From positions 736,001 through 800,000 of the forward strand of contig JBBCJC010000001.1 of NCBI GenBank assembly GCA_037189525.1: DNA of 64,000 nucleotides, given 5' to 3'. Source of the DNA: Gemmatimonadales bacterium (GTDB lineage: Bacteria; Gemmatimonadota; Gemmatimonadetes; Gemmatimonadales; GWC2-71-9). Position numbers and translations under genes: made by a program. Shown here one piece after another: positions 1 to 64,000 of the stretch (position 1 is its first letter; the number at the start of each line of letters is the position of its first letter). Under the pieces are notes generated by a model. That model saw nothing but the letters and a program-made list of their open reading frames with translations. It was not told the DNA's origin and did not search any database.

Positions 1-34
1 GATGGGTCTGCCCGCCCGAAATGCAGGAGACCGA

Positions 35-724
35 ATGGCCTCATTTTCATCACTTCGCTCGACCGCTCCGGCCCTGGTCGCGCTGCTGGCCGCCGCGTGC
101 GGCGGCAGCCCGCCGGTCGAGACGGTTCCGACCCCGGCGCCGGACGCGCACGCCGGCCACGCGAATACCCATATCGCGAGAGCCCGCGCCGACAGTGCCC
201 AGCATCCCTACACCGAAGCCGACATCCATTTCATGTCGGCGATGATCGGCCATCATGCGCAGGCGCTCCAGATTGCCCACTGGGCACCAACCCACGAGTC
301 CAGCCCCGGCATCCGGCGCCTGGCCGAACGGATCATCAACGCGCAGCGGGATGAGATTGCCATAATGCAGCGCTGGCTGGTCGATCGCCACCAACCGGCT
401 CCGCAGGTCGACAGCAAGGGCATCCCGCAACACGGCGACCATGCCGCGCATCACGGCGCCATGCCGGGCATGCTCACCCAGGAGGAGCTCGACCAGCTGA
501 ACCGGGCGCGCGGCACCGAGTTCGATCGCCTCTTCCTCAAGTACATGATCCAGCATCATCGCGGCGCCGTGACCATGGTCGAGCAACTGTTCGCGACCAA
601 TGGCGCCGGACAGGATGAAACCGTGTTCCGCCTGGCCGCCGACATCAACGTCGACCAGGTCACGGAAATTGCCCGCATGGAAAAAATGCTCGTCGCACTC
701 GTGATCGAAGGACAGGCGCCGTGA
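35..724 (+). CDS. DUF305 (ferritin-like, CopM-like) lipoprotein
   Basis: Lipobox LAAAC; two MIxHH motifs (MIGHHAQA, MIQHHRGA); His-rich linkers. ATG at 35 preferred over the ORF start at 2. Confidence 0.85.
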   Translation: MASFSSLRSTAPALVALLAAACGGSPPVETVPTPAPDAHAGHANTHIARARADSAQHPYTEADIHFMSAMIGHHAQALQIAHWAPTHESSPGIRRLAERIINAQRDEIAIMQRWLVDRHQPAPQVDSKGIPQHGDHAAHHGAMPGMLTQEELDQLNRARGTEFDRLFLKYMIQHHRGAVTMVEQLFATNGAGQDETVFRLAADINVDQVTEIARMEKMLVALVIEGQAP

Positions 725-768
725 TGCCGTCGCGTCCGTACTCTGCTCTCCCCCTCGAGGAATCTGTC

Positions 769-2748
769 ATGGTAGCTGTGCATCGTACTCGTCACCCCGG
801 TCTGGCCCTGTCGCTGGCCGCCGGGCTTCTCTCTCTCGGATGTGCCTCCGGCTCGTCGAGCTATGGTGGCAGCACGCCGGCACCAGCCGCGCTTTCGACG
901 GCCAAGCCGACTCCCGATCCGCGGATTGGACTGCGGGCCGGACTGACCGACGCCGGCGAAGCGATCTGGAATCTCCGATTGGTGTCCAACACCCCGTCAT
1001 CCACACGGTTTGTCGGGAGCACCAACTCGGACCTCGCTTTTACCGGCAAGTACGCAATCCAGGGTAACTACAACGGCTGGCAAATCTGGGATCTCTCCAC
1101 GCCCAACAAGCCGGGTCTGGCCTCGGCCATCTACTGCCCCGCTTCGCAGAGCGACGTCTCGATTTACAAGAATCTCCTCTTCGTGTCCGGCGAGGGCTAC
1201 ACCGGGCGTCTCGACTGCAGCGACGAGGGCGTCCGGGAAGCAGTCAGCCATCACCGGCTGCGCGGCATCCGGATCTTCGACATCACCGATATCAAGAATC
1301 CCAAGAATATCGCGAACGTGCAGACCTGCCGCGGCTCGCACACGCATACGGTGCTGGCGCACCCCAATGACCCGAACAACATCTACGTCTACGTCTCCGG
1401 CTCGGCGCCGGTGCGGCCGGCGGCGGAGTTGCCGGGTTGCAGTGACGCCATGCCGGATGTCGACGCCAACACCGCGCTCTTCCGGATCGAAGTCATCAAG
1501 GTGCCGCTCGCCGATCCGTCCAAGGCGGCGATCGTGAGCTCGCCCCGGATCTTCGAGGGGCTGAATGCGCCGCCCCGCCATGCCGCCATTCCCGGCGAAC
1601 TCGCGGCTGCGCGGGCGCGGGGGCAGTTCATCGCCAACGTCATGGGCCAGGAGATGCCGCTGCCGCCCCGGATGACGAGCCCGATGCTCGACAGCATCGT
1701 CAAGGCGCGGAGCGGCACCGGTACCCCGACCGCCGCGGACAGCGCGGCGCTGCGTAGCGCGCTGCCGGGCATTCTGGCCCGCATGCTGGGCAACGCACCG
1801 GCCCGCCGCGAAACGGGACCGACGCAGTGCCACGATATCACCGTCTATCCCGAGATCAACCTGGCCGGCGGCGCGTGCGAAGGTTACGGCATGCTGCTGG
1901 ACATCAGCGATCCAGCCAATCCGCGGCGCCTCAGCGCCGTGGCCGACTCGAACTTTGCCTACTGGCACTCGGCGACCTTCAGCAACGACGGCAGCAAAGT
2001 CCTCTTCACCGACGAGTGGGGCGGCGGTGGGGCTCCCAAGTGCCGGGCCATCGACAAGCCGGAGTGGGGCGCCAACGCGATCTTCACGATCCAGAACGGG
2101 CAGATGCAGTTCCAGAGCTACTTCAAGCTGCCCGCCGAGCAGACCGAGCAGGAAAACTGCGTGGCCCACAACGGCTCGCTGATCCCGATTCCCGGTCGCG
2201 ACGTGATGGTCCAGGGCTGGTATCAGGGCGGCATTCTGATCTTCGACTGGACCGACCCCAAGAACCCGGTCGAGATCGCCTATCACGATCGCGGACCGGT
2301 CGACTCCACCCGGATGGGCAACGGCGGCTCCTGGTCGGTTTACTGGTACAACGGCCTGATCGTCAACTCGGAAATCGCGCGCGGGCTCGACATCTTCGAG
2401 CTGGTGCCGAGCGGCTTCATTTCGCAGAACGAGATCGACGCCGCCAACACGGTCAAGCTCGAGTATCTGAATCCGCAGAGCCAGCCCAAGTTCGTCTGGC
2501 CGCCGAGCTTTGCGCTGACTCGGGCCTATGTCGACCAGCTCGAACGGTCGCGCGGCTTGTCGAACGATCGGATTGCGGCGGTCCGTCAGGCGCTCAGCAC
2601 GGCAGAACGGGCCTCGGGTTCCGCCCGGCGTGAGGGCCTCAATGGCCTCGCATCGCAGCTCGACGGCGAAGCCGGCGGCTCGCGCGATGCCGCCAAAGTC
2701 CGCCTCCTCTCCCAGGCGGTGAAGGACCTCGCCGCAGCGCGTTCCTGA
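769..2748 (+). CDS. LVIVD-repeat beta-propeller lipoprotein
   Basis: GAGGA RBS before ATG 769; lipobox LGC; motifs NSDLAF, CRGSHTHT, QCHDITVYP, YWHSATF, NCVAHNGS. Confidence 0.8.
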   Translation: MVAVHRTRHPGLALSLAAGLLSLGCASGSSSYGGSTPAPAALSTAKPTPDPRIGLRAGLTDAGEAIWNLRLVSNTPSSTRFVGSTNSDLAFTGKYAIQGNYNGWQIWDLSTPNKPGLASAIYCPASQSDVSIYKNLLFVSGEGYTGRLDCSDEGVREAVSHHRLRGIRIFDITDIKNPKNIANVQTCRGSHTHTVLAHPNDPNNIYVYVSGSAPVRPAAELPGCSDAMPDVDANTALFRIEVIKVPLADPSKAAIVSSPRIFEGLNAPPRHAAIPGELAAARARGQFIANVMGQEMPLPPRMTSPMLDSIVKARSGTGTPTAADSAALRSALPGILARMLGNAPARRETGPTQCHDITVYPEINLAGGACEGYGMLLDISDPANPRRLSAVADSNFAYWHSATFSNDGSKVLFTDEWGGGGAPKCRAIDKPEWGANAIFTIQNGQMQFQSYFKLPAEQTEQENCVAHNGSLIPIPGRDVMVQGWYQGGILIFDWTDPKNPVEIAYHDRGPVDSTRMGNGGSWSVYWYNGLIVNSEIARGLDIFELVPSGFISQNEIDAANTVKLEYLNPQSQPKFVWPPSFALTRAYVDQLERSRGLSNDRIAAVRQALSTAERASGSARREGLNGLASQLDGEAGGSRDAAKVRLLSQAVKDLAAARS

Positions 2749-4199
2749 TGCGCCGCGGCCTCCGGCGACCATTCGCAGCTATCGCGACGGTCGCCGGGGC
2801 CATCCTGCTGGCCTGGATGGCCCCCCTCCGAGCCCAATCCTCTGCTGCAAACCATCCCGACGTTCTCGCTGCACAGCGCCTGTTCTCGGCCTGGATGGAT
2901 GGTCAGGTCGTCTCCCGAGGCCTACCGGGTATCGCGGTCGGGGTCATTGCCGATCAGGAATTGATCTGGTCTGCCGGGTTCGGGCATGCGGATGTCGCCG
3001 CGAAGCGTCCGATGAGGCGGGATACCAAGTTCCGGATGGCCTCGCACAGCAAGCTGTTCGCGGCAACCGCGATCATGCAGCTTCGCGAACAAGGCAAGCT
3101 GCAGCTCGACGACCCGGTCGTGAAGTATCTGCCCTGGTTCAAGGTCAAGCCGGCCGAACCGGACGATCCGCCCATTATGATCGAAGAGCTGCTGACCCAC
3201 AGCTCCGGCCTGCCCAGGGAAGCGGGGGACCACTGGACCACGTTCGATTTCCCCACGATCGACCAGGTTCGTGCCCTGATCGGTGATCGGCAGGCGGCCT
3301 TTCCACCGGAAACCCGGTGGAAGTACTCCAACCTGGCGTATGCGGTGGCGGGGTACGTCGTCGAAGCGATTACCGGGCAGAGCTGGGCCGACTACATCCA
3401 GCAGAACGTGTTCGATCCGTTAGGCATGACCTCGTCCAGCGTCGACAAGAATGTGGCCGGCCTGGCGACGGGCTACGGCCCGCGGCTCCCCGACGGATCG
3501 CGCGTCACGACGCCGTTCATCGATTCGCGGGGCATGCCCGCGGCAACCGGCATCACCTCGACGGTCGAGGATATGGCTCGCTTCGTCTCGGCGCAGTTCC
3601 GACGCGGCCCGCGCGGGGCTGACCGGATCCTGAGCACCGCATCCTTGCGCGAAATGCATCGGGTTCGGATGCTCGAAACGAACTGGACCTCGGGCACCGG
3701 CGTCGGTTTTGCCGTCAATCGAGTGGGGGATAAGGTCTATGTCGGGCACGGTGGCGGCTATCCGGGCTACACCACGCAGACGCTGATCCAGCTGGACTCC
3801 AAAGTCGGCGTGGTCGTGCTCACCAATACCAACGACTCGAACCCGAGCGACATTGCGCGCCAGTTGATGCGTACAGTCGGTGAGGCGGTTGCCAAGGCCA
3901 CCGCGCCGCCGCCCCGCAACTTTGCCTGGGACCCCTCGTGGTCCAGGTTCGTGGGCCTGTACCAGAACCGCGGCAACGTGTCGCAGGTGGTCCAGCTCAA
4001 CGAACGTCTCGTCATCATCAATCCGTACGGGCCGAACGTCGACAACCCGACCGTCCTGGAGCCAATCGGTAACGACCAGTTCCGTTTCGTGGCCGCAACC
4101 GGTGGCGGGCCCGTGGGCGAAGTGGTCCGGTTCGTCGAGGAAGGCGGCCGAGTGGTCCGGATGATCACCGGCGATTCATTCATCAATCGCGTTCACTGA
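2748..4199 (+). CDS. Serine hydrolase, beta-lactamase/AmpC-like family
   Basis: SxxK (SHSK), YSN, HGG and LLTHSSG motifs; signal peptide; start overlaps the upstream stop. Confidence 0.85.
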   Translation: MRRGLRRPFAAIATVAGAILLAWMAPLRAQSSAANHPDVLAAQRLFSAWMDGQVVSRGLPGIAVGVIADQELIWSAGFGHADVAAKRPMRRDTKFRMASHSKLFAATAIMQLREQGKLQLDDPVVKYLPWFKVKPAEPDDPPIMIEELLTHSSGLPREAGDHWTTFDFPTIDQVRALIGDRQAAFPPETRWKYSNLAYAVAGYVVEAITGQSWADYIQQNVFDPLGMTSSSVDKNVAGLATGYGPRLPDGSRVTTPFIDSRGMPAATGITSTVEDMARFVSAQFRRGPRGADRILSTASLREMHRVRMLETNWTSGTGVGFAVNRVGDKVYVGHGGGYPGYTTQTLIQLDSKVGVVVLTNTNDSNPSDIARQLMRTVGEAVAKATAPPPRNFAWDPSWSRFVGLYQNRGNVSQVVQLNERLVIINPYGPNVDNPTVLEPIGNDQFRFVAATGGGPVGEVVRFVEEGGRVVRMITGDSFINRVH

Positions 4200-4223
4200 G
4201 ATTCGTCGGTACCTCAGGATATG

Positions 4224-4259
4224 ACGAAGCCGGGCATCGCTGCCCGGCTTCGTTTATTT
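4224..4259 (+). terminator. Intrinsic terminator between convergent genes
   Basis: 13-bp perfect stem ACGAAGCCGGGCA/TGCCCGGCTTCGT, 4-nt loop, followed by TTATTT. Confidence 0.75.
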
Positions 4260-4272
4260 CTGAGTCCTCGAC

Positions 4273-7200
4273 TCAGCGACGCTCGGGCGCCATCCACCAC
4301 TGCGTGGTCGGCAAGGACCGCTGCCGAGGCCAGACTTCGTCCAACGAGTCGGACTGATAAATCCGGCCGTTCTTCATGATCAGCCGGATCGTGTTGGTCT
4401 GGCGGATGTCCGCCAAAGGATTGCCGTCGAGCACTTGGAGATCGGCGAGCTTGCCGGGCTCGAGCGAGCCGAGATCGGCAAGGTGACCGATGGCCTGCGC
4501 GCCGACGACGGTGGCGGAACGCAGCACCTCGAGCGGAGTCATACCTCCCATCGCCAATCCCCACATCTCGAAGTGGTAGCCGATGCCCTGCATATTGCCG
4601 TGCGAGCCTACCGCCACCCGTCCTCCGGCTCGAGCGATGGCCGCGGCATCCTGGGCCATCTTCCTGAATCCATACATTTCATCGGGCCGCCACTGGCTCG
4701 AGGCGGCGCGCTGTTCCAGATATGCCTGGGGCCAGAACCGGCGCACCTTGGCCTCGCCGCGAATATCGTAGCGGGACGTGAAATACTCCTGCACCCCGCC
4801 CGTCCCGTAGGCGATCATCAACACCGGGGTATACGTGGTCTGGCTCTGCGCGGCAAGCTTGATCACGTCCTTGAAGAGCGGATATACCGGGAAGGTGTGC
4901 TCCTCACCGGCGTAGCCGTCCAGCATCCGGGTCAGCTGGACCGTGAAGTCGGCGTCCCCCTCGTTGGTGGGAGACAGACGCAGTTCCTGAGACACCTGCG
5001 CCACCCATTGCCGGCGGCGCCGGTCGCCCAGAGCGTAGGCCTTGATCGTCTCGGTCTTGAAGTAGTCTGAATTGCGACGCAGCACGTTGCGGACATCGTC
5101 CAGCGTGTTGAACGTCTCGTTGACGAAGAAGCCTCGGCCGGTGCTGAAGATCCGCGGACCGATCATGTCACCGCTCTCGACCCGGTCGGAATAGTCGAGG
5201 ACATCGAGCGCGCCGGTCTGCGGATCCCGCGTCGTGGTCACGCCGTACGCCAGGTTGGCATAGTACTGCCACGACTCGGTGCGATGTAGGCCCCAGCCCA
5301 TGCCGAACATGTGCGCGTGGGTGTCGACATACCCTGGGACGATCGTCTTGCCGGCCACGTCGACGACATGCGCGCCGGCCGGGATCGCGAAACTGCCCTG
5401 CGGTCCGACGGCGGCAATTCGGTTGCCGCGCACCAGCAGGTCGCCGTTTTCGATGACCTCGTCCCCTCGCATCGTGATGATCCGGGCGCCACGAAGCACC
5501 GCGACACCGGTCGGGCGGTCCTTGGGCACGGTGATCCGGATGTCCAGGCGTCGCGCAGGAGCGTCGAGATTCGAGACATCGGTGAGAAAGAGCGATGAAC
5601 CGAGCGCATGCACCAGGCGGGTACCGTCCGCGCTCCAGCTGATGTAGTTGCCTGCAATATCGGTGAGCCGCTTGATCGGTAGCGGACCGCTTCCCTTGCC
5701 GCGGAGGGAGAAGGTCGGCGCCGCGCCCACCGGCGACACATCGGCGACGAACACCTGCTGTCCGCCCAGCAAGGCCAGGTGGCGTCCGCCAGGCGACAAG
5801 ACGATGTCTTCGGCCGGTTCCGTTCCCGAAGCGTTCCAGGGGATCTGATCGGCCCGGGCCAGCAGCCGGCGATCGGTTCCGTCGAACCGCATCGAGTAGA
5901 GACCATTATCGCTGTTCTCATACAGGACGATGCGATCGGCCTCGGGCCCGAAATGCGGCACGCCATAATACGGAGGCACCAGCCGAGAGAGATACTCGAT
6001 GTGCCGGACAGTGGTCGGAGCGCCACCCGCGGCCGGAATCCAGCGCAGATCGGCCGAAGCGGCTGACGGCTCACTGAAACCGAGCTCGCTGGCTTCGAAG
6101 CGATCGGCTCGAGACATCGTCACGAAAAACAACTTCGACCCGTCGGGTGAGTACACCAGCTTTTCGTAGAACGCCGGGACCGTCGTCAACCGGGTCGAGG
6201 GCCCGCCTTGGGCCGGGACCCGATAGATGTGTCCGCCGGTACTGTCGTCCCAGGTCGAGTAGGCAATGGCGCGCCCGTCCGGCGTCCAGGCCGGAGCATA
6301 CTCGCTGACCGTTCCGGTCGTGAGGCGACGGGCATCGGCAATGGTGCCGCCCGAAGCCGGCAGGTCCGCAACCCAGAGCCGATCGAGCGCGATGAAGGCC
6401 ACACGCTTGCCGTCCGGTGAGAGGCGAGGCACCCGGATCTGGCGCACCTCGACCGTCGAATCGTTGAACGCATACTGGAACTGCGAGGACGCGGCAATCT
6501 GCTGATCGACGTCCGCCGAAAAGGGGATCGTGCTGACTTCACCGGTGGGAACGGCAATCCGCCGGACCTTGCCGTGATACGCCGCGATCAACGACCGGCT
6601 ATCGGGCGTAAAAGCCATGCCCGGCATCAGATCCCGGGTGGCTCGCGAGCTCATCTGGTCGCGCTGCGCATCGAGCACCAGCCAGCGCTCGTCTCCGGTG
6701 GTCAGGTCCCGCAGACGCAGCGCGGTTCCGTCACCCCGCCGGGTTCCGTAGACCAGCCACCGGCCGTCGGGGCTCAACACCGGGCGCACCGCGCCGCCAC
6801 GCAGATTGGTCCGGCGAATCGATTCATTGGTGCGGAGATCGAGCGTGAACAGCTGCGCATTCGTGCCGGAGGTCGAGTACCAGATCCTGGTGGAATCTGC
6901 GAACGCCGCCCCCAGGTAGCTGGACCCCGACGCGCCCCGTGCCGCCTCGACGGTACCCGCGCCCTGCGCACCACCCGTCAGGCGCTGTCCGCTCCCACCC
7001 GAAAGCGGAAACAGGTAGAGGTCGTACGCAGACGGCAAGCGGATGAACGGCGGCGTACGAGCGGGACCGCTGTTGTGCGCCACCAGGATGGCGCGCCCAT
7101 CGAGCGTCCAGCGCGGTGAGACGTAGTCGTACTGGTACCCTTCCGTCCGCGTGATCTGCCGGAGATTCCGCCCCGCGGTGTCCGCGATCCAGACATTCGA

Positions 7201-7545
7201 TGCTCCGCTCCGATCACTGACAAAGACGATCGACTTGCCGTCGGGCGAGAACCGGGGCATCGCGTCGAAGCCCGCGCCGCTGGTAATCTGCCTGGCTTTG
7301 CCGCCTTCGATCGGCATACGGTAGAGATCGCCCAGCAGATCGAACAACAGCGTCCGGCCGTCCGGCGACACGTCGACCGAGATCCAAGTACCCTCGTCCG
7401 TGGTGAAGCGAAGTGACCGAGGCGTCGACAGGGTCAACCCGCTGTCCGCCGCCGATCGTGCCTGCGCGAGGGCCCCGTCGATCGGAGCAACCGCGAATGC
7501 CAGTACAGTCAAAACGAATATCCCGCCGCGAGGAGTTACTCGCAT
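4273..7545 (-). CDS. Secreted TolB/PD40 beta-propeller plus amidohydrolase fusion
   Basis: Repeated SPDG propeller motifs; C-terminal PGYVDTHAH metal motif and GSLEPGKLAD; signal peptide from ATG 7545. Confidence 0.85.
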   Translation of the reverse strand: MRVTPRGGIFVLTVLAFAVAPIDGALAQARSAADSGLTLSTPRSLRFTTDEGTWISVDVSPDGRTLLFDLLGDLYRMPIEGGKARQITSGAGFDAMPRFSPDGKSIVFVSDRSGASNVWIADTAGRNLRQITRTEGYQYDYVSPRWTLDGRAILVAHNSGPARTPPFIRLPSAYDLYLFPLSGGSGQRLTGGAQGAGTVEAARGASGSSYLGAAFADSTRIWYSTSGTNAQLFTLDLRTNESIRRTNLRGGAVRPVLSPDGRWLVYGTRRGDGTALRLRDLTTGDERWLVLDAQRDQMSSRATRDLMPGMAFTPDSRSLIAAYHGKVRRIAVPTGEVSTIPFSADVDQQIAASSQFQYAFNDSTVEVRQIRVPRLSPDGKRVAFIALDRLWVADLPASGGTIADARRLTTGTVSEYAPAWTPDGRAIAYSTWDDSTGGHIYRVPAQGGPSTRLTTVPAFYEKLVYSPDGSKLFFVTMSRADRFEASELGFSEPSAASADLRWIPAAGGAPTTVRHIEYLSRLVPPYYGVPHFGPEADRIVLYENSDNGLYSMRFDGTDRRLLARADQIPWNASGTEPAEDIVLSPGGRHLALLGGQQVFVADVSPVGAAPTFSLRGKGSGPLPIKRLTDIAGNYISWSADGTRLVHALGSSLFLTDVSNLDAPARRLDIRITVPKDRPTGVAVLRGARIITMRGDEVIENGDLLVRGNRIAAVGPQGSFAIPAGAHVVDVAGKTIVPGYVDTHAHMFGMGWGLHRTESWQYYANLAYGVTTTRDPQTGALDVLDYSDRVESGDMIGPRIFSTGRGFFVNETFNTLDDVRNVLRRNSDYFKTETIKAYALGDRRRRQWVAQVSQELRLSPTNEGDADFTVQLTRMLDGYAGEEHTFPVYPLFKDVIKLAAQSQTTYTPVLMIAYGTGGVQEYFTSRYDIRGEAKVRRFWPQAYLEQRAASSQWRPDEMYGFRKMAQDAAAIARAGGRVAVGSHGNMQGIGYHFEMWGLAMGGMTPLEVLRSATVVGAQAIGHLADLGSLEPGKLADLQVLDGNPLADIRQTNTIRLIMKNGRIYQSDSLDEVWPRQRSLPTTQWWMAPERR

Positions 7546-7784
7546 GATTCGCCTGTATCGATGAGGAATTGAAGGAGGTCCGATCACGCTACGACTCGGT
7601 GGCTATTCCGACAAATATATCCTCATTTATCCTCGCTCGGCCGCAGTCCGGCGAAGGGGTATCCCGCACCAAGCGAACCTTGCGATGACCGAACCTCGTC
7701 GGGGGATGCGCCTGATGCGGAGCCGTGATAATTTGTGGCGTCACGGCACCGCAGTCTACGACGCGTTCTCGACATCGGAGACGG

Positions 7785-8246
7785 ATGCGCGACTCCCCTC
7801 ACCATCGCGGCTCAACCACCCTGCTCGTCGTCGTTGCCCTCATCGGCATCGGTCTCGGCGTGGGGATGTTCACCTTTTCCTACGGGAAAGGAGCATCCTA
7901 CCTGACCAACGACCCCGCGGCATGCGCCAACTGCCATATCATGGAGCCGCAATACTCCGCCTGGCTCACCGGCAGCCATCGCAAGGCGGCGACCTGCAAC
8001 GATTGCCATACACCCGACGGCATGATCGCGAAGTACGTGACCAAAGCGAGTAACGGGTTCTGGCACTCCACGGCATTCACGTCCGGAATCTTTCACGAGC
8101 CGATCCAGATCAAGGCTTCGAATCGCGCTATTGCCGAGCAACGTTGTCGTGATTGCCATGAACCGATGGTTCATGCTATCCTGGCGAATAACGACGGATC
8201 GGTCAGCTGCCTTTCGTGCCACCAATCGGTCGGGCATCGACGATGA
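7785..8246 (+). CDS. nrfH: Cytochrome c nitrite reductase small subunit (tetraheme, NapC/NirT family)
   Basis: N-terminal TM helix; four CXXCH motifs (CANCHIM, CNDCH, CRDCH, CLSCH); directly upstream of nrfA. Confidence 0.9.
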   Translation: MRDSPHHRGSTTLLVVVALIGIGLGVGMFTFSYGKGASYLTNDPAACANCHIMEPQYSAWLTGSHRKAATCNDCHTPDGMIAKYVTKASNGFWHSTAFTSGIFHEPIQIKASNRAIAEQRCRDCHEPMVHAILANNDGSVSCLSCHQSVGHRR

Positions 8247-8274
8247 TCGTACACGCACTGCCGGAGGAGAATTG

Positions 8275-9678
8275 ATGACTGAGCGTCCCAACCGCCCTCG
8301 CCGTCTGCTGCTGGTAGGGCTCGCAGCTGCATTGACGACGGTGGCCGTGCTCGCCCTGCTCGTCAACATCGTCGAGCGTAAGCAGGAAGCGCGCGCCCCG
8401 TTCTTCCAGGTCGTGGAGATTACCGACACCACGGAGGCGCCCGAGGTTTGGGGACGCAATTTCCCGCATCAGTACGACAGCTACCGGCGGACGGTGGATC
8501 AGGAGCGAACCCGGTTCGGAGGCAGCGAGGCGATGCCGCGCACGCCGACTTCCGCGGACCCCCGATCGGTCGTTGCGCAGTCGCGTCTCGATGAGGATCC
8601 TCGGCTGCGCACCATGTGGGCGGGCTACGCCTTTTCCCGTGATTTCCGGGAAGAACGCGGGCATGCCTACATGCTGGACGATCAGACGTTCACCGAGCGC
8701 CAGGCCGTCGGCCAGCCGGGCACGTGCATGCATTGTCATGCCTCGGTGTATCTGCCCTACATGCGTCTCGGCAACGGCGACCTGACCCGCGGCTTCGAGC
8801 TGATGAACCAGATGCCGTACGCCGAAGCGCGCACCAAGGTGACGCATCCGGTGGCGTGCATCGACTGTCACACGCCAGGCACAATGGAACTGCGGGTCAC
8901 TCGGCCCGGATTCATCGAAGGGCTCAGAGCATACAAGGCCTCCCAGGGCGTGCCCGACTATGACGTGAACCGGGATGCCACCCGCCAGGAAAAGCGCGCC
9001 TTCGTCTGCGGCCAGTGCCACGTGGAGTACTACTTCAAAGGCTCGGAGAAGCGTCTTACCTATCCGTGGTCCAAGGGACTCAAAGTCGATCAGATCTACG
9101 CCTACTACGACAGCGTAGCATTTCGAGATTGGGTCCACGCAGAGACGGGCGCCGAGGTCCTGAAGGCGCAACATCCCGAATTCGAGATGTGGAACCAGGG
9201 TGTTCATGCCAGGTCAGGCGTGACCTGCGCCGACTGCCATATGCCGTATCAACGGGTCGGCGCGCTCAAGGTGACCGACCACCATATTCGCAGTCCGCTG
9301 CTCAATGTGAGCAACGCATGCCAGACCTGTCATCCGGTAGCCGCGGATGAACTCAAAGCCCGGGCCGAACTGATCCAGGAGAACACCTATCGCCTGCGGG
9401 ACCAGGCCATGGATGCGCTGGTCGGCCTGATCGGGGATCTCTCTGCCGCCCGGACCGCGGGACGTCCCGACGCCGAACTGAGCACCGCGCGGAGCCTGCA
9501 ACGGCGAGCCCAGTTCTATCTCGACTTCATCGAGGCAGAGAACTCGATGGGATTCCACGCACCGCAGGAAGCCGCGCGCATCCTTGGTGAAGCAATCGAC
9601 TACGCCCGCCAGGGACAGATTGCCATCCGTGATCGCGCTTTTCATCCGCGCCTCCCGCCCGTACCGGCAGCACGCTGA
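8275..9678 (+). CDS. nrfA: Ammonia-forming pentaheme cytochrome c552 nitrite reductase
   Basis: Five heme motifs (CMHCH, CIDCH, CGQCHVEYYF, CADCHMPY, CQTCH); KAQHPEFE; ENSMGFHAP. Confidence 0.92.
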   Translation: MTERPNRPRRLLLVGLAAALTTVAVLALLVNIVERKQEARAPFFQVVEITDTTEAPEVWGRNFPHQYDSYRRTVDQERTRFGGSEAMPRTPTSADPRSVVAQSRLDEDPRLRTMWAGYAFSRDFREERGHAYMLDDQTFTERQAVGQPGTCMHCHASVYLPYMRLGNGDLTRGFELMNQMPYAEARTKVTHPVACIDCHTPGTMELRVTRPGFIEGLRAYKASQGVPDYDVNRDATRQEKRAFVCGQCHVEYYFKGSEKRLTYPWSKGLKVDQIYAYYDSVAFRDWVHAETGAEVLKAQHPEFEMWNQGVHARSGVTCADCHMPYQRVGALKVTDHHIRSPLLNVSNACQTCHPVAADELKARAELIQENTYRLRDQAMDALVGLIGDLSAARTAGRPDAELSTARSLQRRAQFYLDFIEAENSMGFHAPQEAARILGEAIDYARQGQIAIRDRAFHPRLPPVPAAR

Positions 9679-9690
9679 CTCCTGCCCGAT

Positions 9691-9729
9691 CCCGCCCCCT
9701 GGCCCGAGGCCAGGGGGCGGGTGATCTTT
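9691..9729 (+). terminator. Putative terminator hairpin after nrfA
   Basis: CCCGCCCCCTGGCC/GGCCAGGGGGCGGG stem followed by TGATCTTT. Confidence 0.6.
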
Positions 9730-9781
9730 CAGTCTCCGCTCAGACAACCTGCCCTCTTTCCGCGCCCGGCGCCCCGCTGCC

Positions 9782-11971
9782 ATGTCCGTTCCTTTCCGAT
9801 ACTCAGGCTTGATCATCGCGGCGGCCCTTGCCGCCTGTGCACCCGAGACGCCGGCGAATCCCGACGTCGCCCGCTGGGAAGCGCGGGCCCGCAACGTCAC
9901 CATCATCCGCGACGACTGGGGCATTCCACACATCTCGGCCAAGACCGACGCCGATGCCGTCTTCGGTCTGATGTATGCCCAGGCCGAAGACGACTTCAAC
10001 CGGGTCGAGACCAACTACCTCAATTCGATGGGCCGGCTGGCGGAAGCGGAGGGAGAAACGGAGATCTACCGCGACCTCCGGATGAAGCTGTTCATCGACC
10101 CCGACAGCATGCGCGCCAAGTACGCGGCGAGCCCCGAGTGGCTCAAGTCGCTGATGGACGCCTTTGCCGATGGGCTCAATTACTACCTGCACAAACACCC
10201 CGAGGTGACACCGCGCGTCATCACCCGGTTCGAGCCGTGGATGGCCCTGACCTTCAGTGAAGGCAGCATCGGAGGTGACATCGAGCGGGTGTCGCTGCGC
10301 GAACTCGAGACGTTCTACGGCGGACGGCCGGCCCGAGTCGCTTCAGCGCACCAGACGATCGCGCCGCCGGACAACGAGCCGCGCGGATCGAACGGCATTG
10401 CCATCGCGCCCAAGAACACGGCGTCGGGCAAATCGATGCTGCTGATCAACCCTCACACCTCGTTCTTTTTCCGGGCGGAGGTCCACGTCACCAGCGAGGA
10501 AGGTCTCAACGCCTATGGCGCGGTGACCTGGGGGCAGTTCTTCGTCTACCAGGGATTCAACGACCGGGCCGGATGGATGCATACCTCGAGCGGCGTCGAC
10601 AACATCGACGAGTATCTCCTGACCGTCACGCCGACCGCCGATGGACACACCTACCGATACGAGAACGAAGACCGACCCGTGGTGAGCCGTACCATCACCA
10701 TTCCGTACAAAACGTCCACGGGCATGGAACAACGGAGCTTCACGGTCCACCGCACGCATCACGGCGCGGTCGTCCGCCAGCAGGATGGCAAGTGGATTGC
10801 CGTGAAACTGATGGAGGAACCGGTCAAAGCCCTCAGCCAGTCGTACAGCCGGACCAAGGCGAAGAGCTTGCAGGAGTTCCGCCAGACGATGGAGTTGCAC
10901 ACCAACTCATCCAACAATACCCTCTATGCGGACGCCGACGGCAACATCGCGTACTTTCACGCCAACTTCGTTCCCAAGCGCGACCCCAAGTTCGACTGGT
11001 CGCGGCCGGTGGACGGCAGCACTCCAGCCACAGAGTGGCAGGGCATCCACGGCATCGACGAATCGCCTAACGTGTTCAACCCGCCGATCGGCTGGGTCTA
11101 CAACACCAACAACTGGCCCTACTCCGCCGCCGGCCCCGACAGCCCGAGGCGCGAGCGCTTCCCGGCCTACATGGAGACGTTCCCGGAAAACCCCCGGGGC
11201 ATCAACGCAGTTCGCCAGCTGACCGGCCGGCAGGGCATCACGCTCGATACCTTGATTGCCATTGCCTACAACCGCTCGATGCCGGCGTTCGACGACCTGA
11301 TCCCCGCCCTGCTCAGCGCAGCCGACCAGACGCCGGCCGCCGATCCGCTCAAGGCGCGCCTGACGGAGCAACTCGACTCGCTGCGCAGCTGGAACCGCCA
11401 GTGGGACGTGGCATCCGTTCCGACGTCGCTCGCCGTGTTCTGGGGTGAAGAGTTGTGGCAACGAGTGCGCGACGTCACCGACCGTGGCAATCTCTCGGTC
11501 TATGAGTACATGGCTCGCCGGACCAGTCCGCAAGTTCGCCTGGAGGCGCTGGCCGCCGCATCCGACAAGCTGACCGCCGACTTCGGCACCTGGAAGACTC
11601 CCTGGGGCGACATCAACCGGTTCCAACGCATCACCGGCGACATCGTCCACCCGTTCGACGATGCCGGGCCGAGCCTGCCGGTCGGGTTCACGTCGGGACG
11701 CTGGGGATCGCTGGCCGTCTTTGGCGCGCGGGCCTATCCCGGAACCAAGAAATGGTACGGGACGAGCGGCAATAGCTTCGTAGCCGCCGTCGAGTTCGGC
11801 GACAGCGTCCGGGCTCGCGCCATCACGGCCGGGGGCCAGAGCGGTCATCCGAGTTCACCGCATTTCAAGGATCAGGCCGAGCGGTACAGTACGGGGGCGT
11901 TGAGAGAGGTGTACTTCTATCCCAATCAGCTGGTCGGACACACTCAGCGAACCTACCACCCGGGCGAGTGA
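9782..11971 (+). CDS. Penicillin acylase family Ntn-hydrolase lipoprotein
   Basis: IIRDDWGIPHI, YAQAED, autocleavage site G|SNG, NPH, GGQSG; lipobox LAAC. Confidence 0.88.
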   Translation: MSVPFRYSGLIIAAALAACAPETPANPDVARWEARARNVTIIRDDWGIPHISAKTDADAVFGLMYAQAEDDFNRVETNYLNSMGRLAEAEGETEIYRDLRMKLFIDPDSMRAKYAASPEWLKSLMDAFADGLNYYLHKHPEVTPRVITRFEPWMALTFSEGSIGGDIERVSLRELETFYGGRPARVASAHQTIAPPDNEPRGSNGIAIAPKNTASGKSMLLINPHTSFFFRAEVHVTSEEGLNAYGAVTWGQFFVYQGFNDRAGWMHTSSGVDNIDEYLLTVTPTADGHTYRYENEDRPVVSRTITIPYKTSTGMEQRSFTVHRTHHGAVVRQQDGKWIAVKLMEEPVKALSQSYSRTKAKSLQEFRQTMELHTNSSNNTLYADADGNIAYFHANFVPKRDPKFDWSRPVDGSTPATEWQGIHGIDESPNVFNPPIGWVYNTNNWPYSAAGPDSPRRERFPAYMETFPENPRGINAVRQLTGRQGITLDTLIAIAYNRSMPAFDDLIPALLSAADQTPAADPLKARLTEQLDSLRSWNRQWDVASVPTSLAVFWGEELWQRVRDVTDRGNLSVYEYMARRTSPQVRLEALAAASDKLTADFGTWKTPWGDINRFQRITGDIVHPFDDAGPSLPVGFTSGRWGSLAVFGARAYPGTKKWYGTSGNSFVAAVEFGDSVRARAITAGGQSGHPSSPHFKDQAERYSTGALREVYFYPNQLVGHTQRTYHPGE

Positions 11972-11986
11972 TCGAGGCGGTCGAGG

Positions 11987-12024
11987 ACGGCGCCCCGAGG
12001 ACTTCACGTCCCCGGGGGCGCCGT
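11987..12024. terminator. Hairpin between convergent genes (probable bidirectional terminator)
   Basis: ACGGCGCCCC/GGGGCGCCGT outer stem with an inner GGAC/GTCC stem. Confidence 0.6.
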
Positions 12025-12030
12025 TTGCGC

Positions 12031-12945
12031 TCAGCCCATCGAGGCCGGTCGAACCAGGAACAGCGGTCGCTCCGCGCCGCGGATGACCTTGTCGGCCACC
12101 GTCCCCAGCAAGGGGGCCGTCATCCCGCTCCCGCCGTGCGTCGTCATGGCCACGAAATCATGCCCGCATGTTTCGATCTGCTGCAGAATGGTGGGCGCGA
12201 CTCCCATACCGACCACCACGCGTGTCGCAACCTGGACCCCCTGGGCCCGCAGTTGATCGGCAAGGCCATCGAGATAGCGCTGCGCCTCACGATACTCGAT
12301 GCTCACGTTCGGGTCCCGGTCCGACCCCGACCAGCCGGCCAGGGTGCCTAACGCGTCCGAAGCAGGCTCCAGGACGTGCATGAGCGTCAGGTGCGACTGG
12401 TGCAAGGCCGCAAATCCCGCCACCGGCTCGAGCACGGCCTCGGCAGCTGCCGTCCGGTCCAGCAGCACGAGACCACGGCGGAACGAACAATCCGCGATGT
12501 CGTCGACCGCCCCGGGAAGCAGGAGAATCGGCCGCCCCGCGTGTCTGATGACGTAATCCGCGACACTGCCAAACCAGAGTCGGCCCATCGCGCCGCGTCC
12601 GTGCGTCGACATGACGACCAGGTCCGGACGCGACAACTCCATCTCGGCAATCAATGCCGCCCCGGGCACCCCCTCGATCAGGCGAAACCCGACCGGTACC
12701 CCGCCCGCGTGCGCGTTGGCCAGCGCAAGTTCCGCCAGATAGGTCTTTTCCCTGACGCGTACGGCCTGACCGTCGGGATCGCCCGAGTAACCGGCTCCGA
12801 CCGGAGCAGGAACCGCGGCCGCCTCGTGCGCCATGACCACCGTTAGGGATGCCCGGGCGGACTTTGCCAGCCGCCGAGCTACGGGAACCGCCACCTCACT
12901 GAAACGAGACCCGTCGACCGACACCATCACCGATTGGATTGCCAT
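12031..12945 (-). CDS. Tandem-domain universal stress protein
   Basis: Two USP domains: VDGS...STHGRG...GSVADYV and TTHG...GTVADKV. Confidence 0.88.
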   Translation of the reverse strand: MAIQSVMVSVDGSRFSEVAVPVARRLAKSARASLTVVMAHEAAAVPAPVGAGYSGDPDGQAVRVREKTYLAELALANAHAGGVPVGFRLIEGVPGAALIAEMELSRPDLVVMSTHGRGAMGRLWFGSVADYVIRHAGRPILLLPGAVDDIADCSFRRGLVLLDRTAAAEAVLEPVAGFAALHQSHLTLMHVLEPASDALGTLAGWSGSDRDPNVSIEYREAQRYLDGLADQLRAQGVQVATRVVVGMGVAPTILQQIETCGHDFVAMTTHGGSGMTAPLLGTVADKVIRGAERPLFLVRPASMG

Positions 12946-13101
12946 TGGACTCCTCCGCTATTCAGCCCTATACCTGCAAACTGGCGCCGGACCCGTGAGC
13001 CGATCCTGAGCAACGTATGATGGAACGTTCATGATCGGCCGCCCAGAGCCGTCGGGAGCCTGTTACTGTTCAGCAACACAGCCGACACGTTCGAGGACCG
13101 G

Positions 13102-14466
13102 ATGCCGATTCGAGCCACCAACCCAGCGACCGCCGAATCGGTCGCGGAGTACGAGACCCTGCTTCCCGACGCGACGGCGGCAGCCGTTGCCGAGGCTCAT
13201 GCCGCGTGGCTCAGGTGGAGGACGACGAGCTTTGCGGACCGAGCCCGCCTGTTCCGGGGCATGGCCGAACGATTGCGGAGTCGGAAGGACGAGCTGGCCC
13301 GGCTCATGGCGATCGAGATGGGTAAGCCGCTCGCCCAAGGCCGAGCGGAAGTCGACAAGTGCGCCTGGGTATGCGAGTACTACGCGGAGCACGCGGAAAG
13401 CCACCTGGCGCACGACGTGATTCCGACGGACGCGGCCCGATCCTATGTCGCCTTCGAACCGCTCGGCGTGATTCTCGCCGTGATGCCGTGGAACTTTCCG
13501 CTCTGGCAGGTCTATCGTTTTGCCGCGCCCGCGCTGATGGCGGGCAACGTGGGCGTGCTCAAGCATGCCTCCAACGTTCCGGGCTGCGCGCTCGTCATCG
13601 AGGAGCTTTTCCGGCAAGCCGGGTTCCCGGACGGCGTCTTCCGCACACTGCTCGTGGGCAGCGACCAGGTCCGGGCGGTCATCGACCACCCGCTGGTTCG
13701 GGCCGTGACGCTGACCGGGAGTACGCCCGCCGGTAAGTCGGTGGCTGCGCAGGCAGGCGCCGCCCTCAAGAAGACCGTGCTCGAACTCGGCGGATCGGAC
13801 CCCTATCTGATCTTGGAAGACGCCGACCTCGAGCAGGCGGTTGCGACCTGCGTCGCCGCCCGGCTGGTCAACAGCGGGCAGAGCTGCGTGGCCGCCAAAC
13901 GATTCATCGCAGTGGAGGCAATCCGGGAGGCATTCACAGAGCGCTTCACCGCCCTGATGCGCACCAAGAAGATGGGCGACCCGCTCGATGCCGGCACCGA
14001 CGTCGGTCCTCAGGCACGGCACGATCTTCGAGACGAACTGCACCAGCAGGTGGTCACCTCGGTCGCCAAAGGGGCTGTGGTCCGGTTGGGCGGCGAGATT
14101 CCCGAAGGCCCTGGAGCGTTTTACCCACCGACCGTGCTGACCAACGTGACCGCGGGAATGCCTGCGCACGACGAGGAGCTGTTCGGTCCGGTGGCCGCGA
14201 TCATCGCCGCGCGCGATGAAGAGGACGCCATTCGGATTGCCAACGACACCATCTTCGGATTGGGCGCCGCCGTCTTCACCCGCGACCTCGAGCGCGGCGA
14301 GCGAGTGGCCCGCCGGCTCGAGGCCGGGTGCGCTTTCGTCAACGGACAGGTCGCGTCGGACCCACGGCTGCCGTTCGGCGGCATCAAGGAATCAGGCTAT
14401 GGACGCGAACTCGGCGTCTACGGCATCCGGGAGTTCGTCAACGCCAAGACGGTCGTGATCCGGTAG
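13102..14466 (+). CDS. NAD(P)-dependent succinate-semialdehyde dehydrogenase-like ALDH
   Basis: MPWNFP, LTGS, LELGGSD, GQSC (catalytic Cys), EELFGP, PFGGIKESGYGRE. Confidence 0.9.
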   Translation: MPIRATNPATAESVAEYETLLPDATAAAVAEAHAAWLRWRTTSFADRARLFRGMAERLRSRKDELARLMAIEMGKPLAQGRAEVDKCAWVCEYYAEHAESHLAHDVIPTDAARSYVAFEPLGVILAVMPWNFPLWQVYRFAAPALMAGNVGVLKHASNVPGCALVIEELFRQAGFPDGVFRTLLVGSDQVRAVIDHPLVRAVTLTGSTPAGKSVAAQAGAALKKTVLELGGSDPYLILEDADLEQAVATCVAARLVNSGQSCVAAKRFIAVEAIREAFTERFTALMRTKKMGDPLDAGTDVGPQARHDLRDELHQQVVTSVAKGAVVRLGGEIPEGPGAFYPPTVLTNVTAGMPAHDEELFGPVAAIIAARDEEDAIRIANDTIFGLGAAVFTRDLERGERVARRLEAGCAFVNGQVASDPRLPFGGIKESGYGRELGVYGIREFVNAKTVVIR

Positions 14467-14534
14467 CTCAGCGGCTCACTGTGTCTCGAGCCGGGCTTTG
14501 ACGCCTGCGTACTTGATCTGGTACTGGCCGATCC

Positions 14535-14756
14535 TCAGCTGCTGCGTCGGACCGGGCTCGGCTTCTCCAGCCCCGCAAAACCCAGCCGGATGAGGATCGT
14601 CTCCATCAGACACCAGCGTGTGAACGCCGACTGGATCAGGTTGAGGCCGACGAAGGCCGTGAACAAGTACCAGTACGGGCTCACCCAGGTGCCGAGCGCG
14701 AGCGAGAGCAGGACGAATGTACCGGCGATGAGTCGGATCCGATGATGTAGCGACAT
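14535..14756 (-). CDS. DUF2892/YgaP-like small membrane protein
   Basis: Two TM helices; FVGLNLIQSAFTRWC motif. Confidence 0.85.
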   Translation of the reverse strand: MSLHHRIRLIAGTFVLLSLALGTWVSPYWYLFTAFVGLNLIQSAFTRWCLMETILIRLGFAGLEKPSPVRRSS

Positions 14757-14764
14757 GGAATTCC

Positions 14765-15055
14765 TCAGGCAATCTCGACCGCGTCGAGCGCGGTCGCCTT
14801 GAAGGCTTCTTCGGTCCGGAGCCCGGCCGCGAAGGTCCGCAGAATCGGACCAAGCGCGTCGAGCGCCTGCCGAAACACGAGGGCGATGATCATGCTGTTC
14901 TCGCCCGGGAACACTCTGGTGCCGAAGTGCGCGCCGCTCTCGCCGCGGCCGAATACGCTCGGGATGACGGAGAACCCGCCCACGCCCTCGCGTTGCAGCA
15001 GCTCGAGCAGCTCCGCCTCACGCGCTTTCTCGACCACCATCACGAGCATCCTCAC
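14765..15055 (-). CDS. PII-like transporter-associated protein
   Basis: 96 aa with GFSV..V.GRG..G PII/GlnB-like motif; GTGA overlap with the RND stop. Confidence 0.7.
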   Translation of the reverse strand: MRMLVMVVEKAREAELLELLQREGVGGFSVIPSVFGRGESGAHFGTRVFPGENSMIIALVFRQALDALGPILRTFAAGLRTEEAFKATALDAVEIA

Positions 15056-18000
15056 GACGCCACCTCCGCATAGAGCAGGGGGATCAGGACCAGGGTGAGC
15101 AGGGTGGCCACCACGGCACCCGCCATGAGCGCCAGGCCGAGCCCCTGGAAGATCGGATCGGACACCATCACTGCCCCGCCGATCACCACGGCGGCCGCGG
15201 TGAGCACGATCGGCCGCGCCCGGATCACGCCGGCCTCAATCACCGACTCGCGCACCGAGCGGCCACGCGCCCGCTCCAACTCGGCGAAGTCGACCAGCAG
15301 AATCGAGTTGCGCACGATGATGCCGGCCAGCGCAATCATCCCGATCATCGATGTCGCGGTGAAGAACGCGCCTGCCACCGCGTGACCCGGCAGGATCCCG
15401 ATCAGCGTGAGCGGGATCGGCGCCATGATGACGAGCGGCGTCGTGAACGACTGGAACCAGGCCACCACCAGGAAGTAGATCAGCAGCAGCACGGCCGCGA
15501 ATGCGATGCCCAGATCGCGAAACACCTCGTAGGTGATTCGCCACTCGCCGTCCCAGTTGACCGAGGCCGTCTCGGTCGACGCTGCCGGGCCGCTCCAGGT
15601 GGTGGCGACTCCGGCCTCCTCGAGCAGAGGCTCCACTGCGAGCATCGCGTAGACCGGCGCCTCGATCACACCCGCGACGTCGGCGGTGACGTAGACGACC
15701 GGCTTCATGTCCTTCCGGACGCGCGGCTCCTGCCGAGCAACCGTGTCGACCGCGGCGATGGCCGCGACCGGAACGATCCCGCCGGCTCGGCTCGCCATCG
15801 GGATCCCCATGAGACCGGCCGTCCCCACCCGATCGGCAGCCGGGAGCCGCACCACGATGGGCACGGGCTCCGCGGCGAGCGGATCGTGGAGCAACCCCGC
15901 GTCGAGCCCGCCGATGCTGCGTACCGCCTGCGCTACGTCTGCACCGGTGAGCGCCGCGAACCCGGCGACGTCCGAGCGGGCCGCCACGCGGAGCTCATGG
16001 GCCGGGTCGGCGAGAGTCCAGTCGGTATCGACTACGCCGTCGGTGGCTTCGAGCGCGCGCCGGACTTCGCCCGCCACCCGGCGCCGCGTGGCGTCGTCCG
16101 GCCCGAACACCTCCGCCGTGATAGTCGCGAGCACCGGTGGACCCGGCGGGATCTCCGCCACCTTGGCCCGGGCCCCGTAGCGGGCGGCCACGTCGACCAC
16201 GATGAGCCGGAGCCGGACCGCGATCTCGTGACTCTGCGCGTCGCGCTCATGCTTGGGCGCGAGGTTGACCTGCAGGTCGGCGACCTCGGGCCCTTGGCGC
16301 AGGAAATAGTGGCGCACCAGGCCATTGAAGTTGAACGGGGCAGCGGTACCTGCGTATACCTGCACATCGCGTACGTCCGGATCGGCCAGGAACCGCTCGG
16401 CGATCTCGTGCGCCGCCCGCGAGCTGAGCTCCAGCGTGGTGCCCTCCGGGAAGTCGAGGATCACCTGCAGCTCGTTCTTGTTGTCGAAGGGCAGCATCTT
16501 GACCGTCACCGCGCGGAGCCCGATCAGCGCCACCGAGCCCAGGAGCAGCACGACAACGGCCGCATACGCCGCCCAGCGCCGCCCGCGATGCGCCAGCAGG
16601 TGCTCCAGCAGCCGCCGGTACGCACGGCCGACCCGCCCGTCCGCCGCGCCGTCCGCCATCGGCTCAGCCGGCGCATGCTCGCGCACCAGGCGGAGCGCCA
16701 GGTACGGCGTCACGATGAACGCCACCGCGAGCGAGAAGAGCATTGCCATCGACGCGCCCACCGGGATGGGCCGCATGTACGGACCCATGAGCCCGGAGAC
16801 GAACGCCATCGGCAGAATGGCAGCGATCACAGTAAAGGTGGCCAGGATCGTGGGGTTGCCCACCTCGTCGACGCCCTCTACCGCGGCCGTGGCGGGCGGT
16901 TTCGTCTTCATCCCCATGTGGCGGGCGATGTTTTCCACCACGACGATCGCGTCGTCCACCAGAATCCCGATCGCGAACACCAGGGCGAAGAGGGTGATCC
17001 GGTTGAGCGTGTAGCCCAGCAACCGGTAGACGAGCAGCGTGAGCGCAAGGGTAACCGGCACCGCCACCAGCACCACCAGCGCCTCACGCCAGCCGAGTGC
17101 AAACCAGACCAGCAGCGCCACACCCACGGTGGCGATGATGATGTGGCTCAGGAGCTCCATCGCCTTCTCGTTGGCCGTCTCGCCGTAGTTGCGGGTAACG
17201 GTGGTCTCGAGATCGGCCGGAACCAGCGCGCCGCGGAGCGACTCGACTTTGCCCAGGATCACCTCGGCTAACGAGGCAGCGTTGGTACCCGCCCGCTTCG
17301 CGATGGTGAGCGTCACGGCCGCGGCGGTGGGCGCGCCTGCCTCCAGGTGACTCACGTACCAGGCAGGCTCCGCCGGGCCATCGCTGACTCGTGCCACGTC
17401 GCCGAGTCGCACGCCACGGCCCTGGTGCACCGCCACCAGCACCCCGGCCACATCCTCCGCGCTCCCGAGCAGGCGCCCCGCCCGCACCGGCAGGCTGCGG
17501 TTGTCGGCCAGCACGGCGCCGGCAGGCAGCACGAGGTTCGCACCGCCCAGGGCTCCGACCAGCCGGTCGAGCGAGAGGCCGTGCGCAGCGAGTTGCGCCG
17601 CATCCGGCTCCACCAGGAGCACCCGCGGCGCTCCCCCGATCACCTCGACCTCGGCCACGTTGGGAATCCGCTGGATCTCGTTCCGCAGCTCCGCGGCCAC
17701 CCGCCGGAGCTGGACTTCGTCGTAGCCGCCGCCATGCAGCGTGAGCGCCAGCACGGGCACCTCGTCGATGGTGTGCAGGCGAACCAGCGCCGGCGTGCCC
17801 GACAGCTTGGCAAAGACCTTGACGACGCTCTCCTCCGGATCGTCGCCCACGGCAAAGCGGACCGTGATCATCCCGCCGTCCGCGGTGGCCGTGCTGTAGA
17901 GGTGCTCGACCCCGCCGATTTCCCAGAGCCGCCGTTCCACGGGCTCGATCAGCCGGCACTCCACCTCTTCCGGCGTGGCACCGGGCGCGGCGAGGAAGAC

Positions 18001-18153
18001 GTCGATCATCGGCACGCTGATCTGGGGCTCTTCCTCACGCGGCGTGGTGAGCACGCCGCCCAGGCCGGCCACCAGCGACGCGACGATCAGGAGCGGCGTC
18101 AGCTTGCTCTGCAGGAACGCCTGGGCCACCCGGCCCGAGAATCCCGTTTTCAT
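15052..18153 (-). CDS. RND efflux permease (AcrB/CzcA family)
   Basis: 1033 aa; PREEEPQI, GILVDDAIVVVEN, RARPIVLT. Confidence 0.92.
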   Translation of the reverse strand: MKTGFSGRVAQAFLQSKLTPLLIVASLVAGLGGVLTTPREEEPQISVPMIDVFLAAPGATPEEVECRLIEPVERRLWEIGGVEHLYSTATADGGMITVRFAVGDDPEESVVKVFAKLSGTPALVRLHTIDEVPVLALTLHGGGYDEVQLRRVAAELRNEIQRIPNVAEVEVIGGAPRVLLVEPDAAQLAAHGLSLDRLVGALGGANLVLPAGAVLADNRSLPVRAGRLLGSAEDVAGVLVAVHQGRGVRLGDVARVSDGPAEPAWYVSHLEAGAPTAAAVTLTIAKRAGTNAASLAEVILGKVESLRGALVPADLETTVTRNYGETANEKAMELLSHIIIATVGVALLVWFALGWREALVVLVAVPVTLALTLLVYRLLGYTLNRITLFALVFAIGILVDDAIVVVENIARHMGMKTKPPATAAVEGVDEVGNPTILATFTVIAAILPMAFVSGLMGPYMRPIPVGASMAMLFSLAVAFIVTPYLALRLVREHAPAEPMADGAADGRVGRAYRRLLEHLLAHRGRRWAAYAAVVVLLLGSVALIGLRAVTVKMLPFDNKNELQVILDFPEGTTLELSSRAAHEIAERFLADPDVRDVQVYAGTAAPFNFNGLVRHYFLRQGPEVADLQVNLAPKHERDAQSHEIAVRLRLIVVDVAARYGARAKVAEIPPGPPVLATITAEVFGPDDATRRRVAGEVRRALEATDGVVDTDWTLADPAHELRVAARSDVAGFAALTGADVAQAVRSIGGLDAGLLHDPLAAEPVPIVVRLPAADRVGTAGLMGIPMASRAGGIVPVAAIAAVDTVARQEPRVRKDMKPVVYVTADVAGVIEAPVYAMLAVEPLLEEAGVATTWSGPAASTETASVNWDGEWRITYEVFRDLGIAFAAVLLLIYFLVVAWFQSFTTPLVIMAPIPLTLIGILPGHAVAGAFFTATSMIGMIALAGIIVRNSILLVDFAELERARGRSVRESVIEAGVIRARPIVLTAAAVVIGGAVMVSDPIFQGLGLALMAGAVVATLLTLVLIPLLYAEVAS

Positions 18154-19187
18154 GATGCCCCGCCGCTTTCCGCGCCTGTGGGATACACCCGGACGCCGTC
18201 CCGCACCCGCGCGGGCTCGGTCACCACCACGTCGCCAGCCACGAGGCCGCTGGTCACGATTACGTCGTCGCCGTCCGCTCGGCCCAGCCGGATCCAGCGG
18301 AGCCGCGCCGTCGAGTCCGCGCCGACCAGATACACCCCGGTGAGCTCGCCGCGCGCGACGACCGCCGAACGGGGAATCGACGGCTGCGCAGCACGGCGGC
18401 CGGCCATGGGGACCTCCACGATCGCGACCTGACCCGGCACGAGCGGACCGCGCGCCGTGAGCCGCACCTCCATCGTCCGGCTCAGCGGATCGGCCGACGC
18501 CACCACCGCGGCCACCGTGGCCGTCACGGGCTCACGCTCCGGACCGATCAGGGCGGTGAGCGTGCGGCCGGATCCGAGCCCGCGCGCGACCGCCTCCGGC
18601 ACGCCGGCTACGATCTCGCGTACGCCGGCATCCTCCACCACGAGGAGCGGCTGGCCCGGCGCTGCCAGGTCGCCAGGATCGGCGTACCGCGCGGCGATCA
18701 CCCCGTCGAAGGGCGCGACGATCGAGGCATACCCCAGCTCCGCAGTGGCCGCGTCGGTTTGCCCCTGGGCCTGCGCGAACGTCGCGCGGGCCGCTTCCAG
18801 CTGCGCCAGCGGCACCGCGCTGTCGGCGTAGAGCCGCTCCATCCGGTTGAGGTTGGCGGTCGCGAGCTCGAGCCCGGCGGCCGCCTGGCTTCCGGCCGCG
18901 GAGACGGCGCCGCGCTCCAGCGTCGCCAGCATCTGCCCGCTCCGCACCCGGTCGCCGGCGCGGACCCGGATGGTCTCGATCCGAGCCATCATCCGTGTCG
19001 CAAGCTCCGCACGACGCGCCGCACGGACGGTGCCCGCCGCGCGATAGGTTTCGAGCCCGGCGGAATCGCCCAGCCGTACGGTCGGCACCGCGACGGGCGG
19101 CCCGGCTTCCACCGGAGCGGCGTCGGGATGATCGATACACCCGATGCCCAACATCAGCATCGGCAGCAACAACACGGTCCGCTTCAC
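18150..19187 (-). CDS. RND periplasmic adaptor (MFP) lipoprotein
   Basis: Lipobox GIGC; VRAGDRV and APFDGVI barrel-sandwich motifs. Confidence 0.9.
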   Translation of the reverse strand: MKRTVLLLPMLMLGIGCIDHPDAAPVEAGPPVAVPTVRLGDSAGLETYRAAGTVRAARRAELATRMMARIETIRVRAGDRVRSGQMLATLERGAVSAAGSQAAAGLELATANLNRMERLYADSAVPLAQLEAARATFAQAQGQTDAATAELGYASIVAPFDGVIAARYADPGDLAAPGQPLLVVEDAGVREIVAGVPEAVARGLGSGRTLTALIGPEREPVTATVAAVVASADPLSRTMEVRLTARGPLVPGQVAIVEVPMAGRRAAQPSIPRSAVVARGELTGVYLVGADSTARLRWIRLGRADGDDVIVTSGLVAGDVVVTEPARVRDGVRVYPTGAESGGAS

Positions 19188-20488
19188 GGATTCCCTCCCT
19201 TGGCGACGGCCACCTGGGCCTGCGCGAGACGAGCATGGTAGAGTGCATCCAGCCGGCTCTGCCGCTGCGCCGACTCGGCGGCGCGGATGGCGAGCAGCTC
19301 GGAGATGGTGCCGGCGCCGCCGGCGTACCGGGTCGCGGCCACACGGGCGGCTTGCGCGGCCTGCTCGAGCGCACGATCCGCCGCAGCAAGCGCCGTCTCC
19401 GCAGCCGCCAGCCGCGCTTCCGCAGCACGTACTTCGGCGAGCGCATTCCGCTCGGCCGTGGCGAGGTCCTCACGAGCCCGGTCCCGCCCGGCGCGGGCGC
19501 GATCGATCTCGGCCGCTTCCCGGAGCCCGCGGAACGGGGTCCAGCGGACGACGACGCCGGCGGTCCAGCGGGCCGGACCGGTCACGGCGGACAAGGCATG
19601 GTCGTGAAAGGCCACCGAGCCGAACGCGCCGGCGGTCGGGAGCCGCTCCGCCCGGGCGCGGGCGAGATTTGCCTGTTGTGCATCGAGCACGGCGTCGAGC
19701 GCGGCCAGATCGGCCCGCGACCCGCTCTCGGACGCAGACGCGGCGATCGTGAGCGGATCGAGGAGCTCGACCGCCTGCCCCGGCTGCTCGCCCAGCAGCA
19801 CGAGCAGCCGGTCGGTCGCCTCGATCCGCCCGGCCTCCGCGATGGCGCGGGCCGCCTCGAGCTCGCTCGTTCGGGCTACGGCCAGTTGCTCGTCGACCAG
19901 CGTCACCAGACCCTCTCGCCGAAACAAGCGGACCTGGCGGAGCGTCTCCCCGGCAGCACCGAGCGCCGTATCGAGCGTGGCGACCCGAGCCGAGGCCAGC
20001 ACGGCGCCGTAGTACGCGGCCAGCGCATCGAAGGCGGCCAGCTGCTCGACCCGGGTCTCCATCCGCCTGGCCGCTTCCACACCGGCATAGGCTGCGCGCC
20101 TGCCGAGCCATCCTGAGGGCGCGATGAGCGGCTGTTCGACGGTGACCCCCAGACTGACATTGGAGACGGCGTTGGGATGATTGAGGGCGTCCAACGCGAG
20201 GTCGGGACCGCTGAAAACACCCTGCCGCAGCTTGGCGCCGAAGGCCGCAACGGGATCGTCGCTTCGGAGCCAACTCCACTCCGCACCGACGGCAGGCAGG
20301 AACACCGCAGCGGAGCCCCGCGCGTCGGCTTCTCGAGCCCGTCGCTCGGCGCGAATGCCTGTCAGCTGCGGATGATGGACGCGCGCCCGCGCCGTCGCGT
20401 CCACCAGACCAAGCCGGAGCGGCGGCTGCGCGTGGGCAGACCCGGCAACCACGGCCAGCAACGAAGCGGTCAGGACTGCGCGTCGCAT
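19184..20488 (-). CDS. TolC family outer membrane channel
   Basis: Signal peptide; Ala-rich coiled-coil repeats; position upstream of MFP and RND. Confidence 0.85.
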   Translation of the reverse strand: MRRAVLTASLLAVVAGSAHAQPPLRLGLVDATARARVHHPQLTGIRAERRAREADARGSAAVFLPAVGAEWSWLRSDDPVAAFGAKLRQGVFSGPDLALDALNHPNAVSNVSLGVTVEQPLIAPSGWLGRRAAYAGVEAARRMETRVEQLAAFDALAAYYGAVLASARVATLDTALGAAGETLRQVRLFRREGLVTLVDEQLAVARTSELEAARAIAEAGRIEATDRLLVLLGEQPGQAVELLDPLTIAASASESGSRADLAALDAVLDAQQANLARARAERLPTAGAFGSVAFHDHALSAVTGPARWTAGVVVRWTPFRGLREAAEIDRARAGRDRAREDLATAERNALAEVRAAEARLAAAETALAAADRALEQAAQAARVAATRYAGGAGTISELLAIRAAESAQRQSRLDALYHARLAQAQVAVAKGGNP

Positions 20489-20784
20489 TTGCGGATACAC
20501 TCGAGGATGTGATGGACCTTGGGCTCGACCACCCTATATCGAACGTGCTGCCCGTCCTTGCGGGCGCTGACGACCTGGTGGCGACGGAGCCGGCTCAAAT
20601 GCTGGGAACAGATGGCCTGTTCCAGGTCGCAGATCTCACAGATCTCCGAAACCGACCGCTCCGTTCCCTCGAGCGCCTCGACGATTTTGAGCCGCTCCGG
20701 ATGGCCGAGCAGCTTGATGATCGACGCTGCCCGCTGGAGCATGGCGGGGTCGATTCCCCGGACGAGTGCTTTGGCTTTCGACAT
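20470..20784 (-). CDS. ArsR/SmtB family regulator, Cys-rich
   Basis: LGHPERLKI...SQHLSRLR...RKDGQHVRY winged HTH; AAGGAG RBS; five Cys. Confidence 0.88.
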   Translation of the reverse strand: MSKAKALVRGIDPAMLQRAASIIKLLGHPERLKIVEALEGTERSVSEICEICDLEQAICSQHLSRLRRHQVVSARKDGQHVRYRVVEPKVHHILECIRKCDAQS

Positions 20785-20806
20785 AACGATCTCCTTTACA
20801 TAGAAC

Positions 20807-20835
20807 ATAGTATATACACTATATAAATCTGTCAA
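20807..20835 (-). promoter_or_regulatory. Sigma70 promoter of the ArsR-RND operon with overlapping inverted repeat (probable operator)
   Basis: Minus strand TTGACA (20835-20830), 17 nt, TACTAT (20812-20807); palindrome ATAGT-ATATAC-ACTAT at 20807-20822 in an AT-rich patch. Confidence 0.8.
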
Positions 20836-20911
20836 TCTCTTACAGGTCCCGTACGCTTTGGCCGGCCGCATGCCTGGCGCGCCGTTCCGGCCTGCCGCAA
20901 GCTTGTAGGCC

Positions 20912-22555
20912 ATGGCCAAGCCTTCGCCCCTGACCCGCTTCGGCAGTCGCCCCGGCTGGCTCGGCGCCCTCCTGCTGTTCGCGACCCTCGGCCTGGCCGG
21001 CATCCTGGGTCTGGAAGCGGCGCGGGCGGCACGCTCCCACCGCAGCATCGCCGAAGGCACCTTGCGGCACTACGCCACGATTGCGGCGTGGCAGTACGCC
21101 CGACAGGGACGGATCTGGCTGAGTTGGGGGATGAACGAAGCGGCGGCCGCAGTGGGCAACGCACTGCCCGCACCCGGACGCGCGCTGCCCGGCCCCGACC
21201 TGCTGCGCCGTGTCCTGGCCGAGAAGGAGTGCGACTGCATGTCGGCCGGCTTCGCGCGAACCACCTTCCGGGCAACGTTAGGCAGCGCGCCCGAACTGCT
21301 GACGGACGGTGTTCCGCTTCCGGCGCCCGTCGGCCGGCGCTTGATCGCGATCTTTGCCGAAGACTCCGTGGCACGTCGAGGTCCGCGCTCGTGGCGGATC
21401 CTGCCTCCCGGCGTTCCCGATCTCGAGCACGGAGACGATGTCGTCCTTGCCTGGATCATTGCCGACCGCGGCGTTCCGCTGATCTATGGCATGGTGGTCG
21501 AAGCCGCCCAGATCCGGCGCCCGCTCGAAGGCGCCCTCGGCGACGCCGAGTTCTTCCCGCCCGCGATGACCGGCGGTGTCCGGGCCGACTCGCTGATGCA
21601 AATCCATGTCGAGGGCGACAACGGCGCATCGCTGCTCGGCACCCGATCGCCGACGGCGCTGTATAGCGGCATCGATACACTGGGTGTGCTCTACGGCGGC
21701 CTCACGGTTACCGCTTCGATCGAGCCCGGGGTCGCCTCGATGCTCGTGGGCGGCGGGGTGCCTTCAGCGCGGCTGCCGCAGATCGGCATCCTGTTCGCGT
21801 TGACTCTGGCCGTCGGCGCGGCCGCTCTGATCCTGCTACGGCGAGAACAGCAGTTGGCGCACCTCCGCGACGACTTCGTCTCGGGTGTTTCCCACGAATT
21901 GCGCACGCCCCTGACCCAGGTGCGGATGCTGAGCGAGTTGCTGCAGACGGACGGCTTCCGCACCGAGCCTGAACGGGCTCGAGCCATTGCCATCATCCAT
22001 CGTGAGGCCCTTCGTCTGACCAACCTGGTGGACAACATCCTTCAGTTTGCCAGGCTGCGCAGGAAGCCGGCTCCACCCGCCTCGACCGCGGTGCCGCTGA
22101 CCCCACTGTTGGAGGAGACCAGAGACATCCTGGAACCGCTGGCCCAGGCCGGAGCAACCTCGATCGTGCTCGACCTCGACGGGCCGCTGACCGTTCAGAG
22201 CGATCGCGAGGGGATTGCCAGGATCGTGCGCAACCTGCTCGAAAATGCTATCAAGTACGGACGACCGGGCCAGACGGTGCGTATTGCCGCGACCGCGACC
22301 CATCCGGGCATTCGTATTACCGTCGACGATCAGGGACCCGGGGTTCCAGTCGAAGAACGTCTGCGCATCTGGCAGCCGTACTATCGGCTCGAGCGGCACC
22401 GTAATGCGGCAATCGGCGGCAGCGGCCTCGGCTTGTCGGTAGTGACCGAGCTGGTCGAGGCGCTCCAGGGCCGCGCCTGGGTCGAAGACGCGCCCGGTGG
22501 CGGCGCCCGTTTCGTCGTGGAGTTGCCCGACGCCAACGGAGCGCCGAGCCCGTGA
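20912..22555 (+). CDS. Sensor histidine kinase
   Basis: Two TM helices; SHELRTPL H-box; NLLENAIKY, DQGPG and GSGLGL boxes. Confidence 0.92.
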   Translation: MAKPSPLTRFGSRPGWLGALLLFATLGLAGILGLEAARAARSHRSIAEGTLRHYATIAAWQYARQGRIWLSWGMNEAAAAVGNALPAPGRALPGPDLLRRVLAEKECDCMSAGFARTTFRATLGSAPELLTDGVPLPAPVGRRLIAIFAEDSVARRGPRSWRILPPGVPDLEHGDDVVLAWIIADRGVPLIYGMVVEAAQIRRPLEGALGDAEFFPPAMTGGVRADSLMQIHVEGDNGASLLGTRSPTALYSGIDTLGVLYGGLTVTASIEPGVASMLVGGGVPSARLPQIGILFALTLAVGAAALILLRREQQLAHLRDDFVSGVSHELRTPLTQVRMLSELLQTDGFRTEPERARAIAIIHREALRLTNLVDNILQFARLRRKPAPPASTAVPLTPLLEETRDILEPLAQAGATSIVLDLDGPLTVQSDREGIARIVRNLLENAIKYGRPGQTVRIAATATHPGIRITVDDQGPGVPVEERLRIWQPYYRLERHRNAAIGGSGLGLSVVTELVEALQGRAWVEDAPGGGARFVVELPDANGAPSP

Positions 22556-23238
22556 CCCGGCTCCTGGTGATCGAGGACAACGAGGACCTCGCCTTCGGGC
22601 TCGAGACCGCGTTCGAGAACGAAGGGTTTACCGTCGAGATCGCGGGTAACGGGTCGACCGGACTCGAGCGGGTCCGCCGCGGCGGGATCGACCTCGTCGT
22701 GCTCGACCTGATGCTGCCACGGCTCGACGGCTATCGCGTGCTCCGTTCGCTGCGCATCGACGACCCCGACGTGCCCGTCCTGGTCCTCACCGCCAAGGGC
22801 GAAGAGGCCAACAAGGTCCAGGCCTTCGCGCTCGGCGCGGACGACTACGTCACCAAGCCGTTCGGCACGCTGGAGCTGATCGCCCGGGTGCACGCCCTGC
22901 TCCGGCGCGCGAGCCGCCGCGACGGCCCGCCGCCCCCGTCGGTCGAGCGCTTCGGTGAAATCGAGATCAACCCGGCCTCGCGCACCGCCTACCGCGCCGG
23001 CCGAGAGGTGTCGCTGACACCGCGCGAGTTCGACCTGCTGCTGGCGCTGCTCCGGCGAAACGGCGCCGTCGGCTCGCGCGCCGACCTGCTCCGGGAGGTT
23101 TGGGAGTACGGCGCGGACGTGATGTCGCGCACCGTGGATATCCACATCGCCGAGTTGCGGCGCAAGCTGGAGATCGACCCCGCCAACCCCCGCCACATCC
23201 TCACCGTCTGGAAAGTGGGCTACCGGCTCGAGCGCTGA
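22552..23238 (+). CDS. OmpR/PhoB family response regulator
   Basis: IEDN, LDLMLP, DDYVTKPF, LTPREFDLL, RTVDIHI. Confidence 0.93.
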   Translation: MTRLLVIEDNEDLAFGLETAFENEGFTVEIAGNGSTGLERVRRGGIDLVVLDLMLPRLDGYRVLRSLRIDDPDVPVLVLTAKGEEANKVQAFALGADDYVTKPFGTLELIARVHALLRRASRRDGPPPPSVERFGEIEINPASRTAYRAGREVSLTPREFDLLLALLRRNGAVGSRADLLREVWEYGADVMSRTVDIHIAELRRKLEIDPANPRHILTVWKVGYRLER

Positions 23239-23360
23239 GCACGCGACCGGTTCTTACGCTGACAGAATCCTTACACTCCCCGAACTGCCCTCCGACCTTT
23301 GGGGCGGTGGGTCCACCGATGTTTGCTGACCGGTGGTCGAAACCCAATCGAGGAGGTCCC

Positions 23361-23903
23361 ATGCAACCCACGACCATGATCTGGCCCATTGCGGCGGCGC
23401 TCGCCTGGGCATCGATCGAATCGCCTCCGAGTTGGCGGTCTGAGGCGCCGGCGCCAGAACTCAACTCGGTCCGCGAGTACGAATCGACGCCATCGCCCGT
23501 CGACGCCATTTCGTCCGACGCCCCTCCGCCCTGGAAAGATGCCCTCCTCACCGCACGGGAAGCCGTCTGGCGCGATTTCTTCGGCGCGCCCGATGCACTG
23601 GCAGCCGTGCTCACCGAGGACTTCATCGCGATCAACAGCGGCGGCCCCTGGCGGAACCGCGCGGAAACCATCGCGGACTCGCGCGAAGCCCGAGCCGCCG
23701 GCAGCGTGCTCACCGAACTGGTCTTTCCCGAGACCCGGGTCCAGCGCTACGGCGACGTCGCGATCATCTACACCACCTACCGGTTCACCGTGAAGCGCGG
23801 GAGCGCGGAGCCGACCACCTCCGCCGGCCGCGCCACCGAGATGTTCCGGCTGGTCGGAAGCCGCTGGCTACACACGGGGTGGCACCTCGACGAGGCGGAG
23901 TAA
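23361..23903 (+). CDS. Secreted NTF2-like (DUF4440) protein
   Basis: GGAGG RBS; GDVAII...GRATEMF...W...WH NTF2-like pattern. Confidence 0.7.
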   Translation: MQPTTMIWPIAAALAWASIESPPSWRSEAPAPELNSVREYESTPSPVDAISSDAPPPWKDALLTAREAVWRDFFGAPDALAAVLTEDFIAINSGGPWRNRAETIADSREARAAGSVLTELVFPETRVQRYGDVAIIYTTYRFTVKRGSAEPTTSAGRATEMFRLVGSRWLHTGWHLDEAE

Positions 23904-23999
23904 CCGAGCCCCTGTCGTTGGTCGCGAAGCACCAAATCGAACGCCGAATGCGCACCGAGCAAGACCAGTACACATGACCACCCTCACGCCGAGGATACC

Positions 24000-24494
24000 A
24001 TGCACGCGCTCCGACCAGTTCGCATCACTCTTCCGCTGCTGCTCATTGGTACAATGTCTTGCCTCCAGGCTCAGACATCGCCCGCGTCGTCCCAATCCAT
24101 CGAAGCTCTGCACGGCGGGTTCGTGGAGGTAGCCGGATGGATCACCGAAGCGGGCAAACGGGTCCCCGCCGCGCAATACGACTATCGCCCGGCCGAATCG
24201 GTGCGTACCCTGGGACAGCTCATCGGCCACATCGCCGACGGCAACGCCTTTTTCTGCGGCAAGGCGGCGGGTGGCAACCCCGAGTGGGCGGAGACGGTCG
24301 CTCTCTCGGGTGCGGGCAAGGACGAACTACTGCAGAAGCTCGAGGCGTCGATCGCCGCATGCACCAAGGCATATCATGCCAGTAACGCTGCCCGGGTTAG
24401 AGAGCTGGTCACCAATCTCGGCCATGCCAGTCTCCACTACGGCAATCTGGTGACGTATCTGCGCATGCTGGGCATTACGCCGCCGTCGAGCTGA
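24000..24494 (+). CDS. Secreted DinB family protein
   Basis: YRP..VRTLGQLIGHIAD; HASLHYGNLVTYLRMLGITPPSS. Confidence 0.85.
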   Translation: MHALRPVRITLPLLLIGTMSCLQAQTSPASSQSIEALHGGFVEVAGWITEAGKRVPAAQYDYRPAESVRTLGQLIGHIADGNAFFCGKAAGGNPEWAETVALSGAGKDELLQKLEASIAACTKAYHASNAARVRELVTNLGHASLHYGNLVTYLRMLGITPPSS

Positions 24495-24561
24495 CCCAGC
24501 GGGAACGCTTCGATTGCCCAGGGGAACCGGCAGACCGGTCGTACAGCACTCGTGCGTCGGT

Positions 24562-24590
24562 TTGCGCGACCCGAGCAGAGAGGATATCGT
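24562..24590 (+). promoter_or_regulatory. Putative sigma70 promoter for the ankyrin operon
   Basis: TTGCGC (24562-24567), 17 nt, TATCGT (24585-24590). Confidence 0.5.
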
Positions 24591-24596
24591 GTTTCG

Positions 24597-24753
24597 GCAT
24601 GCATAGCGCACGAGTGCCACGAGTCAGGACAATGGAGAGCGAGCGAGAGCGTGCAGGCTCCCATAGACGCGCCAGGACCGTGCGGGCCTGGACACCCTGG
24701 CTTCGGGCCTGCCGGGCACTCAACCTCGGCGCGCTGCTGATCGGGAGTATGGC
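24597..24753 (+). ncRNA. Candidate structured cis-regulatory 5' leader RNA
   Basis: Nested complementary segments (see findings); not matched to any family I can name. Confidence 0.45.
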
Positions 24754-26082
24754 ATGACGATATCAGCTGAGTTGCTGGCGGAGTTCATTCAGTCGACCAT
24801 CTGGCACGGGACCCTCGACCGCGCCGACGCGATGCTTGCCGCGCATCCGGAGCTCGCCACCAGTGGCATTCATGCTGCTGCGATCCTGGGTGACGACGAA
24901 AGCGTTCGGCGCTTCCTCGCGCTCGATCCCGCCAGCGCCACCGCCACGGCTCCGCCCTACGGCGGCGACGCGCTCAACTATCTCGGCCTGTCCAAGTACC
25001 TCCGGCTCGACCGGAGCCGCACCGACCGCTTCCTGCGCGCGGCCACCGCGCTGCTCGATGCCGGCGCCGACCCGAATACCGGATTCTGGACCACCGGTCA
25101 GTACCCCGAGCGCGAAACGGCGTTGTACGGCGCGGCCGGCGTGGCGCACCATCCGGAGCTGACGCGGCTCCTGCTCGAACGCGGAGCCGACCCCAACGAC
25201 GAGGAGGTGGTCTACCACTCGCCCGAGACGGACGACAACGCGGCCATGAAGCTGGTGGTGGAGACAGGCCGGGTCACGCCCGCCAATCTGACCATGATGC
25301 TGATCCGGAAGCACGATTGGCACGACTACGACGGCGCCAAATATCTCCTGGAGCACGGCGCCGACCCGAACCACGACCGGCCCTGGGGGCTTCTGGCGAT
25401 CCACCACGCCATTGCCCGCGACAACAGCCTGGCGATGATCGAGCTGGAACTCGACCATGGCGCCGACCCGACGCGGATCCGGGAAGGCATGACGGCCATC
25501 CAGCTTGCCGCGCATCGCGGCCGAGGCGACGTGCTGGCGGCGTTCGAGCGGCGCGGGATCCCTCTCGCGCTGGGAGGCGTCGATGCCTTGATCAGCGCCT
25601 GCGCCCGTGGCGACGCAGCCGCGGCTCACACGATCGCCGCCGCGGAGCCCGCGCTCGTCCAGCAACTGATTGCGCAGGGCGGTACACTGCTCGCCCAGTT
25701 CGCCGGCACCGGCAACCGCGACGGCGTCAGCCTGCTGCTCGATCTCGGCGTGGACATCGATGCGCGGTATGGGGGCGACGGTTACTTCGGCACGCCTCCC
25801 GGGAGCACGGCGCTCCATGTCGCCGCCTGGCGCGCATGGCATGGCACCGTGCGGGCCCTGATCGAACGGGGCGCATCACTCGACGTCCGTGACGGCGACG
25901 GCCGCACTCCGCTCATGCTCGCGGTCCGGGCGTGCGTCGATTCGTATTGGACGGAGCGACGGAAGCCCGACTCGATCCGCCTGCTGCTCGAGGCCGGCGC
26001 CTCCGCGCAAGGCATCTCGCTCCCGACGGGATACGCCGAAGCCGATGCCCTGCTGGCGTCGCATGGCCGCAGCGGATCGTAA
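24754..26082 (+). CDS. Ankyrin-repeat protein
   Basis: Repeated LLxxGADPN, TALHVAA and GRTPLMLA ankyrin motifs. Confidence 0.88.
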   Translation: MTISAELLAEFIQSTIWHGTLDRADAMLAAHPELATSGIHAAAILGDDESVRRFLALDPASATATAPPYGGDALNYLGLSKYLRLDRSRTDRFLRAATALLDAGADPNTGFWTTGQYPERETALYGAAGVAHHPELTRLLLERGADPNDEEVVYHSPETDDNAAMKLVVETGRVTPANLTMMLIRKHDWHDYDGAKYLLEHGADPNHDRPWGLLAIHHAIARDNSLAMIELELDHGADPTRIREGMTAIQLAAHRGRGDVLAAFERRGIPLALGGVDALISACARGDAAAAHTIAAAEPALVQQLIAQGGTLLAQFAGTGNRDGVSLLLDLGVDIDARYGGDGYFGTPPGSTALHVAAWRAWHGTVRALIERGASLDVRDGDGRTPLMLAVRACVDSYWTERRKPDSIRLLLEAGASAQGISLPTGYAEADALLASHGRSGS

Positions 26083-26115
26083 GAAACCCCGCGAACGCGG
26101 ACGGAAGGAGTAGGA

Positions 26116-26856
26116 ATGATCGTATCGCCCGTGAGCCGCCATCTCGCTGTCGCGGACGTCGCGCGTAGCGTGGCGTTCTATCGCGATACGCTGGGCTTCA
26201 GCGAATCGCCGGTGCGGAACGATGCGGGGCTCCCCGCCGACGCGGAGGTGGTCTCGGGGCCGGCCCGGCTGCAACTCTACGCGCACCGCGATAGCGAGCC
26301 CAAAGAGCGCCGGGTCGTGTTCTTCGAGACTGACGACGTCGCCGCCGCCCATGACGCGCTGCGCGAGCGCGGAGCCGACCCCGGCGCGATGGAACGGGTC
26401 AACTGGATCAAGATGCTGATGTTCGAGGTCCGCGACCCCGACGGTCACGTCCTCTGGTTCGGGCAGTCCTTCGCAGAGCCGCCGATCGAGTCGCACACGC
26501 CGCCCGGCAAGGGCCAGTACCGAGTCATCATGCCCAGCTTGCCGCTCGACGATGTCCCGGCCGGCGTTGCCTACTACCGCGACGTGCTCGGTTTTTCGGT
26601 CAACTACGAGCAGCACGATCTGGGCGTGATGGATCGCGACTCGGTCCGGATCCTGCTGGTCCCGCGCACCGAGCGGATCCGCGGCGCGGGGGCCTGCTGC
26701 GTCTACATCCGGGATGCCGACGCGCTGTATGCGGAATTGCGTAGCAGAGGCGCCAACGTCGGAAGCGAGCCGGTGAGCCGCCCATGGGGCCTGCGCGATT
26801 TTACCGTACTCGATCCGGAGGGAAACGAGATCGTTTTCGCGCAGACCTTCGAGTAG
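26116..26856 (+). CDS. Two-domain VOC/glyoxalase/bleomycin-resistance protein
   Basis: Two FYRDxLGF...DPxG modules; PWGLRDF. Confidence 0.88.
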   Translation: MIVSPVSRHLAVADVARSVAFYRDTLGFSESPVRNDAGLPADAEVVSGPARLQLYAHRDSEPKERRVVFFETDDVAAAHDALRERGADPGAMERVNWIKMLMFEVRDPDGHVLWFGQSFAEPPIESHTPPGKGQYRVIMPSLPLDDVPAGVAYYRDVLGFSVNYEQHDLGVMDRDSVRILLVPRTERIRGAGACCVYIRDADALYAELRSRGANVGSEPVSRPWGLRDFTVLDPEGNEIVFAQTFE

Positions 26857-26865
26857 CGCGGCGAT

Positions 26866-26900
26866 GAGGCGGATGGCCGGACATCCGGTCCATCCGCCTC
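26866..26900. terminator. Hairpin between convergent genes
   Basis: GAGGCGGATGG/CCATCCGCCTC stem. Confidence 0.6.
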
Positions 26901-26907
26901 CTGCGCA

Positions 26908-29900
26908 CTAGGGACGCTTGGTCTTGTCCGGGAACACCGGTCGCGTCGGCTTGGCCGGCGGGTTCTTCCGAAGCTCCTCCATGACCCAACTGATGGCCCG
27001 GTCCAGCTGCGGGTCGCGCCCGGCGATCACATCCTTCGGCGTCTGTTCCACATCGATGTCCGGCGGCACACCCACGTTCTCGACGATGAACCCCTCGTCG
27101 GGGGTCCAGATCGCCAGGTTGGGCGCCGTGATCGTACCGCCGTCCATCAGCACCGGGAAGCCCAGGATGCCCACCAGGCCACCCCAGGTCCGCTGTCCGA
27201 TCAGCGGGCCCAAGCCCATCTTGCGGAACATCCAGGGGAAGTAGTCGCCGCCGGAGCCCGCGGTCTCGTCGATCACCAGCGCTTTCGGGCCGGAAATCGA
27301 CGCCGTGGGTGTGCGCAGATCCTCACCGTACCGCATCGCCCAATAGCTCATGGTGCGCCGCGCCAGGATATCGACGTAGTAGTCGGCCAGCTGCCCGCCG
27401 CCGTTGAAGCGCTCATCGACGATGACGGCGTCCTTGTGAGCCTGCGGATAGAAGTACCGCTTGAAGGACTCGTATCCCTGCGTCGTCGTATTCGGCACGT
27501 AGACGTACGCCACGCGCCCGCCGGTGGCCGAGTCGACCTTGCGGAGGTTGCTCTCGATCCAGTAGCGGTTGCGCAGCCCGCCCTCCGAAGCAATCGGCAC
27601 CACCGTCACGGTCCGCGACCCCGTGCCGTCGGCGTTCGGCCCGACCGTGATCTCGACCGAGCGACCCACCGTGTTCTCGAACGGGCTGTAGACGCTGGCC
27701 GGCGGCTGGATCGACACGCCGTTGACCGCCAGTAGGAACTCACCCGCGCGCACCCCGACGCCCGGCTCGGTGAGCGGCGCGCGCAAGGTGGGGTTCCAGT
27801 TGACCCCGCCATAGACCCGGGCAAACCGGTAGCGGCCCGACACCACTTCGTAGTCGGCGCCCAGCAACCCGACCCCGACCTGCGCCGGGTTGGCGAGCCG
27901 CTGCCCCGGGCTCTGATAGCTGTGGCCGACCCGGATCTCGCTCAGGAGCCAGCGGATCACGCGCTCCACGTCACCCCGGCTGCTCGCCGCGGCAAGTAGC
28001 GGCGCATACTTCGCCTTCTGCGCATTCCAGTCGACACCGTGGTAATTCGGCGCGTAGAAGTAGTCGCGGTTGATCCGCCATGCCTCGTCGTACATCTGCG
28101 CCCACTCGGCGCGTGGCTCGATCCGCAGGTCCACCGCGGCGAGGTTGAGGCGCCCCTCGCCCGGCTTGGGCTGTCCCGCAGTCGTCACGAACCAGTTGGC
28201 GCCCTGGCGGTAGAGTAGCTTCTTCCCATCCGCCGTGAGCACGAAGCCCTGCGCCTCGGCGATCGCCACGTCGTCCTTGCGTTTGGCGATGTCGTAGCGG
28301 CGGATCGCGGTGGCGCCGTCGGCGAGGCGCAGGTAATACACCTGGTTGGCTTCGCCCACCTCGAGCTGGAGAATCTCCGCCGGAGCGATCGGAAAGGCCA
28401 CGATCCGCTCGGCAATGCCGTCGAAGTCCACCACCGTTGCCGGCGACGCCGACGGCGTGGCAGCAGGCGCGGCTGGTTTCGCAGCCGGCGTCTCCCCCTT
28501 CTCCTCGTCGCTCTCCCGTACGAACGGGTTGGGCGCATCCTTGGCCAGCGCCACGGCATAGATGCCGCGGGTACGACGAAGCCCGTTGGTGCTCTGTGCG
28601 AACCAATCGAGCGCGGGACCGGCATCGGTCGACGCCAGCAGATAGAGATACTTACCGTTCCGCTCGAAGACCGGTTGGCTCACCTCGCTCAAGCCGTCGG
28701 TCAACGCCGTCGAACGGTTCTGGTCTGCATCGTAGAGATAGAGCGTCGTCACCAGCGGCCGGCTAAAGACCCAGTACGCCAGCCACTTGGAGTCGGGCGA
28801 CCAGCTGTACTCCGGCGCCTCGAGCGGCGTATAGGTCTGATGCCCCCCGACACGCGTACTCCGTCCCGACGCCACGTCCAGGACGTAGACCGACTGCGAG
28901 TTGTCGACATACGCGATCCGCTTCCCGTCCGGCGACCAGGTCAGCCCCTCATAAAACCCGGCGCCGGTGAGCGGGATGACGCGATGGTTGCCCTTGCCGT
29001 CCTGCGGTACGAGATGGAGACGATACTCCCCACCCTGGTCCGAGACGTAGGCGATCTGCTTCCCGTCCGGTGACCAGGCCGGCGAACGCTCGTGCGCACC
29101 AGGCGTATTCGAGAGATTGCGCGGATCGCCCTTCTCGGCGGGGACCGTGACGATCTCGCCCCGCATCTCGAACGCCACCCGGGCGCCCGACGGCGAGAGC
29201 GAGGCGTTCCGCACGAACCCGGCGCCCTTGACCCAGCGCGGCCGGGTCTCGCGCAGGTCGGCCGAGACGCCGATCGTCACCTTGCGCGCCTGGCCGCTGG
29301 CCGGATCGAGCAGATGGAGCCACCCGGCCTGCTCATAGGCAATCCGTCCGGCGCCGGCAGAGGCCGCGATCACAGGCAGATCGGTGTGACGCGTCACCTG
29401 CGTGACGGTCTTGGCCGACCGATCGTAGCGATAGAGGTTGAACTCGCCGTCGCGGTCGGAACGGAACCAGACGACGTTCGGCTCGAGCCACATGGCGTCG
29501 ACATCGTTCGAGCGGCCCGCCGGCTGGGGCACCTTTTCGATTTCCCAGGTCCGGGTGTCGATCAGCCAGAGCTGCGAGACGGTGCCGCCCCGGTACCCTT
29601 TCCACTGCTCGAACCGCCGGCCGATCGGGTTGTAAGCGATCCAGCGGCCGTCCGGCGAGTACGTCGCTTGCGCAGCGTTCGGGATCGGCAGCTTGACGGC
29701 CGGCCCACCCGCCACCGGCACCGTCCACAGCTGCGAATAACGCTGCGAGAAATCGGACCGGTTCGACGTGAAGAGCACGTTCGCCCCGTCGGGCGAGAAG
29801 TCCTGCGGCAGATCGGCGCCGGGATGCCAGGTCAGCCGCCGAGGCTCGCCGCCCGCGACCGGGACGAGGTAGACATCGACGTTGCCGTCGTAGTTGCCGG

Positions 29901-30156
29901 CAAAGGCGAGCCATTTGCCGTCGCGGGAGAAGACCGGATTGGTCTCGTCGCCGTCGGCGGTGGTGATCCGCCGGACGTCCGAACCATCGTGACGGGCGGT
30001 CCAGAGATCGCCGGCGTAGATGAAGGCAACCCGGTCGGCGCTGACGGCGGGTTGAGCCAGGAGACGAGTATCGGTGGTGCTGACCTGAGCGGCGGCGGAG
30101 CCGACCCCTGCTCCGAGGATCCACAGGACGACGGCGACGCGAGGCGCGAGAGACAT
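26908..30156 (-). CDS. Tricorn-type S41 protease
   Basis: PD40 propellers and PDZ; DERFNGGG, AGSGGD (catalytic Ser), RTWGG, VENVGVPPD. Confidence 0.92.
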   Translation of the reverse strand: MSLAPRVAVVLWILGAGVGSAAAQVSTTDTRLLAQPAVSADRVAFIYAGDLWTARHDGSDVRRITTADGDETNPVFSRDGKWLAFAGNYDGNVDVYLVPVAGGEPRRLTWHPGADLPQDFSPDGANVLFTSNRSDFSQRYSQLWTVPVAGGPAVKLPIPNAAQATYSPDGRWIAYNPIGRRFEQWKGYRGGTVSQLWLIDTRTWEIEKVPQPAGRSNDVDAMWLEPNVVWFRSDRDGEFNLYRYDRSAKTVTQVTRHTDLPVIAASAGAGRIAYEQAGWLHLLDPASGQARKVTIGVSADLRETRPRWVKGAGFVRNASLSPSGARVAFEMRGEIVTVPAEKGDPRNLSNTPGAHERSPAWSPDGKQIAYVSDQGGEYRLHLVPQDGKGNHRVIPLTGAGFYEGLTWSPDGKRIAYVDNSQSVYVLDVASGRSTRVGGHQTYTPLEAPEYSWSPDSKWLAYWVFSRPLVTTLYLYDADQNRSTALTDGLSEVSQPVFERNGKYLYLLASTDAGPALDWFAQSTNGLRRTRGIYAVALAKDAPNPFVRESDEEKGETPAAKPAAPAATPSASPATVVDFDGIAERIVAFPIAPAEILQLEVGEANQVYYLRLADGATAIRRYDIAKRKDDVAIAEAQGFVLTADGKKLLYRQGANWFVTTAGQPKPGEGRLNLAAVDLRIEPRAEWAQMYDEAWRINRDYFYAPNYHGVDWNAQKAKYAPLLAAASSRGDVERVIRWLLSEIRVGHSYQSPGQRLANPAQVGVGLLGADYEVVSGRYRFARVYGGVNWNPTLRAPLTEPGVGVRAGEFLLAVNGVSIQPPASVYSPFENTVGRSVEITVGPNADGTGSRTVTVVPIASEGGLRNRYWIESNLRKVDSATGGRVAYVYVPNTTTQGYESFKRYFYPQAHKDAVIVDERFNGGGQLADYYVDILARRTMSYWAMRYGEDLRTPTASISGPKALVIDETAGSGGDYFPWMFRKMGLGPLIGQRTWGGLVGILGFPVLMDGGTITAPNLAIWTPDEGFIVENVGVPPDIDVEQTPKDVIAGRDPQLDRAISWVMEELRKNPPAKPTRPVFPDKTKRP

Positions 30157-30351
30157 GACGGGGACAACTCCGGAATCGCAGGAGGAAACGGTTCGACCGA
30201 CAACCTACGATATTCCTTCCACGAGGTTTCGGCCACTCCGCGCACAACCTCGATGCCGCGCCCCTGCCGACGCTCCTCTTTGCTCAGGGGGGGAGCCGTC
30301 TACACGGCCGCGATCACCAGCGCAGCCGCGAATGCCATCATCGAGAACGGC

Positions 30352-30981
30352 CTATCGCTCGCCGCCTCTCTCGGGACCTGCGCCGAGCGCGTCGCGCTCG
30401 ATCCAGGCGAGACTCTCCAGCCACTCCTCCAGCTGGTGTCGCCGGGCGGCGAACGTCGTTCGACTCGCCCGCCGGTTGGCTGCGACCATCATGACATAGA
30501 ACACCGTCACAACCCCGATCAGCCCCCCTTTGCCTGCGGCAGACCCGGATCCTCCCACCGTCAACAGCACCACGCTGAGCAAGAGCGGGCTGAAGTACCA
30601 CCAGGCCGTTGTGCGCAGCAGATGCTCCTGCGCCCTGAGGTAGGCGATTTCCTGATGCAGCTTGGGCACGAGCGGCAGGTCGGGCTCAGGCATCATCCGC
30701 CGCGCCAGACGCAGGCGGATCGGGATCAGAACGCTTGCCATGACCAGCGTACTGCCGCCGAGGCGCAGCCACCAATTCTCACCGGTTACGAGTATCATCA
30801 CGGCAAAGGGCAGGAGCAGCAACGCCACCCCGGTCTCCAGCCAATCGCGAATGCGGACCCGGCGCTCGAGGCGGCGTCCCCGCTCGAGAACCGCGGCGAT
30901 TTCCTGATCGACGGTCCGGGCCGCAACCTTGATCGGCTGACGAAGCCAGGCATCTCTGAGCGCGTCGAGTTCCATGGTCAT
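30352..30981 (-). CDS. Membrane protein, probable anti-sigma partner
   Basis: MELDALRDAW N-terminus; four TM helices; overlaps the ECF sigma stop. Confidence 0.65.
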   Translation of the reverse strand: MTMELDALRDAWLRQPIKVAARTVDQEIAAVLERGRRLERRVRIRDWLETGVALLLLPFAVMILVTGENWWLRLGGSTLVMASVLIPIRLRLARRMMPEPDLPLVPKLHQEIAYLRAQEHLLRTTAWWYFSPLLLSVVLLTVGGSGSAAGKGGLIGVVTVFYVMMVAANRRASRTTFAARRHQLEEWLESLAWIERDALGAGPERGGER

Positions 30982-31481
30982 CGCTCCACGTAACGCTGCT
31001 TGAACTGCTGTTTGAGGCGATGAATCCGGACCCCGACCGCACCGACCGACAATCCGGTAACCTCCGCGATATCGTGTTGCTTGAGACCTTCCATGTACAA
31101 ACCCAGCACCGACCGGTCGATCGGATTCAGACTGCCGACGAATTCTTCGAGAATGGCATCTTCGACCGAATCATGCGACACGGCCGGCGCCGGCAGGTCC
31201 GCAGTGACCCCCGCCGGATCATGCGCCTGCCAGCGGCGGTTTTCCCGCCGCCGATAACCGAGCCCGACGTTGAGCGCGACCCGATAAGCCCAGGTACCGA
31301 TCGCCGACTGCCCACGAAAGGACGGCAGCGCGCTCCAGACCTGGTAGAGGATTTCCTGGTACAGATCCTCGTCCTCGCCGTCGCCACCTGCGTAGATCCG
31401 CGCAATCCGGCGAAGCGCCGGCCCGTGGGTGGCCACCACACCCCGAAACTGCTCCTCACGGGCCGGATCGCCGCTCGTCAA
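30978..31481 (-). CDS. ECF RNA polymerase sigma factor
   Basis: EDLYQEI, FRG.S...TWAYRVALN, IAEVTGLS...VRIHRLK. Confidence 0.9.
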   Translation of the reverse strand: MTSGDPAREEQFRGVVATHGPALRRIARIYAGGDGEDEDLYQEILYQVWSALPSFRGQSAIGTWAYRVALNVGLGYRRRENRRWQAHDPAGVTADLPAPAVSHDSVEDAILEEFVGSLNPIDRSVLGLYMEGLKQHDIAEVTGLSVGAVGVRIHRLKQQFKQRYVER

Positions 31482-31499
31482 CGGATCGCGCCGACCGGG

Positions 31500-32633
31500 T
31501 CAGGGACGAAACTGCGTGACGTGATTCTCGAACGGCGTCTCGCCCCGCTTGGTCTGCTCCGCTCCCCGGTTGGTCCAGGGCGACAGGAGATTCTCCATGA
31601 CACCGAGCTTGACGTATTCGTCCAGCACGAAGGGAATTCCCTCCGCGCCAAGCGGCGTCGGCCGGTCGCCGATGTGGAAGTGCAGGTGCGGCGCGGTCGA
31701 ATTGCCGGAGTTGCCCAGCAGGCCGACCAACTGGCCCGGTTTGACCCGGTCGCCCAGCTTGACCGCCACGCTCCCGGGAACGATGTGGGCGTAGAAGGCA
31801 TAGTTGCCGCCGCCCAGATCGATGATCACGTGGTTGCCCGCCACCGTTTCGAGCGTGATCGGCACCGCCATGGTCGGCGAGAGCGGGACGTTCTCGATGA
31901 TGCCGTCCTTGAGCGCCACCACCGTACCCGCCCCCACTGCCACCAGCGAGTCGCCGTAACCGTACCAGTTGGCGTTGACCGTGGAGTCGCCCTGCCAGGC
32001 CCGGCCATCCGGACCAAGCTTGATCCAGTCCGTCGCAAAGCGCTGGGCAATCCGTCCCTCGCCATCGAGCGGAATCACGGTGCGACGGTGCCCCGAGAGG
32101 TTGCCGGGCCCGTTCATCGCGGCCCAGGGCCCGCCCTTGAGCGGCGAGCGAATCTGGATCGGAGCCGTCCGGTCGACCACCACCGCCGGACCGTTCACCA
32201 CCAGACCGGCCGGGCCGTCGACGGAGTCGGCATGCGTGGTGTGAATCCGGTGGTTCAGCGTTTCCGGAACCGCGCCAACCGGCACCGACACCATCAGATA
32301 GAACAGCGCCTGGCGACCCGGACCGATGATCCGCCCATCGCCCCGCTCACCCATCCGGAGCGCAATCGACCGCAGCGCACTCCCATCCCAGGAGGCAAGG
32401 GTTCGGTCGCCGCTGGTGACCTCGAGCCGCTGCACCGCGTAACCGCTGAGTCCGATATTGGTCGCGCGGAGCTCGTACACGAGGTGCGCCTGCCCGTCCG
32501 ATGTCACCGGAATCGGCCGCTTCGGCACCCGAACGTCGAGCGTTACCATCCCGAGCTGCGCCGAGCTGGGCCCCGCCGCGCCCGCAACGAGCGCCACACC
32601 GACCATGATCCGTTTGATCCAGGACCCCGCCAT
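31500..32633 (-). CDS. M23 family metallopeptidase
   Basis: YAH, GNSGNSTAPHLHFH; signal peptide. Confidence 0.85.
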   Translation of the reverse strand: MAGSWIKRIMVGVALVAGAAGPSSAQLGMVTLDVRVPKRPIPVTSDGQAHLVYELRATNIGLSGYAVQRLEVTSGDRTLASWDGSALRSIALRMGERGDGRIIGPGRQALFYLMVSVPVGAVPETLNHRIHTTHADSVDGPAGLVVNGPAVVVDRTAPIQIRSPLKGGPWAAMNGPGNLSGHRRTVIPLDGEGRIAQRFATDWIKLGPDGRAWQGDSTVNANWYGYGDSLVAVGAGTVVALKDGIIENVPLSPTMAVPITLETVAGNHVIIDLGGGNYAFYAHIVPGSVAVKLGDRVKPGQLVGLLGNSGNSTAPHLHFHIGDRPTPLGAEGIPFVLDEYVKLGVMENLLSPWTNRGAEQTKRGETPFENHVTQFRP

Positions 32634-33023
32634 GCCGCCTCCAGATAAGTCGAGTAGTCGTTCCATCCCATTGGTGGCCGCCACCCTGGCAACCTTACGG
32701 GGGAGCATAACCGGTCGGGCGCCGGCGCCAAGGCCGCGTCTGTGCACATCCAGGGAGACCAAGTCGTCCAAGGCGTGACACCGGTACGTCATATCCCCGC
32801 GCTGTTTTCGAGGAGCCCGCTCCGGCAGAATGCCGTTCAGCCGGACCGGCCCGGGACCCGCCCACGCAAAAGGCTGCGCGTCGGCAGGGTATTCCGAGCG
32901 CCAGACCGCCGCGGACGACCGGCTCGCGCAAGGTTCCGCGCGGTCGTGGCGCGGTGTGCGACAACCCGGCCCTGGCCCTCGGCTTGCAGATTCAGCGGGG
33001 CGACACCGTCACCGAAGTCGGAT

Positions 33024-34874
33024 ATGCGATTCTCCTGGTGGTACTCACTCGGCGTGGTAACTCTCGCGGTCGGCTGTTCCTCTCCACAGCCTCCGGCTCC
33101 GCCGCCGCCCCGACCGCTGCCACCGGACGTCGAACGCCCGACCCCGCCGCCGGCTCCCGCCAAAGCCGATCTGATCCTGACCAACGCCGCGGTCCGAACC
33201 CTGGACCCGGCCGCGCCGCTGGCAACGACCATCGCGATCCGGAACGGGACCATCGCGGCCATCGGCGGAGCCGAGATCGCCGGCGCCTGGCAGGGTACCG
33301 CGACGCGCATCGTCGATCTGGCAGGAGCAGCCGTGGCGCCCGCGCTGGCCGATCACCACGTCCATGTCTTCAATGTGGGCTACTCGCTGCTCAACGAGCA
33401 TGATCCCGACCGGATGTTCCTGGATCTGGCGCCGGCCACGGCCTACCGCGATGTCGGAAACGGCGTCAAGCTGCGCAGCTCGCCCGTGCCGCGCGGTCAA
33501 TGGGTCCTCGGCACCGGGTGGAGTGAGATCCAGTGGGGCGCGCGGACGCTGCCGACCCACGACCTGCTGACGCTGTCCGCTCCGAACCATCCCGTCTATC
33601 TGAGCCGAGTCGACGGGCAGACCGGCTGGGCCAATCGCCGGGCGCTCGAAGCAGCCGGGCTCTGGGCTCCGGGGCCTGATCCGGTCGGCGGCCGCGTGGT
33701 CCGCAATCGGGACGGACGTCCCACCGGCATCCTGCTGGGACGCGCCAACGAGCCGCTGGTCGCCCTGCTGCCGCCGCTGGCCGATAGCGACATCGTGCGC
33801 GCCTACCGGCTTGGCGCCGAAGAGCTCGCCGGCCGGGGCATTGCCCGCGCTTACGACGCCGGCGTGCTCGCCGCGCCCGGCATCGTCGCCCTCAATCTGG
33901 ATTTCGGCCGCTACGCCGGACTGCTGGCGCGCGCCGACCTGGCCGAACCGCTGCCGCTCGAGCTGTCGCTGATGATCCCCGCACCGAGTGCCTTTGCCGA
34001 TTCGGTGCTGGGCTGGGACCCCGGCCGGCATCAGCTCTCGCCCCGGGTCCGGATTACTCATCTCAAGCTCTTCGTCGATGGCGCGTTAGGCAGCCGCAGC
34101 GCCGCCCTGACCCATCCATACGCCGACGACCCGTCGACCACCGGGTTGCTGCGGATGACGACGCCGGAAATCGTAGCCCTGGGCGGCCGGGCGCTCGACC
34201 GGAACCTGGGGGTCGCCACCCATGCCATCGGCGACGGCGCCGTGACGCGCGTGCTCGATGCCTACGAGGAGTTGCTGCGCACCCGTCCCGGCCTCGACAG
34301 CCGACGGCTGCGCATCGAGCACTTCTCCTACGCCTCCGAGAACGACATGCAGCGCGCCGTCCGGCTCGGCATCGTGCTGTCGGTCCACTCGAACTTCAAT
34401 GCCCATCCGGGCGACAACAGCGGGTTCGAACTGGCCCGGGTCGGCGCGGCCAATGCCGACCGGGTCTACGCCTGGGACCGCCTGGCCCGGATGGGAGCGC
34501 GACTGGCGGAAGGGTCGGACTACTTTACCCGCCCGACGACCGACGCACTCCATCAGGTCGCGGCAACCATGACGCGCACCCACACCGTCGGCGCCGCCTA
34601 CCCCGACTCGGCCGCGCGCGTGGTGGCCTGGAAGATGAACGCGACCTGGTACCCGGCGGCCGGTCCGGCCATCGAGCCCACCTTGCGCGCCGGCAGTGTT
34701 GCGGACCTGGTCGTGCTGCAGCGCGATCCGTTTACGGTGCCGCGCGATCGCTTCGAGACGACCCGGGTGGTCGCCACGCTGCGCGCCGGCGCCTTCACCT
34801 GGCAGTCCTTCGGCTTCCGCTCCCGCCACGGAGAGGACGCCCGAAGCAAAGAGCGTCACACCCAAGCGTTCTAA
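33024..34874 (+). CDS. Amidohydrolase-3 (YtcJ-like) lipoprotein
   Basis: DHHVH, KLFVDGALGSR, HAIGD, RIEH, GSD; lipobox AVGC and Pro-rich linker. Confidence 0.85.
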   Translation: MRFSWWYSLGVVTLAVGCSSPQPPAPPPPRPLPPDVERPTPPPAPAKADLILTNAAVRTLDPAAPLATTIAIRNGTIAAIGGAEIAGAWQGTATRIVDLAGAAVAPALADHHVHVFNVGYSLLNEHDPDRMFLDLAPATAYRDVGNGVKLRSSPVPRGQWVLGTGWSEIQWGARTLPTHDLLTLSAPNHPVYLSRVDGQTGWANRRALEAAGLWAPGPDPVGGRVVRNRDGRPTGILLGRANEPLVALLPPLADSDIVRAYRLGAEELAGRGIARAYDAGVLAAPGIVALNLDFGRYAGLLARADLAEPLPLELSLMIPAPSAFADSVLGWDPGRHQLSPRVRITHLKLFVDGALGSRSAALTHPYADDPSTTGLLRMTTPEIVALGGRALDRNLGVATHAIGDGAVTRVLDAYEELLRTRPGLDSRRLRIEHFSYASENDMQRAVRLGIVLSVHSNFNAHPGDNSGFELARVGAANADRVYAWDRLARMGARLAEGSDYFTRPTTDALHQVAATMTRTHTVGAAYPDSAARVVAWKMNATWYPAAGPAIEPTLRAGSVADLVVLQRDPFTVPRDRFETTRVVATLRAGAFTWQSFGFRSRHGEDARSKERHTQAF

Positions 34875-34889
34875 CCGCTCTGAACGCAA

Positions 34890-34930
34890 CACGGCCCCAT
34901 GCTCACCGAGCATGGGGCCGTGCGCATTTT
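34890..34930. terminator. Hairpin between convergent genes
   Basis: 15-bp perfect inverted repeat CACGGCCCCATGCTC/GAGCATGGGGCCGTG, then CGCATTTT. Confidence 0.7.
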
Positions 34931-34953
34931 GGGGCGCCCCGCGGGGCGAACGC

Positions 34954-36729
34954 CTAACGACTCGCCAGCGCCCGCACCGATGCCGCCAACGCCTTGACCC
35001 GAACCGGGTCGACCGCGCCGTCCACATCCCGCTCGACCTGCTCCGCCAGCCGAGTCAGCCGCTGCTGCTGGTCGGACCCGCGGGCCTGCTCGGCGCTGCG
35101 AAGCTCCCGGGTGATCCGGTTGAGACGATCGCGCACCAGGCCGCGATTGCGCGCCAGCTGATCCAGGTATGCACGCGTCACCGAGAAATCGGCCGGCCAG
35201 GTCAGCTTGGGCTGCAGCTGCGGGTTGAACTCGTCGAACCGCACCAGCCGGGCCGCCGCAATCTCATTGGCCGTCAGGAACTCGCTCGGCCGCAACTCCA
35301 GCACGTCGAGCCCTCGGGCAATCTCCGAACCATAGATGTACCCGTTGTACCAGTACGCCGACCAGTACCCGCCGAGCGTGATCCGTTCGGCGTCGACCGG
35401 GCCGCGATCGAAGAAGGCGATCTCGAACGGCTTGGCCGGATCGGTAAAGTCGATCACGGAAATACCGCCCTGATACCAGGCCTGCACGAAGATGTCCCGC
35501 CCCGGTACCGGAATCAGCGACCCGTTGTGGGCCACGCAGTTCTCTACTTCGGTCTGCGCAGCCGGCAGCTTGAAGAAACTGGCCGGCGTGAGCTGGCGAT
35601 TCTCGAGGCGGTAGATCGCGTTGGCGCCCCACTCCGGACGGTCCGTCGCGCGGCAGCGCGGCGCCGTACCGCCGCCCCATTCGTCGGTAAAGAGAATCGA
35701 CGTCGCGTCGTTGTTGAATGTGGCCGAATGCCAGTACGCAAAATTCGGATCGCTGACCTCGGCGATCCGGCGCGGATTGGCGGGGTCGCTGATATCGAGG
35801 AGCAGCCCGTTACCTGAGCAGGCGCCCGCCGCGAGCCCGTACTCCGGATACACCGTGATGTCGTGGCACTGATCGGTGACTGCCGTCTGCTGCGTACTGT
35901 CGCCGTGGTTCCCGCCGCGCCAGAGACCCGCGATGTTGCCGGACGCATCGGTAAAGAGCCGCGGCGCGCTGACGACCCGAGCGTTCTGCGGCGTGGCGAG
36001 CGGTACCTGAATGATCTCGATCCGGAAGAGCGAGGTGTTGGGATCCTCTTCCGGCGCCCGTCCCGAGCATCCTTCGAGTTCGCTCCCCGAGCGGACCACG
36101 CTGGTCCCGGAGACATACACATAGATGTTGCCGGGATCTTTCGGACTGGTCACCAGCGTATGGGTGTGCGACCCTCGGCAGGTCTGCACCGCCGCGACCT
36201 GCTTGGGCGCGTCGACATTACTGATGTCGAAGATCCGGACGCCCCGGAACCGCTCGGTGCTCACGGTATCGGCCACGCCCTGGGGGCCGCAATCGAGCCG
36301 GCCGCTGGTTTCCTCGACCGAGATAAACAGCAGATTGCCGTAGATCGACGGATCGCCCTGGCCGCCGGGGCAGGAAAACGCCTTCCGAATTGCCGGCGCC
36401 GCCGGATTCGAGATGTCCCAGACCTGGAAACCGTGGTAGCCGCCCTGGAACACATGATTGCCCCGGAACGCCAGATCGGAATTGGCAAAGGAAAAGTTCC
36501 CGGGCGAGGCGGGATCGAAGAACCCGGCCGGGCGTGGCCGATTGGCGACGAGACGCAGATTGCGGATCGCGCTCTCCGCATCCTGCCAGCCTGCCCGCAA
36601 GCCGACGCGCGGGTCTTCCTGGCGCGTCGTGCGAATCGTCTGCGCTTCGAGGAGGGCCGGAAGCGCCGCCAACATGAGGAACATCGTGCCGCGTGCCACA
36701 TAGCGGCGAATCGACTGTCGAGTGGTCAT
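34954..36729 (-). CDS. LVIVD-repeat beta-propeller protein (paralog of 769-2748)
   Basis: Shares DPRxGL, NSDLAF, CRGSHTHT, QCHDITVYP, YWHSATF, NCVAHNGSLIP and SEIARGLD. Confidence 0.85.
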   Translation of the reverse strand: MTTRQSIRRYVARGTMFLMLAALPALLEAQTIRTTRQEDPRVGLRAGWQDAESAIRNLRLVANRPRPAGFFDPASPGNFSFANSDLAFRGNHVFQGGYHGFQVWDISNPAAPAIRKAFSCPGGQGDPSIYGNLLFISVEETSGRLDCGPQGVADTVSTERFRGVRIFDISNVDAPKQVAAVQTCRGSHTHTLVTSPKDPGNIYVYVSGTSVVRSGSELEGCSGRAPEEDPNTSLFRIEIIQVPLATPQNARVVSAPRLFTDASGNIAGLWRGGNHGDSTQQTAVTDQCHDITVYPEYGLAAGACSGNGLLLDISDPANPRRIAEVSDPNFAYWHSATFNNDATSILFTDEWGGGTAPRCRATDRPEWGANAIYRLENRQLTPASFFKLPAAQTEVENCVAHNGSLIPVPGRDIFVQAWYQGGISVIDFTDPAKPFEIAFFDRGPVDAERITLGGYWSAYWYNGYIYGSEIARGLDVLELRPSEFLTANEIAAARLVRFDEFNPQLQPKLTWPADFSVTRAYLDQLARNRGLVRDRLNRITRELRSAEQARGSDQQQRLTRLAEQVERDVDGAVDPVRVKALAASVRALASR

Positions 36730-37007
36730 GAGAAGTACCCGAGATGGGAAACGATGCCGTCCGTGCCGGCGGCAGGAACCAGATCCGAAAAATAGGCCAG
36801 GCACGGCGCGCCCGGCACCACCTGGGTTCCTGGTCAACGAATGGCCCCGGCAGCGCGTATCGAGAGCACACAGGCACCAATCGGCACCGGACCCCGTCGC
36901 TGACACCTCCGCGGCTCCGGATTCGTAAGGTCTGCTCGACTGAACACAGTTTTGTGTACAATTCCGCCACGTGGACCGGGCGGGCCCAATTCCAGAAGGA
37001 GTCTGCG

Positions 37008-38540
37008 ATGCGTTGGAATACCCGCGTCACCGCGGCCTGGGCAGTCTTGCTGCTCGTGTCGACGGCCGACGCCCAGAAGGCGGCAGCCCCCCGCCTCGAC
37101 AAGAACTTTGACGCCGCCATCGAATCGGTACTTAAGGCCTGGAAGGTTCCGGGCGTCGGGATTGCCGTGGTCAAGGGCAACGAGATCGTGCTGCTCAAGG
37201 GCTACGGATTCAAAGATCTGGAACAGCGGCAGCCCGCTACCGGCAACACCAAATTCGCCATCGGCTCCGTCACCAAGTCGTTCACGGTGACCGCGATGGC
37301 CGCTCAGGCCGGCGAGGGCAAGCTCGACTGGGATGCCCCCGTTCGCCGTTATCTGCCCGAGTTCACCCTGTACGACCCGGTGGCCAGTGAGCGGATGACG
37401 CCGCGCGACCTGGTAACCCACCGGTCCGGTTTGCCGCGCCACGACGCGCTCTGGGGCGTGGTGGGCTTCGGGCGCCAGGAAATGCTCGACCGGCTGCGGT
37501 ATCTCGAGCCGTCGCACGACTTCCGCAGCGTCTGGCAGTATCAGAACCTGATGTACCTGACCGCCGGCATGCTCTCGGCCAAGATCGAGAATCGCGCCTG
37601 GGAAGACGTGGTGCGCGCCAGGGTGTTCCAGCCGGTCGCCATGAACACGGCCGACTTCTCGGTCACCGATATGGCCAAGTCTCCCGACTTCTCCTATGGA
37701 TATGCGCGGCTGCCGAATGATTCGGTGGTGCGGATTCCCTTCAAGAACATCGATGCCATCGGGCCGGCCGGTAACATCAACGCCAGCGCCGCCGACATGG
37801 CGCGCTATCTGATTCTGCACATGAATCAGGGCAAGCTCGACGGCAAGCAGCTGATTCCCGCTGCGCAGATCCGCGGCATGCACATCCCCCAGATGGTGAT
37901 GCCGACCTCGCCGAACCCAGGTGCCGGCGGCGCGGAAGTCGGGTTCCAGCAGTACGGGATGGGCTTCATGGTGGGCACCTACCGGGGCCGCAAGCTGGTC
38001 CAGCACGGCGGCAACATCGACGGCTTCTCGGCGCAGATGTCGTTCCTGCCGGATGATTCCGTCGGCGTGATCGTGCTGACCAACATGAATGGCACCCAGA
38101 CCCGCGACTTCATCCCGTTCATGGTCTACGACCGGATGCTCGGTCTCTCGCAGATCGACTGGAGCGGTCGCTACCTCGACCAGGCCGCACGCGCCCGCGC
38201 CCGGGCCGACTCGGCGCGGGGTCGCCAGGTGGCATCGAAGGTGGCCGGCACCAAGCCGTCACACAGCGTCGCCGACTACGCCGGCACCTACAGCCATCCC
38301 GGCTACGGCGACATCCGGGTCAGCCTCAACGGCGACAAGCTGCAGTTCACCTATGGCATCTATCAAGGCGTCGGACTCAACCACTGGCACTATGACGTGT
38401 TCGAGACCGAGCCCGCCAGCCCGGCAATTCCGCGGCGCATGCGGGTCCAGTTCCACATGGATCCCGACGGGAAGATCGCAAGCCTGACCGTACCGATCGA
38501 GCCGGCCATCAAGCCGGTGAGCTACACCAAGGCGAAGTAA
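37008..38540 (+). CDS. Serine hydrolase with C-terminal DUF3471-like domain
   Basis: SVTK, YQN, HGG; YAGTYSHPGYG C-terminal domain; AAGGAG RBS. Confidence 0.85.
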   Translation: MRWNTRVTAAWAVLLLVSTADAQKAAAPRLDKNFDAAIESVLKAWKVPGVGIAVVKGNEIVLLKGYGFKDLEQRQPATGNTKFAIGSVTKSFTVTAMAAQAGEGKLDWDAPVRRYLPEFTLYDPVASERMTPRDLVTHRSGLPRHDALWGVVGFGRQEMLDRLRYLEPSHDFRSVWQYQNLMYLTAGMLSAKIENRAWEDVVRARVFQPVAMNTADFSVTDMAKSPDFSYGYARLPNDSVVRIPFKNIDAIGPAGNINASAADMARYLILHMNQGKLDGKQLIPAAQIRGMHIPQMVMPTSPNPGAGGAEVGFQQYGMGFMVGTYRGRKLVQHGGNIDGFSAQMSFLPDDSVGVIVLTNMNGTQTRDFIPFMVYDRMLGLSQIDWSGRYLDQAARARARADSARGRQVASKVAGTKPSHSVADYAGTYSHPGYGDIRVSLNGDKLQFTYGIYQGVGLNHWHYDVFETEPASPAIPRRMRVQFHMDPDGKIASLTVPIEPAIKPVSYTKAK

Positions 38541-38552
38541 CCTTTCGATGCG

Positions 38553-38577
38553 CCGGAGGGGCGCCCTGCCCCTCCGG
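38553..38577 (+). terminator. GC hairpin after the serine hydrolase
   Basis: CCGGAGGGGC/GCCCCTCCGG stem; weak U-tract. Confidence 0.45.
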
Positions 38578-38676
38578 TCTCGCCCGCTTCGGCAAACCCT
38601 TCGCCGAGGCGGGCAACCCGGCTAAGATGCGTGGGCTGGGCCCGACCCCGTATTCATCCACGACCCGACGTTATCT

Positions 38677-39843
38677 ATGCCTTCACCGATCGACATCCTC
38701 CTCCCCGCCGACCAGGCCGAGGGAACGACCAACACCGTCGGCAAGTGGTTCAAAGCCGCCGGCGATACCGTCCAGGCGGACGAACCGCTGCTCGAGATCA
38801 CCACCGATAAGGTCACGGTCGAGATCGCGGCGCCGGCCGATGGGGTCCTGATCGAAATCCTCAAAGCCGAGGGTGATACCGTCGAGCCGGGTGAGCCGCT
38901 TGGCCGGATCGGAGCGGCCGGGTCGACCGCTCCTGCAGCGAGCGATGCGCCGGCCGCAGCAACCGGCGCGCCCGAGGCGGCGCCCAGAGCGAAGACGCCA
39001 GCCGCGGATGCCGGGCAGAACACCGAGTTGAGTCCGGCCGTCCGTCGGCTCATCAAAGAGTACGGGCTGGATGCAGCCGCGATTACGGGCACCGGGCGTG
39101 GCGGACGGGTTACGGTCGAAGACGTCGAGCGCGCGCGCAATGCGGGCGGGGCCCAGTCCGGCGGACGCCGGATTCCGCACACCCCGATGCGCAAGAGCAT
39201 CGCGCACCACATGGCGCAGAGCATGGCCACGGCGCCGCACGTCACCTCGGTCTTCGAGGCCGACCTCTCGGCCGTCATTGCGCACCGGAATGCCAACAAG
39301 GCGGACTTCGAATCGCGCGGCGCCAAGCTCACGTTCACGGCCTATTTCGTTCGCGCCACGGTTGCTGCGCTCCAGGCGGTTCCCGAGGTCAACAGCCGCT
39401 GGCACGATGACGCGCTCGAACTCTTCGACGACTGCAATGTCGGCGTCGGCACCGCGCTCGAAACCGGCGGGTTGATCGTCCCGGTCATCATGCAGGCGCA
39501 GACTCTCGATCTGGAACAGACGGCCGAGCGGCTGCAGGATCTGACTGCGCGGGCGCGGGGCGGTACGCTGACGCCGAAGGACGTTCAGGGCGGCACCTTC
39601 ACGATTTCGAATCACGGCGTGAGCGGCAGCCTGGTTGCGGCACCAATCGTCATCAACCAGCCCCAGTCGGCCATCTTGGGCATCGGCAAGCTCGAGAACC
39701 GGGTCGTGGCCGATCCGAACGGCGTGCCGGTGGTGCGGCCGCGGATGTACGTCACGCTGACCATCGACCACCGCGTGCTCGACGGGTTCCAGGCCAATGC
39801 GTTCCTCACCAAGTGGGTGGAGACTATAGAAACCTGGTCGTAG
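38677..39843 (+). CDS. 2-oxoacid dehydrogenase E2 (dihydrolipoamide acyltransferase)
   Basis: Lipoyl TDKV, E3-binding SPAVRRL..GTGRGGRVT, catalytic DHRVLDG. Confidence 0.92.
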   Translation: MPSPIDILLPADQAEGTTNTVGKWFKAAGDTVQADEPLLEITTDKVTVEIAAPADGVLIEILKAEGDTVEPGEPLGRIGAAGSTAPAASDAPAAATGAPEAAPRAKTPAADAGQNTELSPAVRRLIKEYGLDAAAITGTGRGGRVTVEDVERARNAGGAQSGGRRIPHTPMRKSIAHHMAQSMATAPHVTSVFEADLSAVIAHRNANKADFESRGAKLTFTAYFVRATVAALQAVPEVNSRWHDDALELFDDCNVGVGTALETGGLIVPVIMQAQTLDLEQTAERLQDLTARARGGTLTPKDVQGGTFTISNHGVSGSLVAAPIVINQPQSAILGIGKLENRVVADPNGVPVVRPRMYVTLTIDHRVLDGFQANAFLTKWVETIETWS

Positions 39844-39884
39844 CCCCGGACCGCTCACCCGCAACGGTGCAGGTGGAGGTAGCT

Positions 39885-41009
39885 ATGCAGTTACTTGGAT
39901 ACCTCGGACCGTACGTTCTGAAAAGGATCTCGAGAGGCACCGGACTTGTCATCTTCTCCGGTGTCCTCGCCTGTAAGGCAGCCCTTCCCGACGGGGCCGT
40001 CCACCCCAACGCCCGGTTCCTGGATCGCACGATCGAGCCCACGGCGCATATCCGCCTGGCAACCCTGCCCGACGGTCACTGGGAAAATCCGCTTGCCACG
40101 CAAGAGGCGATCGTTTCTCTTGGCCAGCCCGCGGGGCCGGAGGCACTACTCTTCGGAACCATCACGGCGGCGGCGGTCGACGCGAAGGGTTACCTCGTCA
40201 TCCTCGACCGGAAGATGAATGAGGCCAAGGTCTTTTCGGGTGACAGCCTGGTCCAAACGGTTGGTCGCGCGGGAGATGGACCCGGTGAGTTTCGATCGCC
40301 GATCGGCCTCGCCGTCGATCAAAGCGGCACCCTCTTTGTGGCCGACAGGCGCCAGGTGAATCTCTTCCAACCTGGCGATGACGGCTACCGGTTCACTCGC
40401 GCCCTGCCGGTGACAAGTTTTCACCCGCTGTCGCTGTGTGTGCGGGACGGGACAGCCTATCTGAGCGGGATATCCGCACCCGATGGCTTTGCGATTGCTC
40501 GCATCAGCCCGACGAACCAGCAGGCATCGCCGTTCGGTGTCGTGTATTCGAGCCCGAATCTGCTCATCAAGATGCAGATGGTCGCCGGCATCGTCGGTTG
40601 TGATTCTTCAAGGGGGCAGATCATCCATGCCGCCTCTGCGCTTGGCGAGATCCGCGCCTACGACACGACGGGCACCCTCAAGTGGCTGACAGTCATCGAC
40701 GACTATCGCCCGCTCCGCGTGCTCGAAGGCAACGGTTCGACGAACTATGTGGACCCGGACGGGGCATACGATGTGGTGCAATCGGTCGTCGCGTTCGATC
40801 GAGGTATCGCCGTGTATGTCGCTCGACTGAAACCCGACACGCCCGTTCAAAGCGTGGACCGGATCTACTCATTGATACTTGATCCAAATACCGGCGCCCT
40901 GATGAGCGGAGGAGTGGTCGAAGATGTCGCAATCTTTGCCCACTCGACGAATTTCATTACGACCACGGACACGCCCGCCCCGTCGGTGACGCTCTGGAAG
41001 ATCCCGTAG
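39885..41009 (+). CDS. 6-bladed/NHL beta-propeller lipoprotein
   Basis: GRAGDGPGEFRSP NHL motif; lipobox VLAC. Confidence 0.7.
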   Translation: MQLLGYLGPYVLKRISRGTGLVIFSGVLACKAALPDGAVHPNARFLDRTIEPTAHIRLATLPDGHWENPLATQEAIVSLGQPAGPEALLFGTITAAAVDAKGYLVILDRKMNEAKVFSGDSLVQTVGRAGDGPGEFRSPIGLAVDQSGTLFVADRRQVNLFQPGDDGYRFTRALPVTSFHPLSLCVRDGTAYLSGISAPDGFAIARISPTNQQASPFGVVYSSPNLLIKMQMVAGIVGCDSSRGQIIHAASALGEIRAYDTTGTLKWLTVIDDYRPLRVLEGNGSTNYVDPDGAYDVVQSVVAFDRGIAVYVARLKPDTPVQSVDRIYSLILDPNTGALMSGGVVEDVAIFAHSTNFITTTDTPAPSVTLWKIP

Positions 41010-41024
41010 CACCTCGGCAGCGGT

Positions 41025-41072
41025 AAAAAAGCGACGATGCCCGCCCCTTCCGACTGGAGAGGGCGGGCATCG
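41025..41072 (-). terminator. Intrinsic terminator of the Ig-domain gene
   Basis: CGATGCCCGCC/GGCGGGCATCG stem; nearby A6 on the plus strand gives a U-tract on the minus strand. Confidence 0.65.
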
Positions 41073-41089
41073 CCTATCCGTACCTGCCG

Positions 41090-43228
41090 CTACTGGACCT
41101 TGTATCGCACCTTGACGCTGGCGTACTCCGTCCGATAGACGTTTTTTCGTCCTTCGATACCAGCCGGCGTCGTTGCGAAACCGCCGGCCAGATTGAGCTT
41201 CCACGAACCGCCGCCATCGAAGACCTGGCCGACCGAGCGCGTGTTGGTGGTTTCGGCCCCGCTGAACGTCTTCGTCAGAATGTTCTCACCCTTGTTGATC
41301 ACTTCCACGAGAAAGGTCGGATTACCTGCTCGCTTCGGAATCGAGATCTGCGCAGCCACAAAGGCGCCACCCGTCGTCGGCTCCTCGGCCACCGCAAAGC
41401 CCCCGCTCAGCCAGTCATCGATACTGATCGTGGCGGTGCCGGTCGCCACGACTTCCAGGACGACACCGGCAACGACGGAGACGACCTCGACCTTGACCTG
41501 ATCGCTGCCCGTCCCGGAGCCGTCGGCTTTGGCGGTGTATCGAACGGTCTTGTCCTCGAGCGGCGTGTTCTGGGCCAGGTCGATGCTGCCGCGATTACCT
41601 GTGTGGCTGTAGCGGTACATGAAGCCCGGGCCGTTGTACACGGGTTCTACGGACACGTCGAGATTAACGGCCCCGCCGATCGGAAGCGTATCGTTTGCAG
41701 GCGTCAGCTTGGCCTGGTAGTTGACCTTGACCTCGACGAACGACTTCGACTTGGCCCGCTCGATCTCGAAGGTGCGGGTCGTATCGCTGGAACCTTCGAA
41801 ACCGAATATGCCACCTTTATGGGTCCGCACCCACCGGTCGATCTTCTCGATCAGAGTGACTTCGATATCGTCCACCCGCGGCGGGGGATGATCGAAGACG
41901 GATCGTGCCGTATAGGTTGCCTGAGTTGCGCTATTGGCAATCAGCGTCCCAACATTGGCCGAGGACTGCCACTGGCCGATATAGTGAGTAGGAACGGTCT
42001 GCTCTTGCCCCTGCTTGTTGGTCGCCCGCACGCGGAAATTGGCAACCTGCCCCGCACCGATTTCGGCGCTGGTCGGCGTGAGATCGTAGGTCAGCTGCAA
42101 GTCGGCATCGATGTCGGCCTTGACGGTGACGATACGCTGCGCCTCGGTCGAGCCCGGTGTCAGCGACTCCGGATTGAGCAGCACGTCGACCGAGACGTCA
42201 TCGATTTTGCCGCTCATCTGATCGAGTACCGCGACGGTCGCGGTGTATTGAGCGTTGTCCGTCGTCGTCCACTGACCGGCGTTGACGCTGAGCGCGCCAT
42301 TCTGGCCCGACGTGCTCCACCGATAGCGCACCGGGAACGACTGCGTCGGTGGCACATTCATCCCCTCGCCCCGGGGAGTCAGCGCAACGTTGAACACCAC
42401 CGACCGGTGGGTACTGTTCACGCTGGCCGAGCCCGGCGCCATCGTCACTTCGGGATCCTCGACCCCGGCCCCGATGTCGCTGAAACTGGTCGTCTTTCCC
42501 GACATGACTTTCGCGGCCGTGTCGATCGCGAACGCCGTCAGCGTATCCCACTGCCCCGCGGAGAGATGGAGCAGCGCCAAATCGCCACTCATCACCCATT
42601 TGGGAAGCCTGGCAGGATCGTACTTGATTCTGACGGTCACCGGCTGGCTGAACGTGGTCCCGCTTGGTCCGAACGCATACATCGGTCCGATCGATCCGAA
42701 ATCCGTCGGCAGCGCCTGACGCGGCTGGGCCAGCGGGGTCGCTGTAATGGTGGTTTGGCCTGATAGCGCCCCGGCCGGAATGACGATTTCGACATTCCCG
42801 TCCGGAGTCCGAACCGTCCCACCGCCAGCCCCGACTACGGCGCCGGCGGCCACCGTGACCTGCGCCGTCCCGGACTGCCCTTCGCTGGTCGCCGTAATCG
42901 TGGCGGTCCCGACAGCAACGGCCGTGACCACACCACTGCTGGTGACGGTCGCGATCGGCTGCGCGCTGGTGGTCCAGGTCACGGTCCGGCCGGACAGGGT
43001 GTTTCCCGCGGCGTCTTTGACGGTGGCCGTCAGGGTCTGGGTCTGCTCCGGGACCAGGGTGATCGGACCCGGCGCAACCGCGACGCTGGCCACCGCAGCC
43101 GGAGGCGGCGGCGGGGGAGGGACGGGGGGAGGCGACGGCGGGTTGGGGGAGGTTCCACCCCCGCACGCCGAAAGGAAGACGCTTGCGGTGAGGGCCAGGG
43201 TAGTAACCAGAGCATCAGGGCGACGCAT
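41090..43228 (-). CDS. Surface lipoprotein with Pro linker, Big_2 Ig-like and ZU5-like domains
   Basis: LSAC lipobox; poly-Pro; VTWTTS..IATV..SGVVTAV..GTATITATSEG; IPAGAL...FGPSGTTFSQPV. Confidence 0.75.
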   Translation of the reverse strand: MRRPDALVTTLALTASVFLSACGGGTSPNPPSPPPVPPPPPPPAAVASVAVAPGPITLVPEQTQTLTATVKDAAGNTLSGRTVTWTTSAQPIATVTSSGVVTAVAVGTATITATSEGQSGTAQVTVAAGAVVGAGGGTVRTPDGNVEIVIPAGALSGQTTITATPLAQPRQALPTDFGSIGPMYAFGPSGTTFSQPVTVRIKYDPARLPKWVMSGDLALLHLSAGQWDTLTAFAIDTAAKVMSGKTTSFSDIGAGVEDPEVTMAPGSASVNSTHRSVVFNVALTPRGEGMNVPPTQSFPVRYRWSTSGQNGALSVNAGQWTTTDNAQYTATVAVLDQMSGKIDDVSVDVLLNPESLTPGSTEAQRIVTVKADIDADLQLTYDLTPTSAEIGAGQVANFRVRATNKQGQEQTVPTHYIGQWQSSANVGTLIANSATQATYTARSVFDHPPPRVDDIEVTLIEKIDRWVRTHKGGIFGFEGSSDTTRTFEIERAKSKSFVEVKVNYQAKLTPANDTLPIGGAVNLDVSVEPVYNGPGFMYRYSHTGNRGSIDLAQNTPLEDKTVRYTAKADGSGTGSDQVKVEVVSVVAGVVLEVVATGTATISIDDWLSGGFAVAEEPTTGGAFVAAQISIPKRAGNPTFLVEVINKGENILTKTFSGAETTNTRSVGQVFDGGGSWKLNLAGGFATTPAGIEGRKNVYRTEYASVKVRYKVQ

Positions 43229-43435
43229 GTTGTCCTCGCAGAAGAGACGGACGCCCCGAATCCAGCCGGGGCCTACTCGTCACGCGCAGAACATTCCGGA
43301 ACTGGCTCAAGGCTCCGAGGGCCTCGCCCCTCCCCGCACACACCCGGCTCGGGGTAGAGCCGAACCCGGATCCCAGACGCAACGGTCGCATCGCCGCGCG
43401 GTGTCCAACAGGCACTTGGACGCTCGAGACGACGC

Positions 43436-44443
43436 ATGCGAAATTCGACCCCCTGGATCTGGTGTCTGCTGCTGGGAACCGTTGCCGCGGTCCGCCAGCC
43501 GGCAGTCCGCCTGGTCACGGATCAAGCCGATGCCGCCCTCGCCATTCTCGACGCGAAGCGATCCGGTCGCGCGCCCGACGAGGCTCAGTGGCAGGCCCTG
43601 TTTGCTTCGGAGGGTTACCGCCGTCTCAGTTCCCGTGAAGCGGCCATGGGCCGCTCTTTTTCCGACAGTGTGTTTGCGGCCTTTCTCGGGAGAGATTCGC
43701 TGGCCGAGCGCGCCGGACTGCTGCGCCAGACCGTCGACACCTGGAAACGTGCCGATCTCACTCAGGCTCACGAGCGCGCCGCGCGCTACCTGCCTCGGGG
43801 TACGACCATTCGCGGCACCGTCTATCTGCTGATCAAGCCGCAACCCAACAGCTTCGTCTTCGAGCCCCGCACCAATCCCACCATCATGCTGTACGTGGAC
43901 CCGGCCATATCACGGGACAAGCTCGAGAACACCATTGCCCACGAACTCCACCACCTGGGATATGCCCAGGCCTGTCCGTCGGCATCGGCCGATCCCTCGA
44001 CTCCGGCAGGCCGTCTGGCACCATGGCTCGGCGCGTTCGGCGAAGGGGTGGCAATGCTGGCCGCCGCCGGGGGCCCGAACATCCATCCGCATCACGTGAG
44101 CGATTCGAGCGAACGCGCGGTCTGGGATGCCGATCTGCAAAACATCGGCACCGCATTCGCGGACCTGGAGCGGTTTTTCCTCGACGTGCTGGAGGAGCGG
44201 ATCGTCGATCCGGATTCGATCCGGACCGCTGCGATGGGGTTCTTTGGTGTGCAGGGACCGTGGTATACGGTGGGATGGCTAATGGCGAGGACCATTGAGG
44301 TCGCTTACGGTCGCGAGGCTCTCGTATCGACGCTGTGCCAACCCGCCGACCTGCTCCGCGCGTACGAGCGCGCAACCGCCACGAACTCCACGCTACCTCG
44401 CTGGTCCCGCGCCGTCATAGCGCGGTTGCCACGCAGCAGCTGA
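43436..44443 (+). CDS. Putative Zn-dependent protease (DUF5700-like)
   Basis: HELHH motif, downstream EG, QGPWYTVG. Confidence 0.65.
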   Translation: MRNSTPWIWCLLLGTVAAVRQPAVRLVTDQADAALAILDAKRSGRAPDEAQWQALFASEGYRRLSSREAAMGRSFSDSVFAAFLGRDSLAERAGLLRQTVDTWKRADLTQAHERAARYLPRGTTIRGTVYLLIKPQPNSFVFEPRTNPTIMLYVDPAISRDKLENTIAHELHHLGYAQACPSASADPSTPAGRLAPWLGAFGEGVAMLAAAGGPNIHPHHVSDSSERAVWDADLQNIGTAFADLERFFLDVLEERIVDPDSIRTAAMGFFGVQGPWYTVGWLMARTIEVAYGREALVSTLCQPADLLRAYERATATNSTLPRWSRAVIARLPRSS

Positions 44444-44478
44444 CGCCGTTGCGGCCCGCTCAGCCCAACAACTCCGGG

Positions 44479-44988
44479 TCAGATCGGTTTGAAGTGCTCG
44501 AACGGCTGGTGGCAGGCGTGACAGACGTGGATTGCTTTGCACGCGGTCGAACCGAACTCGCTCTCGCGGCGGGTATCCTTCGAGCCACAGAACGGGCAAG
44601 CCACGGTACGCGTCGGTCCGCCCAACGGCACCAGCTCGAGACCACCAGGCCCGACCGGCCCCGGGGGCGCAATGCCGTAGCTGCGCAGCTTTTCCCGCGC
44701 GTCGGCGGTAATCCAATCGGTGGTCCAGGGCGGCGTGAAGACGGTCTTGACGGTCACGGTCTCGAAGCCGTGCCGCTCGAGCGTCTCCGCGATGTCCCGC
44801 TCGATCACCTTGGTAGCCGGGCAGCCCGAATAAGTCGGCGTCACCAGCACCGTCACCCGATTGCCCTCGACCTCGGCGGAACGGACGATGCCGAGCTCGA
44901 CCACATCGATGACGGGTACCTCGGGATCCTTGACCTCGTGCAGGATCTCGAAGACCCGTTCGGCCTCGGCAGACCGGATCGCTACCAC
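44479..44988 (-). CDS. paaD: Phenylacetyl-CoA epoxidase subunit D
   Basis: DPEVP, TPTYSGCPA, WTTDWI, CPFC, FGSTACK, CxxCxxPFEHFK. Confidence 0.92.
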   Translation of the reverse strand: MVAIRSAEAERVFEILHEVKDPEVPVIDVVELGIVRSAEVEGNRVTVLVTPTYSGCPATKVIERDIAETLERHGFETVTVKTVFTPPWTTDWITADAREKLRSYGIAPPGPVGPGGLELVPLGGPTRTVACPFCGSKDTRRESEFGSTACKAIHVCHACHQPFEHFKPI

Positions 44989-45734
44989 GTGGCTCCCGGA
45001 TGCGAACGGGGCACGATCTGCATCTCGGCCAGGAGCCGGCCGAGCGATTCGGTATGCCGCCCCTTCCGGCCGCCGGTCATCCGCATTGGCGTTTCGGGAA
45101 TCGTAAGCCGCGCACGTTCGAGCACGTCGGCCACGACCGCACGCCACTCCGCCTTGAGATCGGGCCGGACCGGGAGACCAAGTTCGGCCTGCGCAGCCTG
45201 ATCGACGGCGTCGGTCGCGAACATCTCGTCGGTCCAGGGCCAGAGCGCGTCGACCGCTTCCTGGGCACGGCGGTGACTTTCCTCGGTCCCGTCGCCCAGG
45301 CGAACCACCCACTCACCCGCGTGACGGAGATGGTAGCGGTTTTCTTTCTGGGCCTTGGCGGCGATTCCGGCGAGTTCCTCGTGGGCCGCCTGCTTGAGCC
45401 ACTCGAACAGGAAGTGGGTCCACGCCGAGAAAAAGAGCTGGCGCACCATGGTAAAGGCGAAATCGCCGCGGGGCAGCTCCACCATCTGCAGGTTGCGGAA
45501 CTGGGTCTCGTCGCGCCAGTAGGCCAGCGCATCGGCGTCCCGGCCCTGACCTTCGACTCGGCCAGCCAGGTCGAGCAGCAGCTGGGCAGCACCGGTCAGG
45601 TCGAGGGCGATATTGGTGATCGCAATATCCTCTTCCAGGATCGGCCCGTGTCCGCACCACTCCGCATTGCGATGGCCCAGGATCAGGCGATCGTCGCCCA
45701 GGCGGAGGAGAAACTCGAAGAGAGGCGCCGACAC
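44982..45734 (-). CDS. paaC: Phenylacetyl-CoA epoxidase subunit C
   Basis: EWCGHGPILEEDIA, KENRYH, RLGDGTEES, GRHTE, HPGATW. Confidence 0.93.
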   Translation of the reverse strand: MSAPLFEFLLRLGDDRLILGHRNAEWCGHGPILEEDIAITNIALDLTGAAQLLLDLAGRVEGQGRDADALAYWRDETQFRNLQMVELPRGDFAFTMVRQLFFSAWTHFLFEWLKQAAHEELAGIAAKAQKENRYHLRHAGEWVVRLGDGTEESHRRAQEAVDALWPWTDEMFATDAVDQAAQAELGLPVRPDLKAEWRAVVADVLERARLTIPETPMRMTGGRKGRHTESLGRLLAEMQIVPRSHPGATW

Positions 45735-45735
45735 G

Positions 45736-46038
45736 TCAGACGCCTCGCACGCCGCGCGGGATCTTATAGAACTGCGGGTGCCGGTAGGCCTTGTCGTTAC
45801 CCGGATCGAAGAACGGCCCCGCATCGCTCGGCGCGGAGGCGATGATCGCCTGGCTGGGCACCACCCAGAGACTGACCGCTTCACCCCGCCGGGTGTAGAC
45901 GTCGCGCGCGTTCTGCAGCGCGATTTCCGCGTCGGGGGCATGCAGGCTGCCGGCGTGCTCGTGCGGCTTCCCGTTCGGCGGCTGGGTAAAGACCTCCCAG
46001 AGCGGCCACTCGTTGCGATCGGTCGTTTCGGTCGCCAT
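45736..46038 (-). CDS. paaB: Phenylacetyl-CoA epoxidase subunit B
   Basis: WPLWEVF, HAGSLHA, ARDVYTRR, YRHP. Confidence 0.93.
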   Translation of the reverse strand: MATETTDRNEWPLWEVFTQPPNGKPHEHAGSLHAPDAEIALQNARDVYTRRGEAVSLWVVPSQAIIASAPSDAGPFFDPGNDKAYRHPQFYKIPRGVRGV

Positions 46039-46052
46039 GCTGTCCTCGTTCG

Positions 46053-47015
46053 TTAGGCGGCCTGGGTCGCGCTCTGCCGCTTGGCCGCATAGGCCAGCGC
46101 CGCATCGCGTACCCACTGCCCGTCTTCGTGCGCCTTCCGGCGCGCCGCGATCCGTTCCTGGTTGCAGGGCCCGTTCCCGGCCAGCACCTGCTTGAACTCC
46201 TCCCAGTCGATCGGACCGGTCAACCAGTCGCCCGAGGCTTCGTCGAAGCGCAACTCGGGATCGGGAATCGTGAGGTCGATGGCCTTGGCCTGGGGAATGG
46301 TCAGGTTGATGAACCGCTGGCGCAGTTCGTCGTTCCCCTTCTGCTTCACCTTCCAACGCAGCAGGTCGCCGCTGTTGGGCGAATCCTTGTCGTGCGGCCC
46401 GAACATCATCAGCGATGGCCACCACCAGCGATTGACCGAATCCTGCACCATCGCCTTCTGGGCCGGGGTGCCCCGGGCCAGGGTGGCGCAGATCTCGTAA
46501 CCCTGCCGCTTGTGGAAGTTCTCTTCTTTACAGATCCGGACCATGGCCCGGGCATAAGGCCCGTAGGACGCGTGGGCCAGCATGGTCTGGTTGACGATGG
46601 CCGCGCCGTCGACGAACCAGCCGATCACACCCATATCGGCCCAGCTCAGGGTCGGATAGTTGAAGATGCTGGAATATTTGGCGGTGCCGTAGAGGTACTG
46701 GTCGATCAGCTCGTCGCGGGAGGTGCCGAGGGTCTCGGTGCCGCAATAGATATAGAGGCCGTGGCCGGCTTCGTCCTGGACCTTGGCCAGGAGCGACATC
46801 TTCCGCCGGAGGCTGGGCGCCCGGGTAATCCAGTTGCCCTCCGGGAGCATCCCGACCACCTCGGAGTGGGCGTGCTGAGACATCATCCGGGTCAGCTGCC
46901 GGCGGTACTTCTCCGGCATCCAGTCCTTCGGTTCGATGGTTTCGCCCGCATCGATCCGGGCATCGAACTCGGCCTGCTTGACCGGATCCTCGGTGATCGT
47001 CTTATCGGTGGCCAT
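46053..47015 (-). CDS. paaA: Phenylacetyl-CoA epoxidase catalytic subunit A
   Basis: [40 protein letters not shown]. Confidence 0.95.
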
Positions 47016-47039
47016 CTGATCCTCCCGCGTCCACGGACC

Positions 47040-47086
47040 CTAACAAGCGTTTGTGTAAATCTAGCCCCGGATCGCCAACCTGTCCA
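47040..47086 (-). promoter_or_regulatory. paa promoter and TetR/PaaR-like operator
   Basis: Minus strand TGGACA (47086-47081), 17 nt, TAGATT (47063-47058); pseudopalindrome CTAACAAGCGTTTG at 47040-47053. Confidence 0.6.
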
Positions 47087-47149
47087 AGGATCGCCTCCGC
47101 GGAGGGACTCCGGCCCTCGGGGGCGATCGCCGGCTCCAAAGTAGACCAC

Positions 47150-47261
47150 CAGGGTGACCCGCCGAAACACGGCCTTGTATGGCGCGCACTGTCGAAGCAG
47201 ATAGGTTATCGAGTCCCTCGTCACCCGACCTGCGGATAGCGGGCGCTGGCTGCACCGTACA
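47150..47261 (+). repeat. Copy A of a triplicated divergent-promoter/gene-start module
   Basis: Aligns by eye with 50368-50480, and more weakly with 47999-48070. Confidence 0.8.
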
Positions 47262-47272
47262 GGAGAACCGCC

Positions 47273-47872
47273 ATGAACCGCGCCATCCGCAATCTGTTGG
47301 CAACCACCGCCGTTGCAGCAACACCAGCCGGGCCGAATCGTCACCTGCAGTTCGACTGCGGCGCCGGACTCGTTGGCCAGCTTCCCGTCTTCTGGCCAAC
47401 GCTGCGCTGGGCCGCGGTTGCCAATACAGTCGTCTATACGGCAGATGATGCGGACCGATTCGTCATTTGGAACGCCGACACGCGAGATTCCAGCATCATT
47501 TCGGGGACAGCATTGCCTCGGCGGCCGAACCGGGACGCCGCTCTCGCGGTTACCGAAAGCATGGTTATCCATTCGCCGTCGCAACGATGCACTATGACGA
47601 AAGAAGACGTCCTGCGACAACGCGGCACAGCTGAGCGCATGCCTGTCATACGATCTATCAGGCTGGCACCGGATGGCGCGGTATGGGTTGCTCTCACAAC
47701 ACTTCCGGACGAACCGTCGTTCATCCGGGTCCATCGCCAGGGTACGACAGACACCATTATCGGAGGCACATTTCCAGACGTATTCCTGACCCCGAGCCGA
47801 TTTCTCGCCGAAACGATCGACTCGATCGGGCAAACCAGCCTGACCCTATGGGACTTGAGACGAACTCAATAA
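47273..47872 (+). pseudogene. Internally deleted paralog of the propeller lipoprotein 50536-51657
   Basis: First 17 aa fused directly to the C-terminal half; 199 vs 373 aa; lipobox Cys lost. Confidence 0.75.
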
Positions 47873-47998
47873 ACAAGCAATCAGGCTTACATCTTCAGCG
47901 CAGGCACCGGCGAGCAGATCAAAGGCACGGCTGGCTTCCCAAGCAGGAGTTGATCCTCCCGGGGATCGGCACGATGGCAGCTACGCTGGCAAGAAGCC

Positions 47999-48070
47999 AT
48001 GGCGCGCCGCTTCGAATGGCATAGGTTATAGAGTAGCACATCGCCGCCCGGTCCGCGGGTAGCGGGCGAC
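47999..48070 (+). repeat. Copy B of the triplicated module
   Basis: ATGGCGCGC...GCATAGGTTATAGAGTA...TAGCGGGCG shared with copy C. Confidence 0.65.
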
Positions 48071-48104
48071 GGCCGTGCCCCCTTCGACGAAGGGATGGTA
48101 GGTA

Positions 48105-49040
48105 ATGCTCAGAATCTGGGGTTCTGCCGCTCGCATGGCCGTGTTCGTCGGGGTAGCCGGTTGCTGGGGTGATCAGCCAGCGGGTCCGGACGGCATCGAC
48201 CTCGCCTCGATCGTCACGCCCGAGGTCGCGCGGCAAATCGCGGACGGCCGGTTCACCCTCGGCGAACCAGTGGACGTCCTTCCCGTGCTGTCGGAGGCAA
48301 GCGCCAGACAACTCGCTCAGGTCTTGGGGCGACAGTTTGGTGCGCTCATACGATACGACCTCGAAGCTCAACACGAGGGGCCGATCGACTTCGCCAGGCT
48401 ACGGGCGTGCGGCCGCAGCTACTTCGCACGGAGCCCGTTCGATTCGATCCCCACCGACCGATCCGATCTCCGTTTCTACTTCGGTGCGTTCTGGATCGTC
48501 GGTCTCTGCGACGACGATCGGACAACCATAAGCGTTGCGGTCGCCGCGAATGCGACCGACCTTCGGATCGAGAACGGATGGGTTCATCCCGAACCGAACT
48601 CCCTCAAAATCGTCGGGGTCCCACCCGCCTGGAACGGAGCACTCCCCGTCGATCCCGAGCACGCGGCAAAATTCGTTACCGACCTGACATCGAGACGCGT
48701 AGCCGCCGTACCGGTGCTCTACGCACCCAATCCGCTGGATGCGTTCCCGCAGGGTGCGATCTGGGCGATCGAGCTGGATGATGATGTCGTCGTGCGGGGT
48801 ATCACGTCGTCGCAGACCGTCACGACGCCGCATGTGCTGGTATCCTCGATCAACGTGTCGGCGAATGCGATGCTCCGCGGCGGGGTCGCACTGTTCCTCG
48901 AACACCCCGACGCCCGGCGCAGCTTGGAGATCCCCGACGGCTGGGCCGATTCACCGGGATTCGTGCTTCAGGTACGGCGACAGGCCGTGCTGGACATCGA
49001 ACCGGCTACGATCGTGCGGAGCGGATCCAGCCAGCCGTGA
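48105..49040 (+). CDS. Hypothetical lipoprotein
   Basis: 311-aa ORF with VAGC lipobox; no family recognised. Confidence 0.6.
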   Translation: MLRIWGSAARMAVFVGVAGCWGDQPAGPDGIDLASIVTPEVARQIADGRFTLGEPVDVLPVLSEASARQLAQVLGRQFGALIRYDLEAQHEGPIDFARLRACGRSYFARSPFDSIPTDRSDLRFYFGAFWIVGLCDDDRTTISVAVAANATDLRIENGWVHPEPNSLKIVGVPPAWNGALPVDPEHAAKFVTDLTSRRVAAVPVLYAPNPLDAFPQGAIWAIELDDDVVVRGITSSQTVTTPHVLVSSINVSANAMLRGGVALFLEHPDARRSLEIPDGWADSPGFVLQVRRQAVLDIEPATIVRSGSSQP

Positions 49041-49161
49041 GGCGAATCGGGATCGCGGTCGTTCGCGCCGCCCTGGCCGGGTACAGATCGGATGCGCTTC
49101 GTGCATCGGAATCCCAATCCGTGTTCGAGATGAACGAGCGCGGCAACCCCAAGGGATGAGG

Positions 49162-50421
49162 TCAATCCGGTCCGATCAATCGATGGACTCGGACGTGCTC
49201 GGCCGCCGAGGTATCGATGTAGACACCGTATAGCCGATCACGCTGAACACGCTGCAGAGTGAATCCCGGCGGCATCGTGATGGTGCCGTACCAGGTATCG
49301 TCGGGCCCGAAGAGCCACCAGCGCTCCGACTCCGATGTGGGCTCGTCGAGCGCGACATGCGGCAGACCACCCGCCGCGAATGGATACTGAAGCACCCAGA
49401 GCCGGCCGAGTTCGTCGACCAGCGCGCGAACGAAGAACGGCTTGTGCCGAGGAACGGGATAGTCGGCCAGGGGTCGATAGACGATCGCTTCCTCAGGATG
49501 ACGTTCGAGGTACCTGCGGCGGCGATCCTCGTATGCAGACCGATCGGCGCCAGTCACCGGAGCGAACTCGGCATGCCATCGGATGACCCGTTCGAGGCCG
49601 CCGGTTGGTCCGAATACCTGGATTTCGGGACGATCACCGGCTCCGAAGTAGACCCGATCATCGAAAGCCGCCCACACTGGTCGACGGCCGAATGGGAGTC
49701 CTGCTCCTACTGCTCGGCCGAGCACCGTGATCCGGGACAGCTCGGGACCGAGAAACCGATGCACCGTGTCCCAAAGAGCCTCATGGCGTTTCCACCACCA
49801 GAGCACCGCACTCTCGGTGAACACGCCGGCTTGCGGCTCGCGCGCCTCCCGATCCTCGAGCAGAACGGACGCGCAATCGTGGGAAATGCCCTCGATCCCG
49901 CGCGCAGTCGATCCCGAAGGGCCAGCAATGGGATATCGCCCGACGAATACGCCTTCCGGGGCGAAGACCCCGATGGCGCGCCCCTGATCGACGACCAGCG
50001 TATCACCTCGGCATCGGTAGGTTCCCCACATCCCCTCGAACTCGCCCGGCCCTCGTCCCCGCCGTCCGATCGTGCCCAGCCGGCCCCCGGTCGAGTCAAA
50101 GATGACCAGACGGAAGGTCCCGTTGTCCTGTACGACGATCCGCCCATTACTGAGCGGCTGTACCGCTCCGACCACGCCCAACAGATGTGTCGTATCCTCC
50201 TGGTCTCGGCCGATATCGACGACCGGGGTCGACCCGACCGTCCATGCTTCGCCAGGTCCCCAGGATGGACGCTGCGCATATGTGATCCGTACGCCGGCAC
50301 TGTCCGAACGCGTGACCGCCAGCGACTCTACCGCCGAGCCACTGCAGCCGAGCACCATACCGGCCAACAGGGCGACCCCGCCGAAATACCGGCCCGTATG
50401 GCGCGCACTATCGAAACGCAT
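49162..50421 (-). CDS. 6-bladed beta-propeller lipoprotein
   Basis: VLGC lipobox; DSAGVRI, GRRGRGPGEF, VDELGRLWV. Confidence 0.75.
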   Translation of the reverse strand: MRFDSARHTGRYFGGVALLAGMVLGCSGSAVESLAVTRSDSAGVRITYAQRPSWGPGEAWTVGSTPVVDIGRDQEDTTHLLGVVGAVQPLSNGRIVVQDNGTFRLVIFDSTGGRLGTIGRRGRGPGEFEGMWGTYRCRGDTLVVDQGRAIGVFAPEGVFVGRYPIAGPSGSTARGIEGISHDCASVLLEDREAREPQAGVFTESAVLWWWKRHEALWDTVHRFLGPELSRITVLGRAVGAGLPFGRRPVWAAFDDRVYFGAGDRPEIQVFGPTGGLERVIRWHAEFAPVTGADRSAYEDRRRRYLERHPEEAIVYRPLADYPVPRHKPFFVRALVDELGRLWVLQYPFAAGGLPHVALDEPTSESERWWLFGPDDTWYGTITMPPGFTLQRVQRDRLYGVYIDTSAAEHVRVHRLIGPD

Positions 50422-50480
50422 AGGTTATAGAGTACCTCGTCGCCCGATTCTCGGATAGCGGGCGCTGACTGCGCCGTACA
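50368..50480 (+). repeat. Copy C (intact) of the triplicated module
   Basis: Contains the start of 49162-50421 and the divergent intergenic region. Confidence 0.8.
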
Positions 50481-50535
50481 ACCGACGGATGGCAGTCAAA
50501 CGCGAGATTCCTTGCCAGCCATCTGGAGATCTGTC

Positions 50536-51657
50536 ATGAGCCGCGTCATCCACAGCCTGTTGGCAACCAGCGCCATTGCTGCAACGGGATGTGGACCCGA
50601 ACCCCTGCCGACGCTTGACCACACCGACCTAACGACCGTACGAGTTGGCACCGTCACCTCGACCGCAGCGGCCGGTTTCGAACTCAAAGGGACGCTCGAG
50701 CGAGGTAGCGGCGTTGCACTCGACGACCATCACATCGCCCTGCTCGATCGAGAGGCCCGACAGGTCGTGATCGTCGACACGAACGGCCAAACCCGGTTTC
50801 GGCTTGGCAAACAAGGATGGGACGAGGGTCAGTTCATGAGCCCCGCGTTCGCCATACGAACCGATTCGGGAGTGGCCGTCTTCGATGCGCTCCGAACCGT
50901 CATGGTCCGATTCGACAACCGGGGTCGCCAGAAGAAAGACACCCCCCAGTTCGATGCGCTCGGCATTCCGACGTGGGGTGGGTTTACCGGGATGGCGCAG
51001 CTATCGGACGGCAGTTGGGTCTATTCTGTGACCGGGACTACGGACGCGGGACATCTGGAGGCACTGTTCCGCAGAACCGAAGGATCCACTCACCTCATCG
51101 CCACCACTCCGCCTGGTCCGGTGCCGCCACTCCGCTTCGAATGCGGCGCCCGATTGATCGCAGGCAGTCGCGTGTTCTGGCCGACCCTGCGCTGGGCGAC
51201 CAACGGCCATCAGGTCGTCTACGCCGCCACCGCCGACGATCGCGTCGCAACCTGGGATGTCAGTACCGGCGACTCTACCGTCATACTCGGCCAGGGCCCC
51301 TCACGACGATCGAGCGAAGAATCCGCGCTTGCCGTTACCGAACCCCTCACGATCCAGACACTCTCTCAACGCTGTGAGATGACCAAAGAAGACGTGGTCA
51401 AACAGCGCGGGATGACCGAGAGAATGCCCGCCATCCGGTCTGTTGCCATCGCCCCCGACGGCACGGTGTGGGTTGCGATGACGACGCTCCCGCCAGAGCC
51501 TTCGTTCATTCGGGTACACGGAACGATCGCAACCGATACGATCGTCGGCGGCACCTTTCCCGATGCATTCCTGACGCCGACGAGATTTCTGGCTGAGCAG
51601 ACGGACACCACCGGACAGACTGCCATCACGATCTGGGAACTACGGCACCGTCCATAG
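50536..51657 (+). CDS. 6-bladed beta-propeller lipoprotein
   Basis: ATGC lipobox; GKQGWDEGQFMSP NHL-like motif; APDGTVWV. Confidence 0.7.
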   Translation: MSRVIHSLLATSAIAATGCGPEPLPTLDHTDLTTVRVGTVTSTAAAGFELKGTLERGSGVALDDHHIALLDREARQVVIVDTNGQTRFRLGKQGWDEGQFMSPAFAIRTDSGVAVFDALRTVMVRFDNRGRQKKDTPQFDALGIPTWGGFTGMAQLSDGSWVYSVTGTTDAGHLEALFRRTEGSTHLIATTPPGPVPPLRFECGARLIAGSRVFWPTLRWATNGHQVVYAATADDRVATWDVSTGDSTVILGQGPSRRSSEESALAVTEPLTIQTLSQRCEMTKEDVVKQRGMTERMPAIRSVAIAPDGTVWVAMTTLPPEPSFIRVHGTIATDTIVGGTFPDAFLTPTRFLAEQTDTTGQTAITIWELRHRP

Positions 51658-51680
51658 CTCTCAACCGCGACTCGATCGAT

Positions 51681-52013
51681 TCACGGTTTTGGGACGACGC
51701 GAGGATCGGGGACCACGGGAAGGGATACGAACGACGCATGGACGCCGCCCCGATGGACCGCCTGCTGCGCTACGACCGGTACCGTTCGCTCGAGCACGAC
51801 CGGCACAGGATGAGCGACGGCAGGCCGATACACATCCGCGAACAGCGTCATCCCGTCACGCATTGGGATCGGGACGGCAAACTGGCGAACGATCGAGTCG
51901 GCTGAACCCGCAACCGGCCAACGATTCGGCATCACGGTATCGAGCGCGACGGCACGAGAGCCGGGCAACACAGCAACGAGCATCGAGAGGACAGCTACGA
52001 GGGGTCTGGTCAT
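51681..52013 (-). pseudogene. CocE/NonD hydrolase remnant (N- and C-termini fused)
   Basis: IPMRDG..LFADVYRP...PVVLERT joined directly to VAQQAVH...ASFVSLPVVP; catalytic core absent. Confidence 0.7.
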
Positions 52014-52074
52014 GGAGCTATCCCGCTAAGTAGGCATGAAATCCGGCATGCGAGGCGAGCCCGAAACAGTGCAT

Positions 52075-52635
52075 TCACTGATCCCAGGAATCGTGAAATA
52101 GCTGCGCCGACGCACTGCCCCCTGCCCGCTCCAGGTCCGGTGCCTCGGCCCCTCGTGCCGGATCGACCTGGCAGTAACGTCGATCGAAAAAGAGCAGCGG
52201 ATCGCGGGGCGGAAGTCCCAGATTCCGATCAATCACCTCGACAGTCACGACCAGATGGTCACCGCCCTCGAACGTCGCATCGATCTTGCCACCGAGAACG
52301 AATGCAGCCCCTTCCAGGCGATGCACCTCACCCCACTCGACGAATCGATGCGGAGGTGGCGACGCTGCTTTCCACGAACCGGCAAAGTAGGTAGACAACG
52401 CCTGCTGGTCCGCTCGCAACACGTTGACGGAACAAGGCCGCCCCGGCGTGAGCAACGAGGCCATCCGTGCCTGTTTCCCGACACACAACAGCACCAGGGG
52501 TGGCGACAACGACAGCGACGTGAACGACCCGATCGTCATACCCTGTACCCCGCTGCCATCAGAGATCGCGAGCACCACGACACCCGTCGGGTATTGGCTC
52601 AATGCCTCTCGGAACGCAGCGGGTTCGATCGTCAC
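52075..52635 (-). CDS. Flavin reductase (HpaC-like component)
   Basis: FREALSQYPTGVVV, SFTSLSLSPPLVL, GGDH; GTGA overlap with the NIPSNAP stop. Confidence 0.88.
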   Translation of the reverse strand: MTIEPAAFREALSQYPTGVVVLAISDGSGVQGMTIGSFTSLSLSPPLVLLCVGKQARMASLLTPGRPCSVNVLRADQQALSTYFAGSWKAASPPPHRFVEWGEVHRLEGAAFVLGGKIDATFEGGDHLVVTVEVIDRNLGLPPRDPLLFFDRRYCQVDPARGAEAPDLERAGGSASAQLFHDSWDQ

Positions 52636-52973
52636 AGGGGCTGTCCTCCTTCGAGCAAGGCTTCCATCCGAAAGAACGGCGCGGGATTCATCAATCGTGT
52701 TTCCTGAGTTTCCAGCAATGGATGAATTTTGGCGAGATAGCCGGGCCACCGCGGATCCGCCCGCATCCGTTCGCGGCATTCAGTCCGATGCTCGTAGCTC
52801 CGATAGGCCCAGAGATGAACGACCTGGTTGAGCGGGCCGATCTCCGTCACATAGTATCCGACGCAATGCGGCAGATACTCCCGCTGGATCAGCATACCCT
52901 CCGCCTGATACACCGCGAGATACTCGGCCAACTTGCCCATCTGAAACGTGTATGTGCGCTGCTCGACGATCAT
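52632..52973 (-). CDS. NIPSNAP family protein
   Basis: EQRTY, TEIGPLNQVVHLWAY, DPRW. Confidence 0.88.
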   Translation of the reverse strand: MIVEQRTYTFQMGKLAEYLAVYQAEGMLIQREYLPHCVGYYVTEIGPLNQVVHLWAYRSYEHRTECRERMRADPRWPGYLAKIHPLLETQETRLMNPAPFFRMEALLEGGQPL

Positions 52974-52976
52974 GCC

Positions 52977-53528
52977 TCACCCTTCCAGAAATGGAGTCTC
53001 GCCTTCGCCCCGAAGGCGGATATCGAATCGAAACATCTCCGCCGCGCCATCCGGTACGAGCATCAGCCGGCTCCGAACGGCCGGATCGATTGCCGCAAGC
53101 TGCGGATCAGCGGCGACGGCCGCCTCATCCGGAAAGAATGCTTCCGTTTCGAGCGGCCGCATCAACCCGGACCCCAGCAAGCGGAAGCACAGGTGCGGCG
53201 CCCGGATCGAACCGCCGGATGTCGCGACGGGTCTTCCCGGCCTCAAGGTCCGAAAATGATAGCATCCGTCCTCGTCCGTCCAGACTCGGCCCCAGCCCCT
53301 GAAACGGTCGGCGGCACCAACGCGCTGGCCGGCCGGATCGACCTGCCACAGTTCGACGATGACGTTGACCACCGGATGCCCTTCGCCGTCGATGATCCGG
53401 CCACGGACTTCGACCACATCACCCTCGACTCGCGTTCCATCCCGCCCGACGGTCAGATCTCCGTCGGTCGGGCCAATGAAGGCCGGCGGAAAGAACGGAC
53501 CCGTCGTATGCCACGCCATGCCCGTCAC
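52977..53528 (-). CDS. pcaG: Protocatechuate 3,4-dioxygenase-like alpha subunit (divergent)
   Basis: GPFF, ELWQ, GWGR, APH, RFDIRLRGEGETPF. Confidence 0.8.
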   Translation of the reverse strand: MTGMAWHTTGPFFPPAFIGPTDGDLTVGRDGTRVEGDVVEVRGRIIDGEGHPVVNVIVELWQVDPAGQRVGAADRFRGWGRVWTDEDGCYHFRTLRPGRPVATSGGSIRAPHLCFRLLGSGLMRPLETEAFFPDEAAVAADPQLAAIDPAVRSRLMLVPDGAAEMFRFDIRLRGEGETPFLEG

Positions 53529-54241
53529 GGGTGATCGTCCTCCAGCGGAGTCTCACGACTGCCGCCGAGCACGAAGTCATGGGAATAACCGAGCGCGCCG
53601 TCCGCTGTCGAAAGGTCCGGATCGAAGGCGGAGACCAATCGAGATCGCGCGCGCTCGTCGCGGATGCTGTTGAGCAGGAGATCGTACGCGTTGAGCGGCT
53701 CGCCCGGGAAATACATCTGAGTCACCAGACGTTTGCCGAACCCGTCGCCGAAGATCGAGAAATGAATGTGCGGGGGCCGCCACCACCCGGCCAGCTGCCC
53801 ATCACCGTCATAGGGCACTGCGTACCCGCCAGGCTTGATGGTACGCAGCTGATACCGCCCTTCGGCGTCGGTCACGATCCGGCCGACCCCTTCGAAATTG
53901 GGATCCACCGGCACCGGCGACGGATCGGCCGGGTGAATGTATTTGCCCGCCGAGTTGGCCTGCCAACACTCGAGCAACGCGTGACGGATCGGCCGGCCGG
54001 CTTCGTCCACGATACGCCCGGTCACCACGATCAGCTGACCAAGCGCGCGCGGCCTGCCAGGCGAGATAACCGACAGATCGCAGGTGGGCGGAAACGTCAC
54101 CAGCTCCGCTCCAAACGAGGCCGGCACCTCTACTGGCGCCACGCGCGGCCACGAGGGCGCCAACGGAGATCGTAACAGACTCTTCCGATAGCCGGGCACA
54201 TGGCGCGGCGGCTGGGTGGCGTCGCTCTGGTCGACCGTCAT
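53525..54241 (-). CDS. pcaH: Protocatechuate 3,4-dioxygenase-like beta subunit (divergent)
   Basis: WQANSAGKY, TIKPGGY, WRPPHIHFS, RLVTQMYF; the 2-Tyr/2-His Fe ligands are present. Confidence 0.85.
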   Translation of the reverse strand: MTVDQSDATQPPRHVPGYRKSLLRSPLAPSWPRVAPVEVPASFGAELVTFPPTCDLSVISPGRPRALGQLIVVTGRIVDEAGRPIRHALLECWQANSAGKYIHPADPSPVPVDPNFEGVGRIVTDAEGRYQLRTIKPGGYAVPYDGDGQLAGWWRPPHIHFSIFGDGFGKRLVTQMYFPGEPLNAYDLLLNSIRDERARSRLVSAFDPDLSTADGALGYSHDFVLGGSRETPLEDDHP

Positions 54242-55407
54242 ACCACTTCCTTCTCCTGAAGCGCCAGACCGGCGACTCGGGTTCGATCGAGCTCGACGCC
54301 GAGCCCTGGGCCCGAGGGTACGGCCATGGCACCATCCCGAATAGCCAAGGCTCCGGTCACGACATCCTCACCAAGCACGTGGTGTCCGCAATCATTGGCG
54401 CGCTGGATCCCGGGAAACGCCGCCGTGAGGTGGAGATTCGCGGCTGTTCCAATACCGGTTTCGAAGAGACTGTGAATCGCGACCTCGAACCCAAGTGGCT
54501 CCGCAGCATGGACCAGCGCGCGGAACCGGCTCACTCCTCCCCAGAGATACAGGTCGGCCAGAATCACGTCGACCGGCCTGCTGTGTACCGCGGCTGCCAG
54601 ATGATCTGGCTGAATGATGCACATATTGGTGGCCACCGGCGTTCGCACCTGGCTGCGCAGGCGGGCGAGTCCGGCCTGATCGTCGGTCGGATCCTCGAAG
54701 AACTCGAGACCCAAATCATCCATGGACCGACAGAGCGCAATCGCCTCTGCAGGGGGATAGCCGGCATTGGGATCGAACCTGAGCGCGGCCTCGGGCAGAC
54801 GCTCGCGAAGCGCCGACATGACGGCCCGATCGAAGGCGGGACTGACGGCCGCACTCTTGTACTTGAAGCAACGAAACCCATACTGATCGGACTGGCGAAC
54901 GGCATACTCGACAACGGCATCGATCCGACCGAGATCGCCGAACAGCCGAGTCACCTCGGCCCTGGACAACGGATGGTCGAGCATCAGCGCAGGAAGCGGA
55001 CAAACCAGATCGACCGGCCCCCGTCGACCGGCACCGAGCATCCCACCCAGCGATACGCCGGCCATCCGGGCGCTCAGATCCCACAATGCGAGATCGAGTC
55101 CGCCTGAAACCGACCACCCGGTCCGGCCGAATCGATTGTCGAACACCGAACGAGCGTAGCGGCGTTCGACGACTCGGCGCTCGATCGGGTCTACGCCGAT
55201 CAGTCCTACCGCCAGCTGAGCGGCCAGATGAAAAGCTTCGGCTGTGCCGTGGGCCTCTCCATAGCCGCAGAACTCGCCATCGCTGGTTTCGACTTCGATG
55301 ACCGTCCGCAGGGTATCCTGCATCACGTACATCGAGCTCAGATAAACCATCCGGAGCGGAATCCGCACCTGCCACAGGCGGACACGACCGATCCGTCGGG
55401 AACTCAT
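54238..55407 (-). CDS. Enolase-superfamily enzyme, glucarate dehydratase-like subgroup
   Basis: KYK, RFDPN, EDP, ATNM, HS and PGLGVELD, matching the GlucD-type ligand pattern. Confidence 0.82.
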   Translation of the reverse strand: MSSRRIGRVRLWQVRIPLRMVYLSSMYVMQDTLRTVIEVETSDGEFCGYGEAHGTAEAFHLAAQLAVGLIGVDPIERRVVERRYARSVFDNRFGRTGWSVSGGLDLALWDLSARMAGVSLGGMLGAGRRGPVDLVCPLPALMLDHPLSRAEVTRLFGDLGRIDAVVEYAVRQSDQYGFRCFKYKSAAVSPAFDRAVMSALRERLPEAALRFDPNAGYPPAEAIALCRSMDDLGLEFFEDPTDDQAGLARLRSQVRTPVATNMCIIQPDHLAAAVHSRPVDVILADLYLWGGVSRFRALVHAAEPLGFEVAIHSLFETGIGTAANLHLTAAFPGIQRANDCGHHVLGEDVVTGALAIRDGAMAVPSGPGLGVELDRTRVAGLALQEKEVV

Positions 55408-56069
55408 GCCGGCATCCGCCCAACCGAGAATACCGGCTTCTGCCGGTCGGGCGACACGAACTGCGCATCCGACGGCCGGCCGAGCGTGGCCATCGGGAGC
55501 GCCTCCCGCAACGCCACCGCAACCGGCTCGGCCCGGCTGCCGTCCGGGACCTCGATGGCTAGTCCAACCTGCAGGACCCGGCAGAGCGCATCGAGCCGAA
55601 GGAGCGCAGCAACCGACCAGACCCGCGGGTCGAGGCGAAGCCATGCGACATGCGCGCCTTGCAGCCACGCCGCGATCTCATCGAAGCTCGCGTCCTCCAC
55701 GGTATGGCCATCAGCGCCCAGAGTGTCAGGATCGATTATCTGACCGGTACCTCGGACCGAGCCGCCCAACCACTGGCTGAGCGAAACCCCGGCAGCGGCA
55801 GCGGTCAGGGCAGCAAGCCCGTTCTCGACGCCCGAGAAGGCAACCCAATCGAGCCCGCCGGAGACTGGACGGTCAGCCCAACGCCGGCTTTCGGCAACGA
55901 TGGGGCGACCCAGCTGCAGCGTTAGGCGATCGGCGAGGCGGCTAGCCAGCCCGGCATCGTTCCTCGCAACGGATCGACTCTGGTTGCCACGGTCGTCCAC
56001 GAGAAAGACGACGAGTTCGTCACCGACCTCATCCGCCGAGGCATAGACCAGAACGCGATCATCGAGCAC
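55404..56069 (-). CDS. Degenerate enolase-superfamily-like protein
   Basis: AFSGVENGLAAL.A.AAGVSLSQWLGG capping-domain motif; overlaps both neighbours; no catalytic motifs. Confidence 0.55.
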   Translation of the reverse strand: MLDDRVLVYASADEVGDELVVFLVDDRGNQSRSVARNDAGLASRLADRLTLQLGRPIVAESRRWADRPVSGGLDWVAFSGVENGLAALTAAAAGVSLSQWLGGSVRGTGQIIDPDTLGADGHTVEDASFDEIAAWLQGAHVAWLRLDPRVWSVAALLRLDALCRVLQVGLAIEVPDGSRAEPVAVALREALPMATLGRPSDAQFVSPDRQKPVFSVGRMPA

Positions 56070-56808
56070 GAGGCACCTTGGCCAGATCGAGCACCGATTC
56101 GCCGGCATCGATCCGGGCTATCCGCTTCGCTTCCGCCTGTTCGAGGGACGAAACGAGCTCCGCCACCTGCGCTGCGAGCGCCCGCGGAACGAAGACCACC
56201 CCCGCATCGTCGGCGACGACGAGGTCACCGGGGTGGACCGTGATACCCGAGATCACGACAGCCTGATTGACGGCCATCGTCTCGAGCCGGTACTTCCCCG
56301 TCATCGGACTCGAGCCCCGAGACCAGACCGGATAGCCCAGCTGGCGCAACGAAGCAACATCTCGTACCGCGCCGTCCACAACGGCGCCAAGTTCTCCCTG
56401 GCGGAACCCGATGGCGGCCGAGATGCGTCCCATGCTGGAGATTCCCGGGGCGCCGGCCACGACGAGCACGTCACCCCGGTCGGCTTGATTGTGCGCTTCG
56501 ATATCGGCGAGCCGCACATCACCTTCCTGCACGCGGCGCCGCATGACCTCGGCAGACGGCAGCTCCGCATCACGCACGACATGCCGGACCGTGAGCGCGC
56601 GCCCGACGACGCGACGGCCCGGCATGGTCGGATTCAGTTCGGACGCAGGAACCGCCCCAACGACCCCCAACCCATCGAGCACATCGGACACCGCGCTGGA
56701 GGCGTCATCGATACTGCGGAAGAACGCGAGCACCTCGTCCGGAACCTGCGGCATCGGGCGTGCTCCGATACGATCAGCCGCCAGACGTCCGGTCAGCGAG
56801 CGCGTCAT
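56059..56808 (-). CDS. RraA/HMG-CHA aldolase family protein
   Basis: VSDVLD, GRALTV, VVDGAVRD, VHPGDLVVADDAGVVFVP. Confidence 0.85.
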   Translation of the reverse strand: MTRSLTGRLAADRIGARPMPQVPDEVLAFFRSIDDASSAVSDVLDGLGVVGAVPASELNPTMPGRRVVGRALTVRHVVRDAELPSAEVMRRRVQEGDVRLADIEAHNQADRGDVLVVAGAPGISSMGRISAAIGFRQGELGAVVDGAVRDVASLRQLGYPVWSRGSSPMTGKYRLETMAVNQAVVISGITVHPGDLVVADDAGVVFVPRALAAQVAELVSSLEQAEAKRIARIDAGESVLDLAKVPRAR

Positions 56809-56809
56809 C

Positions 56810-57712
56810 TCAACGCCCCACCCCTGGCGCCAGCGGACCGAATCGCTGCTCGGGAAGTCCCACGACTCCGGGCTTCACGGCAAACAGGCCACCGGCCAAC
56901 GGTTGCTCCGCACGTTCCTCCGGCGTCAGCCGCTGCCAGGCCGTCGTGATATAGAGCGTATCGAGCGCCGGACCACCGAAGGCACAGCAGGTTGCGTTGC
57001 GCACCGGCAGCGAGACGATGCGATCGACCGTCCCATCCGGGCGATAGCGCACCACGCGCCCTCCGTTGTACTCGGCGTTCCAGAGGCATCCTTCTGCGTC
57101 GACCGTCGAGCCGTCGGGGCGGCCCGGCCGGCCGGTCAGGTCCACCAGCACCCGATCCGGACCCAGCCTGCCTGCTTCGAGATCGAAATCGAAGACCTGA
57201 ATCTGATAGCGGTAGGTATCGGCGAAATACATCCGGCGCCCGTCCGGACTCCACGCCGTGCTGTTCGGCACCACGATCCCATTGAAGAATCGTTCTACCC
57301 GCCCGTCGGGATCGAGACGATAGAGTGAGCCGGTGGGCGACCGATCGCCCGTATTCATCGTGCCACACCAGAAGCGGCCTGCCCGGTCGACTCGGCCGTC
57401 GTTGAACCGGTGACCGGCCGGGACATCGCCCGGCGACGCCAACCATTTCAGCGTTTCGGTCTCCAGATCCACCAGCCAGAAGGCTGTCTCCAGCGCAGCA
57501 AGCAGCCTATCCTCGCCGGCGACGAACCCGATCGATCCGACCATTTCCGGCATCGGAACCGTCCCGCTCGCTCCGGAAGCCGGCTCGAACCACCAGATCA
57601 GCGGGGCACGGGTATCAACCCAGTAGAGCCGCTGGCGGCGGTCGCACCAGATCGGGCTTTCCCCGAGATGGTTTTCGGCCGGCAACACGCACGTCGCAAT
57701 GAGATCGGTCAT
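56810..57712 (-). CDS. SMP-30/gluconolactonase family lactonase
   Basis: LGESPIW, RFNDG, PN..WSPD, PDG..VDAEG, FGG...LYITT. Confidence 0.9.
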   Translation of the reverse strand: MTDLIATCVLPAENHLGESPIWCDRRQRLYWVDTRAPLIWWFEPASGASGTVPMPEMVGSIGFVAGEDRLLAALETAFWLVDLETETLKWLASPGDVPAGHRFNDGRVDRAGRFWCGTMNTGDRSPTGSLYRLDPDGRVERFFNGIVVPNSTAWSPDGRRMYFADTYRYQIQVFDFDLEAGRLGPDRVLVDLTGRPGRPDGSTVDAEGCLWNAEYNGGRVVRYRPDGTVDRIVSLPVRNATCCAFGGPALDTLYITTAWQRLTPEERAEQPLAGGLFAVKPGVVGLPEQRFGPLAPGVGR

Positions 57713-58686
57713 CCCTGATACACCACGTTGAGGAGCGGTTCGCCTCGCGCGAGCCGATCGAGATTCGACGCAATAGTCGCCCAGCGGCGATTCACCATCC
57801 CGATCGTCCAGGCGGAGGAATGTGGCGTCATATAGACATTGGACAGCTCGTGAAATGGATGGCGCGACGGGCGAACATCCGCAACGTCGGGGGTCGGATA
57901 CTGATACCATGCGTCGAGCACCGCGCCCCCGATCCGCCTGGACGAGAGGGCATCGAACAGAGCATCCTCATCGACGATCTGACCTCGGGCCACGTTGATC
58001 ACCACGGCGGTCGGCCGCAGCAGGGCAAGTTCCCGCGCTCCGATCATCCCGATCGTTTCGGGGGTCAGTGCCGCCGTCACGACCAGAAAGTCGACCTGCC
58101 CCAGGAATTCGTCCAAACGTCCGACACCGCCGAACCAGTCGACTCCAGGTGGCAACGGCCGCTCCGTGCGGCTGCACACCATCACAGTCGTGTCCATCGC
58201 CTTCGCGCGCGGCACGATCGCCTCGGCGATGTGTCCAAACCCCAGGATTCCGACGGTCTTCCCGGCGAGTTCGTCCTGATAGGGCCCGGCGGTCCGGCCG
58301 CCGAGTCGCCAGGATCCTTCGATCCGGAAAGAGCGCTCGGCCTCCATGAAGCGCGAACACCATTGCAGCATTGCCAGCACGACGTACTCAGCAATCGGCA
58401 CTTCGTGGCCGAAGGCGTTGCACACCTTGCACCCGGGCGGCAGATACTCCAGATCGACCGCATCGTAGCCGGCCCCGCCCACCTGGAGCAGCTCGAGATC
58501 CGGTGCCGGCGGCATCGAGCGATCATAGCGCATCGTAATCGCGGCCCGCACCCCGACCAGCTCGGCTTCGACCGCGCGATACGGCGTATCGTCCGGCAGC
58601 GGCACGAACTCGATTGGCGCCGTTACCAGACCCTCGAGTCGCTCCTGCTGCGCCGTGGCCAACGAACCGAGCAGGGCAACCTTCAC
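57709..58686 (-). CDS. D-isomer-specific 2-hydroxyacid dehydrogenase
   Basis: GILGFGHI, INVARG, LDAW, TPHS. Confidence 0.88.
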   Translation of the reverse strand: MKVALLGSLATAQQERLEGLVTAPIEFVPLPDDTPYRAVEAELVGVRAAITMRYDRSMPPAPDLELLQVGGAGYDAVDLEYLPPGCKVCNAFGHEVPIAEYVVLAMLQWCSRFMEAERSFRIEGSWRLGGRTAGPYQDELAGKTVGILGFGHIAEAIVPRAKAMDTTVMVCSRTERPLPPGVDWFGGVGRLDEFLGQVDFLVVTAALTPETIGMIGARELALLRPTAVVINVARGQIVDEDALFDALSSRRIGGAVLDAWYQYPTPDVADVRPSRHPFHELSNVYMTPHSSAWTIGMVNRRWATIASNLDRLARGEPLLNVVYQG

Positions 58687-60167
58687 TCCAGATCGCCGTC
58701 CGTCGCGGCGCGGGCCAGGAACTGGCGAACCTTATCCATATACATGGTCCGATCGTGGCTGTTGACCAGCGCCCCCGCCATCCGAACCGGGTCGCCGAAG
58801 AAGTACCGTTCGTAGAGCACCTGCCGCGTCCCGAAGGCCGAGATGGCCGTATCCCACGCCAGACGGAACAAGGGGATGCGGTCCAGCGCATCGAGGCGTG
58901 CTGCCTGAAAGTAACGCTTTACATCCTCGATCAGCGGCCCGTTGACGTCGGCTTCCGTCGGCATGGCAACCAGCCCCGCGGCGCCCAACTGCTGAATGAT
59001 TTCGATCATGCGCGGGTAGAGCCGCGGATAGAGATTCCGAGCCGCATCGAGCGGATCCCACGCAGGACGCATCACGCCGTACTCGTCGAGCGCAGCCCCC
59101 GCCTCCGCCGCAACCCGAAAGGCCCGCATCGTTTCCAGATTGACCCAAATCTCGGCCAGCTTTTCCTGGACGTGCTGAAACTGCTCGATGGCAATGGCAT
59201 CGATCATCATCGACGCGAGCCCGAGGAGATACTCGGTCTTGGCGATGTTCTTGATCAGCACCTGATGAGCCATGTTGGCCAGCGCGCCCGTTTTCTGGTA
59301 GGCGGCATTGCAACGCGCCACATCGCGGTAGAGAAAGACCCGTTCCCACGGCACGAACACGTCGTCGAAGATCACGACGGCATCCATCTCCTCGAAGCGC
59401 GAGGCGAGGGGATGATCGAAATGCGACCGGCCATGATCGACGGTTTCGCGGCAGAGGAACCGCAACCCCGGGGTATCCGTGGGGATCGAGAGGGCGTAGG
59501 CGTAGCGCTGGTCTTCTTCGGTGTTTCTGAGAAAGGTCGACGGAAACACCATGATCTCGTCGGCCACCGGCAGCGTGGCGAGCATCCGGCAGCCGCGCAC
59601 GACGATGCCGGCGTCGTTCTCGTCCTTCACCTTGGCGGCCAGGAACGGGTCGGCCTGCATCGCGGCGTGTACCGAGCGATTGGCCTGCGGGCTGCTGAGG
59701 GTGTGCGTCAGGCAGAGATCGTGGTCACGGATGTAGGCGTGATAGGCCCGGATATTCTCGCCGAAGCGCGGCTCGGCCTCACCCAGAAACGCGGCGCCTG
59801 CTGCGTATCCGGAAATCGACCGATTGATGTAGTCGGGCAGCCGTCCCATCATGCCCAGCGTCGCCCCGGTCCAGTGCGCCATCGACCGCCCGACCGCCCT
59901 CAGGTCCTCCGCGGTGGTCGGGTTCTGAAAGGAGCGCCCGACCCGAAACGGTCCGCCGGGCGAATCGAACAGCGTCAGCGCAGGCTCCTGCCACTGGAGA
60001 TCGTAGAGACGGGCCAGGGTTTTGATCCCTCCGGCAAAGCCGGGGGAAGTTGTAGGATCATTTATCCGCTCCCCGCGATGCCAGAGAGCAGGAGTCCTAT
60101 CCTTAAGTCGTTCAATGACTTGAGACCCTCGTCGCGCTCCGGAAGGAGACTGGGAGCTCATTTTCAT
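58683..60167 (-). CDS. hpaB: 4-hydroxyphenylacetate 3-monooxygenase-type oxygenase component
   Basis: GRLPDY, THTL, ATL, FPST, SRFEEMDA, VFVPWERVF, RQVLYERYFFGDP; exact start uncertain (60161-60185). Confidence 0.88.
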   Translation of the reverse strand: MKMSSQSPSGARRGSQVIERLKDRTPALWHRGERINDPTTSPGFAGGIKTLARLYDLQWQEPALTLFDSPGGPFRVGRSFQNPTTAEDLRAVGRSMAHWTGATLGMMGRLPDYINRSISGYAAGAAFLGEAEPRFGENIRAYHAYIRDHDLCLTHTLSSPQANRSVHAAMQADPFLAAKVKDENDAGIVVRGCRMLATLPVADEIMVFPSTFLRNTEEDQRYAYALSIPTDTPGLRFLCRETVDHGRSHFDHPLASRFEEMDAVVIFDDVFVPWERVFLYRDVARCNAAYQKTGALANMAHQVLIKNIAKTEYLLGLASMMIDAIAIEQFQHVQEKLAEIWVNLETMRAFRVAAEAGAALDEYGVMRPAWDPLDAARNLYPRLYPRMIEIIQQLGAAGLVAMPTEADVNGPLIEDVKRYFQAARLDALDRIPLFRLAWDTAISAFGTRQVLYERYFFGDPVRMAGALVNSHDRTMYMDKVRQFLARAATDGDLE

Positions 60168-60170
60168 GCC

Positions 60171-60215
60171 TTGATTGTTGAACAATTAAGATATATTCAT
60201 GAATCCTTCTCGCAA
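60171..60215 (-). promoter_or_regulatory. hpaB-operon promoter and GntR-type operator
   Basis: Palindrome ATTGTT-G-AACAAT (60174-60186); minus strand TTGCGA (60215-60210), 16 nt, TATCTT (60193-60188). Confidence 0.6.
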
Positions 60216-60313
60216 GCCATTGCGTCGACGTTGTTTACTTGGAGAGGATTGTTCATCAGATGAACCCGACCCTGCCCCGGCTCAGTCGAGAGCGGCCGAC
60301 CGCCCGAGGATCG

Positions 60314-61021
60314 ATGACCTCTCCCGCCACCCCGCGTACCCACGACCCACTGTCGGATGCGAACCGCGCGGACGTCGCCGCCCATACGCTTGCATCCCGG
60401 ATTCTCCGTGGCGAGCTTGCTCCCGGCACGCGCCTCCCGGAAATCGAGCTCGCGACCGCACTGGACGTCTCCCGCAACACGCTGCGCGAAGCGATCAAGA
60501 TTCTGGCGGCGCGCGGGTTGGTGCAGCTGCAGCGGCACCGGAGCGCTACAGTGGCCACGCTGTCGGCGGATGGCGTCCGGGATCTCTATCGGATGCGCCG
60601 GCTGCTCGAACTGTCCGCCGTCGAGGCCAGCGCCGGCCAACCGGCCGAGAGCTTTCATGAGATCGGCGCAGCGATCGGCCAACTGACCCGGGCGGCAACG
60701 CTCGACGACCCGGTTGCGATCATCGAGGCCGACCTCGCCTTTCATCGGGCCGTGGTCCGCCTCCATGGCAGCGAACGCATCGAATCGGCGTTTACGGCGG
60801 GCCTCGACGAGTTGCGGCTGGGATTGGCCCTGCTCGATGCGCGGACCGAGCCGACGCTGGGCGGGCTGGTTGACGACCATCGGGCCATGTACGGACTGCT
60901 GCTGCGTGGCGAGCAGGATGGGTGTCGGCAGTTACTCCGCGCGCATCTTGGCGCATCGGAGGAGCAGGTACTGACGGCGCTCGAACGAGCCGGCAACGGA
61001 GGTTCGAGCAACGGACCCTGA
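60314..61021 (+). CDS. GntR family regulator (FCD domain)
   Basis: PGTRLPE..LA..LDVSRNTLREAI; DLAFH and DDH FCD residues. Confidence 0.9.
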   Translation: MTSPATPRTHDPLSDANRADVAAHTLASRILRGELAPGTRLPEIELATALDVSRNTLREAIKILAARGLVQLQRHRSATVATLSADGVRDLYRMRRLLELSAVEASAGQPAESFHEIGAAIGQLTRAATLDDPVAIIEADLAFHRAVVRLHGSERIESAFTAGLDELRLGLALLDARTEPTLGGLVDDHRAMYGLLLRGEQDGCRQLLRAHLGASEEQVLTALERAGNGGSSNGP

Positions 61022-61039
61022 ATACAACCGAGTGGAGGT

Positions 61040-61813
61040 TTGGTGTCATCCGATCCGATTCACGACGGCAACGTCTCCAGTACCCTGGCCGACGGCATCG
61101 CCACGATCAGCTTTGGTCACCCCAAGAGCAATTCCCTCCCGGGCGCGCTGCTCGGCAAACTCGCCGACACCATTCGAGAAGCTGGTAACGACCCCGCCGC
61201 GCGCGTCATCGTGCTGCGCAGCGAAGGAACCGGCCCGTTCTGCGCCGGCGCATCGTTCGACGAGCTCCGCGCCGTCAGCGACGCCGCCGCCGGCCAGCGG
61301 TTCTTCTCGGGGTTTGCCAAGGTGATCCTGGCCATGATCCGGGCGCCCAAGTTCGTGCTGGCGCGGGTCCACGGCAAAGCGACCGGCGGTGGGATCGGCG
61401 TGATTGCAGCCGCCGACTGGTCGATTGCCACGACCGGCGCCGCAATCAAACTGAGCGAGCTCGCCGTCGGGATCGGCCCGTTCGTGGTGGGACCGGTAAT
61501 CGAGAAGAAGATCGGCTTGGGCGCCTATGCCGCGATGAGCGTCGACGCCGACTGGCGCTCCGCCGAATGGGGTGCGCAGCATTCGCTCTACGCCGAAGTC
61601 CACCCCTCCGTAGCGGAGATGGACGCCGCCCTGGATAAGCGAGCCGCGTGGCTGGCCTCGTGCAACCCGCTGGCCATGGCGCAGATCAAGGCCGTCTTCT
61701 GGGAAGGCACCGAGGGATGGGACGAACTGCTCGCCAAGCGCGCGGCCATGAGCGGCGGGCTCGTGCTGACGGAGCCCGCCCGCGCCGCCATCGCGGCGGC
61801 GTTCAGGCGCTAG
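61040..61813 (+). CDS. Enoyl-CoA hydratase/isomerase family protein
   Basis: FCAGA, GGGIG, LSELAVGIGP. Confidence 0.88.
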   Translation: MVSSDPIHDGNVSSTLADGIATISFGHPKSNSLPGALLGKLADTIREAGNDPAARVIVLRSEGTGPFCAGASFDELRAVSDAAAGQRFFSGFAKVILAMIRAPKFVLARVHGKATGGGIGVIAAADWSIATTGAAIKLSELAVGIGPFVVGPVIEKKIGLGAYAAMSVDADWRSAEWGAQHSLYAEVHPSVAEMDAALDKRAAWLASCNPLAMAQIKAVFWEGTEGWDELLAKRAAMSGGLVLTEPARAAIAAAFRR

Positions 61814-61814
61814 C

Positions 61815-62840
61815 TCAGAAGACGACTTTGACGATGCGCCCAGCCGGCCCGGTCAGCCAGCCGATGCCGGTCGACGAAAAGCCGATGCCCCAGTAGTTCC
61901 CTCCATCGAGGAGGGCCCAGGTCTCACCGTGGTCCTCGGTCCAGGCCGCCCCTTTCGGGCCGACCGCGACCACGGTTTTCGGCTGGAGCGGAACATAGGC
62001 CAAACCATAGACCGGACCGGGAAACGCCGGCCGCCCTGCCAGCGCCCAGCTGCGGCCGCCGTCGATACTCACGATCACATTGTCGAGGTAGGCGTCCGGT
62101 GCACCGAGATCGCCGCCGGCCGCCATGCCGAGTCGATCGCCGGCAAAGGCAAGGCTGGCGATTCCCGACGCAGGAGCGGCGTTGAAGATCGGCGTACCGA
62201 TCGCCGAGGATTTGTCGACCCCGAACCGCAATACCCGCCCACCCACCGCGGTCCCTACCCAGGCGCTCAAGTCCGATCGCATCACCACACAGGTGCCGCT
62301 TGCCGCGAAGGCACCTTCCCCAGCCAGCGGACGGATCGTCCCACCTGGCGGCGCATAAGCAGCCCAGGTCCGACCACCATCCGCGCTGCGAATCAGCGGA
62401 AACGCGTCGCCGACCGCATCACTGAACGCAATTCCGACCTCGCCGTGGAAATCGAAACAGTCGAAGAAGGCCTTCGGCTCACGATTGGTAAACGTCAGCA
62501 ACCAGCTCGCGCCGCCGTTCTCCGTCCGGTACACCCGGGAACGATCGCCAGGCCCCGCCGCGAGGACCACGGCACGATCGGCATCGAAGGCATGGATATC
62601 GCGAAACTCGAGCGAGTCCGCACCTGGCACGACTTGGGCAACCCAGGTAGTACCACCGTCAGTGGTGCGCACGACGGTCCCCCGAACACCGCTCGCCCAC
62701 ACTACGAGATCGTTCACGACCGACACTGCCTGCAAACGAGCCGTCGTACCCGACGACTGCACCTCGAGCTTCGGCTCGTCCTGCGCGACCACGACCGCCG
62801 GCGCAGCAAGACCCAGCACCAGCGTGATCAGATTCCGCAT
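61815..62840 (-). CDS. Ycf48-like/BNR-repeat secreted protein
   Basis: Asp-box repeats TTDGGTTW, TENGGASW, SADGGRTW, SIDGGRSW; EGAFAASGT. Confidence 0.8.
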   Translation of the reverse strand: MRNLITLVLGLAAPAVVVAQDEPKLEVQSSGTTARLQAVSVVNDLVVWASGVRGTVVRTTDGGTTWVAQVVPGADSLEFRDIHAFDADRAVVLAAGPGDRSRVYRTENGGASWLLTFTNREPKAFFDCFDFHGEVGIAFSDAVGDAFPLIRSADGGRTWAAYAPPGGTIRPLAGEGAFAASGTCVVMRSDLSAWVGTAVGGRVLRFGVDKSSAIGTPIFNAAPASGIASLAFAGDRLGMAAGGDLGAPDAYLDNVIVSIDGGRSWALAGRPAFPGPVYGLAYVPLQPKTVVAVGPKGAAWTEDHGETWALLDGGNYWGIGFSSTGIGWLTGPAGRIVKVVF

Positions 62841-62842
62841 CC

Positions 62843-63691
62843 TCACCTCACGGTTCGCGACAACCAGTCGTTCAACACAGCAAGCGTAGCGTCCGGACGC
62901 GCCTGCGGGAAGAGGTGACCCGCATCCTCCACCACGACAGACTCCGACCAGGGCACCGCCGCCTCGCATTCGGCGCGAGCGTCGGACATGAACGTGTCGG
63001 ACGTCGCCCCGGCCACGACCAGGATCGGTAGCGTCGGATCGAGCTTCGCCATCTCGCGCCAGGTGTCCGTTTTGAAGGCGTGATAGTAGTAAGCTTCCCA
63101 GGCCGCCGGCCAAGCCAGCACATAGCCGCCGGAACCGTCGGGGCGGAGTCCGCCATTCACGTACCGCATCAACGCGGCGTCGGACCAGTCGGCAAAAAGC
63201 CGGCGCCGGCGCCAGACATCAAACGCCTCCTCACGAGAGGAGAAATGACTGCGACGCCTGATGGCCTGCCGAGCCAGCGGATGACCGTTCGGCTGCCAAT
63301 TCGCTTGCTTGGCACGGGCATAGCGATCCATCCCTTCGGCCGGAAGGATGACCGGGTCGAGCAGCACCAGCGCCCGGAAGAGCGAACGCCGCATGGTGGC
63401 GGCCACCAGGGAGGCCACCGCACCGAACGAATGGCCCACCGCGACGACATCATGCAAACCGTGCTGCTCGATGCCGGCCACGAGATCCGCCGCCAAATCG
63501 CTCCAGTCTCCATTGCCGGCCGGAGGACTACCGATGCCGGGCCATAGCGCGCGCGGCGGTAGTGTCACGCAGCGGAACTGCGCCGCCAACCCATCGAAGA
63601 TCGGCCGATAGCTTTCGAGCGGAAACCCGTTCGCCGGCGCCCAGTGCAGCACCGGTCCGGCGCCGCCGTGTTCGATCAGAGGATACGTCAT
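62843..63691 (-). CDS. Alpha/beta hydrolase
   Basis: ANGF, GHSFG nucleophile elbow, GHLFP. Confidence 0.85.
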   Translation of the reverse strand: MTYPLIEHGGAGPVLHWAPANGFPLESYRPIFDGLAAQFRCVTLPPRALWPGIGSPPAGNGDWSDLAADLVAGIEQHGLHDVVAVGHSFGAVASLVAATMRRSLFRALVLLDPVILPAEGMDRYARAKQANWQPNGHPLARQAIRRRSHFSSREEAFDVWRRRRLFADWSDAALMRYVNGGLRPDGSGGYVLAWPAAWEAYYYHAFKTDTWREMAKLDPTLPILVVAGATSDTFMSDARAECEAAVPWSESVVVEDAGHLFPQARPDATLAVLNDWLSRTVR

Positions 63692-63800
63692 GTGTCAGGA
63701 AGCATTACGGTATCGACGATGCGGAGCAAGATCCGAACGGGTATCTTGGAGGGATCCGTCGCCCCGTCCCGGGGTCTGATTCCCTGCTTCCGCCGACTCG

Positions 63801-64000
63801 ATGACCATGCTGTCTCTCCCTCAACCCTTCCGTCGTCCGGCTGCAGGGCTTTCCCGCCGGGCCACCCCATGGCTCGTCGCGCTCGGCGTCATGTCCGCTC
63901 TTCCGCTCGCGGCCCAGAGCGGCCTGGCGCCCGAGGAGCGGCGGATCAGACAGGCCGTCGACACCCACTTCGACGGCGCGGTCGCCCTGCTCGAAGAAAC
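63801..64000 (+). CDS. Partial secreted protein, possibly M20 family peptidase N-terminus
   Basis: Frame open to the window end: signal peptide then AQSGLAPEERRIRQAVDTHFDGAVALLEE; product is a guess. Confidence 0.45.
   Translation, partial: MTMLSLPQPFRRPAAGLSRRATPWLVALGVMSALPLAAQSGLAPEERRIRQAVDTHFDGAVALLEE

Follow-up and report, generated by a model that had tools for sequence, protein, structure and literature searches.

4-Hydroxyphenylacetate catabolism is a textbook case of a meta route. The locus at positions 52075..61021 of the window (the whole stretch of 64,000 nucleotides that was analysed, taken from a 98.1% complete, 4.65 Mb Gemmatimonadales genome) therefore raises the question of what happens to the aromatic ring when a 4-hydroxyphenylacetate hydroxylase is encoded in one operon with an intradiol, PcaHG-like dioxygenase. 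The answer favoured here, with a probability of about 0.7, is that the operon degrades 4-hydroxyphenylacetate by ortho cleavage and replaces the HpaD meta route of sister species; taken as a whole, the sequence analysis points to a probable new aromatic ring-cleavage pathway.

The first-pass annotation described ten co-directional, overlapping or abutting genes divergent from a GntR gene, and this layout is borne out by the ORF coordinates and by Pfam. All eleven ORFs were verified in place and order, with the ten abutting genes on the minus strand and gaps at the nine junctions of -4, -4, +1, -11, -4, -4, -4, +3, and -4 nt. Pfam assigns ten of the eleven (GntR/FCD, HpaB, 2-Hacid_dh, SGL, RraA-like, MR_MLE, Dioxygenase_C twice, NIPSNAP, and Flavin_Reduct), and the same search gave no match for the ORF at 55404-56069. 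The regulator (60239..61021, plus strand) is of the FadR/FCD type, and a GntR gene adjoins hpaB in 12 of the 16 relatives examined. Just upstream of hpaB, a pattern match located the palindrome TTGTT-N-AACAA (60175..60185), which is likely the operator of this GntR protein, as 10 of 16 loci (the genome under study and 15 relatives) have a match to its pattern no more than 160 nt from where hpaB starts. The exact form has two copies in the 4.65 Mb genome; the second precedes a cbb3-oxidase-like gene, is probably unrelated to the pathway, and revealed no missing pathway gene. A scan for sigma-70 promoters and terminators gave nothing exceeding shuffled sequences.

The first gene of the operon encodes a Thermus-type 4-hydroxyphenylacetate 3-hydroxylase oxygenase, HpaB (58683..60164, minus strand; the ORF opens at TTG 60185), which scores 626.3 bits against TIGR02309 (HpaB-1; cut-off 480.2). 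When aligned to 2yyg (E 3.9e-152), it keeps R100, Y104, H142, S197, and T198 of the Thermus enzyme, residues whose roles are given in PMC10537072. His-Tyr occupies the Ser-Thr position in the rhodococcal hydroxylases of phenol and alkylphenols (PMC6710988). The last gene encodes an HpaC-type flavin reductase (52075..52635, minus strand; PF01613), whose best NCBIfam model is HpaC_Thermus, below cut-off. Together, HpaB and HpaC are predicted from family and residues to produce homoprotocatechuate. HpaB is 80-83% identical to its counterparts in relatives that use HpaD and shares their motifs, the carboxylate-binding Ser-Thr among them; the two groups of genomes show no difference in motif that would mark a double hydroxylase. 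This absence counts against the second hydroxylation considered below, as does the fact that its precedent in A. baumannii presumably belongs to a different hydroxylase class.

The substrate is indicated by the distribution of the genes among 22 genomes of the genus and one genome (G301) from another family. Seven genes, termed here the cassette, were followed: the SMP-30 lactonase, RraA aldolase, dead enolase, GlucD-type enolase, PcaH, PcaG, and NIPSNAP genes. HpaB is found in 16 of the 22 genus genomes. The cassette PcaH (at least 58% identity) and the enolase occur in the same six, the genome under study included, and all six lack HpaD. HpaD exceeds its cut-off in 11 of the 22, namely the other ten HpaB genomes, all devoid of the cassette, and one without an HpaB match. 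Thus, no genus genome (0/22) holds both, and G301 likewise has the cassette and lacks HpaD. In the three HpaD loci inspected, hpaE, hpaG, and hpaH lie beside hpaD. Exactly the seven cassette genes are missing from the HpaD genomes, since hpaB, the dehydrogenase gene, and hpaC are contiguous there: hpaC directly follows hpaB or the dehydrogenase gene in all ten, and in the three HpaD-type loci annotated this run leads into paaABCD. The mutual exclusion suggests that the cassette likely replaces the meta route for homoprotocatechuate. On the HpaB tree it amounts to one change (support 71/80) and not to 16 independent ones, so that the Fisher value of 1.2e-4 overstates it; cassette loss and hpaD gain could also be separate events.

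The gene set is conserved elsewhere, as a gene-neighbourhood comparison established. The operon order is kept in G126 and G418 (66-95% identity), in G406 and G413 (in both of which it is spread over two contigs), and in G301, where identity falls to 39-69%, the dead enolase is missing, and one aldehyde dehydrogenase gene is added; in G407, the ten structural genes are all present, rearranged into two arms. Because the order is kept in other genomes, G301 included, the arrangement is not due to chance. The additional G301 gene encodes a CoA-acylating (methyl)malonate-semialdehyde dehydrogenase (502 bits, cut-off 448), which is not needed by the lower route preferred below and counts against it. 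Such a dehydrogenase was rejected as a dedicated partner in the genome under study: the G301 gene has a 59% ortholog there, but on a different contig and next to a class III aminotransferase gene, so that nothing ties it to the cluster.

The ring-cleaving enzyme consists of a PcaH-like beta subunit (53525..54241, minus strand; identified by profile, alignment, and tree) and a PcaG-like alpha subunit (52977..53528, minus strand; by profile and alignment). It shares with the enzyme of the protocatechuate branch of the beta-ketoadipate pathway (PcaHG, PcaBCD) the two-subunit intradiol architecture, with the Fe ligands Y101, Y140, H158, and H160 (equivalent to Y408, Y447, H460, and H462), and also R155 (R457), all kept in the beta subunit. 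It differs in the substrate pocket, where the beta subunit has V142 for W449 and P143 for R450 and the alpha subunit S120 for R133, with a conserved Arg four residues further on. We take alpha-R133 and beta-W449 to form the pocket for the protocatechuate carboxylate in protocatechuate 3,4-dioxygenase; Ser133/Val449 is found in 7/7 cassette genomes, against Arg133/Trp449 in 7/7 canonical PcaHG of the same phylum. The searchable literature contained no match for this pair of pocket residues. With its Fe(III) ligands kept and its carboxylate pocket gone, the enzyme would cleave the ring between two of its hydroxyls. In a quick tree, the cassette PcaH falls outside the canonical PcaH clade, on a separate branch (SH-aLRT 95 and 99 for the two), and two canonical pcaHG loci hold the full PcaB, PcaD, PcaC, and PobA-type set. 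The same search found the Ser133/Val449-type clade in many Proteobacterial genomes as well; as HpaB-1 exceeds its cut-off in one of five proteobacterial genomes tested, the clusters there may serve other substrates.

Could this simply be a standard protocatechuate 3,4-dioxygenase with unrelated sugar-acid genes as chance neighbours? The alpha subunit does pass TIGR02423, by 0.75 bit (127 vs 126.25), and sugar acids are the usual substrates of the SMP-30 and GlucD-type families. However, the beta subunit fails TIGR02422 (219.5 vs 296.4 bits), both carboxylate-pocket residues are changed, PcaB is missing, the gene order persists down to 39-69% identity, and a PcaH-family gene lies near 24 of 33 enolase loci, a count biased upward because 18 of these loci had been retrieved through PcaH. 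Such a coincidence is thus very improbable. Another modified PcaHG acting on a non-protocatechuate catechol is that of the 4-sulfocatechol ortho pathway (PcaH2G2, PcaB2, 4-SLH, and maleylacetate reductase), and the Val at beta-449, a small residue, is presumably the exchange characteristic of type II protocatechuate 3,4-dioxygenases; more distant PcaH relatives, moreover, adjoin 4-sulfomuconolactone-hydrolase-like, PcaB-like, and TauE genes. Yet these sulfo-linked loci lie on other tree branches, and in the known pathway the substituent leaves as sulfite. The pathway needs pcaB2, 4-SLH, and maleylacetate reductase (PMC5632844), none of which is in the cluster, while PcaB and Fe-ADH were not found in the whole genome either (4-SLH was checked in the cluster), making the 4-sulfocatechol route hardly credible here.

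The usual partners had been reported absent from the window, and for HpaD (TIGR02295, best E 2.5e-5, below cut-off), PcaB (three matches, none over cut-off), LigB (PF02900), and Fe-ADH/maleylacetate reductase, this now extends to the genome; for PcaC it does not, as one may be among four generic CMD-family genes. The cluster was also considered, and rejected, as a replacement for the homogentisate/tyrosine route: HppD is present in four of five genomes tested, and an HmgA-like gene adjoins it in the genome under study (PF04209 does not discriminate, because it matched in none of 41 relatives). The analysis supports the original proposal of a 4-substituted phenol, most likely 4-hydroxyphenylacetate, that is hydroxylated by HpaBC and cleaved ortho in a bypass of beta-ketoadipate; on the evidence of the HpaD exclusion and the active-site residues, homoprotocatechuate-type substrates appear favoured over the other candidates it listed.

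Downstream of cleavage, the GlucD-type enolase-superfamily enzyme (54238..55407, minus strand; Pfam MR_MLE) has an intact catalytic set, K182-x-K184, D212, N214, E238, N261, D285, H312, and D339, invariant or nearly so in an alignment of 20 homologs. K-x-K, D-x-N, E, and N with a His-Asp pair are, we assume, the glucarate dehydratase (GlucD) pattern, although the protein stays far below the glucarate dehydratase model (TIGR03247, 94 vs 828.7 bits). Its closest solved structures (2oqh, 4dye, and 3vc5) are all titled putative or probable enzymes. The ORF that Pfam left unassigned (55404..56069, minus strand) proved to be a paralog of this enzyme: profile comparison by HHalign returns the enolase family (probability 98, E 2.8e-13), and among the Foldseek matches listed, 36 of 36 are enolase-superfamily structures. 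About 145 residues are lost, including the metal ligands, and with them the barrel part that carries K182/K184, D212, N214, E238, and N261; in the family alignment, L088 has a longer dead copy. The degenerate enolase noted at first is thus not a product of decay but a conserved, internally deleted, catalytically dead paralog. Its single-chain model is moderate (pLDDT 68.6; Atlas matches <0.9). Modelled as a complex with the active enzyme, it scores 0.89 (best of three controls, 0.00), passing a mark that 116 of 157 solved complexes attain, as do 2 of 215 mismatched pairs, with contacts agreeing in at least 93% between runs and a partner pLDDT of at least 85; this pass may reflect likeness to solved enolase oligomers and to the E. 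coli GlucD/GlucDRP heterotetramer (4gyp). The paralog is accordingly best described as a predicted second subunit, as in E. coli, where an enolase-family enzyme is likewise partnered by a paralog, one that has not lost the ~145 barrel residues and their metal ligands.

The cassette further encodes an SMP-30/gluconolactonase-family lactonase (56810..57712, minus strand), which matches PF08450 with 279 bits (cut-off 26.3), keeps the metal-ligand motifs when aligned to 7plb, and has 7plb and regucalcin as best PDB matches (E about 1e-47). The RraA-fold class II aldolase (56059..56808, minus strand; PF03737 and alignments) scores 88 bits against the HMG/CHA aldolase models TIGR02798 and NF006731 (cut-offs 304.5 and 179). 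Of the D(G)-X20-R-D motif, presumably the metal and pyruvate motif of these aldolases (LigK/GalC), it keeps Arg-Asp; the first position is Arg (Ala in G301), at the position of Asp102 in CHA aldolase. The lack of an acidic residue there counts against the explanation favoured here. The small NIPSNAP-family protein (52632..52973, minus strand; PF07978) is encoded in 7/7 cassette genomes, its PDB relatives are all uncharacterised, and it is possibly a tautomerase or isomerase.

How could these enzymes complete the pathway? A carbon-carbon lyase would be needed instead of PcaBCD, because the carboxymethyl branch that would stay on the cleavage product cannot leave as CO2 or sulfite. A pyruvate aldolase in turn needs a 2-oxo acid, one oxidation level above the muconate, and the cassette has no oxidoreductase; for this reason a second hydroxylation is favoured. 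HpaB would convert homoprotocatechuate into 3,4,5-trihydroxyphenylacetate, from which the dioxygenase would form 4-carboxymethyl-2-pyrone-6-carboxylate. SMP-30 would open this pyrone, possibly with NIPSNAP assisting tautomerisation, and the enolase heteromer would hydrate the branched glutaconate double bond to 4-carboxymethyl-4-hydroxy-2-oxoadipate, which the RraA aldolase would split into pyruvate and 3-oxoglutarate, the latter decarboxylating to acetoacetate. Precedents exist for the first two of these steps, since A. baumannii HpaB makes 3,4,5-trihydroxyphenylacetate (PMC10537072) and PcaHG converts gallate to the pyrone PDC (PMC12481942). The whole sequence of steps remains tentative, with about an even chance if the ortho framework is granted and little more than one chance in three overall. 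At the further enolase loci (all 33 except L001 and L002), hpaB or SMP-30 is found in 0/31, weak evidence as many of these loci are short contigs, and an HMG-CoA-lyase-like gene in 17/31, a pattern that fits a hydratase whose 3-hydroxy-3-substituted glutarate product is cleaved by any lyase that happens to be available.

The D-2-hydroxyacid dehydrogenase (57709..58686, minus strand; Pfam and alignment), whose catalytic triad keeps Arg and His and has Tyr in place of Glu, had been placed in the lower pathway. This is not simply so: it travels with hpaB and not with the cassette, being intact beside hpaB in eight of the ten HpaD-type genomes (truncated in one, not found in one), with a similar median dN/dS in the cassette and HpaD-type groups (0.21 vs 0.24). 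It may therefore act as an upstream funnel common to the meta route, for example as an aryl-lactate dehydrogenase. G407, where it sits on the SMP-30/RraA arm apart from hpaB, counts against this assignment.

Its position also bears on a rival in which the dioxygenase acts on homoprotocatechuate directly and yields 3-carboxymethyl-cis,cis-muconate, the enolase serves as a cycloisomerase giving an alpha-acyloxy lactone, SMP-30 opens this to a 2-hydroxy acid, the dehydrogenase produces the 2-oxo acid, and hydration plus RraA yields 2-oxoglutarate and malonate semialdehyde, or pyruvate and 3-oxoglutarate. HpaD would then be replaced one-for-one with HpaB unchanged; the dehydrogenase gene lies directly before SMP-30 in 6/7 cassette genomes, besides its grouping with SMP-30 and RraA in G407; genes of the malonate-semialdehyde-dehydrogenase family lie within the operon of G301 and, in L012, behind pcaG; and an enolase-superfamily gene adjoining an intradiol dioxygenase is classically a cycloisomerase. 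Nevertheless, the dehydrogenase is just as well conserved in genomes that lack the cassette, the enolase is far below the muconate cycloisomerase model (TIGR02534, 93.4 vs 334.95 bits) and has the GlucD His-Asp pair, SMP-30 is absent from all 31 further enolase loci, and the scheme requires both a 1,6-addition without precedent and an additional enone hydratase; it seems unlikely, at roughly one chance in five. Alternatively, the substrate might carry a 2-hydroxy or 2-oxo side chain (4-hydroxymandelate, 4-hydroxyphenyllactate), oxidised by the dehydrogenase before ortho cleavage, with RraA using the side-chain 2-oxo acid, for example to give malonate semialdehyde and 4-hydroxy-2-oxoglutarate, and then pyruvate and glyoxylate. 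This would account for the dehydrogenase travelling with hpaB and for the G301 aldehyde dehydrogenase, and the enlarged pocket (Ser133, Val449) could admit such side chains. It is nonetheless improbable, because the acetate-side-chain-specific hpaE-D-G-H is the route taken by sister genomes that share HpaB and the dehydrogenase, and the lactate variant would end in maleylacetate, for which the genome search turned up no reductase of the Fe-ADH type.

The preferred reading, ortho cleavage followed by the trihydroxy lower route, can be set against several known systems. It shares the upper hydroxylase family with the homoprotocatechuate meta pathway (hpaBC and hpaEDFGHI), exactly the route of the sister genomes, and differs in that HpaD gives way to an Fe(III)-dependent intradiol dioxygenase followed by unrelated lower enzymes; a hydroxylase with a meta operon is the typical organisation (PMC12718150). 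From the beta-ketoadipate branch, it is further set apart by an aldolase instead of thiolysis. Its logic of pyrone hydrolysis, hydration, and RraA-fold retro-aldol cleavage of a tertiary 4-hydroxy-2-oxo acid resembles the gallate/protocatechuate 4,5 lower pathway (LigI-LigU-LigJ-LigK, GalBCD), whereas here the lactonase has the SMP-30 fold, the hydratase the enolase fold, the branch is carboxymethyl and not carboxyl, and RraA is below the LigK cut-offs. In the 1970s, the Dagley laboratory reportedly described, in biochemical terms, a fungal 4-hydroxyphenylacetate route in Trichosporon cutaneum via 3,4,5-trihydroxyphenylacetate and 4-carboxymethyl-4-hydroxy-2-oxoadipate, for which we know of no genes; the likeness is one of intermediates. 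The searchable literature, which leaves out subscription journals and old scans and handles "3,4-" names imperfectly, yielded no bacterial ortho route for 4-hydroxyphenylacetate and gave carboxymethylmuconate as the meta product in both matches to that name.

The broadest reading, somewhat short of an even bet, is that this is the first bacterial gene set for ortho cleavage of 4-hydroxyphenylacetate catechols, that it typifies a widespread PcaHG clade, marked by Ser133/Val449, for catechols with non-removable side chains, and that it includes a new two-subunit enolase-family hydratase (an active subunit with a half-barrel dead paralog). The 3-hydroxy-3-substituted glutarate made by this hydratase would be split by an RraA aldolase in Gemmatimonadota, and in Proteobacteria by CoA transfer and a lyase of the HMG-CoA type. 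As the genes are expressible and the substrates commercial, the claim is open to direct test, and a dioxygenase making branched tricarboxylic muconates or pyrones could serve biocatalysis. Because the dioxygenase genes of the cassette clade pass, or nearly pass, protocatechuate 3,4-dioxygenase models, they may be miscounted when aromatic metabolism is predicted from genomes. If true, the proposal would extend the set of central ring-cleavage pathways by one and give functions to four uncharacterised families: the GlucD-like clade, its dead partner, the RraA clade, and the bacterial NIPSNAP proteins.

Ten open reading frames on the minus strand and a divergent regulator, a GntR/FCD gene, make up the region 52075-61021 of the window (C1:736001-800000), and ORF and Pfam reading bore out this arrangement and the gene order of the first-pass annotation. 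Six of the operon's nine junctions have a 4-nt overlap and one an 11-nt overlap, and at the other two the genes lie 1 and 3 nt apart; by tblastn, hpaB and the genes for RraA, the dead enolase paralog, PcaH, PcaG and NIPSNAP are each single-copy in the genome. A palindrome, TTGTT-N-AACAA (60175-60185), recurs 5' of hpaB in 10 of 16 loci. At 51681-52013 (minus strand) lies what is left, in frame, of an S15 (CocE/NonD-like) hydrolase. Its residues 1-77 and 77-104 match the start and end of a 599-aa protein that is intact at the corresponding position in L001, the locus of the relative G418, with a deletion of about 480 residues. On the plus strand, a crotonase-family gene (61040-61813) follows gntR and lies near hpaB in cassette and HpaD-type relatives alike. 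About 5 kb downstream of the operon are paaA, paaC and paaD, with paaB between (44479-47015, minus strand), convergent with a 2-oxoacid dehydrogenase E2 gene (38677-39843, plus strand); the paa/E2 block adjoins the hpa operon in relatives. A NapC/NirT and cytochrome c552 pair at 7725-9678 (plus strand) resembles the NrfHA nitrite reductase.

The neighbourhood search proposed at first pass showed that the cassette (SMP-30 lactonase, RraA aldolase, dead enolase, GlucD-type enolase, PcaH, PcaG and NIPSNAP) recurs together in G126, G418, G406, G413, G407 and G301, making seven carriers with G000, the source genome. Its enolase is present in 3 of 401 genomes sampled across the phylum and in 6 of the 22 genomes of the genus. 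In G301, which belongs to a different family, the order is retained at 39-69% identity and the dead enolase is lacking. In G407 the genes form two arms around a TetR gene, one dehydrogenase-lactonase-aldolase and the other enolase-dioxygenase-NIPSNAP-hpaB-hpaC.

HpaB passes the Thermus-type model, and all five residues that bind 4-hydroxyphenylacetate are conserved in the alignment, with roles as described in the accessible part of PMC10537072; a Ser-Thr versus His-Tyr difference among hydroxylases is described in an excerpt of PMC6710988. A reading based on side-chain substrates is improbable. HpaB occurs in 16 of the 22 genus genomes: the cassette without HpaD accompanies it in six, and HpaD over the cut-off without the cassette in ten; one further genome has HpaD without an HpaB match. 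The Fisher value for cassette versus HpaD (1.2e-4) is not a fair probability, because the label switches once on the HpaB tree, which amounts to one event. The first-pass proposal of a 4-substituted phenol, perhaps 4-hydroxyphenylacetate, that is hydroxylated and cleaved ortho thus gains from the HpaB residues and the exclusion as to substrate class, the exclusion weighing as a single event. In the HpaD genomes hpaB, the 2-hydroxyacid dehydrogenase gene and hpaC are contiguous, running into paaABCD in three of them, and hpaE, hpaG and hpaH adjoin hpaD in all three HpaD loci read, two of which have an HpaF-like gene below the cut-off. Most simply, the cassette and the hpa meta operon would act on one and the same catechol.

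Among the ORFs scanned in the hpa meta operons of three relatives (L226-L228), no HpaI aldolase was seen; it may be encoded elsewhere or by an unnamed neighbouring gene. In L235 (genome G403) the hpaB match departs from the usual sequence at the R100-Y104 motif, and neither the dehydrogenase gene nor gntR was found adjacent, possibly through decay or assembly error.

The beta subunit of the dioxygenase keeps Y408, Y447, H460, H462 and R457, with Val for W449 and Pro for R450; a Trp-to-Val exchange at beta-449 is known from type II enzymes. In the alignment, a Ser of the alpha subunit occupies the position of an Arg in 1eo2 and a His in 2bux, presumably R133 and its mutant. The Ser/Val pair is present in all seven cassette genomes and the eight other clade loci read (a ninth, L003, has a different enolase), and Arg/Trp in 7/7 canonical Gemmatimonadota PcaHG and at the locus L020. 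A quick tree of 93 beta subunits joins the cassette proteins and one metagenome row in a branch (SH-aLRT 95) separate from the canonical PcaH branch (SH-aLRT 99), and the beta subunit scores below the PcaH cut-off. In the whole genome (4.65 Mb, 98.1% complete) no PcaB, Fe-ADH, HpaD or LigB was found, which answers the first-pass question about pcaB and hpaD. The enzyme probably acts like PcaHG, but the label of protocatechuate 3,4-dioxygenase would be misplaced; that it is an ordinary PcaHG is very improbable. A 4-sulfocatechol pathway is just as improbable, the gene set defined in the consulted section of PMC5632844 being absent here.

PcaHG with Val449 also forms a large Betaproteobacteria branch of 43 rows (e.g., L011, L023, L027, L044 and L064), with HMG-CoA-lyase-like, MetE-like, CaiB, enoyl-CoA hydratase and acyl-CoA ligase genes as neighbours and often an enolase pair; 0 of 3 MAGs of this branch match the HpaB family. 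Another group of loci, L059-L068 (e.g., L062:9824-12856), has a PcaH-like gene whose motif is Y-P-N-P and which lacks an adjacent PcaG match. PcaB-like and 4-sulfomuconolactone-hydrolase-like genes come next, and resolvase and TauE genes lie close by. Coordinates and identity are nearly the same in MAGs of different phyla, and this is likely a mobile sulfonated-aromatic module.

Taken together, ortho cleavage of a 4-hydroxyphenylacetate-type catechol probably replaces the HpaD route (probability about 0.7); the reactions are what we infer from gene content, residues and distribution. The muconate formed by ortho cleavage of homoprotocatechuate would bear a carboxymethyl branch. PcaC-type chemistry is unable to remove such a branch, which would hold here too. 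An RraA-fold pyruvate aldolase requires a 4-hydroxy-2-oxo acid, one oxidation level higher than the muconate, and either a second turnover of HpaB or the dehydrogenase could supply the extra oxidation. The second turnover, through 3,4,5-trihydroxyphenylacetate, is favoured because the cassette has no oxidoreductase, because an HpaB is reported to form trihydroxy products and PcaHG a pyrone, because enolase-superfamily enzymes commonly add water beta to a carboxylate, and because 31 further enolase loci suit a hydratase making a 3-hydroxy-3-substituted glutarate. Trichosporon has a trihydroxy route for 4-hydroxyphenylacetate. Partial texts report a trihydroxy product of an HpaB (PMC10537072) and pyrone formation by PcaHG (PMC12481942), and cite intradiol cleavage of pyrogallol to 2-hydroxymuconate (PMC10832562). 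In the 31 loci neither hpaB nor SMP-30 was seen; 17 have an HMG-CoA-lyase-like gene and 13 a family III CoA transferase, with an RraA homolog in one (L078) and a DHDPS-type aldolase in L088. Against the trihydroxy intermediate stand the unchanged HpaB, the CoA-acylating (methyl)malonate-semialdehyde dehydrogenase inserted in the G301 operon, the two arms of G407 and the RraA motif, odd beside the HMG aldolase motif. Within the ortho framework it is a possible, tentatively preferred lower route.

Direct cleavage of homoprotocatechuate, with the dehydrogenase as oxidant, is rather unlikely within the same framework. The dehydrogenase occurs in 14 of the 22 genus genomes and, across the ten HpaD genomes, is intact in eight, truncated in one and not found in one. 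Its median dN/dS is 0.21 for 28 HpaD pairs versus 0.24 for 10 cassette pairs, the latter drawn from five of the seven cassette genomes. On these comparisons its function does not hinge on the cassette. Its triad Glu is Tyr in 13/13 copies read, a sort of substitution regarded as rare in the available portion of PMC6303947.

The 389-aa enolase of the cassette has the full GlucD-type catalytic set, in GlucD numbering, and family-specific Arg-rich loops; the solved structures closest to it bear titles of putative or probable enzymes. Its 221-aa neighbour matches the capping domain and the barrel end, the stretch between being absent. In 21 of 33 loci a homolog of about 198 aa lies before the enolase; L088 carries a dead copy of 350 aa and G301 none. 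The modelled complex of the pair scored 0.89 (best control, 0.00), with runs sharing at least 93% of contacts and partner pLDDT of at least 85; of the solved complexes, 116 of 157 reach this mark, as do 2 of 215 mismatched pairs. The pass shows likeness, not binding, because enolase oligomers and the GlucD/GlucDRP heterotetramer are already solved. The same enolase and PcaHG occur with other upper enzymes (Rieske oxygenases, molybdenum hydroxylase, GMC oxidoreductase) at L007, L071, L078, L097 and L088; a TPP enzyme in L078 and L097 is 52% and 42% identical, respectively, to one beside the hpa meta operon of G147.

PMC12718150 gives a hydroxylase and meta operon as the typical plan, and the word "intradiol" does not occur in that paper; in the parts available, PMC6307125 and PMC1431709 treat carboxymethylmuconate as a meta product alone, and the SAR116 preprint (10.64898/2026.07.17.739263) does not discuss such a PcaHG clade. 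The searchable literature, outside which most subscription journals fall, yielded no bacterial ortho route for 4-hydroxyphenylacetate. The ring-cleavage pathway, assembled from known folds, is real and conserved, its substrate class is well supported, and it is probably undescribed.

Follow-up and report, generated by a model that had tools for sequence, protein, structure and literature searches.

Protocatechuate 3,4-dioxygenase (PcaHG) uses Trp449, Arg133 and Tyr324 among its substrate-binding residues. Older work reported that canonical PcaHG slowly turns over homoprotocatechuate, and also described a caffeate 3,4-dioxygenase activity that has remained an orphan. Mutagenesis by Contzen et al. 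in 2001 is said to lie behind the link between a Trp449→Val exchange and the type II enzymes. The sca cluster is equated with pcaH2G2 in PMC5632844, and homoprotocatechuate is described as being opened in bacteria by the extradiol dioxygenase HpaD in PMC3053370.

The window analyzed here, a stretch of 64,000 nucleotides from a Gemmatimonadales bacterium (genome G000, 98% complete), carries a pair of PcaHG-like genes within a minus-strand operon whose stops and starts mostly overlap, with a GntR regulator on the opposite strand. The genes are listed in operon order, followed by the regulator:

58683..60185, minus strand: predicted HpaB, 4-hydroxyphenylacetate 3-hydroxylase oxygenase (TIGR02309, 626 bits vs. 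cut-off 480)
57709..58686, minus strand: D-2-hydroxyacid dehydrogenase (PF02826)
56810..57712, minus strand: SMP-30/gluconolactonase-family (SGL) lactonase (PF08450, E 4e-83; start set by the overlap with the upstream stop)
56059..56808, minus strand: RraA-like protein of the HMG/CHA aldolase family (PF03737; matches to LigK models weak, below cut-off)
55404..56069, minus strand: degenerate enolase-superfamily protein, a predicted partner subunit (221 aa, no Pfam match)
54238..55407, minus strand: glucarate-dehydratase-type enolase-superfamily enzyme (PF13378 and PF02746; KxK, D-P-N, E, N and an Asp/His pair)
53525..54241, minus strand: PcaH-like beta subunit (238 aa; iron ligands kept, Val449, 5-residue insertion, WWRPPH motif)
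52977..53528, minus strand: PcaG-like alpha subunit (183 aa; Arg133→Ser at residue 120)
52632..52973, minus strand: NIPSNAP-domain protein (PF07978; in 5 of 9 closest-subclade loci among the matches listed)
52075..52635, minus strand: HpaC-type flavin reductase (PF01613; best NCBIfam match HpaC_Thermus, below cut-off)
60239..61021, plus strand: divergent GntR/FCD regulator (PF00392 and PF07729; same position in loci L001, L119 and L120)

A scan of promoters and terminators gave results at chance level. After the operon lies a truncated CocE/NonD-type hydrolase gene (51681-52013 in the window; weak TIGR00976 match), and L001 has a 544-aa ORF at the matching position.

The beta and alpha ORFs overlap by 4 bases. 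In profile searches the beta subunit scored 219.5 bits with TIGR02422, below the cut-off of 296.4, and the alpha subunit scored 127 bits with TIGR02423, just above the cut-off of 126.25. An AlphaFold model of the beta subunit alone (pLDDT 79) has PcaH chains as its best Foldseek matches, which confirms the PcaH fold, the pocket itself depending on alpha as well; a search of the ESM Atlas returned generic PcaH clusters only. A metal-free alpha paralogue adjoins beta, the mark of the PcaHG structural family, and we assign both predicted subunits to this family of intradiol dioxygenases.

Residue equivalences were taken from HMMER alignments to the PDB chains of the P. putida (2pcd) and Acinetobacter (1eo2) enzymes, with numbering anchored by the PDB mutant entries Y408, Y447H, R457S and R133H. 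An earlier account of this DNA, made from its nucleotides without database searches (the sequence-only reading), had proposed that beta retains the iron ligands Tyr408, Tyr447, His460 and His462 together with Arg457, that Trp449 is replaced by Val and followed by an insertion, and that alpha Arg133 is replaced by Ser. The alignments agree on each point: in beta, Y101=Y408, Y140=Y447, R155=R457, H158=H460, H160=H462 and V142=W449, while in alpha, the alignment to 1eo2_A and 2bux_A pairs S120 with the His that replaces Arg133 in the Acinetobacter mutant R133H (2bux). Val and Ser, not Trp and Arg, therefore occupy the canonical positions. The equivalents of beta Tyr324 and Gln477 are also intact. 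The spacing from Tyr447 to Trp456 is 13 residues in the window beta subunit vs. 8 in 75/75 canonical loci; a loop of 13-14 residues is restricted to the closest subclade (9/9 loci among the matches listed), where it is part of the group definition.

Beta genes from the fetched loci were grouped by loop motif and other positions were then taken from the alignments; duplicate fetches, L080 and genes without any matching motif were left out of the residue counts. In these groups, counts at position 449 are circular because the groups are defined by the beta loop. Counts at alpha position 133 are not. Of 59 canonical partners, 56 have Arg here and 3 a gap; both type II partners (2/2) have Lys, and Arg occurs in none of the 71 partners from the WWRPPH clade (Ser 63, Ile 6, Ala 2). 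Among the protein-database matches listed, 107 of 120 homologues contain the WWRPPH motif, 105 of them together with Val449. This clade-wide conservation rules out pseudogene decay or chance as the cause of the residue changes. Two further changes that had been singled out are real but less telling. GPY has become GPF, but Phe is found in 42/59 canonical alpha subunits; in the change from YKTS to YRKS (we take the first three residues to be Tyr324-Thr326 of PcaH), Arg325 is present in 29/75 canonical betas and only Thr326→Lys is unusual (0/75). Being common in canonical PcaHG, neither GPF nor Arg325 is informative. The suggestion that the substrate is not protocatechuate is upheld as probable, with a catechol bearing a longer substituent in its place.

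Trees were built from dereplicated rows with the trait columns removed (95 rows for beta, with three hydroxyquinol-dioxygenase-like rows excluded, and 55 for alpha); they hold only two type II rows, one characterized by context and one by motif. In the beta tree, canonical and type II sequences make up one branch (99/98) with type II nested inside, the subclade of the window sequence (21 rows) is recovered at 98/96 and the wider WWRPPH group at only 93/81. In the alpha tree, the WWRPPH partners form a single branch (100/95) and type II falls among canonical rows (97/95 and 99/87). AU tests on alpha reject a union of type II with the closest subclade (p = 4e-5) and with the whole clade (p = 0.032); for beta, union with the whole clade is not rejected (p = 0.053). 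A sequence check of the sca cluster on pSA3 of N. resinovorum SA1 gave Val449 in ScaE and Lys133 in its alpha partner. The association of Trp→Val with type II thus holds for ScaE, and the alignment and phylogeny that had been proposed as a check confirm that the window enzyme and type II have Val449 in common, but they place the window pair in a clade of its own. A type II or sulfocatechol-oxidizing identity is not supported, as alpha Lys133, the 8-residue loop and a neighboring sulfomuconolactone hydrolase gene are all absent and type II is nested in type I. Since type II lies apart from the WWRPPH clade, Val449 is best read as convergent or ancestral.

Among the matches listed, the closest named relatives come from Gemmatimonadota and the next from beta- and alphaproteobacterial genomes. 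Judged by these comparisons, the window pair belongs to a separate, widespread clade that is neither type I nor type II, and the WWRPPH/Ser133 enzymes are a real, conserved and probably hitherto unrecognized third type of dioxygenase with the PcaHG fold. Searches of the literature outside subscription journals turned up neither an account of this clade nor an intradiol route for homoprotocatechuate. One clade member resides in a cultured strain, Falsiroseomonas bella CQN31 (L006, 8437-11244), where a two-subunit tartrate/fumarate-type Fe-S hydro-lyase stands in for the enolase-family hydratase.

The gene neighborhoods also differ from those of canonical pcaHG. On loci of at least 8 kb, pcaB adjoins 18/30 canonical vs. 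1/54 clade genes and pcaD/C adjoins 20/30 vs. 1/54, counts that are not independent because about 40 of the clade loci repeat a single betaproteobacterial cluster almost unchanged. Gene context is available for 9 closest-subclade loci among the matches listed, the metagenome matches listed being mostly canonical PcaH; sulfomuconolactone hydrolase, pcaB2 and maleylacetate reductase are beside none of these 9, and G000 has no match to sulfomuconolactone hydrolase or maleylacetate reductase. The proteobacterial sister loci encode HMG-CoA-lyase-like proteins (40/65), CaiB CoA-transferases (34/65), MetE-like proteins (31/65), a second dioxygenase (18/65; the one tested is of the hydroxyquinol type) and the same hydratase as the window (16/65), with lactonase or RraA in 0/65. 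The HMG-CoA-lyase-like and CaiB neighbors fit cleavage of a carbon-branched product, and cleavage to acetyl-CoA and maleylacetate is plausible for this lineage. Maleylacetate reductase is almost always missing at the same loci (1/65). The MetE-like protein (PRK06520 family), which recurs beside the clade enzyme and a hydroxyquinol-type dioxygenase in L011, L027, L051 and related betaproteobacterial loci, may process a ring-cleavage product. HpaB adjoins only 4/74 clade loci, so other clade members may take other substrates.

Two further groups of intradiol-type genes were seen among the fetched loci. A second PcaH-like group (Asn or Val at 449; WMRPPH, WFRPPH or WKRPRH; no adjacent pcaG) is found in L009, L013, L014, L017, L047, L049, L052, L054, L059-L063, L065-L068, L072, L077 and L079, often accompanied by pcaB-like and Rieske genes. 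In 17 of the 19 loci with this group alone, a 4-sulfomuconolactone-hydrolase-like gene (273-369 bits) is nearby, and in L063 the group occurs alongside a type II pair; it is a candidate single-subunit sulfocatechol dioxygenase. A single-gene group from Gemmatimonadota (W[IV]RPPH or similar; L098-L103, L126-L128) branches outside PcaH.

The operon, of which the sequence-only reading made no use, points to the HpaBC product as the substrate of the dioxygenase. Five residues contact the substrate in T. thermophilus HpaB (PMC10537072); two of them, Ser197 and Thr198, hold the carboxylate of 4-hydroxyphenylacetate, and His/Tyr is present at these positions in hydroxylases of phenol, nitrophenol and alkylphenol (PMC6710988). 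The window HpaB keeps the equivalents of Arg100, Tyr104, His142, Ser197 and Thr198 (alignment to T. thermophilus 2yyg), and the Ser/Thr pair is kept in the HpaB proteins of the window, L001, L119 and L120. By its profile score and these residues, the window HpaB is a predicted 4-hydroxyphenylacetate 3-hydroxylase.

HpaB (HpaB-1, TIGR02309) is above cut-off in 6 of 401 genomes of the phylum, five of them from one genus. Three, G000, G126 and G301, combine it with the dioxygenase cassette, and a class-wide search found no further cassette genome among the 401. In these three there is no HpaD (best 24 bits), LigB-family enzyme, pobA, pcaB or pcaC above cut-off, and no maleylacetate reductase of the Fe-ADH type was found. 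In the remaining three, G147, G189 and G344, the same site is occupied by hpaB-dehydrogenase-hpaC, followed by paa genes; the seven genes from lactonase through NIPSNAP are absent from their hpaB locus, and none has a clade-level beta match (there is no beta match in G147, and in G189 and G344 a pcaH with Trp449 lies at another place in the genome). They encode HpaD (381-390 bits vs. cut-off 321) in an hpaE-D-G-G-F-H-like run. Scanning 13 genes of these runs against profiles gave passes for HpaD (3/3), HpaH (3/3), HpaE (2/2) and the HpaG C-terminal subunit (1/1), with one HpaG N-terminal subunit below cut-off and no match for three putative HpaF at the 1e-40 limit. Their hpaD, hpaF-like and hpaH genes have no tblastn match in G000, and their HpaB proteins are 81-82% identical to that of the window.

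The cassette and the hpa meta pathway are thus mutually exclusive in 6/6 genomes. A three-vs.-three pattern among close kin reflects perhaps two events and is a natural swap rather than a statistic, but no other evidence speaks as strongly for the HpaBC product as the compound on which the enzyme acts. Sitting where relatives keep the usual ring-opening enzyme for 4-hydroxyphenylacetate breakdown, it probably belongs to an alternative route. L001 and L120 (G126), which may be closely related to each other, repeat the operon order of the window, and so does L002 up to the end of its contig. L119 (G301, from another family) has the same order without the degenerate gene, plus a CoA-acylating semialdehyde dehydrogenase of the malonate-semialdehyde type, which the homoprotocatechuate route leaves unexplained. 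Genes resembling paaABCD (epoxidase) lie about 5 kb downstream of the window operon (about 44479-47015), and paa genes directly follow hpaC in L002 and in the cassette-free congeners, which makes the region an arylacetate catabolic island.

Because the D-2-hydroxyacid dehydrogenase gene also lies between hpaB and hpaC in the three cassette-free congeners (L224, L225, L226), it belongs to the hydroxylase module rather than the ring-cleavage cassette, and we rejected it as a required lower-pathway step. PDB searches with the dehydrogenase and the RraA protein indicated no substrate. The glucarate-dehydratase-type enzyme has 4dye/2oqh and putative glucarate dehydratases as its best PDB matches, with 4gyp chains also among the matches, and its motifs, presumably those of the glucarate-dehydratase type, are invariant across 11 aligned homologues. 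They suggest hydration of a C6 dicarboxylate, making the enzyme a candidate muconate hydratase or lactonizing enzyme. The degenerate protein (hhalign 76% with the family of its neighbor) is by this match a truncated remnant of that enolase-type family, and it is predicted to bind the neighboring enzyme: the modeled complex scores 0.85 vs. 0.01 for the best control, runs agree in at least 94% of contacts and the partner has a pLDDT of at least 84. The mark used was reached by 116/157 solved pairs vs. 2/215 mismatched pairs, although a pass here may reflect likeness to solved enolase oligomers. Degenerate enolase-family proteins of varied length adjoin a glucarate-dehydratase-like gene in several lineages (e.g., L011:7323-7916, L007:11307-12311).

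From the observed residues, clade, operon and distribution we infer both the substrate and an intradiol chemistry. Homoprotocatechuate or a hydroxylated form of it is the most likely ring-cleavage substrate; that the enzyme performs intradiol (ortho) cleavage of homoprotocatechuate itself is a proposal for which we see an even chance. In this scheme HpaBC would hydroxylate 4-hydroxyphenylacetate to homoprotocatechuate (3,4-dihydroxyphenylacetate), and the PcaHG-like Fe(III) heterodimer, replacing the extradiol HpaD, would cleave between the two hydroxyls, working as PcaHG does, to yield 3-carboxymethyl-cis,cis-muconate; loss of Trp449 and Arg133 would free space for a side chain that exceeds that of protocatechuate by one carbon, with Lys326 and alpha Arg137 as candidates to take the place of Arg133. 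The carbon branch is not removable by PcaB/PcaC chemistry, so other lower enzymes would be needed. Hydration or lactonization of the muconate, followed by C-C cleavage, might fall to the RraA aldolase, the lactonase and the glucarate-dehydratase-like enzyme together with its inactive partner. What these steps yield, and in which order they run, is the least certain part of the scheme.

Some observations count against homoprotocatechuate cleavage, among them the missing maleylacetate reductase; with none found in G000, G126 and G301, we rejected this enzyme as the exit in gemmatimonads. In addition, RraA/LigK aldolases require a 4-hydroxy-2-oxo acid, a compound that simple hydration of 3-carboxymethylmuconate would not yield. 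This favors a gallate-like route, which is why we count that route, though unlikely, among the rivals: HpaBC would hydroxylate homoprotocatechuate again to 3,4,5-trihydroxyphenylacetate, the dioxygenase would form a carboxymethyl-2-pyrone carboxylate, and lactonase, hydratase and RraA protein, as analogues of LigI, LigJ and LigK, would release pyruvate and 3-oxoglutarate. This uses the three enzymes in textbook order, there is no HpaD to intercept homoprotocatechuate, and the exclusion of HpaD fits equally well. Against it, the documented double hydroxylation is that of an A. baumannii enzyme (PMC10537072). The closely similar HpaB of the congeners feeds HpaD, and the proteobacterial sister loci share the hydratase but neither lactonase nor RraA. 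The A. baumannii enzyme presumably belongs to a family other than that of the window HpaB. Rather improbable, in our estimate, is a substrate whose side chain is an alpha-hydroxy or alpha-oxo acid (3,4-dihydroxyphenyl-lactate, -pyruvate or -mandelate); the side chain would supply the 2-oxo group for RraA and, in the mandelate version, give 2-oxoglutarate and malonate semialdehyde. It draws on the D-2-hydroxyacid dehydrogenase after hpaB in 6/6 genomes, on the aminotransferase and SNF transporter genes that flank the G301 operon, and on the semialdehyde dehydrogenase of that operon, which shares 43% identity with the best-scoring MMSDH-family enzyme of G000 and 59% with the second one. The same D-2-hydroxyacid dehydrogenase in HpaD/HpaH genomes means that such a ring-cleavage substrate is not demanded, the chemistry is our own construction, and G000 and G126 have HPPD above cut-off, a separate tyrosine route.

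The remaining explanations fare worse. Extradiol cleavage by a remodeled enzyme despite its intradiol fold would suit the hydratase and aldolase, which are typical of meta pathways, and a 2-hydroxymuconic semialdehyde dehydrogenase gene right after pcaG in L005 (899 bits vs. cut-off 693), with a close homologue in L004 (both at about 11300-12800), is odd for an intradiol enzyme; with all intradiol catalytic residues intact and such a dehydrogenase in only 2/74 loci, the window operon not among them, we consider this very unlikely. A pyrogallol-type substrate without side chain, giving pyruvate and malonate semialdehyde, accounts in one line for lactonase, hydratase, aldolase and the G301 semialdehyde dehydrogenase, but is highly improbable given the carboxylate-binding Ser/Thr pair of HpaB and a pocket from which two bulky residues are gone, hardly the mark of a smaller substrate. 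We give equally little credit to a divergent but ordinary protocatechuate 3,4-dioxygenase: the alpha subunit just passes its profile, homologues are named PcaH in databases and the clade-edge locus L008 adjoins pcaB and pcaDC, yet Arg133 and Trp449 are gone, beta is below its cut-off and the genome yielded no pobA, pcaB or pcaC. Least probable of all is a type II, 4-sulfocatechol-oxidizing enzyme, for which Val449 in both the window beta and SA1 ScaE and the unrejected beta union speak; the nested position of type II in both trees, the alpha AU tests, a beta identity of 40% to type II vs. 44% to the Trp449 PcaH of the same strain, and the lack of its accessory genes at the 9 closest-subclade loci among the matches listed all stand against it.

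Returning to intradiol cleavage of homoprotocatechuate, we tentatively extend it, at slightly less than even confidence, to a general view in which the WWRPPH/Ser133 enzymes would be a third PcaHG type serving an ortho pathway for homoprotocatechuate and related carbon-branched catechols. This pathway would be interchangeable with the hpa meta pathway, and the branched muconate would be resolved by hydration and retro-aldol (gemmatimonads) or retro-Claisen (proteobacteria) cleavage, using a heteromeric glucarate-dehydratase-like enzyme. If true, this would add a pathway to central aromatic metabolism, with a gene set that is complete and open to testing, and provide a natural enzyme for making branched muconates. 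It would also correct many pcaHG annotations, since homologues are routinely named protocatechuate dioxygenases, a practice that would inflate predicted protocatechuate/lignin catabolism in uncultured Gemmatimonadota and Proteobacteria.

In comparison with known systems, the window pair resembles type I PcaHG (2pcd, 1eo2) in its adjacent beta/alpha genes, fold, 2-Tyr/2-His iron site, Arg457, Tyr324 and Gln477, but differs in Val449, Ser133, the longer loop, the WWRPPH motif and its separate clade, and it lacks the pcaB/C/D or pobA context. With type II PcaH2G2/ScaEF (N. resinovorum SA1, H. intermedia) it shares the replacement of Trp449 by Val and the loss of Arg133; type II, however, has Lys133 and an 8-residue loop (2 loci) where the window pair has Ser and 13 residues, derives from within type I, and is encoded beside pcaB2, sulfomuconolactone hydrolase and maleylacetate reductase, unlike the window genes. 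LigI and LigJ are amidohydrolases. The PDC/gallate route through LigI-LigJ-LigK follows the same logic of lactone hydrolase, hydratase and RraA-family aldolase, but the window lactonase is of the SGL family, its hydratase is of the enolase family and its RraA protein misses the LigK cut-off by far. E. coli glucarate dehydratase and its related protein (PDB 4gyp) likewise pair an enolase-superfamily enzyme with a related subunit encoded beside it, the window partner differing as a truncated 221-aa remnant without a Pfam match. With the homoprotocatechuate meta pathway (HpaBC with HpaD, E, F, G, H and I) the window operon shares the HpaBC entry and, by inference, the same catechol, but in place of HpaD and the downstream genes it carries an intradiol-fold enzyme and unrelated lower enzymes.
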